Shown: piece after piece, positions 1-64,000 of the stretch
Layout of the letters: every line of letters begins with the position of its first letter
Position numbering within the stretch: the stretch's first letter is position 1
The notes under the pieces: model-generated
Databases searched by the model: none
Seen by the model: the letters and a program-made list of their open reading frames with translations, nothing else
Told to the model about the DNA's origin: nothing
Translations under genes and position numbers: made by a program
From: Paraspadella gotoi
Taxonomy: Eukaryota > Animalia > Chaetognatha
DNA length: 64,000 bases
Assembly (NCBI GenBank): GCA_051294375.1
Contig: JBJCIZ010000408.1
Coordinates: forward strand, 28,559 to 92,558
Direction of reading: 5' to 3'

Positions 1-590
1 CATTTGTTTTGGCCGTAGTAACAACCATAACCGGCAAAGTAATACGGCAAGTAAAAAAAATGCATCGCTTACTATAGCATTACTAGCATCCAAATTGTTG
101 AACAAAAAAAATTTAAGCGTTTTTTAACAACAACATATGTATTGAATTTTCAAAACATAGCTTAGTCTTTACGTCATTTTACTTCTAATTTCTGTTTAAT
201 GATTATGTCAATACTGTTTTGAGGTTATTAATAAAAAAAAAAAAAAAAAATAAAAAAAAAAAAAATTTGGACAGAGTTTGAAAAAGATATCCGTACCGGC
301 ACATAAACTCTGGTATTAAATATGATTTGTTTAACTTTATTCATTATATCTCTTATTGATATAATTCAATTAATTCACATTACATATTTATTTGAGACCA
401 GAACTTGTATTGCCTAGCATTATATACAAAAAGTTTAAAGTATCTTGGCTAAATAACAATTTTCCTCTGAGATGCTCTGTGTCAGTATCTGTTAATACTA
501 AAATATGCGATTAATAAAAGTTTTTAGAGCAGAAGCGTCTAAAATACTAATCAGAATTTTTCAAAAAACAAACAATCGCGCAAGAGATAG

Positions 591-840
591 TGCGATGATT
601 GTCATTCATTAATGCGATGATAATCATTCATTGATGCGATGATAATCATTCATTGATGCGATGATAGTCATTCATCGATGCGATGATAATCATTCATTGA
701 TGCGATGATAATCATTCATTGATGCGATGATAGTCCTTCATTGATCGGATGATAATCATTCATTGATGCGATGATAGTCATTCATCGATGCGATGATAGT
801 CATTCATTGATGCGATGATAGTCATTTATTGACGCGATGA
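591..840. repeat. 22-bp tandem minisatellite (TGCGATGATA[A/G]TCATTCATTGA), about 11 copies
   Basis: Units start at 591, 613, 635, 657, 679, 701, 723 and onward, with few substitutions and no unique spacers. Confidence 0.95.
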
Positions 841-930
841 GTCAATTAGAGAGAGAGAGACAGAGAGTGTACGAACACTAGCGGGTTCGTGCGACTTCTA
901 AATCGGGAATCTAATTTGACGCCGTCGATC

Positions 931-966
<36 letters not shown>

Positions 967-1063
967 CTGCCCCGAAACGGCCACGAAATCCAGGCCAAGT
1001 AAGTTATTGTATTTTGGGATTTTGTATTGAGAAAAATGCGAAGAATAAATGGCGATAATAAAA

Positions 1064-1451
1064 GTTTTTAGAAAGAAAAAATACAATAGAATTTTTTGTC
1101 AAAAAACAAAAATCGGTCATACGCAGAATCGTACAGATGAGACGCAGACACACACAGAGAAGACGGAGGAGAGACGGAGAGAGAGAAAAGAGAGAGCGAG
1201 GACACTGAAGTCGTTTTTTAAACGATTCAGAAAAGGCAGCGCCTGATCAGAAAAAAAAATTTTAGAAAGAAAAAAATAATCAGTATTGTTCAAAAAACGA
1301 ACGATCACGCAAGAGATCGTACAGAGAGAAACAGACACACACAGAGAGAGACAGAGAAAGACGGAGAGAGACGGAGAGAGACGGAGAGAGAGAGAGAGAG
1401 AGAAAGAGCCTGAACTCGTTTTTAAACAATTCAGAAAAGGCAGCGCCTGAT
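1064..1451. repeat. ~200-bp tandem duplication with GA microsatellite
   Basis: TTTTTAGAAAGAAAAAA at 1064 and ~1259; TCGTTTTTAAAC.ATTCAGAAAAGGCAGCGCCTGAT at ~1211 and ~1416. Confidence 0.8.
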
Positions 1452-1584
1452 AAAAAAAATTTTTAAATTTTCTTTTTTATACAATAACAAAAAGAAAAAA
1501 AAGAAAGAAATATATATAATTTGAAGAAATAAAAGAAAGGCAAAAAATGTTACAATTGGTTACAATTGGAAATTATACAATTTT

Positions 1585-2145
1585 TTTCCAATCATAGCTT
1601 GTAAAAGATTTTATTTTTATTTGTATTAAAATTAAGATATAGCTTCTTATTAAAAAGGTTTTTTGATTTCACATGTTTATTATAGATTCAAAGATTTTTT
1701 TATGAATTTCATCTTCAATATTATTTACTGCAATATGTAAATTAGATTTTGTGATTAAACTTTGTTTCGTTATGTTTTGAGATATTTGAAATCAAAGTCT
1801 TGATACATCAACGATTTTATTTTTATTGATCAGACAAATTTCGACTTTCATTCAAGCACTGATTAAGGCTTGAATAAAAACCGAAACTTATCTGATCAAT
1901 AAAAATAAAATTGTTGATGTATCAAGACTTTGTCTTTAATTTGAAATAAGTAAATTAGATTAAAGTATTTCTATAAACTAATTTGGATATTATAATGAGT
2001 ACTATAATCTCATTTGCATATTGCAGTAAATCATAATGAAGTGGAAATTCAAACAAAAAATACTTAAATCCAAATGTAATATTTAAATTTCAAAGCTATT
2101 TCAAAATGAGAAGCCATATCTAAATTTTTAACTTACTATGATTGC
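1585..2145. mobile_element. Foldback/MITE-like long imperfect palindrome centred near 1862
   Basis: AAAGTCTTGATACATCAACGATTTTATTTTTATTGATCAGA (~1794) is the near-perfect reverse complement of 1891-1931. Outer arm pairs are 1704-1746 vs 2007-2050 and ~1630-1648 vs ~2110-2128. Confidence 0.8.
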
Positions 2146-2180
2146 ACACTTTTATAAAAATTCATCGTAATTCATAGTTC

Positions 2181-3317
2181 TTAGTCGGATCTGCTTATCA
2201 GCAGATCCCGACTCTATTAATTCACTTTGTCGGTCCGTCGGTCCGCCCCTCAATATGTTGGGCACTAACTATATTCATGTCAGACATCGAATTATGATAA
2301 ATTATGCCAAAAAAATTGATGTCCGTCCGTCCGTCCGTCCATTCCTACCATAGCACAAAACACCATTACTCCGTGATTGGATGGGATGGATTGAATAAAT
2401 TTTGTGTGTGGGTAGGGAATTGTCGTGATTGAGTGGGATAAAGTTCATGGAATCGTCCGAGTGGAAATGAGTTTAAACGGAAAAAACAAAAATATAATTC
2501 ACTATTTGAACACCAATTGCTCTATGAGTGGATGGGGCGATGACCTGGAATTTTTGTATGTTAAGTAGGAAAGTGTTTGTTGAACAGAGAAACCAGTTAA
2601 GATAGAATCATTTGAGTGGAAATGAGTTTAAATGAAAAAAACAAAAAACCTGTTTCACTAATTGATTATGATTTTTTTCCTTTTATATTAAATGTATATG
2701 CAGGATGTATTAATAAATCAAATAATTAATCAGTTAATTAATCAATTAGTCAATTAATTAACACTAATTAATTCAATCAGTCAATCAATCCTCCATCCTG
2801 CCCACCTTAGCAAAAGCCCCAATAACTCGTGATTGCGGTTGGATTGGAATGAAATTTTGTGTGTGGGAGAAAAATTTGTGATAAAGCTGGATATAAAGTT
2901 TCGACGGAATCGTGTGAGTGGATATGAGTTTAAATGGAAAAAACATAAGTCGGCATTTACAAAAATCATTTTACTTATTTTAGGCCAATAAATACTCTTA
3001 ATTATTAATAATTGGATGGATAGATTGTGTTCAAATTTTGTGTGTGGGTAGGAAAATGTGTGACGAAGCTTGATATAAAGTTTTCGGTGGAAACGTGACA
3101 AGCGGAATAAGTTTAAATGGAAAAAATATGAGTCACGATTTTTACTTGCAATCTTTATATTTTATGATTTACTAATAAATGTTTTAATTAATTAATTAAA
3201 TAATGTGAAAAAATGATGAAATTTAAAAAAAATTAATGCAAGTTGAAAAAATTATGCAAGCAGAAAAAATGATGCAAGTTAAAAAAATCTTAAAAGCATA
3301 AGCATCGTCGCAATTGC

Positions 3318-3349
<32 letters not shown>

Positions 3350-3496
3350 GAGAAAGAGATAGATATATGTTGCGATAGCAAAATGATAACATGCACGAAT
3401 GCGATGCCTAATTTTACGAGTTCAATCCTTTTTCAATTTTTTTTGTTTAATAAAAGTAGGGAAGTCTGGTGTTAAGCGTCAGAGATAAAAATTAGC
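2181..3496 (+). mobile_element. Helentron-associated (HINE/DINE-1-like) non-autonomous element, 5' part
   Basis: 5' TTAGTCGGATCTGC-TTATCA-GCAGATCCCGACT palindrome and (GTCC)n microsatellite at ~2320, followed by internal subrepeats. Runs into an N-gap and is duplicated at 4763 onward. Confidence 0.75.
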
Positions 3497-5898
3497 NNNN
3501 NNNNNNNNNNNNNNNNNNNNNNNNNNNNNNNNNNNNNNNNNNNNNNNNNNNNNNNNNNNNNNNNNNNNNNNNNNNNNNNNNNNNNNNNNNNNNNNNAACA
3601 TAAGTCGCATTTACTAAAATCATTTTACTTATTTTAGCCAATAAATACTCTAATTATTAATAATTGGATGGATAGATTGTGTTCAAATTTTGTGTGTNNN
3701 NNNNNNNNNNNNNNNNNNNNNNNNNNNNNNNNNNNNNNNNNNNNNNNNNNNNNNNNNNNNNNNNNNNNNNNNNNNNNNNNNNNNNNNNNNNNNNNNNNNN
3801 NNNNNNNNNNNNNNNNNNNNNNNNNNNNNNNNNNNNNNNNNNNNNNNNNNNNNNNNNNNNNNNNNNNNNNNNNNNNNNNNNNNNNNNNNNNNNNNNNNNN
3901 NNNNNNNNNNNNNNNNNNNNNNNNNNNNNNNNNNNNNNNNNNNNNNNNNNNNNNNNNNNNNNNNNNNNNNNNNNNNNNNNNNNNNNNNNNNNNNNNNNNN
4001 NNNNNNNNNNNNNNNNNNNNNNNNNNNNNTTTATTATTTATGATTACTAATAAATGTTTTAATTAATTAGTTAAATAATGTGAAAAAATGATGCAATTTA
4101 AAAAAATTAATGCAAGTTGAAAAAATTATGCAAGCAGAANNNNNNNNNNNNNNNNNNNNNNNNNNNNNNNNNNNNNNNNNNNNNNNNNNNNNNNNNNNNN
4201 NNNNNNNNNNNNNNNNNNNNNNNNNNNNNNNNNNNNNNNNNNNNNNNNNNNNNNNNNNNNNNNNNNNNNNNNNNNNNNNNNNNNNNNNNNNNNNNNNNNN
4301 NNNNNNNNNNNNNNNNNNNNNNNNNNNNNNNNNNNNNNNNNNNNNNNNNNNNNNNNNNNNNNNNNNNNNNNNNNNNNNNNNNNNNNNNNNNNNNNNNNNN
4401 NNNNNNNNNNNNNNNNNNNNNNNNNNNNNNNNNNNNNNNNNNNNNNNNNNNNNNNNNNNNNTAGCAAAATGATAACATGCACGAATGCGATGCCTAATTT
4501 TTTTTGTTTAATAAAAGTAGGTAAGTCTGGTGTAAAGCGTCAGAGATAAAAATTAGCGAATAAAAAAGTGGTTANNNNNNNNNNNNNNNNNNNNNNNNNT
4601 CATATTGCAGTAAATCATAATGAAGTGGAAATTCAAACAAAAAAAACTTAAATCCAAATGTAATATTTAAATTTCAAAGCTATTTCAAAATGAGAAGCCA
4701 TATCTAAATTTTTAACTTACTATGATTGCACACGTTTTATAAAAATTCATCGTAATTCATAGTTTTTAGTCGGATCTGCTTATCAGCAGATCCCGACTCT
4801 ATAATTCACTTTGTCGGTCCGTCGGTCCGCCCCCTCAATATTTTGTGGGCACTAACTTATATCATGTCAGAACATCGATTATGATAAATTATGCAAAAAA
4901 AATGATGTCCGTCCGTCCGTCCGTCCATCCTACCATAGCAAAAACACCAATTACCCGTGATTGGATGGATGGATTTGAATGAAATTTTGTGTGTGGGTAG
5001 GGAATTGTGTGATTGAGCTGGATATAAAGTTTCAATGGAATCGTCCGAGTGGAAATGAGTTTAAACGGAAAAAACCAAAAAATATAATTCACTATTTGAA
5101 CACCAATTGCTCATGAGTGGATGGGGCGATTGACCTGGAATTTTGTATGTTAGTAGGAAAGTGTGGTGATTGAACAGGAAAACAAGTTAAGATAGAATCA
5201 TTTGAGTGGAAATGAGTTTAAATGGAAAAAAACAAAAAACCTGTTTCACTAATTGATTATGAATTTTTTTCCTTTTATATTAAATGTATATGCAGGATGT
5301 ATTAATAAATCAAATAATTAATCAGTTAATTAATCAATTAGTCAATTAATTAATCACTAATTAATCAATCAGTCAATCAATCCATCCATCCTTCCCACCT
5401 TAGCAAAAAGCCCCAATAACTCGTGATTGGCCGGTTGGATTGGAATGAAATTTGTGTTGGGTAGAAAATTTGTGATAAAGCTGGATATAAAGTTTCGACG
5501 GAATCGATGTGAGGATATGAGTTTAAATGGAAAAAACATAAGTCGCATTTACTAAAAATCATTTTACTTATTTAGCCAATAAATACTCTAATTATTAATA
5601 ATTGGATGGATAGATTGTGTTCAAATTTTGTGTGTGGGTAGGAAAATGTGTGACGAAGCTTGATATAAAGTTTCGGTGGAAACGTACAAGCGGAAATAGT
5701 TTAAATGGAAAAAATAGAGTCACATTACTTGAATCTTTATTATTATGATTACTAATAAAATGTTTTAATTAATTAGTTAAATAATGTGAAAAAATGATGC
5801 AATTTAAAAAAATTAATGCAAGTTGAAAAAATTATGCAAGCAGAAAAAATGATGCAAGTTAAAAAAATCTTAAAAGCATAAGCATCGTCGCAAATTGC

Positions 5899-5932
<34 letters not shown>

Positions 5933-6101
5933 GAGAAAGAGATAGATATATGTTGCGATAGCAAAATGATAACATGCACGAATGCGATGCCTAATTTTTT
6001 TTGTTTAATAAAAGTAGGTAAGTCTGGTGTAAAGCGTCAGAGATAAAAATTAGCGAATAAAAAAGTGGTTATTTTACTCACTGAATAAAATACCTAAAAT
6101 A

Positions 6102-6694
6102 CTATCTAGGAAAAAAGTTAGAAACATTTTTTTTTTAAAAGTTCATTTATTCAATAAAAAATATACAAAACATGGGTAAAACATTCTCAATATTTGGTAT
6201 GCCCTCCCTCGGCATCGACCACTGCCTGCATTCGTCTGGGCATGCTCTCGTAAAGCGAATTGAGGTACGAAGGTGAAATGTTTTTTCCACACCTTTAGCG
6301 CAATTCAAGTCTATTGCTGATGAATTGTTGCGTCTTTCCCTCTTTTCTCAGAGCTACAATTGCACCTTTATGAACCAAAGAGAGGGGCTGTCTATTCGGC
6401 ATAACCAAATTTTAAAAAAATGAAAAAAATAACTAACTCAATTTGAAATAGAAACAAATAACTCAATACCAAGAATTGTGGAAACTAAAGGCGATTTTTT
6501 CCGCCATTTTTCACTTGAGGTAGCAATCTTATTTTGCCTCTAACTTCTATACGGTGGATCTACGAAAAAATGGAAGGAAGCAACTGAAAGGAAATTTAGT
6601 GTAGAATCTGAAACATCCTGATTTTTTAAAAATCGAGCAAGTTTTCGAGTAGATATCCTCAATTAAAAATGTTTCTAACTTTTTTCCTAGATAG
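6102..6694 (-). mobile_element. Internally deleted Tc1/mariner element
   Basis: TIR CTATCTAGGAAAAAAGTTAGAAACATTTT at 6102, with its reverse complement ending at 6694; TA target duplication at 6100-6101 and 6695-6696. Confidence 0.93.
6187..6402 (-). pseudogene. Tc1 transposase remnant (N-terminal HTH start joined to C-terminus)
   Basis: Manual translation: MPNRQPLSLVHKGAIVALRKEGKTQQFISNRLELR* then NISPSYLNSLYESMPRRMQAVVDAEGGHTKY*. SMPRR..AV....GG.TKY is the typical Tc1 C-terminus; the DDE core is missing. Confidence 0.9.
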
Positions 6695-7439
6695 TACTTA
6701 CAAAATACATAAAATTGATAAAATTATTATTCCGATAACATGTTCAATCACATGCAATATATCTAGTAAGGCGGGCCAAAATTGAACACTTTCTATAACT
6801 TCTAGTTCTCTCAAAAAAATTCCTTTTTCCTTCTACTACTAAATTGATTTTCAATGTAACTTTTTGAATTAGTTCATTGGGTTGTTGCACTTTTAAATAT
6901 TTATTAATATATAATAATTATATAAAGTTTTGACGGAATTGGTGCCAGTGAAATTGAGTTTAAATGGAAAAAACATAAGTCACATTTACTTGAATCTTTA
7001 TTATTAATGATTACTAATAAATGTTTTAATTAATTAATTAATTATTGTGAAAAAATGAAGCAATTTAAAAAAATTATACAAGTTGAAAAAATGATGCAAG
7101 TTAAAAAAATCTTAAAAGCATAAAGATCGTCGCAATTGCATAAAAAAAGAGAGATGGAGAGAGAGAGAAAGAAAAGGAGACATAAAATAAATAGAGGATA
7201 TTTGTTTGTTTTGATAAAATGTAAACAAAACATATTTAATAACTGTCCTGACCCAATTTTAAGGACATCGATGATGATAAGCTTTAAATAAATTTATAAT
7301 TAATTATTAAATATTAAAATTAATTAATTAAAATAATCGATTAATTAATTATTTAATTAATTAATTAATTTTCGTAGGCAGATCCGACATTGTTCAAACT
7401 TGTTTTTTTTTAACTGTAAGTCCCAGCCAAAACTATAAA

Positions 7440-7557
7440 AGCGTAGTATTTTTATAAGAAAAAAGTGTGACGACGATGACGACGACGACGACGACGACTA
7501 CGTCACAAAGAAGTGTCCCCTTCGCATTATCTCGCAAGATTCCTTGGCGAGATAAAA
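7440..7557 (-). mobile_element. 5' end of a second HINE-like family ((GTC)n core)
   Basis: On -: TTATCTCGC-CAAGGAATCTT-GCGAGATAA palindrome, then TTCTTTGTGACG and (GTC)n. Related + copies at ~23520-23640, ~41960-42065 and ~45175-45280. Confidence 0.6.
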
Positions 7558-7748
7558 AGAGAGAAAGAGAGAGCTAAATATAATTAAAAGAGAGAGAGAG
7601 AGAGAGAAGCTTGACAGTCGCTGGACAGCTGCTGGACAGCCGCTGCAGAGGTTTTTACACGAATCAGAAGCAGCAGCGACGGAGAAAAAGAGAGAGAGAG
7701 CGATATATGATTAAAAGAGAAAGACAGAAGCTGAACAGCCCCTTTACT

Positions 7749-7815
7749 CGTCCGGTAGTGCCCGAGGTAGCGCGATCTCCTCCCAATCCAAAGGATTCGG
7801 GTTCACGCCCTTCTG
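7749..7815 (+). mobile_element. tRNA-derived SINE head (degenerate)
   Basis: GTGCCCGAGG...CCTCCCAATCCAAAGG...GGTTCACGCCC resembles the tRNA-like head at 36861-36933 (A-box/B-box-like). Confidence 0.5.
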
Positions 7816-8049
7816 ATTCATAAAAGAAAAGCGAAAAAAAGTGAATAAAAATATTTTTTTAGTAAAAAAAAAGAGATAGAGAGAGATAGAGAGAGAGATA
7901 AAGAGAGAGAGAATGATAGAGTGAGAAAGAGAGAAAGAGAGAGAGAGAGAGAGAGAGTTTTCCCGCCAACGAGACGCATTATTAGGTCACTCTCGTTTAT
8001 ATCCGTTATCTGTTGCCTCGCAATGGCGGCGTGATCTCGGTCATGTTGA

Positions 8050-9354
8050 TTTTTAGTCGGATCTGCTTTCAGCAGATCCCAACTCTATAATTCACTTTGT
8101 CGGTCCGTCGGTCCGTCCCCTCAATCTTGTCGGGCATTCACTTATATCATGTCAGAACATCGAATTATGATAAATTATGCAAAAAAAACAATGTCCGTCC
8201 GTCCGTCCGTCCGTCCATCCCACCTTAGCAAAAAACACCAATTACTCGTAATTGGATGGATGGATTGGAATGAAATTTTGTGTGTGGGTAGTGAAGTGTG
8301 TGATTGAGCTGGATATGAAATTTCGATGGAATCGTTCAAGTGGAAATGAGTTTAAATGGAAAAAACAAAAAAATATATTTCACTATTTAAACACCAATTA
8401 CTCATGAGTGGATGGGGCGATTGACTTGAAATTTTGTATTTGAGAGGAAAAGTGTGTGATTAAACTGGAAATCTAGTTTCGATGGAATCGTTTGAGTGGA
8501 AATGAGTTTAAAGAGAAAAAACCAAAATCTTGTTTCACTAATTAATTAATTAATTTAATTAGATTAATTAATCTAATTAATTCATTTTTTTTATTTAAAA
8601 TCATTTCCACTCATACCGAACTTTATATCAAGCTTCGTCACACATTTTCCTACCCACACACAAAATTTGAACTCAATCTATCCATCCACATTATGATTAA
8701 TTAGAGTATTTATTGTTAAAATATGTAAAATGATTTTAGTAAATCGACTTATGTTTTTTCCATTTAAACTCATATCCAGTCACACGATTCCTCGAAACTT
8801 TATATCCAGCTTCATCACAAAATTTCATTCCGATCCAACCAGCCAATCACGAGTTATTGGGGCTTTTTGCTAAGGTGGGACGGATGGACGGATTGATTGA
8901 CTGATTAATTAATTAGTGATTAATTAATTGACTAATTGATTAATTAACTGATTAATTATTTGATTTATTAATACATCCTGCATATACATTTAATATAAAA
9001 GGAAAAAAATCATAATAATTAGTGAAACAGGTTTTTTGTTTTTTCTCATTTAAACTCATTTCCACTCAAACGATTCCATCGAAACTTTGTTCCTGTTCAA
9101 TCACACACTTTCCTCTCAAATACAAAATTTCAAGTCAATAGCCCGCATCCAATCACGAGTAATTGGTGTTTTTTGCTAAGGTGGGACGAACGGATGGACG
9201 GATGGACGGACATAATTTTTTTGGATAATTTATCATAATTCGATGTTCTGACATGATATAAGTTAGTGCCCGACAATATTGAGGGGGTGGACCGACGGAC
9301 CGACAAGGTGAATTATAGATTCGGGATCTGCTAATAAGCAGATCCGACTAAAAA
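8050..9354. mobile_element. Two truncated HINE copies in inverted orientation, 5' ends outward
   Basis: 5' end TTTTTAGTCGGATCTGC at 8050 and its reverse complement GCAGATCCGACTAAAAA ending at 9354; (GTCC)n at ~8193 and (GGAC)n at ~9185-9211; junction ~8540-8600. Confidence 0.8.
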
Positions 9355-10077
9355 TGGGATTGAGGTGCTCAAAGGCTGACCCGGAAACTCCCCAAAATGT
9401 CTGGTCAAGGATGAAAAGGGATATTTTACAGTATAACGCTATGACTGTCAACAAAATCACAAAAATTTTAAAATATATTTGGTGAGCTGAACCCTTCATA
9501 TTTGAGCAGCTTCTTCGACTCTCTCCCTCATTGCAGGGAGGTGATGCTGGAAGCAAATGATGGTCTGACAATGTATTAACTAACTGAGTCCTATAAAACT
9601 ATAAACTATAAACTATATCCTTTAAACTAACTATTAAACTTTTTTTGAGCAGATCTTTATAGTTAGTTAATGCAAAATTTAATCAATGTCATTCTAGTAG
9701 TTTGATCGAAACCGATTCTCGGTACAAAAAAAGGAAGATCATTTTCTAATATGAGGCCCTTTGTAATTTATTCTCTCCCAGAAAAACTGGTTTCCCTATT
9801 AATCAAGTGAGCTACTTCAATTGTTGAAATGGACCGCTCCCTTATTATATTATTATCTTATTAATAAAAAAAATCACTTAATGTACAAAACTTATCTGCT
9901 AACAAAAAAAAACAAATTTTTAACAACCAGACAGCCTCACTTTATGCTCAATTTGAGTTTTATTGTGGTCAGTTTATTTTAATGGTTTTAACATGTGGCA
10001 GGGACAATGTGAAACCAAATAAAGAAAGTCATTTTGCGATATGTAGTATAATTTGAGATTTTGTTTAAGTCTAATTA

Positions 10078-10530
10078 GGACTAAGCTCTGACGAAAAAAG
10101 CCAGAGGTTTTTTTAATATATTCTTTTACTGGCCAATGTAGAATGATGGTAATATTGCTATTGTTAAGTTTCCAAAAAATCCAACCATAAATATAGAAAA
10201 TATTAACCAAAATATTCAGAAAATCCACCCCTTCTTTGGAAGATTTTCGCCATAGAAAATTTGTCCTGAACCTGACTCCCGGTTGAAATAAAATGTAAAG
10301 AAAAATTTTGAGAGCCTTTCAGACATATGGCTATTGGATTCCTTAATTTTAAGTTTATTGTAAAATCACATATGTTAAATGCGTTTACATTGTATAGAAG
10401 TTGAGAAATCCCTTTGTTTTATATATAAAAATTGCGTTGAAAATATTTTTCAGAGTGGACCAGTTCATTTAAATCTGATAGTTTAATATCATAATGATGG
10501 TTATTTGACAAGAGAAAAAAAATGGCAAGT
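10078..10530 (-). mobile_element. Partial copy of the TA-target GGA...TCC element family
   Basis: Begins TA|GGACTAAGCTCTGACG; reverse complement of roughly 59050-59616. Confidence 0.75.
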
Positions 10531-12719
10531 GAATCAGTGAGAGGATAAGGCGGGCCGGTAATCGCACAAGGAGCGTTGAGAAAGAAGCTGCGAGACAGGC
10601 GTGCCCCTGCAGGCCGTTGCTAGGAACCCTGATCGAAGGTTAGAGGAAACCGAGCAACGAAATGGACAGATTAGTGCGCCGCAAGCAGAGATGTGGGAGG
10701 AGAAACGGGATGAAAGAACCCTGCAGGGTGTTAATAAAAGGATGGCTAATGGAAGGGGCTCTGAACAAGGCCCAAGCACCGGAGCGGTATATGTCCCGGC
10801 TATGAGAATCAATGATTATGCATCCTTACCAGACGGAGTTTAGTTCTGGCATGACGGAAGTCCTCGTGTGCAGAAAATGGACTGAAGTGCGAGTGGACCG
10901 GTCCAAGTAATGAAAGGCTCATACTTTTACGCCTCGAGTGCGATGGGCAGAGGGATCTGGGGTGTGAGTTTGAATGTACTATTACAATGCTCATGACTTC
11001 AGGGAATCGCGGTGGGTTCACAGGATGGCGGACTGTAATCTAAGAGGATAGTAGCTATTGAGGTAGTTAGGTGGAGTGCACGGCTGATGTCGATCATAAG
11101 GAGAGTATGTAATATGCACCGATTGTCACAATATTCTGTGGCCGACGGAGGAGATAAACCATCTCCCGGGGCCCAGCGCACCTTGGTAGTGCCAGAGATC
11201 AAAGCTTCGGTTTTTAAATCGAACGAGTAGCTATGGACATTAAGGTAATGGACAAAACATCGAGGCAGCTGGTTTTTGTAGCAATCTTGAAGCTAGGGAT
11301 AAGTGGATTATTTTAAAATCCAGATTTGTGGGTCACTGACAAATTATTGGAAGAATACACAGGAACAGGCTGAGGAAGTGTAAACGGCATAATATGGACA
11401 ACTGGTGTTGCCTATCCTTTGGCGCCAGTTTTGCCACATACGGGATTTGGCGTGCAATTCCGCCGGCTTCCAAAAGGGCAAAAATCGCCAATCTTTTCAA
11501 AAATTGGATGGGAATTCACAAAAGCCATACTGTCCTCTTTGCCATCCTCAAGAGTGATGGTTTGGGCAGAAGACAGATCCCGTCGAACCTAAACAACACT
11601 TTTGTATAACAATCCTATGGAGGTTGAGGCCCGAGTCAGGAGAGAATTGGGTGGTGAAGGAACATCTGATCTGTGGGGAGTTGACCCGGAAGGTTTCGGT
11701 TTTGCCATGAATGCCTTACTGCTTGTAAAATTCACAGGGTCAGGTCCATTTTCGAGGTCATTGGACAGGATGAGGACATGACAATGAATCGCCTCCAAGT
11801 TGTGTTGCGGCTTTCCGTTGGTAAAGTGGAACGTACTGTGTTACATGAGGATTTGCACTTGGGGCAATCGAAGGGTTACGCAGGTTTTGTTGCAATCGGA
11901 CAGTCTTAAAAGCGCAGTTGCACAAACCTCACTGACGTTAGAAAAAACTGTCTCGACAAAGGGCTTATATGATTTGCCGTGCTAGTACTTCGCTACTTTT
12001 CAAAGAATGGAGATAAGTACTATGATCGAAAATTTTAATAATTCAGCCTCCATACGTCCCGAATCTTTTTAGCGCCCGCACAGTTCTACAACGAACCCTT
12101 TGTCATCACTAGGACTGAGTGATGTCACTATACGGTCATACTGTACCACCAGCTGACAAGGGTGGACGGAACTCGGGCGGAACAATGGCCACGACAGAAT
12201 GGAATCGGCCGTGTGTCCACCTGGCGCATATGCAGGATCAAATTGACTGGAGGATTATTCCGGTCGAATCACTTACCGCGAAGAAGTTGAGGGAAGCGGA
12301 TCAAAATCAAGAGACCTTTCCGGCGAGAGAAAAGTCGCGTTCGTGCTAACGATATGATCTACTATAATGAACGAAATGAACGGCGATCTTGGTTTTAGAG
12401 TGATGGCTTGACTAGTCGAGTAAATAAATTAAATAGAAGGTTGGACCCAAAATAAGAAAAAATATGAAAGAGATAAAATTAAAGCCAATAAAAAAGACAG
12501 TAAGATCAGAAAACATAAACATAACGGCAAAACAGTAAACGCAAACAGAACCAGTAAGAGGCAATTGGGGGTAAAAATTCGCATTCGCCATATAACTAAA
12601 TAAAATAATAACTGGTGTCACATGCAAATAATAATAACGAGTAATTAACTTCGCTAGATAATAATAACAAGATCTTGAAACAAGAAGAGATAGAATATTT
12701 AAAGAAAGAATAAGATTAG

Positions 12720-15700
12720 GGGGATCGCCCGGCCGCTGCGTCTCAGTGGAGCGACGAGGAGGTCGTAGGAGGTGGTACGGCGCTGGGGGCGGCGTAGCGG
12801 TGGGCGGGCGGCGGGTGGGAGGTCCACGACGGACTTCGACGTTTCTGGCCCCCCGCCCCTCCTGAGGAGTCATCCTCAGGCGAAGTCCTATAGCCGCTCG
12901 GATTCGGCCGAGGGTTTCGGGCGAAGCCAACGCCGACTGAGGTGGTGGAGAAAGAAGTGGCGTCGTAGTGGGCGTTTCGATGAAAAGCTTTCGACGCCGG
13001 CAGAGCGGCGTAGAGTAGGACAGCGAGGAGGACGAAGGAGTAGCCGTAGAGGCCGCCGCCCTGGGTTCGCGATGAACCAAATCATTCTGAGAAAAAGGAA
13101 AGAACGTAAAAATCAGTTTTTAACGCTAAAGGTAAGTAGTAAACTAAAGATCTAGAAAAAGGTCCAACTCATTACCGGAAGGGACTTTCGGAGTGAGTCA
13201 GGCGGGAAAGAAAACGGCGGCATAGAGACGGCGGCAGTTGTGATGGGGAGAGCGGAAAGGGGCGTGACGCCCCGAACGATACCAGCGTACCAAACGGTGT
13301 CGAGAGAGACGGAAGCAGGCGAGCGAAGGTCGTAAGATTCGTCAAAAGCGTGCAAGGCGATTCCGACTAGCTCCGAATAAGAAGAAGGATAAAATAAAAA
13401 CGTTCGCGCAACAGTCGCTAAAAAAAAATATAATATACGATAGAGAGGACAAATAAAATCGTCGATAGTCTCCTTCGTCGTCGTCGTCACCGCCTAGTCG
13501 TCGTCGCCGCCTTCGTCGTCGTCGTCGTAGCGGTCGTCGTCGTCGTTGCGTCGAGGGTAGAGAGAAAGGTTCGACCAAGATGATATGAAGGTCGTAACCA
13601 GCTCCGCGCTGAAGGAAAAATTAAAAAGAAAAACAAAAAAAATAAAATCGACGGAAAAAAATGGCCATCATGATAAAGGATCATTAGGAAGATAAAGACG
13701 AATTGTACCTATGTTGTGATTACAACGACGGATTTCCGTCGTGGCTGTGGGGCCCGTGGGAGTCGGGTGGGGCCACGTTGAGGGAGATCCTCCGGGACTT
13801 ATCCCCTCCCATAAGAAAGGCATATCGGTGAGGAGCTGGGTTCATCTCCAGGGGCCGTAGGGATGGAGCCGTTAGGTGATAGAGAGGGTGGGGAAAAGAA
13901 AAAGGACATTGGTAGAAGGAGGCTCAGGAGGAGGTGCTGCCGGGAAGGGTGGCAAGAAGGCTCCCACCATTGGTCAGGCCAGGGGTCAACATGCTGACTT
14001 AGGGCGACTCCTCTGGATGAGCATCGTCGACCCAATGGATGGTCGGGTGTCGAGGGGAACGCCATAGAGGGGGAGAGGGACAGAGCTTTCAGGGAAGAGG
14101 CTATCCGAGGAGGAGGCAGTCTTCAGGAGACCGGAGGCCGTGGTGGATAATCTCCGCCACCGCCTCAGCACATTAGTGGCCTTCAGGTAAGAATGGCGGG
14201 CGGATTCGGCAGCAGGTTAAGGAAAGAAAGGCAGGGTCTATGGAGAATAAGGAAACCCAGGTTAGGAGCTTCAGGGCAGAGCTTACTGGTTTGAAAGGGC
14301 ACCCGGAAATGGAAGGGGAGATTGGCATTGGGTTTAAATGGTATAGAAGCGAACATTAATGTTAAGATTAGGTCTCGGGATCCGAGCCAAAGAATGGGTA
14401 GGCTCGGTAGGAGGAGTTATAAAGCATTGATATTTACGTTTGGGGGATCTCTGTGATCCCTTACCCCCAGGCCTTTTCTGGCCTTGAGAAGGGAGTGGAG
14501 GGGGGATTCCGGAAACCTAAAAACGGGATCTGGACCCTGAGAAACACTCCATGTCCAGGAAAAGGTTGAGAACGTGGTTAGGGAATGGATATTGGCCGGG
14601 TTAGAATGGTTAAAAGGGACTAGATCTGAATTCAGGTGAATGAGACCTTAGATCCCTTCAGAGGAAGGGAGGCCTCACTGTTCGTTTAGTAAACCAGAGG
14701 GTGAGAGAATAGGGAATGTCAGACCAGGCCCAAGATGGGTCTAGAAAGAAAGTGAGGGTTGATCGTCTCTGTCACCCCAAGAAAACCGACGGGGGCAAGT
14801 TTTGGGGGAAGTCGTACGCTGGAAAAACCGGCCCGGGACCAGCGAAGGAGGACCGACTCCGGAAGGGAGGAGAGATGGCCTTGGCACTGGATCGCGCGAC
14901 GGCGTCGATTGGTGGAAAACTAGGAAAAGGATAAGAAGATAGAATAAAAAATTAATGATTTGATAATTAATTAATTGATTGATTAACAATATGAAAAAGA
15001 CAGAATTTTGGAAAAACATTACACTGTAAAGTTTTTAGAAACGATAAGGATAACGAATAAAAATCAGAACTTACCCAGCTGGAGGATTTTCCCCATTGAA
15101 GAGCTCGTAGGGATCCATGATCTCAAAAGGTACAAACAGAAGGTCGGCAGGGCGTGGAAGTCCAGCGGGGAAGGGCATGTTGACGTCATGGTGATAGCCC
15201 ATAATCCAAGGGGAGCGGTGGAAAATCCACTGCTCCCATCGGATCTGGCGCTTCGCCGCCCTCCGTAGACAGGCGCGAGGATGGAGGAACGGATGACGAG
15301 TGCCCGCACCAGGAGTGTTGAGTGCGCCGGGGAAGGAGGCTCAAGTAGCTTCTTGAACCCCGATACACCCCTGAGGTTTTCCAGCGGTCCGGAAGGGGAT
15401 CCCTGTCGACACGCCAGCCAGTGTGGAAAGACGGGCAGCCGTGCGACGTCGGCAAGCGAAAGAAAAATAAAACAAAGAAGAAATCAAAACTAAATTAAAT
15501 TAAATCTAAGCAAAATATTTCAAATAAAGAAAGAAATAATCAAATCGGAATAACTCGACAAGGGGAAAACTCACCAGAGTTCCGTGTCGTTGTCGAGCGG
15601 GACACGTAGACGACTCGTGGTGGATCCCCACAATCTAGGGGGCATCTCTTCAATGACGAAGAGTGGATCAACCACACTGGCAATCGGCTCGTTCGCGGGC

Positions 15701-16438
15701 GGCAAGAGGCTACCGCCCATAGTGAGTTCGTCGTGAAAGGCGAAGTCCAGCGCAAGGACTTCCGCATGAAGCTGACGAGTGCCCGGCCAGAAGGGACCGG
15801 GCGCGGCCGGAATAAATAAGGAAAAGACGAAACAGGAACCAACGAGTTGGTTGGATCCTGGATTTCCACAGCGTTGATTAGGCCGTTGGTGAGGAGAGCA
15901 GGCGGCCGGTTTGGCAGAGCAGTCGAGAGGGAGCGTGGCTCCCTCTCATTGAGGACTCTGGATGATGAGGGCCGCCCACTAAACTAGTCCCGTTTGCAAT
16001 GGGTACTGAGAAAGCAGACGCAATAAAAGGAATAACAACATAGAAATAGCGGAAAAATTTAAAAGCTAAAATCCAAGAGCACGAAAAGCACCGACGGGTT
16101 TTAAATATAATAATTAATAATAAACGAGTTCTAAATTTCACAATTAATTGATATTATTGATATCTATATTATCCTTGGAATATTTAATCAACAAATATTA
16201 TGTGTGTTCAGTTTATAGTACAAGTTTTAACTATAAGTTACGTGTACTAGCCACAAAAATTTCAACGTAAAGTTGTCTAATGAAATTTCATGTGAATTAT
16301 CTATTCGGTATGCTTTACATTTCACATTGATATTGTAAAATGTTATAATGTAATTTGCATGTAATTGACAAAATTAACTTACATAGAAAAAGACCCAAGG
16401 AGGCCGAGGAGAAGAGCGTAGGCGTAAGCAGAACCCAT
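12720..16438 (-). CDS. Putative multi-exon type I membrane protein, antisense within the LTR element
   Basis: ATG at 16438; MGSAYAYALLLGLLGSF..PIANG is signal-peptide-like and needs one homopolymer correction. Donors: GTAAGT 16382, GTGAGT ~15573, GTAAGT ~15074, GTACAA 13708, GTAATG 13175. Pyrimidine-rich acceptors at 16006, 14920, 13609 and 13087. Last exon YGYSFVLLAVLLYAAL, then CRRRK after a 1-nt shift. Several frameshifts; 3' end approximate. Confidence 0.5.
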
Positions 16439-16759
16439 TTCGAGAAGAGCGAGAGAAAAGGGAGAAAAAATGGGAAATTTTAGTGAGGTGCGGATAGAGA
16501 GGAGGAAAGCCGTGAATAAAAGAAAGTGACCCTTACCGTTGTTAAATAGTATCACTTCTCCATTGAGATGTCCCTGGCGGCCCGCACGGGAGACCCGTCC
16601 AACAACATGAAGGAGTGAGGACATTGTTCATGAATGAGGTAAAGGGGGTAACAGGGATTACATAACAAAAACCCCCCATTTTTTCCCTTTGTGGGGTCGC
16701 CCTGGGGGTTTTTTTTTACACTTTTATCCAAAGTGCTGCGAGGCAAAGCTTTTGTTTTT

Positions 16760-16769
16760 GGGGGGGAGG
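16760..16769 (+). promoter_or_regulatory. Polypurine tract of the LTR retrotransposon
   Basis: TTTTT-GGGGGGGAGG immediately 5' of TGTAAC. Confidence 0.7.
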
Positions 16770-17261
16770 TGTAACGAATCAAACTAAGAAGAAAGAAAGA
16801 GAGAGAAAGAGGGTGCGCCGTCGCCGTTCACGCTCAATTGGCTCCATCAAGAGCTGCCGGGCCACCCGGCCCCCCCCCGATGCAGGAGGAAGGGAGAGAA
16901 AATGCCTCCTTTACAGCTAAACTCAGGTGACAGGAAAAGAATGGAAAAGAGGAACAAAACGGAAGAGAGGCGATTATATAAGCACCGGCGGAAAGAGAAG
17001 GATGGAACCAAGCCACCAGCTACCAGCAGAAAGTGGAAAGTAAAAATAGGACTTCTGTCCAAAACTCAACACAACATAAGAATAAAATGTTATGCTATTC
17101 CTGATATTTAAACTGATCAATTAACCTTTTGTAAACTTTCTGTTGGTCAAAGAAATAAACACCAAAATAACCTCCACACAAATTTTTCTTCTGAAACAAC
17201 TACCCAAAAATCAAGATCGAATCCTCTAAGCTAGCGAGTTGTTTGTAGCTTACATGCTACA
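16770..17261 (+). mobile_element. Long terminal repeat (3' LTR), 492 bp
   Basis: TGTAAC...GCTACA termini (imperfect inverted repeat), TATATAA at ~16975, AATAAA at 17081 and ~17154; TA-element sequence resumes right after 17261. Confidence 0.72.
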
Positions 17262-19011
17262 ATAAATATAGGGATTTTTTTCAACTTCAATACAATGTCA
17301 ACGCATTTAACATATGTTGTAATTTTACAATCAACTTTGAATTCAGGAATCCGATAGCCATATGTCTGAAAGGCCCTCAAAATTTTTCTTTACATTTTAT
17401 TTAGTTATTTCAATATTGATATGATCATGGTAAAGTGAATTAGTCATTTTGGTGAAATTTTTATTGAAAGTAAAAGTAAAAGAGAGCTAACAATCGAATT
17501 TAAAGAGTTTTCAACGGGAGTCAGATTCGGGAAATATCTTCTATAGGCGAAAATCTTCCAAAGAAGGGTGGATTTTCCAAAGATTTTGTTAATATTTTCT
17601 ATATTTATGGTTGGATTTTTTTTGAAACTTAATATTTAACAATATTGCCATCATTCTACCTTGGCTGGTATAAGAATATATTAAAAAAACCTCGGGCTTT
17701 TGTTTCGTCAGAGCTNNNNNNNNNNNNNNNNNNNNNNNNNAATGCCCATGTTTCGCAGGAGATGCAACAGACATTGGCAAATCTAGTGTTTTTATATCTA
17801 TTTAGCGAGTCTACATTGTTCTCAGAAATTGAGGAAGACTTTTTCAATGGAGATTTTTTGCTAAAATCTGACTACCAACCAATGTAAACGCTCAGCGTAA
17901 AAATTCAGGTAAAAAATAGATGTAAAAACACTCGTTCCGATCTGTGTTGCATCTGAAGCTTGCATTTTTTTCTGACAGGAAATAACCATCATCTTTTGAC
18001 ATCAAACCAATCCTGATTCAAATGGACTGGTCCGCTCGGAAAAATATTTTAACATCCGATTTTTATATATAAACCTTACGGATTTTTCAACTTCAATCCA
18101 ATGTCAACGCATTTAACATATGTTGTAATTTTAGAGCTTAATCCTACTATTGTTAAATTTTAAAAAAATCCGACCATAAAAATAAAAAATATTAACCAAA
18201 ATCTTTGAAAAATCCACCTCTTTAACCAGGCGCAGGTCCAGATTCGACGGAAAAATTCTTCTATGTGCAAAAATCTTTCAAATAAGAGGTTGGCATTTCA
18301 AAAGATTTTGGTTAATATTTTTATATTTATGAATCGCGATTTTAAAATTTAACACATTAGTAGTTAAGCTCTGACGAACAAAGCCCGAGGTTTTTTTAAG
18401 TATGATTCTATATACTAGCCAAGGCTAGAATGATGGCAATATTTCCTTAATATTAAGTTTCTAAAAAAATCCACCATAAATATAAAAATATTAACCAAAA
18501 TCTTTGAAAAATCCACCTCTTATTTGAAAGATTTTTGCCATAGAAGATTTTTCCTGAATCTGACTTCCTGGTTAAAAACGCTTAGAATTCGATTGTTTAG
18601 CTTCTCTTTTACTTTTACTTTAAATAAAAATTTTACCAAAATGGACTAATTCACTTTACCATGGTTGTATCATATTAAAATAACTAAATAAAATGTAGAG
18701 TCAGTTCTGGAAAAATCTTCTATGGCGGAAAATCTTCCAAAGAAAGGTGTGATTTTCCAAAGATTTTGATTAATATTTTTTATTATATGATCGGATTTTT
18801 TTAAAACTAACAATAGCAATATTGCTATCATTCTACATTGACCAGTAAAAGAATATATTAAAAAAACCTCTGACTTTTTTCGTCAGAGCTTAGTCCTAAT
18901 CTATTTTTTACCAGAATTTTTCTCAGGTGCGTTTATATTGTTTGGTAGTCAGATATGAACAAAACTCTCCATTGAAAAAATCTTCTCAATCTCTAAGAAC
19001 GACGTCAGCTC
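17262..19011. mobile_element. Cluster of nested/inverted copies of the TA-target element
   Basis: Repeated blocks match 58898-59616 on both strands. Right terminus CGTCAGAGCTTAGTCC|TA ends at 18896; left-terminus-like sequence at ~17805 (+) and ~19011 (-); palindrome at ~18133-18372. Confidence 0.75.
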
Positions 19012-20140
19012 CTTGTCTAATGCTCATTTTACTGAAATAAGAATAAGTAATAAGAAATAAGAATTGGTAAATTTTGTTAAATAAGAAATAAGAAATGGTA
19101 AATTTTGGCCCAGCTTAATATGCAAATATTTGTCGCATTTAGATTTTTTTTTACAATTCTAATAGAACATTTTAACGATATATAATCCTTTTCATAGTTG
19201 TTTGAATAGTTTGTAATGATTGAAAGAATTATAAAAAGCTCACAGGTCATTTTTTACTTGAATTATTTACAGGATTCCTTCGGTGTTGACTGGACATCCA
19301 TTTCACTTCCTCTCCGCATGAAATCTCCTCTGCTTCCAACATCTCCTCTTCCTTCATTCACCGTCCGATGGCGTCTTACCAACAATGAAACCTGACAACA
19401 TCGAGCGTTACGCCTCAGCAATGGCTGCGCGGCGCGGCTGCGGCTGCGACTGCGGAAAAACACAAACCTATTTCTTCTACAGCAAACCTCTGTATCGTCG
19501 CCCTCGCCAAAAATGCAGCATCCAAACATTGACAACTCAACGTCCATATTATGTGAAGAAAAACTTTTGTTTTAACTTGATTTAAGATTAGCAGCACATC
19601 ATCTAGGTAAAACAAATTTTTTGATTCATACTTTGCTGCGAGATTGAAGAATTAATATTCCATTCGTTTCCTCACAATATATAACAATTACAAAATTAAT
19701 ACAGAATCAAAACTTTTTTTGTATATAATAGATACAATTAATTTATAGCCTTAATTTCAGCTAATTTAAACGCAAATTGGAGATGCGCCCGCAGTCGGCA
19801 AAGATTTTTCTATTGGGCCAAAGAATAGTCTTGCACCTAGGGTAGGGGCTGTCCATCTAGGGGGAACAGTTTTTTCATCATTGAAACATGAAATATACCT
19901 ACAGATCTTGGTGAAAAAATTTGAGCACTGTATCGGATTGTCTGTACTAGTTATTGATTAATTAAAGACTTGGGTCTCATTTGAAAGCCATCTTTAATTT
20001 GAGCCTCATGACAAAGTTTTGAGGTTAAATATCCGTTTAATGAAAATGGATTCTTAACTTTCATAAAACTTTCAAAATAAAAAATCTTTAAAGTATAATG
20101 ATCTCGGATATTACTGTAACTGTACAGAGTGTGGATGATA
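18577..20140 (+). repeat. ~1.6-kb direct duplication (second copy 26769-28340)
   Basis: Near-identical sequence from AAACGCTTAGAATTCGATTG to GATGATA...GGGA; the differences look like indel errors. Confidence 0.9.
19273..19556 (+). pseudogene. Frameshifted copy of the orphan poly-Ala terminal exon
   Basis: Same sequence as 27474-27757 with indels. Confidence 0.4.
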
Positions 20141-23100
20141 GGGAATCGTTTGAGGAAAAATGCAATTAGGTCAATAAAAACAAAATGAAATGAATTGAAT
20201 AAAATGATTTAAATGAAATGAGTTTAGATGACGATGAATTTAAATGAAATTAATTGAAAAAATCAATTTGAAATGAAATTAATGGAATAAATGAAATTAA
20301 TTAAGATGAGATGAATCTAATTTTAAGATTTATTTATTTAAATAAATGAAAGAATTTAGATAAATAATTGTATCGAGTAAATAAATTTAAAAAAATTATG
20401 AACTGAATTCATTAAATTTGAAGCACCTAAAAATCTTCGGCGGCAATCCGCAAGATTGTCGTTTGACACGCGCGGGCTGCACGAGGCTAGTGCTCAAGCA
20501 GCTGCGCGCAACACAGGCATGGCTACCGGGGTTCTCTTGTTAGATGCTTGAATCGATCAGTTGAATGATCTGCGTTGATGCGAAGGGTTTGGACGACGGA
20601 AGCGTCGAAGTATTTCCGTCCCGTGGTATTCCTAGACATGTCATTAATTAATTAGCATCAATTTTTATTCACTCATAATTTTTATTAATTCCAATTTTCT
20701 CTAACATTTACAAGTTTTTGGGCCTACTATTCATTAGTTAGAGCCGTAATTTTTACTTTAGAACGTCGAAAACCGCAGCCCTCTAGCTTTTCTGAAAACC
20801 GGAGATATAGAGGTTACCAATAAATTCTCTTGCAAAAAGATTTGCCTGGCGCCAAACTGATTGTCGGCGAGGGTCATTCTTTTTTGGTTTTACCAATAGA
20901 TCCTCTCCATAATATCTGTGCGTCCCATGCATCCTTTTTAAAATTCCTACAGATCTTTCCATAGAAAAAGCTCACAACAAGATTGAAATGACCAAATCCT
21001 TGTTGAACGCAAAAAAAAAAGAAAAAAGAAATTTTTTTTCGCAAACAGCGATTTGCTAAGCGGACCTGCGGAAATCGCACTAATTATCTAATAACAAGTC
21101 GCGCTATTTTTATCTTTTCATTTGTTTTTTTATCTGAATTTTTTTTCATTCAAAAACTTTTGATTTGATTTCGAAAACTTTTTCACAGTACGAGGATATT
21201 TTTTTTCTTTGAATTTCAAGAGGTTTTATTTTTTGTTCTACTGCACTAACAAGAAAGCCATAATGGAAAGCGATCGGCCTACGCATGGATACTCAGACAA
21301 CAACAAAGGAAAGTGCTTCGAAAAATCAATTGTACCATCTTAATCCTACTTTTCTTCAAGAAAAAGCATTTTAAATCTTGATAAAAAAAAATGATAGAGC
21401 GATTGGCTCGAAAGCAAGCGTATTGGAGCAAAATAATACAAGAACATGCGAATGAGGAAAGTGAGTGAATCAGACCACCAGTCAAGGTATGATAACAAAC
21501 AAACAGATAAATAAATAAGACCATGTAAAAAATCGGCCTTTGTATTGAATTCATCGAAGCCCTCTGCCGTATGACTGATCAGCGAATCAATATCTCTCTC
21601 TCGCTCTATCTCTCTCTTCTGAGATTTCCGGATTGACAAAAACGACGATAATTTGAAGATAAATTAATGTTTACAGTTTTGGTTATAGTTAAGGTTCGGG
21701 CCGGCGCGGCTTTAGATGTAGGGGATAGATATAGTGTCCGAACAGGATGGGATCGACCGAAACGACGACGATAATTTTGACGATGGCGGAAGCTAAGCGA
21801 CAATGAGAGCGACAATTAAAGCAGCAAAAGAGACGAGTTTGTGCGTCTGTTTTGAGTCCGCTGCCTTCAGAGCCGCAGCAAGGGGACTTCGATTGAAAAA
21901 AAATCGGCTCTAGCGATTGTACTTTACCCTTGAATTTTGGTTATTTTTTTCTGTTCATTTTTTTCCATCATTTTTTTTCTCTTACTAGGAGCTTTTTATT
22001 CATTTTTTATTAACAGCAAGCTGAAAAAAGTATGCATATTTTGAAAAAAGTATGCAAGTTTTAAAAAATTATGCAAGTAAAGAATTATGCAAGTTGAAAA
22101 ATATCCAGTTTAAAGAAATTATGCAAGTTGAAAAAATTATATTAAGTTGAAAAAATTATGCAAGTTGAAAAAATTATAATAATGTGAAGAAAAATTATGC
22201 AAGTTGAAAAAATTATGCAAGTTTGAAAAAATTATGCAAGTGAAAAAATTATGCAAGTTTGAAAAAATTATGCAAGTTGAAAAAATTATGCAAGTTGAAA
22301 ATTATGCAAGTTGAAAAAAATTATGCAAGTGTTGAAAAAATTATTGGCAAGTTGAAAAAATTATGCAAGTTTGAAAAAATTATGCAAGTTGAAAAAATTA
22401 TGCAAGTTGAAACAATTAGCAAGTTGAAAAATTATCCAAGGTTGCAAAAAATTAGCACACGTTGAAAAAATTATGCAAGTGAAAAATTATGCCAAGTTGC
22501 AAAAATTATGCAAGTTGAAAAAAATTATGCAAGTTTGAAAAAATCTTATACAAGGGTTGAAAAAATTATATTAAGGCTAAAAAAATATTACAAGTTTAAA
22601 AAATGGATGCAGTTAAAAAAATATGAAGTAAAAAAATGATACAATAAAAAAATGAATGCAAATTAAAAAAATGATGCAATGTTAAAAAAATGATGAAGTT
22701 TGAAAAAAAGATACAGCTAAAAAAATTGATGCAAGTTAAAAAAAATGATGCAAGTTAAAAAAATATGCAAGTTAAAAAAGATACAAGCTAAAAAAATAAT
22801 GCAAAGTAAAAAGATTGACGCAAGGGTTAGAAAAAATGATGCAAGTTAAGAAAAATGAAAAAATAAAAAATAATGAAGTTAAAAATAATACAAATTAAAA
22901 AAGATATATAATAAAAATATTTGCATGCCAAAATTAAAAAATATTTATTTAATTGCCTACAGTAACTGTTTTTTAATTTAAGCCCTGAAAGCGATTTTAC
23001 ATGTGGTTGCGCAGCCACTGGTTAATTATTTGATTCACATCTGCATTTTGCGCAATGAAAATTGATAATGGCGTCTGACGACAATCGATCAAACAGCGTT

Positions 23101-24300
23101 AGCTGAATGATTAATTAATTGATTGAATTGATTGATTAGGCAGGATACGGCTATAAAAAGATTCGAGTTTCACCTCCATCTCCGCACTCTCTCAAAAAAG
23201 GTGTTCCGTCAAACGGAGACACCAAACATTCAATTTCTTTAATTGAATTGAAATTGAAAAGAATGAAACAGAAGCAAATTCTTTTATTTTTCTCAGAGAA
23301 GCTCGCAAATTTTTATTCTCCTCATGAAATTCATGGGATAGGCACAGTCAAAATTAAGTCTACTTACCATAGATCTATCAATATTATCCGAGGTAAATTT
23401 CAATTTGGCCAAAACGGGATTGATATATATATATTGTAGCAGTAGTATTATTTATATATATTATATATATCAGTTTAATCAAATCTTTAGAGATTGGGTA
23501 AGTTTTGATTTTTTCAACTAATTTTATTATCTCGCATGACTGGGGCAACAAGCCCGTCTTCGAGAGGATAAAGGGCAAGGCCAGGCTTCTTCATTTGTGA
23601 CGTCTGTTACGTTCGTCGTACGTCAGTCACGTTTTTGCAATCGTAATTAATTTGAAATTATTTATTTATTAATTCATTATCTTATACCGATAATTATATA
23701 GATTCAAGTTAATTAATAATTAATTAGAGGCAATTAATTAATTAACTTTAATCTCAATGTTTGTTTTTAGTGTCTTTTCATCACGTAATCCATGACAAAA
23801 GCAATGCGACATGAGGAATAATGCCGATAAAAGATGACTTGATGGCATTGACTGATTACAAGTAATTATTAATTTTTTGATTAATTGATTAATGGATTAA
23901 TCTATTTAATTTATTATACATCCTGCATTTACACTTTAATATAAAAGGAAACAAGTTTGAGCCAAACAATGTCTGTTATCGGATCTGCCTACGATAATTA
24001 ATTAATTAATTAATTATCGATTAATTAATCTAAATTAATTAATTTTATTATGTATAATTATTTTTAAATTTATAATCAACTATCATCATCGATGTCCTTA
24101 AAATTTGGGTTAGGACAGTTATTAAATATGTTTGTTTGCATTTTATCAAAACAACACAAATATCCTTTATTTTATTTTATGTCTCCTTGTCTCTCTCACT
24201 CTCACTCTCTCTCTCTCCCTCTCTCTTTGTTATGCAATTGCGACGATCTTTATCTGTTTAAGATTTTTAACTTGCACTTTTTCACCATTAATTAATTAAG
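20140..24300 (+). repeat. ~4-kb composite repeat unit (other copies ~38786-42720 and, partially, ~42722-45650)
   Basis: Colinear blocks: TTAA-element fragment, GC patch, 18-bp satellite, HINE-2 5' end, HINE-1 fragments. Confidence 0.85.
22020..22860 (+). repeat. 18-bp minisatellite TGCAAGTTGAAAAAATTA
   Basis: Dozens of tandem units grading into TGCAAGTTAAAAAAATGA; a few units also lie inside HINE copies (~3236-3290, ~5797-5867). Confidence 0.95.
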
Positions 24301-25374
24301 TATAAACTAATATAATTAATTAAAACATTTATTTAGTACATCTCCGTTAATAATTAATAAGACTTCACAGTATATGTGACTTATGTTTTTTTTTCCCACT
24401 TAAACTCATTCGTCCCACTGGGCACAATTCCGGTCAAAAACTTTATATAATATTATATAATATTAAGTAAAATATTAAACTCAGTGCAACAACCAATGAA
24501 AACTAAATCAAAAGAGTTACATTGAAATCCGATTTAGTTAGTTAAAGGAAAAAAAAATTTTAAAGAGAACTAGGAGTTAGAAAAAGTGTCAATGCCGCCT
24601 TACTAGGATATTAGGGGGAACAGGTTGATAACTTGAAGTTCTCTCAAATGTATATGGTTAATGGTTAAGCAGGACTATTAATGGACGCTATGAAAAATGA
24701 AAATTAATTCTTTAAAATTTTGCTTATTCAATTTTTTTTATAGACTTTTCTATAGAGACTTTAAAAGTTAGATAAGGTATTAATACAACTTTTTTTGTTG
24801 TTTTATTTATGAAAAATTTAAAATAAATATCCGCAATAATTTGATGTGATGATAATTTTTAAGGTTTCTATTTTTAACCAATTTATATGTCAATTTTTGA
24901 AAAAATTATATAGTACTAAAACTTCATTTTTAACTTCTTAAAGCTCTACAAGAAACCCTGTAAATATTTTCCGTGTTTCAAGTTTCCCAAAAATCGTTGC
25001 TCTTTTTGCTCCTAAACGTATTCACTATATATCTAAGTTGAAGAAAACTTACCTTTTGCTGAGGAGAAGTAAGAATTATATTAGTAGTTCTCAAGCTTTA
25101 CCGACGCGCGTTGAAGCAGGGTTGTTTTAATGTTTAAATGGTTACTTGATTTAATTTTATATTAACGGTCTTTTATAATTCGTTTACTATTATATTCTTA
25201 TAGGTCCATGCGCTTCCAATGCCGTTCCATGCCGTTCCTATGTCGCTTCAATGCCGTTCTCAATGCCTTCTCAATGGCCGTTCCAATGCGCCGTTTGATC
25301 TCAATTGCTCTACATTTGGTTGATTAACAATGTAAATTACTTCGGAACATTATTTCGGACTCTCTTCTCTTCCT

Positions 25375-25405
<31 letters not shown>

Positions 25406-26345
25406 TTTGCCAATGCAACGATCCTTATGCCTCATTTTTCTGCTCTCTCTCTCTTCTTTGCAATTGCGACGATTCCTATCCTCATTTTCTGCTCTCTTCT
25501 CTCTCTCTCCTCTCTCTCTCTCGTCTCTCATCTCCTCTCTCTCTCTTCATAAATAATAGAAAGATTCAAGGTAAATGTATAACTTATGTTTTTCCATTTA
25601 AACTCATTTCCACTGGCACAATTCCGTCAAAACTTTATTATCTAGCTTCTTCAACACACTTTCGCTACCGCTCACAAAATTTCATCTCAATCATTATGGG
25701 TTAAAATAAGTAAAAGAATGTCGAGTAAATGTTGACTCCATATTCTTTTCATTTAAACTTTCATTTCACTCGTACTTTCCACCGAAACTTTATATCAAGG
25801 CATCGTTACACATTTTCTACCCACACAGAAAAATTTTGCAACCTCAATCCCTAATCCATCACAATTTATGATTAATTAGAGTACTTAGTGGTTAAAATAA
25901 TTAAAATATTTTAGTAAATGCGACTGTCTTTTTTTCCTCTTTAAACTCACACGATTCCGTCGAAAACTTTATATGCCAGCTTATGTCACACACCTTTCCT
26001 ACCCTACCACACAAATTTTTCCAATCCCAACCAGCCAATTCACGAGTTATTGGAGCTTTTGCTAAGGGGACGAATAGGACGGATTCGATTAGACTGATTA
26101 ATTCAATTATTGATTAATTTAATTAACTAATTGATTAATTAAAAAACTGGAGTAATTATGAATTATTTAATACATCCTGGCATATACATTTTAATATAAA
26201 GAAAAAAGAATCATAATCAATAGGTGTGAAACAGGTTTTTTTTTTCATTTAAGAACTCATTCCCACTCAAAAATATCCATCTCGAAGACGGTTTCCTGTT
26301 CAATCACACCACTTTTCTACTCACATACAAAATTCCAGGTCAATC
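23950..26345 (-). mobile_element. Degenerate reverse-strand HINE-1 copy (interrupted ~24610-25560)
   Basis: 3' end AACAAGTTTGAG...CGGATCTGCCTACG at ~23950-23992; 24000-24610 and 25560-26345 are reverse complements of parts of 4763-7404. Confidence 0.65.
25204..25296. repeat. ~11-bp minisatellite CCAATGCCGTT
   Basis: About 7-8 degenerate tandem units. Confidence 0.7.
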
Positions 26346-26369
26346 GATAATTAAGTGGAATAAGCTAAA

Positions 26370-26743
26370 GCTTGTTCAACTTGCATTAATTTAATCAACT
26401 TGCCATAATTAGTTCAACTGACACTAATTTGGTCCTAGAGAGTACTGACCATTATTTGGTCAAACTGACACTTAATCTTGAGGCTCAACTGACATAATTG
26501 GTCGAACTGACCGCCATAATTTGTCAACTGGACATAATTTGGTCAACTGAGCAATGAATCCTTGGATAAAGTTATTAGTATAATTTGGTCTTAACCGGCT
26601 ATAATTTGGCCAAACGGTCGGCATAATTTATCAACTTGCCTAATTTGTGGTCAACTAGCATAATTTGCGTCAACTGGCATTAATTGGTCAACTGGCATGA
26701 TTTGTGGTCAAACAGGCACTAATTTGGCAACCAGCATAATTTG
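26370..26743. repeat. Degenerate ~18-bp satellite (CATAATTTGGTCAACTG), related to the reverse strand of the TGCAAGTTGAAAAAATTA repeat
   Basis: Repeated CAACT.GCATAATTT motifs; noisy sequence ending at an N-gap. Confidence 0.7.
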
Positions 26744-27473
26744 NNNNNNNNNNNNNNNNNNNNNNNNNAAACGCTTAGAATTCGATTGTTAGCTTCTCTT
26801 TTACTTTTTTCTTTAAATAAAAATTTTACCAAAATGGACTAATTCACTTTACCATGGTTGTATCATATTAAAATAACTAAATAAAATGTAGAGTCAGATT
26901 CTGGAAAAATCTTCTATGGCGAAAATCTTCCAAAGAAAGGGTGAATTTTCCAAAGATTTTGATTAATATTTTTTATATTTATGATCGGATTTTTTTAAAA
27001 CTTAACAATAGCAATATTGCTATCATTCTACATTGACCAGTAAAAGAATATATTAAAAAAACCTCTGACTTTTTTCGTCAGAGCTTAGTCCTAATCTATT
27101 TTTTACCAGAATTTTTCTCAGGTGCGTTTATATTGTTTGGTAGTCAGATATGAACAAAACTCTCCATTGAAAAAATCTTTCTCAATCTCTAAGAACGACG
27201 TCAGCTCCTTGTCTAATGCTCATTTTACTGAAATAAGAATAAGTAATAAGAAATAAGAATTGGTAAATTTTGTTAAATAAGAAATAAGAAATGGTAAATT
27301 TTGGCCCAGCTTAATACTGAAATATTTGTCGCATTTAGATTTTTTTTTTTACAATTCTAATAGAACAGTTTTAACGATATACTATATCCTTTCATAGTTG
27401 TTTGAATAGTTTGTAATGATTGAAAGAATTATAAAAAGCTCACAGGTCATTTTTTACTTGAAATTATTTACAG

Positions 27474-27757
27474 GAATTCCTTCGGTGTTGACTGGACATC
27501 ATTTCACTTCCTCTCCGCATGAAATCTCCTCTGCTTCCAACATCTCCTCTTCCTTCATTCACCGTCCGATGGCGTCTTACCAGACAATGAAACCTGACAA
27601 CATCGAGCGTTACGCCTCAGCAATGGCTGCGGCTGCGGCTGCGGCTGCGACTGCGAAAAACACAAACCTATTTCTTCTACAGCAAACCTCTGTATCGTCG
27701 CCCTCGCCAAAAATGCAGCATCCAAACATTGACAACTCAACGTCGCATATTATGTGA
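27474..27757 (+). CDS. Orphan terminal exon, Ser-rich with a poly-Ala run (unknown protein)
   Basis: Acceptor TTTACAG at 27473; GIPSVLTGHH...YASAMAAAAAAAATAKN...HIM*; no upstream exon identified. Confidence 0.45.
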
Positions 27758-28344
27758 AGAAAAAACTTTTGTTTTAACTTGATTTAAGATTAGCAGCACA
27801 TTCATCTAGGTAAAACAAATTTTTTGATTCATACTTGCTGCGAGATTGAAGAATTAATTATCCATTCGTTTCCTCACAATAATAACAATTACAAAATTAA
27901 TACAGAATCAGAAACTTTTTTTTGGTATATAATAGATACAATTAAATTTATAGCTTAATTTCAGCTAATTTAAACGCAAATTGGAGATGCCCAGTCGGCC
28001 AAAGATTTTTCTATTGGGCCAAAGAATAGTCTGCACCTAGGGTAGGGGCTGTCCATCATAGGGGGAACAGTTTTTTCATCATTGAAACATGAAATATACC
28101 TACAGATCTGGTAGAAAAAAACTTTGAACCCCCTGCTATCGTGGTTGTCTGTCTTTCTATTAATTAAAACTTGGGTTCATTTGAAAGCCATCTTTAATTT
28201 GAGCTCATGACAAAGTTTTGAGGTTAAATATCCGTTTAATAAAATGATCTTAACTTTCATAAAACTTCAAAATAAAAAATCTTAAAAGTATAATGATCTC
28301 GGATATTATGTAATGTAATGATGTGTGATGATAACAGGGATTAG

Positions 28345-30174
28345 AACAGGATTGAGTGATCCATATCCAGGGGGAGATCCAAATGGTCTCACACCCGAGA
28401 TCCTCCTTCCATCTTTGCGACAGAAAACTAAGGTGGCTTTTTTATATCTTCATGCGTCTGACGGAATACACCGATCAAATGATCAACATCTTAAAGAAAT
28501 CTCAAGCGACGATTGGTTCAAGGAGATGTCTCTGGAATCCGTCGTGGAACTTATGCCGACCGCTCTGGAGTCGGTCTCTTCCACCATCAGCTCCGTCGAA
28601 TCCACCACCATTTTCCGCGATGATGAACATGGGCGACTCCTCCAAGCCTTTGAAGGAATTCGTCCTCGAAGACGCCTTTCCGAGATGGAACAGGCTCACG
28701 GCCGAGCAGGTCTGCGTCTTTGACCACGAGCTCCGAGAATGAATAAAGGTCTCTTTCGAGCGGGAGGCATTGACGTGGACCTTTTGAAGGAACCCTTGAA
28801 GTTGTCGAAAAAAGATCGTTTGTTGAAGATCGCGGACAAACCCTTCGCCAAAGGCGCCAACAGACTCGCCTATTACGGCCTAGATGTCACGCCTTCGACG
28901 GAAACGAACCCGTCGAAGACTCCAGCAAAAGTTTGTGTCCTAAAAGAGTTTCTCTCACCTCGGTGGGAGGATCAACTCTAAAAGAAAACTATGTCGACCA
29001 GATCGAAGTGCAGGCGATCGGGATGCACCTCGCAATGCAATTTAACAAGGTTAGTTTTTCAAACTTTTTTTAAGTAAAAACAAACAAAAAAAAAACTTAA
29101 CTTGTTTTTAGTTTTTATTCTTTTTTTGAAAATACAAATTTTTTTTTTCCATTTAAGTATTAAATATATTTATTATTTTATTAGGACGTTAACAATGATC
29201 ACAAAAACACATCAAAAAAACATTAACGTTATAAGAGATCCCCTTTTCGTGTTCAATTATTCCATTTCCTACTGGTGGTTATGACTTATTAGGTGGAAAC
29301 CCACAGGCTACAAAGACGTCAAGTTTCTAAAGGAATCTCTTGTGAGTTTTCACAAACGAGAAAAAGCCATCTTATTTCACAAAGAAGCTATGATCGAGGG
29401 GGAATACACTAAGTATAACAACACTGGGGCTACGTAAATGAGAAGGAGTATCACTCTCTTCATCCACGCGTTTAGTCACTGGAGTTATGACGTTACTGGT
29501 GGATTCATGCAGGTCAAAAATGTTATTCAATTCTAAAAGTAATAGAAAGAGTTTTGAATTTTATTTCGACAAAGATTTTATTTCATATTAAAACGTACAT
29601 GTTAAACGCTGATGAAGACTCGCACTAACAGTCGAAACATGTACGTTTCCACTATGAAATAAAATCGTTGGCGAAATAAAGTTTCAAACTCTTTCTATTA
29701 ATTACCAACACAACGAAAGAAAGTTATTGACACATTTCTAAAAGTATTAATTCTAACTCAATAGTTTTAAATACTTTTTTTAAGACGGCAATGATCATAT
29801 TATTATATAATAATTATACAAATAGTTTCCAGTTCTTAATTAAATTTCTAAAGGTGGTCGATCTTTCAAGGGGTCAAATCTGGGTGACGTGTTCCGTCTC
29901 ACGGATCCCGTCATTCACTGCACTGACGTCACGCGGTTCACGAAAACTAATCTTGGACGTCAGGATGGATCGCTTCTTTCAAGACTCTATGCCTGCAATG
30001 ATGTTTGCCGACAGGTCAGTTATCTGTCGTTATCGGCAAATGAATGTTGAATAGTTTTTTTACATTGATGAAAATACTTTATTTAAGAGTTAAAATGTCT
30101 TTCATCAGATGAAACTGAAGAGACACAGGAAGCAAAGACGCTGCCAAAACTGCGCCGGAAGAATGCGTCACTGA
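28345..30174 (+). CDS. Alpha-kinase (eEF2K/MHCK family) paralogue 1, 5'-truncated within the vWA domain
   Basis: Exons ~28345-29049, 29293-29512, 29854-30014 and 30109-~30174 with GT-AG introns. Motifs PFAKGANRLAYYG, VLKEF, YTKYNN, AFSHWSY, VVDLQGV, LTDPVIH, NLG and H.CNDVC after indel correction. Confidence 0.88.
29542..29735 (+). mobile_element. Penelope-like pLTR fragment with inverted partial copy
   Basis: 11-bp TSD TTCTAAAAGTA at 29531-29541 and 29736-29746; arms 29540-29603 and 29636-29700 are inverted copies; hammerhead core followed by two AATAAA. Confidence 0.7.
29604..29650 (+). ncRNA. Minimal hammerhead ribozyme core (stem I apparently disrupted)
   Basis: CTGATGA-A-GACT-CGCACTAAC-AGTC-GAAAC-ATGTAC-GTT: conserved CUGAUGA and GAAA boxes, stem II GACU/AGUC, short stem III. 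Confidence 0.6.
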
Positions 30175-30651
30175 GTGCAAAAAAGCCGGGAGCCACTAAT
30201 TTTTCGTGGCTTTACTGCTCTTTGAATGTTGAGTTTAATTTTCTTAATTTTCTTAATTTGCTTGTCCTTGTCTCTTTTGTCGTATTCTCAAAATTCCTTT
30301 AAACAAGGAAATATAATAGTTGGAAAATAAAGTTCTTTTCAGTATAATTGTAACGAAAAAACAAATATGTAATTGAAAAGCTGCTGTCATAATTTCTTTC
30401 AAGAAGAACATGAAAACAAGTTTTAATGAATATGAAATTCCCCTTACTTTTTAACTGGCTATCCTATACAAAAATAAATTTAGTTTTACAAGGCGCTGAC
30501 TCAACAATCGAACTTGAATCGAAACTCGTCTTAAACTAAAACATAAAGTTCATTTACTTTTTCGTGCCTTTTTTTTTTTACGGTTGACAGTTTTACAGAA
30601 AGTTAGCCCGACGCAGCAGAGCGTTCTCCGCTGGCCTCTGATCAATTTAGA

Positions 30652-30762
<111 letters not shown>

Positions 30763-30986
30763 TCTTCCAGCGAGTAAAACTAAAAGTGGAAATGCTTGTC
30801 GCATAATTTGTCGAGGTTGAATAATACTGGCTGATTGTTTTACGTCGTTTTAAAATCAAATCTAGTCTTTTAGGAATTTTTAAATTGGGGAAAACAAATT
30901 TACCGGAGCCTGACTATAAGTTTATTAATTTTTATATTACTTAATTGAAGAACAACTTTAAAAACAGCAAAACTTGGAAAAAATTT

Positions 30987-33952
30987 ATGGATCATCGGTC
31001 CAGCTGCACTAATGAAGATGGTGATGTCGACGAGGATAAGGACCAAGTTATCAAGCAACTACAAGCACAGGTGGAGGAGTTGCAAAACTAAGATGAAAAT
31101 TAAATTGAAGAACAAAGCACACACATTGACAAAAGGTAAAAAAATCCTTTCTTACGTTCACTTATGAATTTGAAAAATGTTACTTTTAAAAAAATTCAAA
31201 CATTTTGAAATGTGAAGTCTGATCGCTAGTGTTCCTGAACAATTATCATTTACGCATGCTTAACCTTGGAGGCGACTTTTCCCTTATCCAACATTATTAG
31301 TATCATTTTCAAAAATCGTCTTTTTAAAATTTTAAAATTTTAACTTTTAAAATTTTAAGTTAAGACTTTTAAAATTTAACTAACTTGTTTTCCACTCAAA
31401 TGATAAATTTCGTTTCCTCCTCTTGTTAGTACATATTTTGACATTTTTAACCATTACTTTCTCACTCAGAGCAAAGAACGACGAACCACCACCTCCTTAC
31501 AGTGAACTCGGAGCAGTTGGTGGATCGGATTTTTCTTATAGCAGGAACTCCCAACAAAGTTTGCCTATCCGAATTACAATCGCTACCCGCCCCCTCGATT
31601 TCCGCCTTATCATCCAACGGCTTTGTTTCCAATGTATCCGCCGTATTTAGAGCATCTACTGCGATATCATGATATGACCCACGATGCCGATCGCCACAGC
31701 AGAACAGAGAGAGAAGAAACTGAAAGTTCGATTATATCGAGTAAAGATGCAAAAGTATCCCGTCAAAATGTGAATCATAATGAGGTCGACATATCCGAGG
31801 AAGAAGACTCCATCTCTGACAGCGCAAATCGTCAAGAGGAGAAGGTACGAGCGGCGAGAGAAAAGCTCGAAAAGATGAAGAAGAAGCAGAAAGAAGTGGA
31901 ACTGGAAAGATTGAGGGAGCAGATCGATTGCTGGAGGAAGAGAGCCTCCAATCATCATCGCTGACTTCCGTCTTTGATGTTAGATCTCGATCGAGAAAGA
32001 CTCAAGGCGGAAAATTCAAAAACGACAGGCGGAAATTTCTCTAGTTTTGGAGGAAAATGAAAAAGGCGACTATCGTTGACATTTGCTTTTTGCTCGATTG
32101 TACCAAAGAGCATGAGTCCGTACATTGTCGAAGTCAAATCGAAGATCCAGTGGCTCGTCGACGAAATTGTCAAGAGACACGATGTACACACTATCAAACT
32201 GGCTTTCGTGGGTTATCGCGATTTGTGCGACGGAGACAATAACCTTTTCGGTTCTTTATTTACAAAGTCGGTTCAAGCATTTCTGGAATTTCCTTGGCCA
32301 AAATACATGCAGGTGGCGGATGCAGTCACACCGCAGATGTGATGGGAGGATTGGCTCAAGTCTCTCGCCTAAAGTGGACCGCTCCCGCGAGCCGGATTTT
32401 TAATTCATATTGAGACGCGCCTGGTCATGGAACTATGTTTTCACGTTCGACAGAAATTAAAAGATCCATTTCCTCGAGGGGATCCTAAGGGTCCGCAAGC
32501 CAGAGTCTCCTCCTTCCGATTTTACAAAATCAGACTCTGATCAGCTTTTACATTTTCATGCGTTTGAGAAGACTTAACAGATCGTATGATCAACAGGTTC
32601 AAAGAAATTACCGGTTGATGACTGGCTGAAGCAGATTGAATCCACTAGAAACTATATTGGATTTGATGCCGAATGCGTTGCAATCAATCTCGGCTACCAT
32701 CAACTCGATCGAACGCAAGACGGTATCTTGGATTACGACTCAACTCTGACAAATCCGTCCTTTCTGAGAAGCAGTTTTTGCTCGATGAGAACCTTCCTCA
32801 TTGGAACGATTTGGAAGCCGAAGAAGTTTACATCTTTGAGCACAAATTGCCCCGGATGGAACCGAAACTGTTCGCGCGGGGAGGCATCGATGTTGATCTT
32901 TGAGGAAACCGTTGGAGTTGACGAAAAAGGATCGACTGGTTAAAATTACGCGGAATCCTTTCGCCAAGGGCGGAACGAGACTCGCGTATTTTGGTCGTGA
33001 CGTCACGCCATTTCCTGGGAAGCCTTCAGAGACTTCCAGCGATGTTTGCGTTCTCAAAGAGTTTCTTCTCGCCGGTGGAGGAATCAATTTCTAAAGAAAA
33101 TTATGTGGAACAGATCGAAGTACAAGCGATTGGCATGCATCTGGCATTACAGTTCAACAAGGTGGGAATTCTGATGCTTTTAGCTTTAAAATAAAATATA
33201 TATTTTTAAATTAAGAAAAAATTATTGTGGAAAACATATGAAACCAGATCCTAAACATATCCTTATTTCTAAATAAATTAAGTAATTTCAATACGAAAAA
33301 TTAACATTTCAGGCGAAAACCCAAGGGAACTAAAGAAATAAAATTTTTGAAAGAGTCCTTGGTCAGCTTTCACAAACGCGGAAAGCCTTCTTACTACACA
33401 AAAGAACCAAAAATTGATGGAGAATACACAAATTCAGCAACAATTGGGGCTACGTGAATGAAAAGGAATATTATTCACTGCTACAAACCTTTAGTCACTG
33501 GAGTTACGATATCACTTGGCGGATTCTGCAAGTAACTTGTAACACGCCGTAAAAGTAAAATTAGGCACAAGGTTCACTTTGTAGTATCAAAGTTTATAAA
33601 GCGAGTCGAAGGATAGAAAGATCGAGAGAGCGAGAACGTATTAATTTGTTCTTTTTTTCGCCAGGTCGTCGATCTTCAAGGCGTCAATCCGGTGAGGTTT
33701 TCGTCTAACTGATCCAGTGATACACTGTCTTGACGTCACGCGGTTCACAAAAAACTAACCTCGGTGTGGTCGGGATGGAACGTTTCTTCAGGACTCACAC
33801 TTGCAACGACATCTGCCGTCAGGTTTCACATAGATATACTATTTATTTCTGTGATCTAGATACAGCTCATGTTAATTTTTTTATTATTTTTTTTCTTAAT
33901 TTAGATGAGATTGCTACCTCGCTTGGCTCCGAAACAAAGCATTGCACAATAA
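30987..33952 (+). CDS. Coiled-coil + vWA + alpha-kinase protein (VwkA-like architecture), paralogue 2
   Basis: Exons 30987-31135, 31470-33161, 33313-33531, 33665-33822 and 33905-33952. vWA motifs: DICFLLDCTKSMSPYI, LAFVGYRD, DAPGHG. Kinase motifs: PFAKGGTRLAYFG, VLKEF, NNWGYV, TFSHWSY, VVDLQGV, TDPVIH, NLG, HTCNDIC. Intron positions match paralogue 1; many single-base frameshifts are probably sequencing errors. Confidence 0.9.
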
Positions 33953-34510
33953 TTACACTTTCCTTTGGTTGAAAGAAATGTATTATTTTTCTCTAAAGTT
34001 TCATGTTTCGGTAAACCAAGGTTTGGGAAAACATGAATCGTACTCATTTCTTTTTTTTTCAAAGAAGAAAATTGATTATATTACTCCGATGTGAGACATA
34101 ATTAATTTTATAATAATTCAAAGAATTTAAAAGTGTCATCACGTTCGTCATTATATTTTTTTTATCAAAAGCATAGGGGCTCATAGTCACAGCATTTAGA
34201 AAAAGGAAAAGCAGGTTAGTTAGTTAGTTAGTTAGCCAACATTGGGGCCTGGAAGTAAGTAAAACAAAAAATATTTTCAAAGCAAAGAGCAATTAGCTAT
34301 TTTATTCATTTAATGCTACGCCTTTTTTATTCGCCAAATTTAATTTCTAAATTTATTATTAGTATAAGATTATTCATATTCCAAATATTTCTTTGGTTGT
34401 GTCCCCAAAAAGGTTTCATCCACAGAATCGCCTTTTTTAATGAGTATTTTACCAGGTATCCATGCACAAACAATACATCTACTTTATTGCCAAATATATG
34501 TATTTCCTCA

Positions 34511-37500
34511 TTATTTTTTCTTTCCGATTCCATCGAACTCTGCCAACGACGCCGCCAGACCGGCGTCCCTCAAGACGGCGTCGAGTCGCTCCACTTCAGC
34601 TGCCGAAAAATTCCGCGCGGTGGCGCCGCAGACGTCGCTGAGAGAAGGGGCTCTTCCTTTGAGAATCGAGATATCGCGATGATGTCGTCGTTCGTCGTCT
34701 TCGTCGTCGTCCTCTTTTTGATCCGCAAAAAGGAAGGATCGTCTCATCCCAAATATTCGGATCCTGCATGAGATTCCTCGTAGAGAATCGGCAGTACCTT
34801 CTCTCTGCGGACGGGATCTTCGAGGATTCTCCGCGCCACCAAACACGGGCGTCAGCCAGTAGCCGACGAAGTGAGAGAGGAGAGAGGTAGAGCCAACTTC
34901 GATCATCCGCTTTTCGTCGTCTTTGTCGTCGTCGTCGTCGTCCTGTTTTTTCGTCGAGGGTGAAGAGCCGCTTGTCATTGGAGTAATCAAATTTTCCATC
35001 CAACTCCAGCGACTGGGTCCACTCGTCTCGATTGGAGTTTATCTCTTTACTTTCCTTCTTATTTCTCTCGTTCGGTCTCAATATTTTTCTCCTTTTTCTG
35101 AGCTTCGCCCTCAAGTTCCTCACTCCTCTCATCTCCCTCCCTTCCCTCTTCTCCTCCTCTTTCTCTAAATCAATTTCTTTTTCTCTATCTCCTCCCTCTC
35201 TTCCTCCCTCCCTTTTTCTCGTCTTCGTCTCCATCGACTTCGACATTTTCTCCTCTTCCTCCCTCTCCTACCTTCTCCTCTTCCTCCCCCTCCTTTTCCT
35301 CTTCCTCCCTCCCTTTTTCCTCTTCCTCCCCTTTCTCTTCTTCCTCCATTTCCCCACGACTTCTTCAAAGCCTCGAGGAATACATTCGGCCACGTGGCTC
35401 CGTTAGCGCCGACCATGAAATCGGGCCATCGCCGACGCAGCACCGGCAGCCGGCCGAGCAAGCCCTCCGCGTCGGCGGCGAAACCGGTGACGAGTCTTAG
35501 CCAGGACCTCAGCGCCGGCAAGGGTCGCCGGTGCATGAAGATGAAGCGAAACGTCGAATGGCATTAAAGGGGCGACGTCGATGAGGTCCTGTGGACGAAA
35601 GATGGAGTTGTGGTTATGGTTGTGGTGGTGGTGACATAGAAAATTCGTCCTTTTTATAGAAATGACACAATATATCGAAACTTTTTACAAATTCATAGAT
35701 AAAAGAGCCAGATACTTTGATTATTATTGATTAAAAGATTTCAGGCTTTTTATTCTTGTACGAAGTCTAGCCTACCATAACTTTTCGAAAGTCAGTAAGA
35801 TTCGTAGCTTATTTATTGAATTAATTGTCATTTTATAATGATTTTTCAAATTGATTAATGTACATATGTCTCGACAGTTTATAATTCCAATAATTCTGTT
35901 TCATACGTCCAGTGTCAGCTGTATAAATTGCTGATTACAGTTTGTACATCGGCCTTATCAGTAGTATTTAGTGACATATGCTTGGACATTTGTAAAATTT
36001 CAAATTAAATTAAACAATTTATCATATTGTCTAATGTCTATGCAACGACATGCACCTTAAGCATCCAAGGAACGAAGGCAGGGATTTTAACGACAATGAC
36101 GTTGATCCCCGGAGTCGCGTAGAGAGGCCGGCAAGACGGCGAAGAGGATGTGACGCAACAGGGGAACATTCTCCACCGCCGACGCCGCGTTGGCAGTGTC
36201 GGCGACGGCATTCGCCTTAATCAGCGCCCAGTTGGCGAGCGGCTGCGGTTCGTTGATGACGACGGCGTCGGGGACTCCTCAAAGAGACGCGAAAGAAAGG
36301 ATCCACCGCATCGCGGGTGGGATGCCACGATTATGGCCTCGCTTCTCGCGGCGATGGGCGTGGGTAAGGTCGAACGCTGACGCCGCTTCCTTGTCCTCTA
36401 TCGCCTCTTTCGCCTCTGCCTCCGCTTTCGCCTCCGCTTCCAACTCCTTCGCTTCTGCCTGCTTTCGCCTCCGCCCTCATCCTTCTCATTTTCTCCTCCA
36501 CAATTTTTCAAATTCCTTCGAGGAGACGAACGATGAATCCTGAGCGAATTGGGGAACTCCTAGAAAAGGCGAACCCCGCCACAGAGGAAGCGTACACGTT
36601 GACGTCTGAAGATGGAGTGGGGGTTGGCGAAAAATGGGCATCAGTTGATATGGTAAGGTTATTTTAAGAATATATGTAATAATACATATTACATACATAA
36701 TACACAACATTTTTAATTCATCATTCATACTGAAGAGACAGTAATTATTGATATGTGTTAAATGACAGAACCGTTCAATATAAGCAGTCCCTGAGCTTCG
36801 GATCAGGCTGTAACACCATGTTACAGGCGGGTTAAGCGCCCCGTCCCTCTTAACTGCCAGACGACCACCGGGCTAGAACCACGGACCTTTGGGTTGGGAA
36901 GGCGAATGGCTTGCCTCCGGCACCAATGGCCGCTGATGAACGGTTGGTGGATTTTAGTCCACCATTAATACATAATATATAATATTTAAATAACATACAT
37001 ACATAAATAAAACGAGCATACATAAAATTTACGTAATATAAGTAAAGAAAGACAATTCTCCAAACATGTAATATACGTCATATAATTTTGGGATCAAATA
37101 ACGTATACGTCGTATACGTACTTTATGATTTGTTTGGGAGTTTCTGAGTAATATACTTATATCGTTACATTCGATATGGCTCAGTGGGTGGGTCACAAAA
37201 TTGATGTCAGTTTTAAAATGGGTTCGAGCAAAAGTAATTGGCTGAACCGGCGAAAAATAAAGTGATGAGATTATCTTAGGAATTTTAGCTCTAGAAATTT
37301 CGGCGACCCGAGAGTTAGTTTGGTTTGGTTGATACTTTTATTCATTTTATAAAACTGAATGTAAAATAAAAAAATATATTAAATAATGTTCTGGAAATCT
37401 GACTCACAATCATAAATATATATAAATACATCCATTAGGAAAACTACTACTGACCCTTTTTGTCCGCACAAATTCCAATCCAGCCGGTGACACGTGATGC

Positions 37501-37789
37501 AAATGAGCGCACGGGTCCTCCATCGCGTACATAAATATGTTGGCACGCCCACCGCCCACGTAGCAACTCGACTGCATCGTGTGCAAAGCCTTCGCGCGCA
37601 ACGTGCGCAACCACACCACGCGACGAACTTGGACGCTTTGGTCGGCATTGTTGTTGTCGTCGTTGTTGTTCCTTGGATGACTTTCCCGAAGTCCGCGACG
37701 AATCGGACGAAGCGCAGAAATTGACGAAGCGGAAGGTAAAACGCGAGGTGAACCAACAAAAGAACAGCGGCCTCCCACGACGGAGACAT
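34511..37789 (-). CDS. Sulfotransferase-fold (PAPS-binding P-loop) protein
   Basis: Exons ~37789-37455, 36605-36056 and 35588-34511. Motifs IIVASHPRCGGSFLSRLF (5'-PSB-like), AVVINEPQPL, FIFMHRRPLPALRSW (3'-PB-like) and VLPILYE.LMQDP..WMRRSFLF; hydrophobic N-terminus; frameshifts corrected by eye. Confidence 0.75.
36770..36933 (-). mobile_element. tRNA-derived SINE in intron 1 of the sulfotransferase-like gene
   Basis: 36933-36861 has a 7-bp acceptor-like stem GCGGCCA/TGGTCGT, A-box TGGTGCCGGAGG, B-box GGTTCTAGCCC and a Gly-like loop CTTCCCA, but a broken anticodon stem. A GC-rich body follows; 3' end approximate. Confidence 0.6.
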
Positions 37790-38049
37790 TTTCGCGGAAA
37801 ATCGCCGGGATTTTCGTTTCCAGTTTCGCCGGTTAAAAAGAAAAAAACAAACTTGGAAAAAACAATTGGAGCGAAACGGGAGAAAGTAGTTCGTTTGATG
37901 CGCGGACAGGAGAATCAACCGTTCTTGACGAATTATCGTTTATTAGCGAATGAATTATTGGTCGTGGCTGTAGTAAAAGTTAATTTTAACTTTCTAATAT
38001 AAGCCCTCTTGGCCTTTTTGTCCAGAGCGCCACATTTCTTCTTAAAGAT

Positions 38050-38220
38050 ACGGTTAAAAGTTAGGGTTAGGGATTCGTTTAAGGATAAGGGTTAGGGATT
38101 TGGTTAGCGATTTGGTTAGGGATTAGGGTAAGGGATATAGTTTTAAGATTAGGGTTAGGTTAAAAAGATTAGCGGTAGGGTTAGGGTAAAGGAGTATGTT
38201 AGAGTAAGAGATTAGGATAG
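38050..38220 (+). repeat. Degenerate TTAGGG-like hexamer array
   Basis: Multiple GTTAGG/TTAGGG units interspersed with variants. Confidence 0.75.
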
Positions 38221-38400
38221 ATAGTTGTTGACAGATTAAATAATAAGTTTAAAAATAAATTCCGGGAGTAAGAAACTAAAATCGGGGACAATATGTGTAT
38301 GTAAGAGTCTAATCGGCATATCTCGGCAGATTCGTGTACCATTATACTTTTTCTCTATTCATTACTTAAAATAGATCATAAAGCCTAATTATTAGTTTAA

Positions 38401-38760
38401 GGGGAGGAGCACAAGTTTTTGGGCCTATATTCATTAGTTAGAGCTAATTTTCTACTTTAGAACGTCGAAAACCGCAGCCCTCTATCTTTTCTGAAACCGG
38501 AGATATAGAGGTTACCAATAAAATTTCTTTGAAAAATTCCTGGCGCCAAACTGATTGTCGGAGGTCATTCATTTTTTGGTTACAATATCCTCTCCTGAAT
38601 ATCTTGGTCCCATGCATCCCTTTTTTTAAAATTCCTACATCTTCATAGAAAAAAGTACAAAAGATTGAAATGACCAAATCTTGTGAACGCAAAAAAAAAT
38701 ATAAAAAAAATTATTTTCGCCAAAAGCGATGCTAAGGGACCTGGGAAATCGCCTAAATTA
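38401..38760 (+). mobile_element. TTAA-target non-autonomous element, left end (Kolobok-like)
   Basis: TTAA|GGGGAGGAGCACAAGT terminus; body repeated at ~20710-21085 and ~39343-39685; same terminus (19/20) on - at 58804-58823. Confidence 0.55.
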
Positions 38761-40562
38761 NNNNNNNNNNNNNNNNNNNNNNNNNAGGAGAATCGTTTAT
38801 AAAATGCAATTAGTCAATAAAAGCAAAATGAAATGAAAAGTTGAATTAAAAGTGTTTAAATAGAAATGGAGTTTAATGACATGAATTAAATGAAATTAAT
38901 TGAAATAAAATCATTGAATGAAATTAATTAGAATAAATGAATTAATTAAATGAATCGAATCTAAGATATTAAAAAATTTTATTATTTAAGAAAATATAGA
39001 AAAATTTAGGATAAATATAAATTGTATCGAGTAAATAAATTTAAAATTATGAACTGAATTCATATCAAATTGAACACCTAAAGAATATCTTCGGCGAATA
39101 CAGATTGTCGTTGAACATCGGCCGCGGCTGCACGTAGAGCGGCGCAAAGTCGCGAACCGGGGTCTCCTTGTTAGATGTTGGAATCGATCGTTGCATGAAT
39201 CTCGGTTGATGGAACGGGGTTTGGACGCACCGACGGAAGACGTCGAAGATATTCCGTCCCGTGGTATATTCCTAGAATTATTAAATTAAATTAGCATCAT
39301 TTTTCATCTCATATTTATTGTTATTAATTCATTTTCCACTAACAAGGTTTTGGGCCTATATTCATTAGTTAGAGCTAATTTTCTACTTTAGAACGTCGAA
39401 AACCGCAGCCCTCTATCTTTTCTGAAACGGAGATATAGAGGTTACCAATAAATTTCTTTGAAAAATTCCTGGCGCCAAACTGATTGTCGGAGGTCATTCA
39501 TTTTTTGGTTACAATATCCTCTCCTGAATATCTTGGTCCCATGCATCCCTTTTTTTAAAATTCTACATCTTCATAGAAAAAAGTACAAAAGATTGAAATG
39601 ACCAAATCTTGTGAACGCAAAAAAATATAAAAAAAAATTTTTTCGCCAAAAGCGATGCTAAGGACCTGGGAAATCGCCTAAATTATCTAATGAACAAGTC
39701 GCGCTATTTTTATCTTTCTTTGTTTTTTTTTATCTGAATTTTTTTCTTTCAAAAACTTTTTATTTGATTTTCGAAAACTTTTTCACAGTAAGGATATTTT
39801 TTTTCTTTGAATTTCAAGAAGGTTTTATTTTTTTTCTACTGCACTAAACAGAAAGCATAATGAAAGCGATCGCTACGCCATGGTACTCAGAAACAACAAA
39901 GAAAGTTGCGTAAAATCAATTGTACTCTTAATCCTACTTTTCGTCAAGAAAGTTTTAATTTTGATAAAATGAATTGGCGAAAGCAAGCGTTTGGAGAATA
40001 ATAACAAAACATGCAATGAGGAAAGTGAATCAACCACCAGTCAAGGTAGAGTAACAAACAAACAGATAATAAATAAGACCATGTAAAAATCGCCTTTGTA
40101 ATTGTAATCATCGAAGCCCTCTTGCCGTATGATGATCAGCGAATCAATATCTCTCTCTCGCTCTATCTCTCTCTCTCTGAGTGGCTATGATCACAGGATT
40201 GGATTCAAAAACGACGATAATTTGAACGATAAATTAATTGTTCGTTTTGGTTATAGTTAAGGTTAGTATTAGGGATACGATATTGAGAGCGCTCGACCCA
40301 GGATCGGGATCGACGGAAAGACGACGATATTTGAACGATGGCGGAAGCTAATGCGACAATGAGAGCGACAATTAAAGCAGCAAAGAGACGAGTTTGTGCG
40401 TCTGTTTGAGTCCGCTGCTTCAGGAGCGCAGCAAGGGGGCTTCGATGAAAAAAAATTCGCTTTAGCGATTTACTTTACCTTGAATTTTGGTATTTTTTTT
40501 TCTGTCATTTTTTTCCATCATTTTTTTCTCTTACTAGGAGCTTTTTATTCATTTTTTATTAA

Positions 40563-41320
40563 CAGCAAGTTGAAAAAGTATGCAATTTGAAAAAAGTATG
40601 CAAGTTGAAAAAATTATGCAAGTTAAAGAAATTATGCAAGTTGAAAAAATTATGCAAGTTAAAAATTATGCAAGTTGAAAAAATTATGAATCTAAAAATG
40701 ATTCAAGTAAAAATATAAGTTGAAAAATATGCAAGTTAAAAAATGCAAGTTGAAAAAATTTGCAAGTTGAAAAAATTATGCAAGTTGAAAAAATTATGCA
40801 AGTTGAAAAAATTATGCAAGTTGAAAAATTAGTGCAAGTTGAAAAAATTATGCAATTTGAAAAAATTATGCAAGTTGAAAAAATTATGCAAGTTGAAAAA
40901 ATTATGCAAGTTGAAAAAATTATGCAAGTTGAAAAAATTATGCAAGTTGAAAAAATTATGCAAGTTGAAAAATATGCAAGTTGAAAATTAATGCAAGTAA
41001 AAATTATGCAAGTTGAAAAAATTATGCAAGTTGAAAAATTATGCAAGTTGAAAAAATTATGCAAGTTGAAAAATATATAGCAAAAAATTAAGTTAAAAAA
41101 TATGCAAGTTAAAAAATTATGAAAGTTAAAAAATACAAGTTAAAAAATGACAATAAAAAAATGATGCAAGTTAAAAAAATGATGCAAGTTGAAAAAAATC
41201 AAGTAAAAAAATATGCAAGTTAGAAAAATGATGCAAGTTAAAAAAATGATGAAGTTGAAAAAAATACAAGTAAAAAATATGCAAGTTAAAAAATAAAGTA
41301 GAAAAAATGATGCAAGTTAA
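40563..41320 (+). repeat. 18-bp minisatellite TGCAAGTTGAAAAAATTA
   Basis: Homogeneous tandem units; source of the (MQVEKI)n and (FSTCII)n ORFs. Confidence 0.95.
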
Positions 41321-43682
41321 GAAAAATGAAAAAATAAAAAAATAATGAAGTTAATACAAATTAAAGATATAAGTAAAAATATTGATGCAAATTAAAAAAA
41401 TTATTATTAGTGCTACAGTAACTGTTTAATTTAAGCCCTTGAAAGCGATTTACATGTTGGTGCGCAGCCACTGGTTAATTATTTGATCACATCTTGCATT
41501 TTTGGCAACTGAAAATGATAATGCGTTGACGACAATGATAACACGCGTTACTGAATGAATTAATTAATTGATTGAATTGATTGATTTAGGCAGATACGGC
41601 TATAAAAAGTTCCGAGTTTTCACCTCCATCTCCGCCTCTCAAAAAAGGGTTCGTCAACGAGAGACCAAACATCAGATTTTCTTTAATTTGAATGAAATGA
41701 AAAGAAATGAAACAGAAGCAAAATTCTTTTTATTTTTTCTCAGACAAGCTCAAATTTTAATCTTCCTCATGAATACATGGAAGCACAGTCAAATTAAGTC
41801 TACTACCATGGATCTATCAATATTATCCGAGGTAAATTTCAATTTGGCAAACGGGATTGATATATATATATTGTAGCAGTTAGTATTATTTATATATATA
41901 TATATATAATTCATTTAATCCAAATCTTTAGAGATTGGTAAGTTTTGATTTTTCAACTAATTTTATTATTTCGCATGACGGGCAAAGCCCGTCTTGGAGA
42001 GATAAAGTGAAGGCCAGGCTCTTCTTGTGACGTTGTGTCGTCGTCGTCGTCACGCTTTTTTTGCAATCGTTAATTAAATTTTGAATTATATTATTATATT
42101 AATTATTATTTAATTACCGATAATTATATAATTCTAAGTTAATTATTAATTAATTAGGCAATTAATTAATTAATTTAATCTCAAATGTTTGTTTTTAGGT
42201 CTTTTCATCACTAACATGACAAAAGCAATGACGACGATGAGAATAATGCCGATAAGATTGACTTGATTGATTGACTGATTAATTAATTATTAATTTTGAT
42301 AATTATTAACTGATTAATTATTATTTATTAATACATCCTGCATTTACATTTAATATAAAAGCGACGCAAGTTTGAGCAAACAGATGTCGATCTGCCTACG
42401 ATAATTTAATTAAGTTAAATATTAATTAATCATTAATGTTAAGTTAATTTAATTAATCATTACATTAATGTAATAATTAATTTTAAATTGTATTATTCAA
42501 CTTATCATCATCGGAGTCCTTAAATTTGGGTTAGGACAGTTATTAAATATGTTTTGGTTGCATTTTATCGAAACAAACAAATATCCTTATTTTATTTGTA
42601 TGTTTCCCTTGTCTCTCTCCACTCTCACTCTCTCTGCCTCTCTCTCTCTGCTTTTTTATGCAATTGGCGCGATCATTTAATGCTTTAGATTTTTTTAAGC
42701 TTGCATCAATTTTTTCACATTTCTAATGAACAAGTCGCGCTATTTTTATCTTTCTTTGTTTTTTTTATCTGAATTTTTTTCATTTCAAAAACTTTTTATT
42801 TGATTTTCGAAAACTTTTTCACAGTAAGGATATTTTTTTTCTTTGAATTTCAAGAAGGTTTTTATTTTTTGTTCTACTGCACTAAACAAGAAAGCATAAT
42901 GAAAGCGATCGGCTACGCCATGGATACTCAGAAACAACAAAGGAAAGTTGTCGTAAAAATCAATTGTACCATCTTAATCCTACTTTTCGTCAAGAAAAGT
43001 TTTAAATTTTGATAAAAAAAAAATGAATTGGCGAAAGCAAGCGTTTGGAGAATAATAACAAAACATGCAATGAGGAAAGTGAATCAACCACCAGTCAAGG
43101 TAGATAACAAACAAACAGATAATAAATAAGACCATGTAAAAAATCGCCTTTGTAATTGTAATCATCGAAGCCCTCTTGCCGTATGACTGATCAGCGAATC
43201 AATATCTCTCTCTCGCTCTATCTCTCTCTCTGAGATCCGGATTGACAAAAACGACGATAATTTGAAGATAAATTAATTGTTTACAGTTTTGGTTATAGTT
43301 AAGGTTAGATTAGGGGATAGATATTTAGGTTAAGGACTTGCGTGGTTTTTCCAAAGCTATTTTGCAAAAAAAAATTCCTGCTTTCTGGGTGACTCAGCAA
43401 GAGAAAGAATTAAGCCTCCGACAGGATCGGGATCGACGGAAACGACGACGATAATTTGAACGATGGCGGAAGCTAATGCGACAATAGAGCGACAATTGAA
43501 GCAGCAAAAGAGACGAGTTTTGTGCGTCTGTTTGAGTCCGCTGCTTCAGGAGCCGCAGCAAGGGGGCTTCGATGAAAAAAAAAATCGCTTTAGCGATTTA
43601 CTTTACTTGAATTTTGGTCATTTTTTTTCTGTCATTTTTTTCATCATTTTTCTTCTCTTACTAGGAGCTTTTTATTATTAAC

Positions 43683-44530
43683 AGCAAGTTGAAAAAGTAT
43701 GCAAGTTGAAAAAATTATTGAAAGTTGAAAAAATTATGCAAGTTGAAAAAATTATGCAAGTTGAAAAATTATGAGTGAAAAAATTATGCAAGTTGAAAAA
43801 ATATGCAAGTTGAAAATATGCAAGTTGAAAAATATGCAGTTGAAAAAATATAGAAGTTGAAAAAATATGCAAGTTGAAAAAATAAGTTGAAAAAATATAG
43901 AGTTGAAAAAATATGCAAGTTGAAAAAATATGCAAGTTGAAAAAAAATAGAAAAAATTGCAAGTTAAAAAATGATGCAAGTTTAAAAAATGATGCAAGTT
44001 TAAAAATGATGCAAGTTAAAAAATATGCAAGTTGAAAAAATTATGCGATTGAAAAAATTATTAAGTTGAAAAAATTATGCAAGTTGAAAAAATTATGCAA
44101 GTTGAAAAATATATAAGTAAAAAAAATTGCAAAGTTTAAAAAATGATGCAAAGTTTAAAAAATGATGCAAGTTTAAAAAAATGATGCAAGTTTAAAAAAT
44201 TATGCAAGTTAAAATTATGCAAGTTGAAAAAAATTATGCAAGTTGAAAAATTATGCAAGTTGAAAAAAATTATGCAAGTTGAAAAAATAAATTATGCAAG
44301 TTGAAAAAATTATGCAAGTTTGAAAAAAATTATGCAAGTTGAAAAAATGATATAAGGTAAAAAAAAATTGCAAGTTTAAAAATGATGCAAGTTTAAAAAA
44401 TGATTGCAAGTTAAAAAATGATGCAAGTTGAAAAAAATTATCAGATTTGAAAAATTATACGATGAGTCTGAAAAAAAATAATGCAAGTTAAAAAGATGAC
44501 GCAAGTAGAAAAAATGATGCAAGTTAAGAA
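43683..44530 (+). repeat. 18-bp minisatellite TGCAAGTTGAAAAAATTA
   Basis: Third array, alternating ATTA- and ATGA-type blocks. Confidence 0.95.
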
Positions 44531-45664
44531 AATGAAAAAATAAAAAAATAATGAAGTTAAAAAATAATACAAATTAAAAAAAAGATATAAGTAAAAATAT
44601 TGATGCAAATTAAAAAAATTATTATTAGTGCTACAGTAACTGTTTAATTTAAGCCCTTGAAAGCGATTTACATGTGGTGGCGCAGCCACTGGTTAATTAT
44701 TTGATCACATCTTGCATTTTTGGCAATGAAAATGATAATGGCGTTGACGACAATGATAACAGCGTTACTGAATGATTAATTAATTGATTGATTGATTGAT
44801 TTAGGCAGATACGGCTATAAAAAGATTCCGAGTTTTCACCTCCATCTCCGCCTCTCAAAAAAGGGTTCCGTCAACGAGGACACCAAACATCAGATTTCTT
44901 TTAATTTGAATGAAATGAAAAGAAATGAAACAGAAGCAAATTCTTTTTATTTTTTTCTCAGACAAGCTCGAAATTTTAATCTCCTCATGAAATCATGGAA
45001 GCACAGTCAAATTAAGTCTACTACCATAGATCTATCAATATTATCCGAGGTAAATTTCAATTTGGCAAACGGGATTGATATATATATATTGTAGCAGTAG
45101 TATTATTTTATATATATATATATATTCATTTAATCCAAATCTTTAGAGATTGGGTAAGTTTTGATTTTTCAACTAATTTTATTATCTCGCATGACTGGGC
45201 AAAGCCCGTCTTGGAGAGATAAAGTGAAGGCCAGGCTTCTTTGTGACGTTGTAGTCGTCGTCGTCGTCACGCTTTTTTGCAATCGTTAATTAATTTGAAT
45301 TATTTATTTATTAATTCATTATTTAATTACCGATAATTATATAATTCAAGTTAATTAATTAATTAATTAGGCAATTAATTAATTAATTTAATCTCAAATG
45401 TTTGTTTTTAGGTCTTTTCATCACTAACCATGACAAAAGCAATGACGACGATGAGAATAATGCCGATAAAGATTGACTTGATTGATTGACTGATTAATTA
45501 ATTATTAATTTTTTGATTAATTGATTAACTGATTAATTATTTGATTTATTAATACATCCTGCATTTACATTTAATATAAAAGGAAAAAGAAGCATAATCA
45601 ATTAGTGAAACAGGTTTTTTTTTCCATTTAAACTCATTTCCACTCTACCGATTCCATCGAAACT

Positions 45665-45930
45665 AGTCACGTGGAATAATGGATCTTGGAGAAGGAAGAG
45701 AACATTTTTTAAGTCACGTGAGTCATAGATGGCTCATTTTGAAGCGAATGGTCATTGATGGTCATATCTTAAAGTCACGTGGATAATGGATCTTGGAGAA
45801 GGAAGAGAACATTCGTTAAGTCACGTCAGTCATAGGAGGTCATTTTGAAAGTCGAATGGCACTTGATGATCACGTGGATCTTGGAGAAGGAAGAGAAGTT
45901 CTTCAAATTGGCGTGGAAGTCACGAGGTTA
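45665..45930. repeat. ~109-bp tandem repeat rich in GTCACGTG
   Basis: GGATCTTGGAGAAGGAAGAGAA three times; same array at ~60448-60770, where units start at 60501 and 60610. Confidence 0.85.
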
Positions 45931-45949
45931 ATGTGTGATCAGATACGGG

Positions 45950-47400
45950 TGGAGTAGAGGTTGGTCGAGATAAAAATGGCGAACAAAATGAGATGAATCG
46001 ATTTATTGAAATCAAGAAAAGCGAATGAATTCGAATTGGCTAATTGTACAAAGTGGCATTCATTTTTATATGGCGAGAGAGAAAAATTTGGTTTACATTT
46101 GTAAAGTAAACAATTCTAAAAATACTTCCAAATAAAGGTAACGTTTTGCGACCGGCGTAGAACAGAGGGAGCAAAAATATTCTTAGCGGGCATTGGAATT
46201 TTAAAGAATTCGGCCGGCTATTTTATTTACTTTCTTACTAATAATAATAATCAGGATCTCCACTCGGCCACGCACCAAAGAAAGCAAATAAATGAGTATC
46301 AAATTAAAGCAAATAAAATTAAATTAAAAAAATGGCCATGTTTATAAAATAAAAGTACAAATCACAAGTAACTTCTTTTTTGGCCAGTAAACTAAATAAT
46401 GCGAAAAAATACCAAAATGAAATTTTAATAATAATTTAGCAAATATAAGGGTAGCGTTGGTAAATCACACATGAAAATTCAAATTACGAAGTTCTGAATT
46501 TTATGAATCACGAAAGACATCCAGTTTTGTGCCATGAAGTTGATAGCACCCATAGAAACACAGTGAACAGCACAAAACGATGAGCACACATTTAGACTTT
46601 GAAAAGAGTGATGACGTAGCACGTGACGCAGATCCTCTGTGGCGATAGGAGGCTAACCAGGCTTATTTCTCCAGTACACGTATAGTGACTACTGGTGGCA
46701 TGTTGCCGCAACAACGCAAACATGATCCACTGGATCTCAATCATCTCCCCTCTCATCGCCGATCTACATGGCATTATTGCGTCCAAACTTGCTCATAGAA
46801 CGTGACGCTGATGACCCAATAGATGACAACTATTTCATACGCAAAAATTTGATGTCGTTTTCAGTTGCAGAGACTTTAACGAAGCAGTGAGAAACGTTAG
46901 TCCAAATTTCGCATATCACTCAGTGACACAAAAAAAACAACCCATTTTAAGTGTCGTTTGCCGATGACGTTTTTCTCATTTCATTCAAAAAGTCCCAATG
47001 CCAAAAGATTCATCTTTTGCCATTTCTCAGACGCATCTTCTTTGTAGGATGTAATCCCACCAATTAGGTGGGACCCAAGCTGCCAATCAAGTGGAGGTGG
47101 TCGAGATAAAAATGAGACGAACAAATGAGATGAATCGATTTATTGAAATCAGAAAAAGACGAATGGAATCGAATTGGCTAATTGTACAAAGTGGCATTCA
47201 TTTTTATATGGCGAGAGAGAGAAAAATTTGGTTTACATTTGTAAAGTAAAAATTCTAAAAATACTTCCAAATAAGGTAACGTTTTGCGAACCGGCGTTTG
47301 ACAGAGGGAGCAAAATATTTCTTAGCGGGCATTGGATATTTTTTAAAGAATTCGGCGGCTATTAATTTACTTTCATATTAATAATAATAATCAGGACTCC
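45950..47400 (+). repeat. ~310-bp direct repeats (45950-46260 and 47090-47400) flanking an ~830-bp unique segment
   Basis: GGTCGAGATAAAAATG...TAATAATAATCAGGA occurs twice here; only one copy is present in the duplicate locus at ~60790-61140. Confidence 0.85.
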
Positions 47401-50140
47401 AACTGTGGATGTGATGAAAAGATTGAGCGATGGAACAATGTTTTTTTGCTGCCTTGTTATATGTTAATAAAAATAATTAAGCCCTTTTTCAAAAAAAGAT
47501 TTCAATAAAGTATCATTAATTGAATTTTTTTTATAGTAATATCTTATAAAATCATAAAATTTCAAAATCATATTTCTTTTAATTTTAAGAACAGTTTTGG
47601 ATTCGCCGGAAAAAACTGAAAAACTTTTGTAAAATATGTTCTACATGATATTTTTAGGTTAAAGCTGCAAAAAAATTACAAAACGTTTCATCATATAATA
47701 GTTTTTACTACAAAGTGTAAAAAGTGGAGAATTTGATCATTTTTTTTCCATTTTTGAGCTGGAAGACATTAAAATTTCTAATAACATATTTTATATTTTT
47801 GATCTAACTTTTATAAAGAATCGAATCTTTATAAAAATTTAAAAAAAATTATTTTGAAAATTTATGATTTTATAAGAATATTACTATAAATATATTGTAA
47901 TTATGATACTGTTCCTCATAACCAATATAAGCAAAATATTTTTTTGTACTCCTTAATCATACTATCTCACTCTAATATCCTTGTTTGATCACTCAAATAA
48001 AATTTATGTTCCCCATGCTCCACTCTAGTGATCAGTCCTTTGAGATTGACTTGGAGGGATAAAAGGTGAAAGAAATATCGATCACTCGCAAAAAAAAATG
48101 GAAGGAGCTATTTTTTTCTCCACGTGCAATGAATAGTGTAGAATTATAGTTTGGCACTAAAATCAATCAAACTTGAAATGCAAAATCAAATGGAGGTTAA
48201 AAATTTTAAAAGAAGAAATAAAGATATAACGAAAAGAACTTATAGGAAGACACAAAGTTCGTCTGATGGAAATTCAAAAAATGGAAAATGAAAAATGAAC
48301 TTTGGAAGAAGATTGGTGAGTACAGGAAATAAAAGTAAAATTTAATAGACTACGTGAAAATAATAGTTAAATGCTCTCAAAAGATGATTTGCTATGGATG
48401 TTTGTTCGTTCTTGTGTTTGTAATATTCTTTTTCGTAGATAATGCAAATGTTGCCCTTGAAAATTTAGGAGCTTTAAATAAACTCTTACAAGATGTAAGG
48501 GAAAAGAATTAATTTCACAATATAATTTCACAGGAATGCGTTTTTGGCACAAGATAATGCATTTAATGAAGCTTCAAAGTAAATCCGTTAACAGGAGAGA
48601 TGGAGAAGGAATCACCAAGAAGTTTTAATAAAGATATGTGAGAACTATTTTGAATGAAATTCGTGCTGTTTGATTTTTGACACTATGTCGCGGTGCACAG
48701 TTCGTGGAAAAGTTTATTCACGCTATTCTCATGCAAATTTTTTACCTTGTGACCAAAATTTTTGCTCTGTCTGATTACTAAATATGCTTATATTTCGAAC
48801 GAACATAGGCTCTCTGGGAAGATGGGTATCTAGCTAAGTAGGTACTAACTAGTCTCTCATCAGGGAAAAGAGGTAAGAAGTGGTAATGTATGTAATGGTA
48901 ATAGAAAACAGATATAACAAAGGTATCAAGGAGTACATAAAGGTCTCTCCCCAAGGTTTAAACCTTCCCGCAGATTAAGTTTCCCTGCTCTACCGACTAA
49001 CTGGCTAACCGGCAAACCTCCCAACCCCCTAATTTTTTTCTTCCATCTTTCCTAATCTTAATTTTTTCATACTTAATGTTTTTCTTATCTTCCTCGGCGC
49101 CGCAATTAAAATAAAATTTCAACTCTCCCTCAATCATTTCACAAAAAAATTTCCCTGCATTGCAGCCAAAACACGTTAAAAAAAATTGTTTCTTCAAACT
49201 CAACGCCAAAGGAAAAAATACGAATAAGAACCACGCTCATCTCACACAAACAAGTAAGATCACTAATTCGCCTTTTTATTTTTAGCTAATCCGGGGACAT
49301 TTAGTGTTGTACTGTAACACAATAAAATTGTAATATTTCTCCCCTTTTGCAAGATTAATCCGGACATTAATGTAATTTTTTTTCTCTCAGTATTTTTTCC
49401 TTACTATTTTACTATCTCACCTCACTAAAATTCAATTTTGATAGTTTCGATTTTATTTCTATTTTTGCTTCACTGTTAATTTTAACTTTACATCTGCCTC
49501 ACTGTCTACCCGCACATTATTTCAACTTTAATTTTATCCGTTTCTTGTATTCTTACTAATTCCATTACTCAAACTCAATTATTCGCTTTAATTTCACTAT
49601 TTCACTCAACTATTTCCATTTCATACGTTTGTGTATTTTTACAACCCCATGCTTTTCTATAATTCACTATTTCAACTCTCCCCATTACTAGTTTTAACTC
49701 ACCATTTCCGACTTACTGATTCACGATTGCATGATTTTCATTGATTCACAAGTTTTTTCACTCACTTTTCGAATTTTTGTTTACTATTTCAACGCACAAT
49801 TTCTATCTTATACTCTAAGAAAATACATCCCTCTCTCTTTACTTACCCTATCATCCTTCACCACCTCTTTGCTACCTCCCCCTCTCTCTCATCGATAGTT
49901 CGGATCACGCAATTCTTTTACTAACCCTCCCCTCCTTGACCCGTGAGCGATCTCTTGATCTCAGCATCTCTTTCTCTTTCTTCTTCCGGATCCTCTTCTT
50001 TCTCTCATTTACTCCAAGCCTTTTTTCCTCAGTCCATTCTCACTCAGAGAGAACAGATCTGCGCAGAGAGGGAATGTCCATGTCTGACTCAAACGCGACT
50101 CTCTCCACCGCCTCTGCCCCTCACTGGGCCCCTCACTGTG
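47090..50140 (+). repeat. ~3-kb direct duplication (second copy ~60790-64000, runs off the window)
   Basis: Colinear high similarity with mostly indel differences. Confidence 0.92.
47508..47911. mobile_element. MITE with ~70-bp imperfect TIRs
   Basis: AGTATCATTAATT...TTATAGTAATATCTTATAAAATCATAAAATTTCAAAAT pairs with ATTTTGAAAATTTATGATTTTATAAGAATATTACTATAA...ATGATACTG; copy at ~61262-61685 with CAGT...ACTG ends. Confidence 0.65.
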
Positions 50141-53100
50141 CCTCACCCTCTCTCTCCCATTTTTTCGACTTCCAAACCCAAAAAAAAAGTCGTTGACCTC
50201 TCCCTTCTCATTCTCTCTCTGGACTTTGTCGTCACGTGATCAGGCATCGCTCCTCTCGCCTTCTTGAATGTTTCGTCCTCTCTCCTCTCTCTCTCTCTCT
50301 CTCTTTTTCTTTTTTTCTCTCTCTCCACGGTCAAAATCTCTCTCTTGCTTTTTGCTGATACACTTCACGTCGTACGCGACTTAGGCCATCGCGAGAAACA
50401 AAAATACCAGAATCTACTGCTGTATCCCTCTGCCCTTGAAAAGTTCTCTGGCCGCTGAGTTTGCGACCCCCCTCTCTCTCTCTCTTCTCCCTCTCTCTTT
50501 CTCTCTCTCTCTCTCCTCTCTCTCTCTTTTTCTCCCTTTTCTTGTTGAAAATGCCATGATGAATTTCCCTCCTTTGGGCTCTTCTCGTCTATTGTCAATA
50601 GTAAACAATGTCATATTCCAAATACCTGACATTACATCTTCATGGGATAAGTCAGTTTTTTTCAATATTTGATTAGAAAAGACAATGAAAGTGAAGGGTG
50701 AAAATGAAAAATGTTCAGAGAAAAACGCCCATATCTCTTGCAAATCAAAGGCTCGAGAAAAACAGGCGGTTTTATGCACACAATTCAAATTCAGTTAGAA
50801 CCGAGCAAAAGCGAAAGAGTTTCCTTTTTAAGGCCACAAAGAGAAGAAAAAAGAAAAAGCGGAAGAATATATAAGATTGCTATTTTTGAAATTAATAACT
50901 AAATATTACCACATTAAAGTCCTATCAAAGAGCCGAAGTCGACAAGCGAAGCTAGAGTCCTAGAAGGGGTCAGAATCTTGCTGGAAAAAAGCTTACTTTC
51001 TGCCAATGCCTACCAAAATACCCTTAAATAATTCAGTAAAGTAAGTTGACTAGACAAAGAAGAGACGAAGAAAGACGCAAGTCTGGGTGGGGGAGGCGTG
51101 TACCAACGGTCTTTTAGAGTACAACCCTGCCCACAACGCACGGTCCTCTCCTCCTACATCCCTCACGCAATAGCACCCCTCTGACCTCCACCCAGTGCCG
51201 ATAAAGACAAGAGACATCCCTGACCTGTATAGAAAACTCACGAAAAGCCGCCACACGCAGCAAGCACAACCGGCAACTACTCTAACAACACCGGCACTTC
51301 CCAAATCCAATTCACAGCCATAAGCCCCTACCGCAGTAGAGAAGTTGCCGAACCGGTTTCACCCTGTAGTCTTTCCATATTACAACTCTAGAAAAGAACA
51401 CCTGTACTAATAATAATTCTCTCTCCCGTGAGCGTCAACTCTCAACTCTTTTTGAAATTGCAACATTATACCGTGCGTCTATTCTTAATGGAGCACCATG
51501 CATTGCCAATTCAGCCATCATTTCACCTCTGCTCCTCCGAATCTGCTTCTGCATCCTTCCATCATTCTCAATCCTTCTTCACCCACCTATCGTCGATATC
51601 CGCCCCCTCTGCCCTCTCCTCTATACTCCGCGCGTGTCCACCGACTCTTAGATCACGATCAACATGTGAAAGGTAGGCTCTTGAGTGTTTGCGTCCGTAA
51701 TAAATTCAATGCAGCACCAATTTAAGATTGATCTACTATGTGACGCCGCACCGCGCCATCATCCCCGAAGGCAGATGTCTTATAACCTTATAGGGTAAGG
51801 AAAGCTACACACAAGACCGATGAGTGTGTGCCACGAAGAGGATTGGGGGATAATGTTTCCTTCATAATATCATTCCTCTGTCTCTATTTGATTGTCCCTT
51901 GCCTTCTTTCAGTCCCCGGGGGGAGACCACCGCCCACTCCCCCCCAAAAATATTGTGTGGTAAATATTCTCTATATATAACTTTCAGAATAGGTCTAAAA
52001 AATAAATATACCCAACATGTCAAAGTCAGAAAGTCTCCTCCAAATGATGCTGCCAAGCTTACGCCGCAGTCAGCAACAAATTGAAGGAAAACGACAAAGA
52101 GCCATGGGATCTTGACAAGAAAAATACATGGAAACTAGGGGTGAAAGAAGACTCTCAGTTAGAATCAGGCAGGTGTAGTCTGCAAGCGACACTCAACTTT
52201 AACCGGCCATCCGAACCTGCGCGGTATATATATGAGCTTCTTCTCCTTATTCAGGGATCACGCAATCTGCAACCTTCCAAGCTCAACACACAGACAACAC
52301 AATGAAGCCAGAAGAGGACATCATCACATAAATGTAAAACATTAAAAATACTCTTTTATGTATTATACTACTCTCAGGGTATCTAATCAGGTCAATGTGT
52401 GTATACAATAGTTCCTGTTTTTCATGTGGAATAAAATAGCAATTACCTCTCCACCGCCTCTTCTCCTCTTCTCCCCCCCCCCCCAATTTGTTACCTTTGG
52501 GTTTTTTTTCCTTTCCCCAAAAAAAAAAAATTCGACAAAAAAACTAAATTATACTTAAACCAAATTACAATGGAGAGAGTCTGAAAAAAAAAATGTTCAT
52601 ACAAAATCTTTAATATTTTTTGATACAACGAAAATAATTCACAATAGAGGAGAGAAAAAAATTAGGAATCTTTGAGAAGAAGAAAAATAAAACAAAAGCG
52701 ACAAAAAAAATTCACCACACCCGTCTTGGATCCACCCGACACACCACTTCCGCCAATGCTCACTTGGCCCCGCTGACGACATTCACCCCACTCTGAAGCT
52801 GACGAAACCCACCATTTCGCACAAGTAAAATCCTCTCCCACGTGAGTCGCCATCCACCTGATCACCACAACTCTTACTGATGTGCAATACCTACTACTTC
52901 TCACTTCAGCCCTAACACAGCCCGCTAGTGGACCCAACAGCAGGAAAGGCCCGACACAAAACGGGAACGTAGTTAAAAACAGCTCTAACTTATGAACATG
53001 TATAGTTTATTGATATTTTACTCCTTCTTTGTATATCTTCTAAATCAATTATTACAATGTATTTATGCATCATAATTGCTTCTTCTATCACCACATTGTC

Positions 53101-55276
53101 AATCCCTCCAGAGGATGAGAGCGAAAACACCAAATGCTAATTTATAAATGTTAATTTCTCCAATAACAATAATCCTGCGGGTCTTCTCTATTGCCCCTAT
53201 GCCTTTCCAATGCTGTCTTTCAAATTTATTGGTTTTGGCAGTTACTATAGAAAACTTACACACAAAAATAACTTCCCTCTCATGAAACCATGAACGGCCT
53301 GAGTCCAAGTTCTACACTTCACACTCAATTTCTGAGATCAATGAATTATCTTACAAACCACAAAAAAGATCTCAAATATAATATGTGTCGTTCCTAAAAA
53401 TAGAACCATTTCTTTCTTGTCGCTCTTTTGGTCTCTCCTTCCTTATGTGTGCTTTCTTTTCATTGATCTCTCGTTTTTCCTTTTCTTCCCTCCCTCCCCA
53501 AAGATATAACAACAATAAATTTTAGATCAAGCTTTATTCTCTATACTTACTAACAAAGGACACCAACTTCTATTAATTTTAACTTTTCAGAATAGATATA
53601 ATTAAATTTTTTCAGGTAATTTTCTGTAGACATGGAACTCAATTTCCCTGGAAACAAAGATGCAGTCAAAACTCAACCAAGTCATTCATCATACTTAGGT
53701 CCAGCCCTATCACGAGAATTACTATGTATAATGATTAAATAACTAAAGAAACACAATAGTTATGAGTTAACTGTTTAAAGGCACCGTTTCTTTTGCCTAT
53801 GTTCCTTGCACGAATGTAATCACTATTTAAAAATGAAAGCAAAACAAAATGGAATAATAATAATAAACCACAAATACAAATGAAATTTAGATATTAAACT
53901 TCTTTATTTCCCAGTTATTCAACAAAAAGTTAAAACAACAAAAAAACAGGATCACGGACTAACTACCGACCCTTATTATCACTAATTAACATTTATTTTA
54001 ATCTTCCATTCTTCAATTCACTTATCCCAGTTAGGGTGGTATGGAGTTTTGAAGTTCTGTCTCTAGGTTTCGATATCTATATACGGTACTCGTATTGCTG
54101 TGCTGTATGGTCGTACGTGGCCTCTTGATATAGAAACTGTCTTTGACTCCGGCAAGCGACCGCACCGAACAGATGGTCGTAACGGACTCTACTCGTGTCT
54201 CGCTCCTTTGGCTCGATAGCTCTCGGATGGGCGTCTCTCTCTTTTCTATTTACTCTCTCTCTCCTCCCCGGAGATCCGCACGGGGGGATATAGAAAATAA
54301 AAACAAAAAAATGTCCCTCTTACACGACTTCAACCTTATCTCGAAAGCGCATTCTCCGGCGAAAATCTCACAGTCCTCCTTAATGCTCTACACCGCAGTA
54401 ACAACGATCATTCAATACTTATCTTCAAAATAAACAAAACAAAGAAAGATGAATCTGAACAGCAGACAACTCCATGAGAAACCAGATAACTTTCTTAGCA
54501 ACAAAACTCTCTCTGTTCTCTCTTTTCTTATCTCTTTGTTATCTCTTTTTAATTTTCTCCCTCCACCACCCCCTTCCCTCTCACTACTCTGCCATCTTTA
54601 TTAATTTGCTCATCTCATCTAAGATTTCTCTTCCTATGTAACTCTTTTTACTGGATTATAGGGGGTCGAGATTTTATTTTATTTCTGGATTTTTGTATTA
54701 TTTTTTGTTTATCTTATTCCTTAAAAAAAATAGCTAATTATATATAAAAATGATTCTATTCTTCCTCCACCCAATCGTGTAAATTATAGTTAAAACTAGA
54801 TATTATAAAAAATCTCCTGTCCTTGTTTTTATTTCTATTATCCCAGAGCATTTTCTTTCTTAGTTTGTTGCTACATTTATTCTTCCTTGATACAAATCTT
54901 TTCACCAAACATATAAATTTTTCTCGTTTCTGAAACTTTTAAAACAATTATTAATTTTCCTTAAAACGCTTCCTGTTTAAAATTTCATTGCGTTTTATTA
55001 ATTTGTAGTGGTGTTTTATTGTAATCTCACAGTTATGATTCAATCCAAGTTACATAGTGGGTGGTTGGGTGGTTCTTTTCCGTCATGATTTTCCTCGCTA
55101 AACTTTCTGCAGAGATTTGGCTTGATTTTTCCCCCCTTTATAACACTTTTTTAGTACATGTTCGCGATTTCCTTTGTAAAACCCAATTATTTAGTTTAGG
55201 TGTGGCGGCGCTGAGACACACACAACAAAAAAAAACAAAACAAAAAAATTAAATATTTGATATTTAAAAGTAGTGT

Positions 55277-56372
55277 GCCTTACCCTCTCCCATGACAATA
55301 TGTAAACCACTCAACCCAAAAAAGGCCAACCGCTCGCTGAAGATCTCAAGACGATAGAAACCAATTTCCTACCGCTTTCCACCCTCGCACCAGCGTTTAC
55401 CTCAAATCCACGAGGACTTTCAAGGCGGACTTCTCGGTCCCGCCCTCTCTGGACTTAGCACTCGTTCCAAACCAACCAATGAAGGCGTCGACTGCGCGTG
55501 AGAGGAGGGCTGAAGAGCGACAGGTGCGCCGCGGGCCGGCGCCAGAAGGCATCGGGCGTCGGCGACGGCGCCCGAGGCGCGAAGTCGCGCCGTGTGAGAC
55601 CTGGAAGGCGTCCGCCTCTGCTCGGCGGCGTAGAGCCTTCTGCCAGCGAACTGCCTCGCGGCCGGCCGACACCAGAGGTGATGGGGCGGGGACGGACCAA
55701 CAACTAGTGACATTAACAAAGCAATATCAATTGTGTATGGCTGTGTTCCCCTCCCGGAAAACACGAACCAAGAGAGGGGCAACAAAGATAGAGGCTCACC
55801 CATACCGCCAAAAGCACACCCTCCCTCCTCCTCCCACGGCCTTCTCCTCTCCCCCTAACCCTCCACACGCCCTCCTCTCCCACTCGGGCGCCTCGGTGGG
55901 CGGTGCGGCGCGTGCGGCTGCTGTCGATGCCGCCGGGAGGTCAGCGCTAGCACGCTTTTGGAGATTCGGGACAGTGCTTCTCTCTAAACTTCTCCTCTCG
56001 GTCTTTGGTGTCTCGTCCATAGCCTCCTCCCTCCTCCCTCCTCCTCCCCTTTTTATTGTTACCCTTGTATTACTCTCTTTTGTCCCCCCCCTCCTCACTC
56101 CTGCCTTCTCTCCCTCTCCCCCCAAAAAAGACATGACCATTAGGATAGGTACCCTACTTACCTCTGGGTTCCGCGTGATAGAAGAAGACTAAAGTTAGTA
56201 AACCTACCATTTAAGAGCGTAGATGGACCGCGATCTGTCCCAGGCATACTTAAATATTAACCCTCCTTGGATGACTGTTGTTTCAGTCAGGTAAGATCGC
56301 AAGATAATCAAAATATTGTAAAAAAATTCAGGGCTAAAAGTAGCTTAAAACGGTGACAAGGAATTTCTTACC
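55277..56372 (-). CDS. Possible spliced gene of unknown function (GC-rich exons)
   Basis: Minus-strand donors GTAAGA ~56371, GTAAGT 56161, GTGAGC ~55799, GTAAAC 55400 and GTAAGG ~55283; acceptor TACTAACTTTAG at 56190; ORFs 55796-56140 and 55397-55672 end at donors; no recognisable domain. Confidence 0.3.
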
Positions 56373-58761
56373 GACGTTATGTGTGAATTTTGATTCTGGG
56401 TGGGTAAACTTGTCGATTAAAAAAGAGAAAATATATTTCAAACTCAATTTACTACTAGAGATCAAGAGCTTATCTGTTTAAACCTATTATTTTTCATTTA
56501 AATGGAAAAATATTAAGTGCATTATATCTCAATTAACTCTATAATATCTTAGAGATTCAGAAGTAAACAAAGAACAATAGTTGCTTTTTTTCTTGGAGTT
56601 GTGTGTGGTGATTCATTGTTGTGGGCTGTGACTTGTTTTGGCGTTTAAGAAAGATCTAAAGGCATTTGTTTGGTGAGAGAAGGGTAGTCTTTGGGTAGAA
56701 CTGTGAGGTATTAAATGTTCGGTATAGGAGAATGAGTTTAGAAAGTTTAGTATAGTAAATGATTTTTTAGATAGGATGTGAAGAAAGTTGAATATTGACA
56801 TTTTCGAAAGAAGAATTTGAGATCCTTCGGTCGATGTAGAATTTAGTAAATAGAGGAACTGTGATGACCTATATATTATTTTTGTGTGCTTTTTTTATAA
56901 AAAATCTCTAGATTTCTCCTCAATTCTCGATTTTGTCACTATAATCTTGTATTATATATTTAATTTTTTATGAATTATATTAATCCTATTTTTTTTAATG
57001 GCACAAATAATAAAAATTTCCCTTTAAGAGAGCATTTGGTCATGGAAAAAGATTTTTTTATAAAAAAATTTTTCCGAGTTATTTTATCTTTATGTTGGTT
57101 GGAAATCACATAATTTATTAGAGGGATATGGATGGACAGATTTTCTTTATTTTTATTGTTTATTTGTGATTCAATTTGCTATACAAATTTATTAATGAAA
57201 AATACAATTTACTTTTAATAATAATACTGTAATCGTTTTTTATATTAAAAAAAAATAATTAAGTTTTTTTTCACTCCTAATAATAACAAATTGAAGGAAT
57301 TTATTTTTAATGTATCAAAGACTAATAATTATAGAAAATAGAAATCTATGGCGGAAGTATTGAGAACAAACAGAGATGGAAAGGTGATATTTGGACAATG
57401 TTAAATATGACATAAAAAGGACTGAGATAAACATATCAAAAGTGAGCAAAAAAGATTCTGAAAATGATGCAGAAACAAAGAAAAGCGACAGAGAGAGAAG
57501 TGAGGCAAAGAGTGAAGAGCTAAAAAGAAGCTAAAGAGCAAAAGTAAGAGAGAGAAATTTGATTGTTGGTATTAAGATACGAAGGTTCACGTTAACAGAG
57601 GACTACCACAAAACATTATATATTATTTGTAACAGGAGGACGTACAGATAAGAAAGATATTTGAATGTGACTTGAAATTGATTGATTAAATAATTAATTA
57701 ATAGACATAAATTAAATTGATTTATGAACATTAAATTGCAAATAATTAGACTGATTAATAATTATTGATTATTAATATGATTAATAAACTGAATTAATAT
57801 ATTTGATTAACAAAAAAAAAAAAAATAATACATCTTGATATTATCATCGAGATCTGCCCACAGTCATTATGGTAAAATTAAATTAAATTAATAAATAAAT
57901 TAAATTAAATTAAATAATATTAAAGTTAGAAATAATTTAAATTATAATAAGAATATAAATTTATTCAAGATATAATGTAGTTTAATTGAGATTAGGCAAA
58001 TAATTAATACTATCAACGACAGCAACATCACGAACAGCCACAGCTCACGCGCAATGTGTGATGTGCAAACTTTATTAAGCATCTGACCAATGTAATTGTT
58101 TGTTCATAAATAAATATCAATCTTTATTTATTTATAGTAATAGGTGGATTAAGAAAAACATTTAAATAGTGTCACTTTTTTGGTCTTTCTTTTTTGGTTA
58201 GGACTTTTTAGGTCAGATAATTACAAAACAATTTATACTTGCTATCTGGTTTGTTATATAATGCCCAGTATAATTTATCAATAGGTTTTTGATTATTTAA
58301 ATAAAAAATGAATTGAATTGCAATGCTTAGCATTTTTAATTAGAAGTGCTGCTCGAAAAGACTGAATGAAGGTAAAAGTGACCAAAATCCATGCAAAAAG
58401 TTGCTGGAAAGTTATTGGTTAATATTTATCTTTCTTTAGGAAAACAATACTAAAATAATTATCTTGTAAAAGTTATCAGCCCATTTTGCTAAAATATAAC
58501 TTCTTGCTCTCCCCCTGCTCGCTCCCGTTCACTCGGTTTTTTTTCCTTGTTTTTCTTAGGGAAAAAATACGGTAAAGGTTATTTTTAAACATTAAAAGAT
58601 TCGATGATTCTGACGTCATAACATCTTCTGTTCACTGTATGGTAGTGGAATCATACTGTAAACTCGAAGTGCAGTCGTATTTATTTTTTCAAAATGTTTT
58701 TTTCGATTTTCTATCCACCTGTCACAGTCTCGGTGCTCTAACTTCGGATAATGATTGTTAA

Positions 58762-58819
58762 GGGGACAAGGGTTTTCCATGCAAACTATCACGAATTAAC
58801 AGGACTTGTTCTCCTCCCC
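58762..58819. mobile_element. 58-bp TTAA-flanked mini-element
   Basis: TTAA|GGGGAC...CTCCTCCCC|TTAA; right end matches the terminus at 38397-38416. Confidence 0.5.
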
Positions 58820-58897
58820 TTAACAATCCGAAGCAAGCCGGCATCCTGGTAAAGGCGACGGAGATGATGGCGATGATGACGGTGAAGACGATGACTA

Positions 58898-59616
58898 GGA
58901 GTCTACGTCGTTCATAGAAATCGAGGAAGACTTTTTAAATGGAGATTTTTCGTTAAAATCTGACTACCAAACAATGAAAACGCTCCTGGGAAAAATTTAG
59001 GTAAAAAATAGATGTAAAAACACTCGATTCTAATCCTGTTGCATTTGAAGGGCTCGCTTTTTTTTTCTCCTGACAAATAACCATCATTTTGACATCAAAC
59101 CATCAGATTGAAATGGACTGGTCCGCTCGGGAAAATATTTTTGATGCAATTTTTATATATGAAATAAAGGGATTTCTCAACTTCAATACAATGTCAACGC
59201 ATTTAATATATGTTGTGATTTTACAATAAACTTCAAATTCAGGAATCCGATAGCCATATATCTGAAGGGCTGTCAAAATTTTTCTTTACATTTTATTTAG
59301 TTATGTTAATATGATACAACCATGGTAAAGTGAATTAGTCCATTTTGGTGAAATTTTTATTTAAAGTAAAAGTAAAAGACGAGCTTACAATCAGAATTCT
59401 AAAAGTTTTCAACCAGGAGTCATATTCGGGAAAAATATTCTATGGCGAAAGTCTTCCAAAGAAGGGGTGGATTTTCCAAAGATTTTGGTTAATATTTTCT
59501 ATGTTTATGATCAGATTTTTTTAAAACTTAACAATAGCAATATTGCCATCATTCTACATTGGCCGGTAAAAGAATATATTAAAAAAACCTCTGGCTTTTT
59601 TGTCAGAGCTTAGTCC
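58898..59616 (+). mobile_element. 719-bp non-autonomous element with TA TSD and asymmetric ends (GGAGTCTACG...GAGCTTAGTCC)
   Basis: TA at 58896-58897 and 59617-59618; excision restores an in-frame TM helix; many other copies in the window. Confidence 0.85.
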
Positions 59617-61758
59617 TACGATGACGATCTTGCTGACGTCGGGTTCGTCCTTCCGCAGCTCGGACCCTGATGATTGTTGCTCTCCACCGCCACAGCGACC
59701 AATGTCTGAAAGATGGAAGATCGAAGAATCGTAAATATGTATTAATTTAATTTTAAACGCGAGAGATGATTATTTCGTTTCGGAAAAAGTCAGGTTATTG
59801 AAGAAAAAACTAAACATGAATTTGGCCGGCACGGTCCAATTGAGAAAGAGGATGTTCTGAGGATGCATTGTAATTGTAGTTTCGGGTTCGGCTCTTTTCT
59901 TGATGGTGGCGCAGTCTAGAGTCCTCGGAAGGGGAGCTACCGCCGACTTGGCAGCGACGTCATTCTTGCTGACACGGTATTGGACGAGGAACTTAGTGAT
60001 AATGCCGCGTCTATTCTTGCTTAAAGGACCACGTCTTGCTTGTGTTAACAAGTATGGCCCAGGATAGTCATAAGACTTACAATATGTGAACAGACGCAAG
60101 TCTGTTTTTGGACAGGTCTTGAGTATCTATTATGGGCATTTTTATATCTGAAGAGCATAGAAAGAGGGAAAAAAATCTTAAAAGCATAAGGATCGTCGCA
60201 ATCGCATAAGAACAAGTTTGAGCAAACAATGTCGGATCTGCCTATGATAATTAAAGTAGATGTAGAATGTATGTAATCCTGTCCCTTTAAACCAAACATA
60301 AGAAAATAAAGGGAATGGGACCATGAGGATAAGGTTAAGGTCAATTTATCCTCTTCCTCTTCCTACTCCTCCTCCTCCTCATTGATTGTTGATCTTCGAT
60401 TCCTGAAGAATTCTTCAAGAGATCCGGAAGTCCAGTACATCCGATAAGTAACGTGAGTCATAGGATGGTCATTTTGAAGTGAATGGTCATTTTCTTAAAG
60501 TCACGTGGATAATGGATCTTGGAGAAGGAAGAGAACATTTTTTAAGTCACGTGAGTCATAGGATGGTCATTTTGAAGTCGAATGGTCATTGATGGTCATA
60601 TTCTTAAAGTCACGTGGATAATGGATCTTGGAGAAGGAAGAGAACATTCGTTAAGTCACGTCAGTCATAGGATGGTCATTTTGAAGTCGAATGGTCATTG
60701 ATGATCAACGTGGTGATCTTGCGAGAAGAAGAAAGTCCTTCAAGAATTGGCGGGTGGAGTCACGTGGTTAATGGGTGTGCATCAGTTTATGGGGGTGGAG
60801 TGGGCGAGTGGTCGAGATAAAAATGGGCGAACCCAAAAATGAGATGGAAATCCATTTATTTTGAATCAGAAAAAGGCGAATTGAATCGAATTGTGCTAAT
60901 ACTGTACAAAAGTGCATTTTCATTTCTTTATATTGGAGAGAGAGAAAATTTGGTTTACATTTAAATTAAACAATTTCTAAAAATACTTCCCAATAGGTAA
61001 CGTTTTTGGCCGACCGGGCCGTTTGAACCCCAGAGCGGAGGCCAAAATAATTTCTTAGCGGGCCATTGGAATTTTTTTAAAGAAGTTACCGGCCGGCCGA
61101 TATTTTACTTTCTTACCTAATAATAATAATTCGAGGATCTTCGCACTAGGTAGGAGTGATGAAAAGATTTGAGCGATGGGAACCAATGTTTTTTGCTGCC
61201 TCTTGTATATTTTAATAAAAAATAATTAGAGCCCTTTTTTCAAAAAAAAATTTTCATTAAACAGTCATCATTAATTGAATTTTTTATATAGTACATATTC
61301 TTTATTAAAATCATTAAAATTTCAAAAATCATATTCTTTTCAATTAAGGAACAGTTTTTGCGATTTTCGCCGGAAAAAACTGATAACCTTTTGTAAAATA
61401 TGTTACATGATATTTTAGGGTTAAAGCTGCAAAAATTAACCAAAACGTTTCATCATATTAATAGTTTTTACTTACAAAGTTGTAAAAAGTGGAGAATTTG
61501 AATCTTTTTTTTCCATTTGGATGCTGAAGACATTAAAATTATCTAATAACAATTTTTATTTTTTGATCTAACTTTTTCATAAAGAATCGCGAATCTCTTC
61601 TATTAAAATCTCTAAAAAAAATTATTTATGAAAATTTATGATTTATAAGAATATTTACTATAAATATATTTAATTAATGATACTGTTCCTCAAACAATAT
61701 AAGCCAAAAATTTTTTGTACTCCTTAATCCATACTATCTCACTTCTAAAATATCTTGT

Positions 61759-62175
61759 TTGATCACTCAAAATAAAATTTATGTTCCCCCAGTGCTCCAC
61801 TCTAGTTGGATCAGTCCTTTGAGATTGACTTTGGACGGGATAAAAAGGTTGAAAGAATATTTCGACTCACTCCGCAAAAAAAATGGGAAGGAGTATTTTT
61901 CTCCACGTGCAATGAATAGTGTAGAATTATGTTCGGCACTAAAACCAATCAAACTTGAAAACTGCAAATTTCAAATGGAGGTTAAAATTTAAAAGAAGAA
62001 ATGAAAGATTAAGCAAAAAGAACTCGTATAGAAAGAACCCAAAGATTCGGTCTGAATGAAATTCAAAAAACTCGGAAATGAAACATTTTGAACTTGAAGA
62101 AGATTTGGCTGAAGCTACAGCGAAGATAAAAGAAAATTTATAGACTACGTGAAATAATAGCTTAAATGCTCTCAA
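61759..62175 (+). other. Possible coiled-coil coding fragment (copy at ~47988-48375)
   Basis: K/E-rich frames such as GIKRLKEYFDSLRKKNGKEYFSPRAMN and ELEEDLAEATAKIKE; heavily frameshifted. Confidence 0.25.
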
Positions 62176-64000
62176 AAGATAGCATTTTGCTATGGATGTT
62201 TGGTTTCGTCTTGGTTGTAATTTTTATTCTGTAGATAATGCAAATGTTGCCCTTGAAAATTTTAGGAGCTTTAAATAAACTCTGTACAAGATGTTAGGGA
62301 AAGAATTAAATTATCAAACAATATAATTTCACAGGAAAAATGCGTTTTGGCACAAGTAATGCATTTAATAAGCATTCAAAAGTAAATCCCCGTTAAACAG
62401 GAGAGATGGAGAAGGAATCACCAAGAAGTTTATAAAGCATATTAGGAACTATTGAATGAAATTCGTGCTTTTGATTTTGACACCTATGTCGCGGTGCACA
62501 GTCTCGAGGAAAAGTTTTATTCACGCTATTTGCTCATGCAAAATTTTTTAACCTATGTGACCCAAAATTTTTGCTCTGTCTGATTACTAACATATGCCTG
62601 TATATTCGAACGAACATAGGCTCTCTGGGAAGATGGGTATCTTGAGCTAAGGTCAGGTACTAACTAGTCTCTCATACAGCGGAAAAGAGGTAAGAAGGGG
62701 TAATTATGTAATGGTATAGGAAAACAGATATAGACAAAAGGGTATTCAAGGTGGTACATAAAAAGGTCTCTCCCCAGGTTTAACTTCCCAGCGATTAAGT
62801 TTCCCTTGCTTCTACCGACCTAACTGGCTAACGGCAAACCCTCCCAAAACCCCACCCTTAATTTTTTTCTTCCTTTCCTAATCTTAATTTTTTCATACTA
62901 AATTTTTTTTTCTTATCTCCTCGCGCGCCCGCAATTAAAAAAAATTTCAACTCTCCCTAATATTTCACAAAAAAATTTCCCTGCATTGCGCCAAAAACCG
63001 TTTTAAAAAAAATTGTTTCTTCAAACTCCAACGCCAAAGGGAAAATACGAATAAGAACCACGCTTCATCTCACAAATAAAACCAGTAAGATCACTAATTC
63101 GCCCTTTTTATTTTTAGTTAATCCGGACATTTAGTGTTGTACATGTAACACAGATGAAAAATTGTAATATTCTCCCCTTTAGCCAAGATAATCCGCGGAC
63201 ATTAATGTAATTTTTTTCTCTCAGTATTTTTCCTTACTATTTTACTATCCCGCTCACTAAATTCAATTTTGATAGTTCGATTTTATTCTATTTTGCTTCC
63301 ACTGGTTAAATTTTAACTTTACACTGCCTCCACTAGTCCTTACCCTGCACATTATTTCAACTTTAATTTTATCCTGTATCTTAACTATTCCATTACTTAA
63401 AAACTCATATTTCTCCTTTTAATTTCACTATTTTCACTCACTATTTCCATTTTCATACTTTTGTCCTATTTTAACACTCCATTTTCGCTTTTTATTAATT
63501 TTCACTATTTCAACTCTCCCATTACTATTTTTAACTCACCATTTTTCCGAACTTTTGATTCACGATTGCATGATTTTCATTGATCCACAAGTTCACTCAC
63601 TTTTTCGATTATTGGTTTACTATTTTCAAACGCACAATTTCTATCTTATCTCCTTTAGAAAATACCATCCCTTCCTCTCTTTACTTACCCTATCATCCTT
63701 CACCCACCCTTCTTTAGCTACCTCCCCTCTCTCTCATCGATTAGTCGGATCACGCATTCTTTACTAACCCTCCACCTTCCTTGACCGTGAGCCGATCCCC
63801 CATTGATCTCAGCATCTCTTTCTCTTTACTCTTCTTTCCCGGCATCCTCTTCTTTCTCTCTATTTACTTCCAAGCCTCTGTTATTTCCTCATCCATTCCT
63901 CACTCGGAAGAGAACAGCTGCGCAGAGAGGAATGTCCATGTCCTGACCAAAACGGACGACTCTCCCACCGCTCCTTTGCCCCTCACTGGGCCCCTCACTT

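Follow-up and report, generated by a model that had tools for sequence, protein, structure and literature searches.

A likely Ty3/gypsy-type LTR element in Paraspadella gotoi with a candidate antisense, intron-rich gene for a predicted membrane protein

We analysed a window of 64,000 nucleotides from Paraspadella gotoi, whose plus strand carries the degraded core of an integrase (at about 11.5 kb), followed by a polypurine tract and by a long terminal repeat (LTR) with TG...CA ends. A multi-exon gene on the minus strand is placed between the integrase remains and the LTR (Table 1). GC content is elevated from 10.5 to 17.0 kb and the flanks are AT-rich. We are likely looking at the 3' half of an LTR retrotransposon of Ty3/gypsy type; on its 5' side this copy is truncated at 10522, where a host repeat adjoins it. 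Neither a 5' LTR nor gag, reverse transcriptase (RT) or RNase H was found within the window, and searches for tRNA and Rfam gave no matches. Since the window is rich in single-base indels throughout, the antisense protein is known only piecewise.

Table 1 Features of the element copy and its antisense gene (X1: contigs of one DNA run).
Feature	Positions	Strand	Remarks
High-copy host repeat, complete at the end abutting the element	10074..10522	-	88-91% identity to 59059-59618 and other copies; X1 depth ~38,000
Degraded pol remnant, integrase core detectable at ~11489-11604	10524..12350	+	frameshift-tolerant profile scan
AT-rich spacer, pol to antisense stop	12400..12720	.	GC 0.23-0.42, T-rich on -
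Last exon: transmembrane-like helix 13051-12995, then Ser/Pro-rich tail of ~83 residues, stop	12743..13086	-	frame break between acceptor and helix
Intron 6, GTAATG...TTTTCTCAG	13087..13175	-	
Exon 6, Pro/Ser-rich	13176..13375	-	codon bias p=0.046
Intron 5 (doubtful), AT-rich block with indistinct ends	13376..13459	-	neither donor nor acceptor in edge windows
Exon 5, with a run of GAC/ACG trinucleotides that reads as acidic or Thr-rich depending on frame	13460..13608	-	TRF array 13475-13546
Intron 4, donor 13723 or 13709, acceptor TTCCTTCAG	13609..13723	-	
Exon 4, ~1.2 kb, Pro/Ser-rich, heavily frame-broken	13724..14919	-	8-16 stops in every frame
Intron 3, GTAAGT...TTTTCCTAG	14920..15074	-	joins codon-supported frames of both sides in phase
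Exon 3	15075..15458	-	88 codons without a stop in the late frame (codon bias p=0.088)
Intron 2, GTGAGT donor; no AG at the pyrimidine tract in window	15459..15574	-	
Exon 2, REPR in one frame	15575..16005	-	codon bias p=0.023 in the late frame, p=0.70 in the REPR frame
Intron 1, GTAAGT...TTTCTCAG	16006..16382	-	both ends bridged by X1 contigs (depths 101.7 and 120.9)
Exon 1, ATG and hydrophobic leader; not in phase with exon 2 in window	16383..16438	-	
Leader and likely promoter region of antisense gene (promoter inferred)	16439..16759	-	pyrimidine-rich on -; nearest upstream ATG at 16563
Polypurine tract	16760..16769	+	GGGGGGGAGG immediately before TG
3' LTR, 492 nt, TG...CA, starts TGTA, ends TACA	16770..17261	+	TATATA at 16975; AATAAA at 17081 and 17154
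High-copy repeat copy cut ~100 nt into its length by LTR end	17264..17715	+	aligns to reference copy only from its position ~103

In the frameshift-tolerant scan, the integrase core reached 20.8 bits, the best of 256 bins (0/120 shuffles >7.6), and with an rve-only profile the same segment ranked first of 512 bins (0/100 shuffles). Maxima of 35-40 bits in the rest of the window came from N runs; with these randomised, the next best bin scored 14.8. The support comes from one segment, one scan setting was beaten by one of 40 shuffles, and the integrase reference sequences were fetched using the very motif under test. Profiles for H2C2, p58_C, RT and RNase H were not significant on the pol remnant, its single frames gave no match in Pfam, PDB, homologue and viral searches, and both tblastn and pairwise frameshift alignment against gypsy pol references failed. 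Integrase is the last part of pol before the 3' region, with no RT after it; this order would fit gypsy and not copia, in a comparison of these two types only and with RT and RNase H undetected. The remnant (10.5-12.35 kb) lies outside the coordinates of the initial annotation and was overlooked there.

The polypurine tract and the TG...CA LTR that had been annotated on the plus strand could be confirmed. The left edge of the LTR is the polypurine tract and not a duplicated target site, and its right edge interrupts a host repeat. No target-site duplication was found around the LTR alone, which together with the directly adjoining polypurine tract rules out a solo LTR beside a host gene; a second LTR is absent from the window. 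One X1 contig of depth 174.6 extends 13 letters past 17249, i.e. it ends at the terminal CA, and loose X1 ends at this CA continue unlike the window flank.

About seven GC-rich exons, separated by six AT-rich blocks, make up the antisense gene. The blocks were obtained by strand-neutral GC segmentation and splice ends were scored in fixed edge windows, which on the minus strand held a donor in 4/6 blocks (background 0.066, binomial p = 0.0003) and an acceptor in three of the six (background 0.068, binomial p = 0.005); on the plus strand, 0/12 splice ends were found. The donor of intron 2 (15574) and the acceptor of intron 1 (16006) lie just beyond these windows. An earlier count of at least five GT-AG introns was slightly overstated: introns 1, 3, 4 and 6 have both ends, but intron 2 has a donor only and intron 5 is doubtful. 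The ATG proposed some 330 bp inside the element lies 332 nt inside the polypurine tract/LTR edge and reads MGSAYAYALLLGLLGSFS up to a GTAAGT donor. An antisense promoter in the LTR, as suggested initially, is disfavoured by seven upstream ATGs between the LTR TATA box and this ATG on the minus strand; the mRNA would rather start in the leader just inside the polypurine tract. At the other end, the stop codon of the last exon falls where the GC-rich block ends, and the spacer beyond it, in which no AATAAA was found on the minus strand, is likely the 3' UTR. Codon bias pooled over the exons gave an index of 320, compared to 273.5 +/- 8.1 for a best-of-three-frames null (p = 0.0002). The claim of a spliced antisense gene next to the 3' LTR thus holds in so far as a coding gene with strand-specific splice ends and codon bias lies on the minus strand between pol and LTR, apparently as part of a repeated element.

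What kind of protein might this gene encode? The late hydrophobic helix described earlier, LYGYSFVLLAVLLYAALPA, was recovered in one unbroken frame of the last exon (KD19 1.82), and this frame has the strongest codon-position bias of any segment (p = 0.0015), which is kept into the tail (p = 0.048). Its hydrophobicity was matched by 29/2000 shuffles of the last exon, and an equally hydrophobic stretch occurred somewhere in 254/500 shuffles of all exons. Between the helix and the exons upstream of it, the reading frame is broken. We regard a C-terminal membrane anchor as moderately supported. The CRRRK said to follow the helix is ruled out as a stop-transfer motif, as it lies in a different frame and the codon bias stays in the helix frame beyond that point. 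A hydrophobic leader is indeed present in exon 1, but shuffling its own bases gave an equal or higher hydrophobicity in 967 of 5000 cases, and the case for a signal peptide is weak. REPR lost its standing as a distinctive motif, with RxxR present in three of the six segments checked. The predicted pieces are rich in Pro, Ser and Thr, and the 413 residues of the better-supported frames contain one Cys and two N-glycosylation sequons. A single-sequence fold (pLDDT 59.8, pTM 0.29) was discarded, being confident only across intron read-through. The complete product probably comprises about 900 residues, for which a signal peptide and a single anchor are predicted.

It is unlikely that an element-borne, antisense and spliced gene of this kind encodes a soluble or nuclear protein like Grande GENE23 or HTLV HBZ, its leader and helix being mere frame accidents of noisy sequence. 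The leader falls within the shuffle range, helices of equal strength are common somewhere in shuffled exons, and the phase-0 junction of intron 6 opens into a frame without it; moreover, published antisense products are nuclear where localised, according to the accessible parts of one source (PMC7264820). However, such an accident would leave unexplained the codon bias of the helix frame and the position of the hydrophobic stretches in the first and last exon, where a type I protein needs them.

HMMER with an 89-residue piece of exon 3 found no homologue among 1.84 billion representatives, and a word-indexed homologue search with antisense pieces was blank. Antisense pieces had no match in Pfam, PHROGs, PDB sequences or viral contigs, were not found in metagenome scans by protein and by 20-nt pattern, and gave a blank tblastn result against 29 fetched loci; for two pieces, an Atlas search returned no match, the best score of 0.82 being a lead only. 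The large searches took pieces of exons 2 and 3 only. The exon 3 result argues against a host membrane-protein gene that was captured by DNA-level recombination, introns included, and is carried as a passenger without a role for the element. The same holds for diverged gene variants in X1 (up to ~10% substitutions): at 14058-14121 in exon 4, 5/5 listed substitutions fall in one codon phase, a weak hint of selection. We consider such a capture quite unlikely, although the intron structure is host-like with AT-rich introns, and captured genes in LTR elements are described in the accessible parts of PMC7264820.

The proposed membership of the gene in an element family draws on X1, one DNA run that may be the source sample. 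Contig depths, which are not equal to copy number, were 119.7 and 111.6 over the integrase and 91-121 over the gene (plus lower-depth variants of 29-77), i.e. similar, and 120-175 over the LTR; the latter is ~1.5-2 times the internal depth, an excess that is only a hint of paired LTRs. Positions 12196-12669 and 16644-16833 have no X1 cover and carry no weight. On the basis of this run, gene, integrase and LTR likely form one repeated unit. That the gene instead belongs to a host multigene family amid unrelated retrotransposon debris (integrase fragment, LTR), with the shared depth reflecting segmental duplication, appears highly unlikely. Among the X1 pieces listed, no contig bridges the polypurine tract/LTR and the gene or the gene and pol, the element copy lacks its 5' half, and other tandem host duplicates occur in the window (an alpha-kinase pair), all of which would suit this scenario; what speaks against it is the polypurine tract with the missing target-site duplication, by which the LTR is other than solo, the common orientation and spacing of integrase and LTR, and the raised GC content compared to the flanks.

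An LTR element with an antisense gene is less unprecedented than it had seemed, as the literature already has antisense extra genes in the same slot, both in plants and in Boty of Botrytis; the new part here is the predicted membrane topology. To our knowledge, no function has been established for the antisense extra genes of LTR retrotransposons. One of them, brtn, has many introns. In Boty-like Ty3/gypsy elements of Botrytis cinerea, brtn is an extra gene in antisense, sited between pol and the 3' LTR, a slot that it shares with the gene analysed here; membrane topology, predicted in our case, is unmentioned in the accessible text of both sources (PMC7264820, PMC8365987). Unlike Botrytis, our host does not appear to be fungal. 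The accessible parts of PMC7264820 also describe antisense ORFs between pol and 3' LTR for maize Grande (gene23, with its own upstream promoter), rice RIRE2, Silene Retand and PvRetro13, and TRP28 domains were reported in 57/104 Retand ORFs (PMC11963269). The word 'intron' is absent from the main texts of PMC7264820 and PMC11963269. These plant products are nuclear or contain TRP28 domains, whereas a membrane anchor is predicted for the present gene, which is split by about six introns. HBZ/APH of deltaretroviruses and HIV-1 ASP come from vertebrate retroviruses and are short proteins overlapping sense genes, while the gene here is long, non-overlapping and multi-intron and resides in a gypsy-type element. 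Errantivirus env genes (F-type and HSV/gB-type) and Oikopleura Tor env, some of which has an internal promoter, resemble it in their slot between pol and the 3' LTR, as well as in a signal peptide with C-terminal anchor such as is predicted here, as far as the accessible parts of PMC13524379 and PMC4402516 go; the word 'antisense' is absent from that part of the errantivirus survey (PMC13524379). Their products are structured, cysteine-bridged fusogens; in contrast, our gene is antisense, intron-rich, cysteine-poor and without homology to them.

Our leading, still tentative reading is a Ty3/gypsy-type element family with an antisense multi-intron gene of its own; the predicted product is a type I membrane protein, which has a stalk rich in Pro, Ser and Thr and would serve in attachment or tethering. 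The accessory gene would likely be a property of the family, and its product would be exposed at the surface of the host cell or carried by budding particles. But, how could introns persist in such an element? In the packaged plus-strand RNA they are reverse complements and as such invisible to the spliceosome, and splicing would act on a minus-strand mRNA made separately; introns therefore persist through retrotransposition, as the initial annotation had argued in line with established retrotransposon biology, and an element can retain a fully spliceosomal gene across reverse transcription. The 14 AATAAA on the plus strand from pol to LTR could shorten the genomic RNA and count against this reading. 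Whether the predicted product helps particles to stay on or pass between cell membranes, rather than acting as a classical fusogen, is doubtful. If true, a membrane-anchored, intron-rich antisense gene would widen this group to include surface proteins, and it would open a way for spread from cell to cell or for modulation of the host cell; the weight of the finding hinges on the predicted topology and the putative family membership. Such genes would, by design, escape surveys that look for intronless env ORFs on the sense strand.

Env genes are sense-oriented, and here splice ends and codon bias lie on the minus strand. The 'env-like' label lacks support in the sense of a known fusogen for the pieces tested, which lack a family, structure or homologue match, and F- or gB-type Env membership is ruled out by their paucity of cysteines and the missing Pfam and PDB matches. 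It is very unlikely that we are dealing with a third kind of envelope/attachment gene, evolved by a gypsy lineage in an invertebrate-like genome and without kinship to F and gB; being antisense, with about six introns and a promoter of its own, it would be expressed apart from gag-pol, in different cells or at a different time, and let the element spread between cells. Least credible is an envelope that acts as a genuine fusion protein, structurally of a new class and with cleavage at REPR: slot, size, leader, RxxR and late helix would suit it, and short or unclassified transmembrane ORF3s of rotifer elements are proposed as fusogens in the accessible parts of PMC5408684, but the few cysteines and sequons, the high Pro/Ser/Thr content and the blank Pfam, PDB, PHROG and Atlas searches speak against it; according to the accessible text of PMC13524379, the Env of errantiviruses has a high degree of structure and conserved cysteines.

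On the minus strand between the pol remnant and the 3' LTR of a 5'-truncated LTR retrotransposon, GC-rich sequence at 12.7-16.4 kb is broken by six AT-rich blocks, whose edges carry minus-strand splice donors (4/6) and acceptors (3/6) above background and plus-strand splice ends in 0/12 cases; two further minus-strand sites lie just beyond the fixed edge windows. The initial annotation had claimed at least five GT-AG introns on this strand, of which four complete ones and a donor-only one stood, while the sixth block is doubtful. The pooled codon index of five single frames, in segments picked by eye, was far above the best-of-three-frames null (p = 0.0002), and no codon periodicity was detected in introns 1 and 3, the LTR, the leader region upstream of the antisense ATG or the 3' spacer. 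Codon-supported frames are joined in phase across intron 3, and the exons total ~2790 nt (~930 codons). All five substitutions listed at 14058-14121, which come from the best 40 of 124 rows, fall in one codon phase, the third position of the open minus-strand frame, and three of them are synonymous; the shared phase is a weak hint.

Frame breaks occur at the exon 1/2 junction, inside each of exons 2-4 and on the stretch from the last acceptor to the predicted helix. Since the window differs from several contigs of X1, a single DNA sequencing run, by 3 substitutions and 21 gaps in ~280 nt, and since a nearby host alpha-kinase gene is likewise frame-broken, these breaks are likely to be assembly errors as much as decay.

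Features of the window (window coordinates).
Feature	Strand	Position	Remarks
Pol remnant	+	10524-12350	
Antisense gene	-	12743-16438	~7 exons; ATG at 16438
Leader region		16439-16759	
PPT	+	16760-16769	G-rich purine tract, followed by TG
3' LTR	+	16770-17261	TATATA at 16975; AATAAA at 17081 and 17154; terminal CA at 17261
High-copy dispersed repeat, ~560 nt		10074-10522, 17264-17715, 17980-18900, 26891-27095, 59059-59618	X1 depth ~38,000
18-nt A-rich satellite arrays		22078-22900, 40545-41370, 43660-44620	
Alpha-kinase gene, tandem diverged copies (n = 2)	+	28300-30030, 31000-33910	multi-exon, both frame-broken; Pfam Alpha_kinase match, E = 4.9e-12, at 29282-29522
GC-rich patch	-	~36500-37000	
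Degenerate TTAGGG-like run		38040-38220	interstitial

The surrounding DNA is AT-rich and eukaryotic, with satellites and dispersed repeats, and raised GC spans ~10.5-17.0 kb. Repeat types and the style of the introns suggest an invertebrate host. The PPT and TG...CA LTR first read on the plus strand were borne out. A solo LTR is excluded, since the flanks are not duplicated and the left one is the PPT; a second LTR was not found within the window. The element is bordered by two copies of the high-copy host repeat in opposite orientations, the complete end of one cutting it at 10522 and the right one being interrupted by the LTR ~100 nt into the repeat's length. One X1 contig (depth 174.6) spans 16941-17249, has 13 more letters and thus stops at the LTR's terminal CA, and loose X1 contig ends at this CA continue unlike the window's flank, which is how a repeat boundary appears in contigs.

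The pol remnant was absent from the initial annotation. Pieces of what we take to be integrase motifs hop, by eye, between plus-strand frames at 11.2-11.8 kb. Single-frame searches gave no match, nor did tblastn and pairwise frameshift alignment reach significance against references (29 loci fetched by integrase motif, 25 ORFs extracted; RT, RNase H and integrase domains by Pfam in 10/10 submitted). A frameshift-tolerant scan with a profile from 15 references, selected by the very motif being tested, reached 17-21 bits with matches that end at 11571-11604; shuffles (60 + 60 for each profile) peaked at 5.8-12.6. The integrase score here was the best among the window's 256 bins, and an rve-only profile placed the remnant at rank 1 of 512; earlier Viterbi settings gave marginal integrase scores. 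H2C2 and p58_C profiles did not score at the remnant, and RT and RNase H profiles found nothing there. Gypsy-type pol ORFs at loci L007-L029, several of which have integrase ahead of RT and a SCAN domain, lie on contigs filed under bacterial and archaeal genome bins, likely as eukaryotic contamination.

The antisense gene is probably borne by the element. X1, which may be the source sample, contains 0.06 of sampled window words, and among the contigs listed its depths, which are not copy numbers, were 119.7 and 111.6 over the integrase, 111.1, 90, 93.6, 120.9, 101.7 and 91.4 over gene and leader region (variants 29-77), and 120.2 and 174.6 over the LTR, with chance-matching contigs at 6-40. 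Two X1 contigs join one end of intron 1 to the other, so that this intron belongs to the repeated unit; among the matches listed (8/1587 and 8/12), none linked the gene to the LTR or to pol. Another X1 contig (depth 55.3) either lacks 126 nt across intron 6 (13104-13231) or carries other sequence in their place, and it differs near the helix, which suggests a second subfamily.

For the product, we lean towards a type I topology. The late helix LYGYSFVLLAVLLYAALPA lies in an unbroken frame with the strongest codon bias among all segments (p = 0.0015), which continues for 83 residues to a stop where the GC-rich block ends; the CRRRK thought to follow it lies in a different frame. Hydrophobicity at the helix level arose somewhere in 254/500 shuffles of all exons and in 29/2000 of the last exon alone. 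The claimed N-terminal hydrophobic leader is present in exon 1 as a stretch equalled in 967/5000 shuffles. The better-supported frames are high in Pro, Ser and Thr and hold 1 Cys and 2 sequons in 413 residues. Homologue, family and structure searches with the protein pieces were all blank, and the predicted fold was uninformative. A known fusogen class is not supported. The initial reading of an antisense, spliced, env-like membrane-protein gene was partly confirmed as an observation and partly supported as an interpretation.

Plus-strand genomic RNA carries antisense introns as reverse complements and reverse transcription copies them whole, so they are kept intact; a separate minus-strand mRNA would be spliced. 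Seven upstream ATGs separate the LTR TATA box from the antisense start and therefore favour, over the antisense LTR promoter envisaged initially, a transcript that would begin in the leader region. A mucin-like surface protein is the likely product, and we infer that it might act in attachment or tethering. The sense strand holds 14 AATAAA sites at 12400-16769, mostly inside antisense introns, where the element would have to escape premature polyadenylation.

Antisense aORFs occur in Grande, RIRE2, Retand, PvRetro13 and Boty and are nuclear where localised (PMC7264820). Grande gene23, which has a promoter of its own upstream, and some Tor env genes (PMC4402516) offer parallels for the leader-region start proposed here. 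Further comparisons were brtn (PMC8365987), Retand (PMC11963269), rotifer ORF3 types (PMC5408684), errantivirus Env (PMC13524379), and HBZ and ASP (PMC10186651). No LTR retrotransposon with a multi-intron antisense gene for a membrane protein came up in the literature searched, most subscription papers, supplements and repeat databases being outside its scope.

Elsewhere in the window, the second alpha-kinase copy has, by eye, a vWA-like stretch at ~32060-32340, where Pfam gave no match. The GC-rich patch scored weakly with the RT/RNase H profile (18.7 bits versus 8.0 shuffled) and is perhaps another retroelement remnant.
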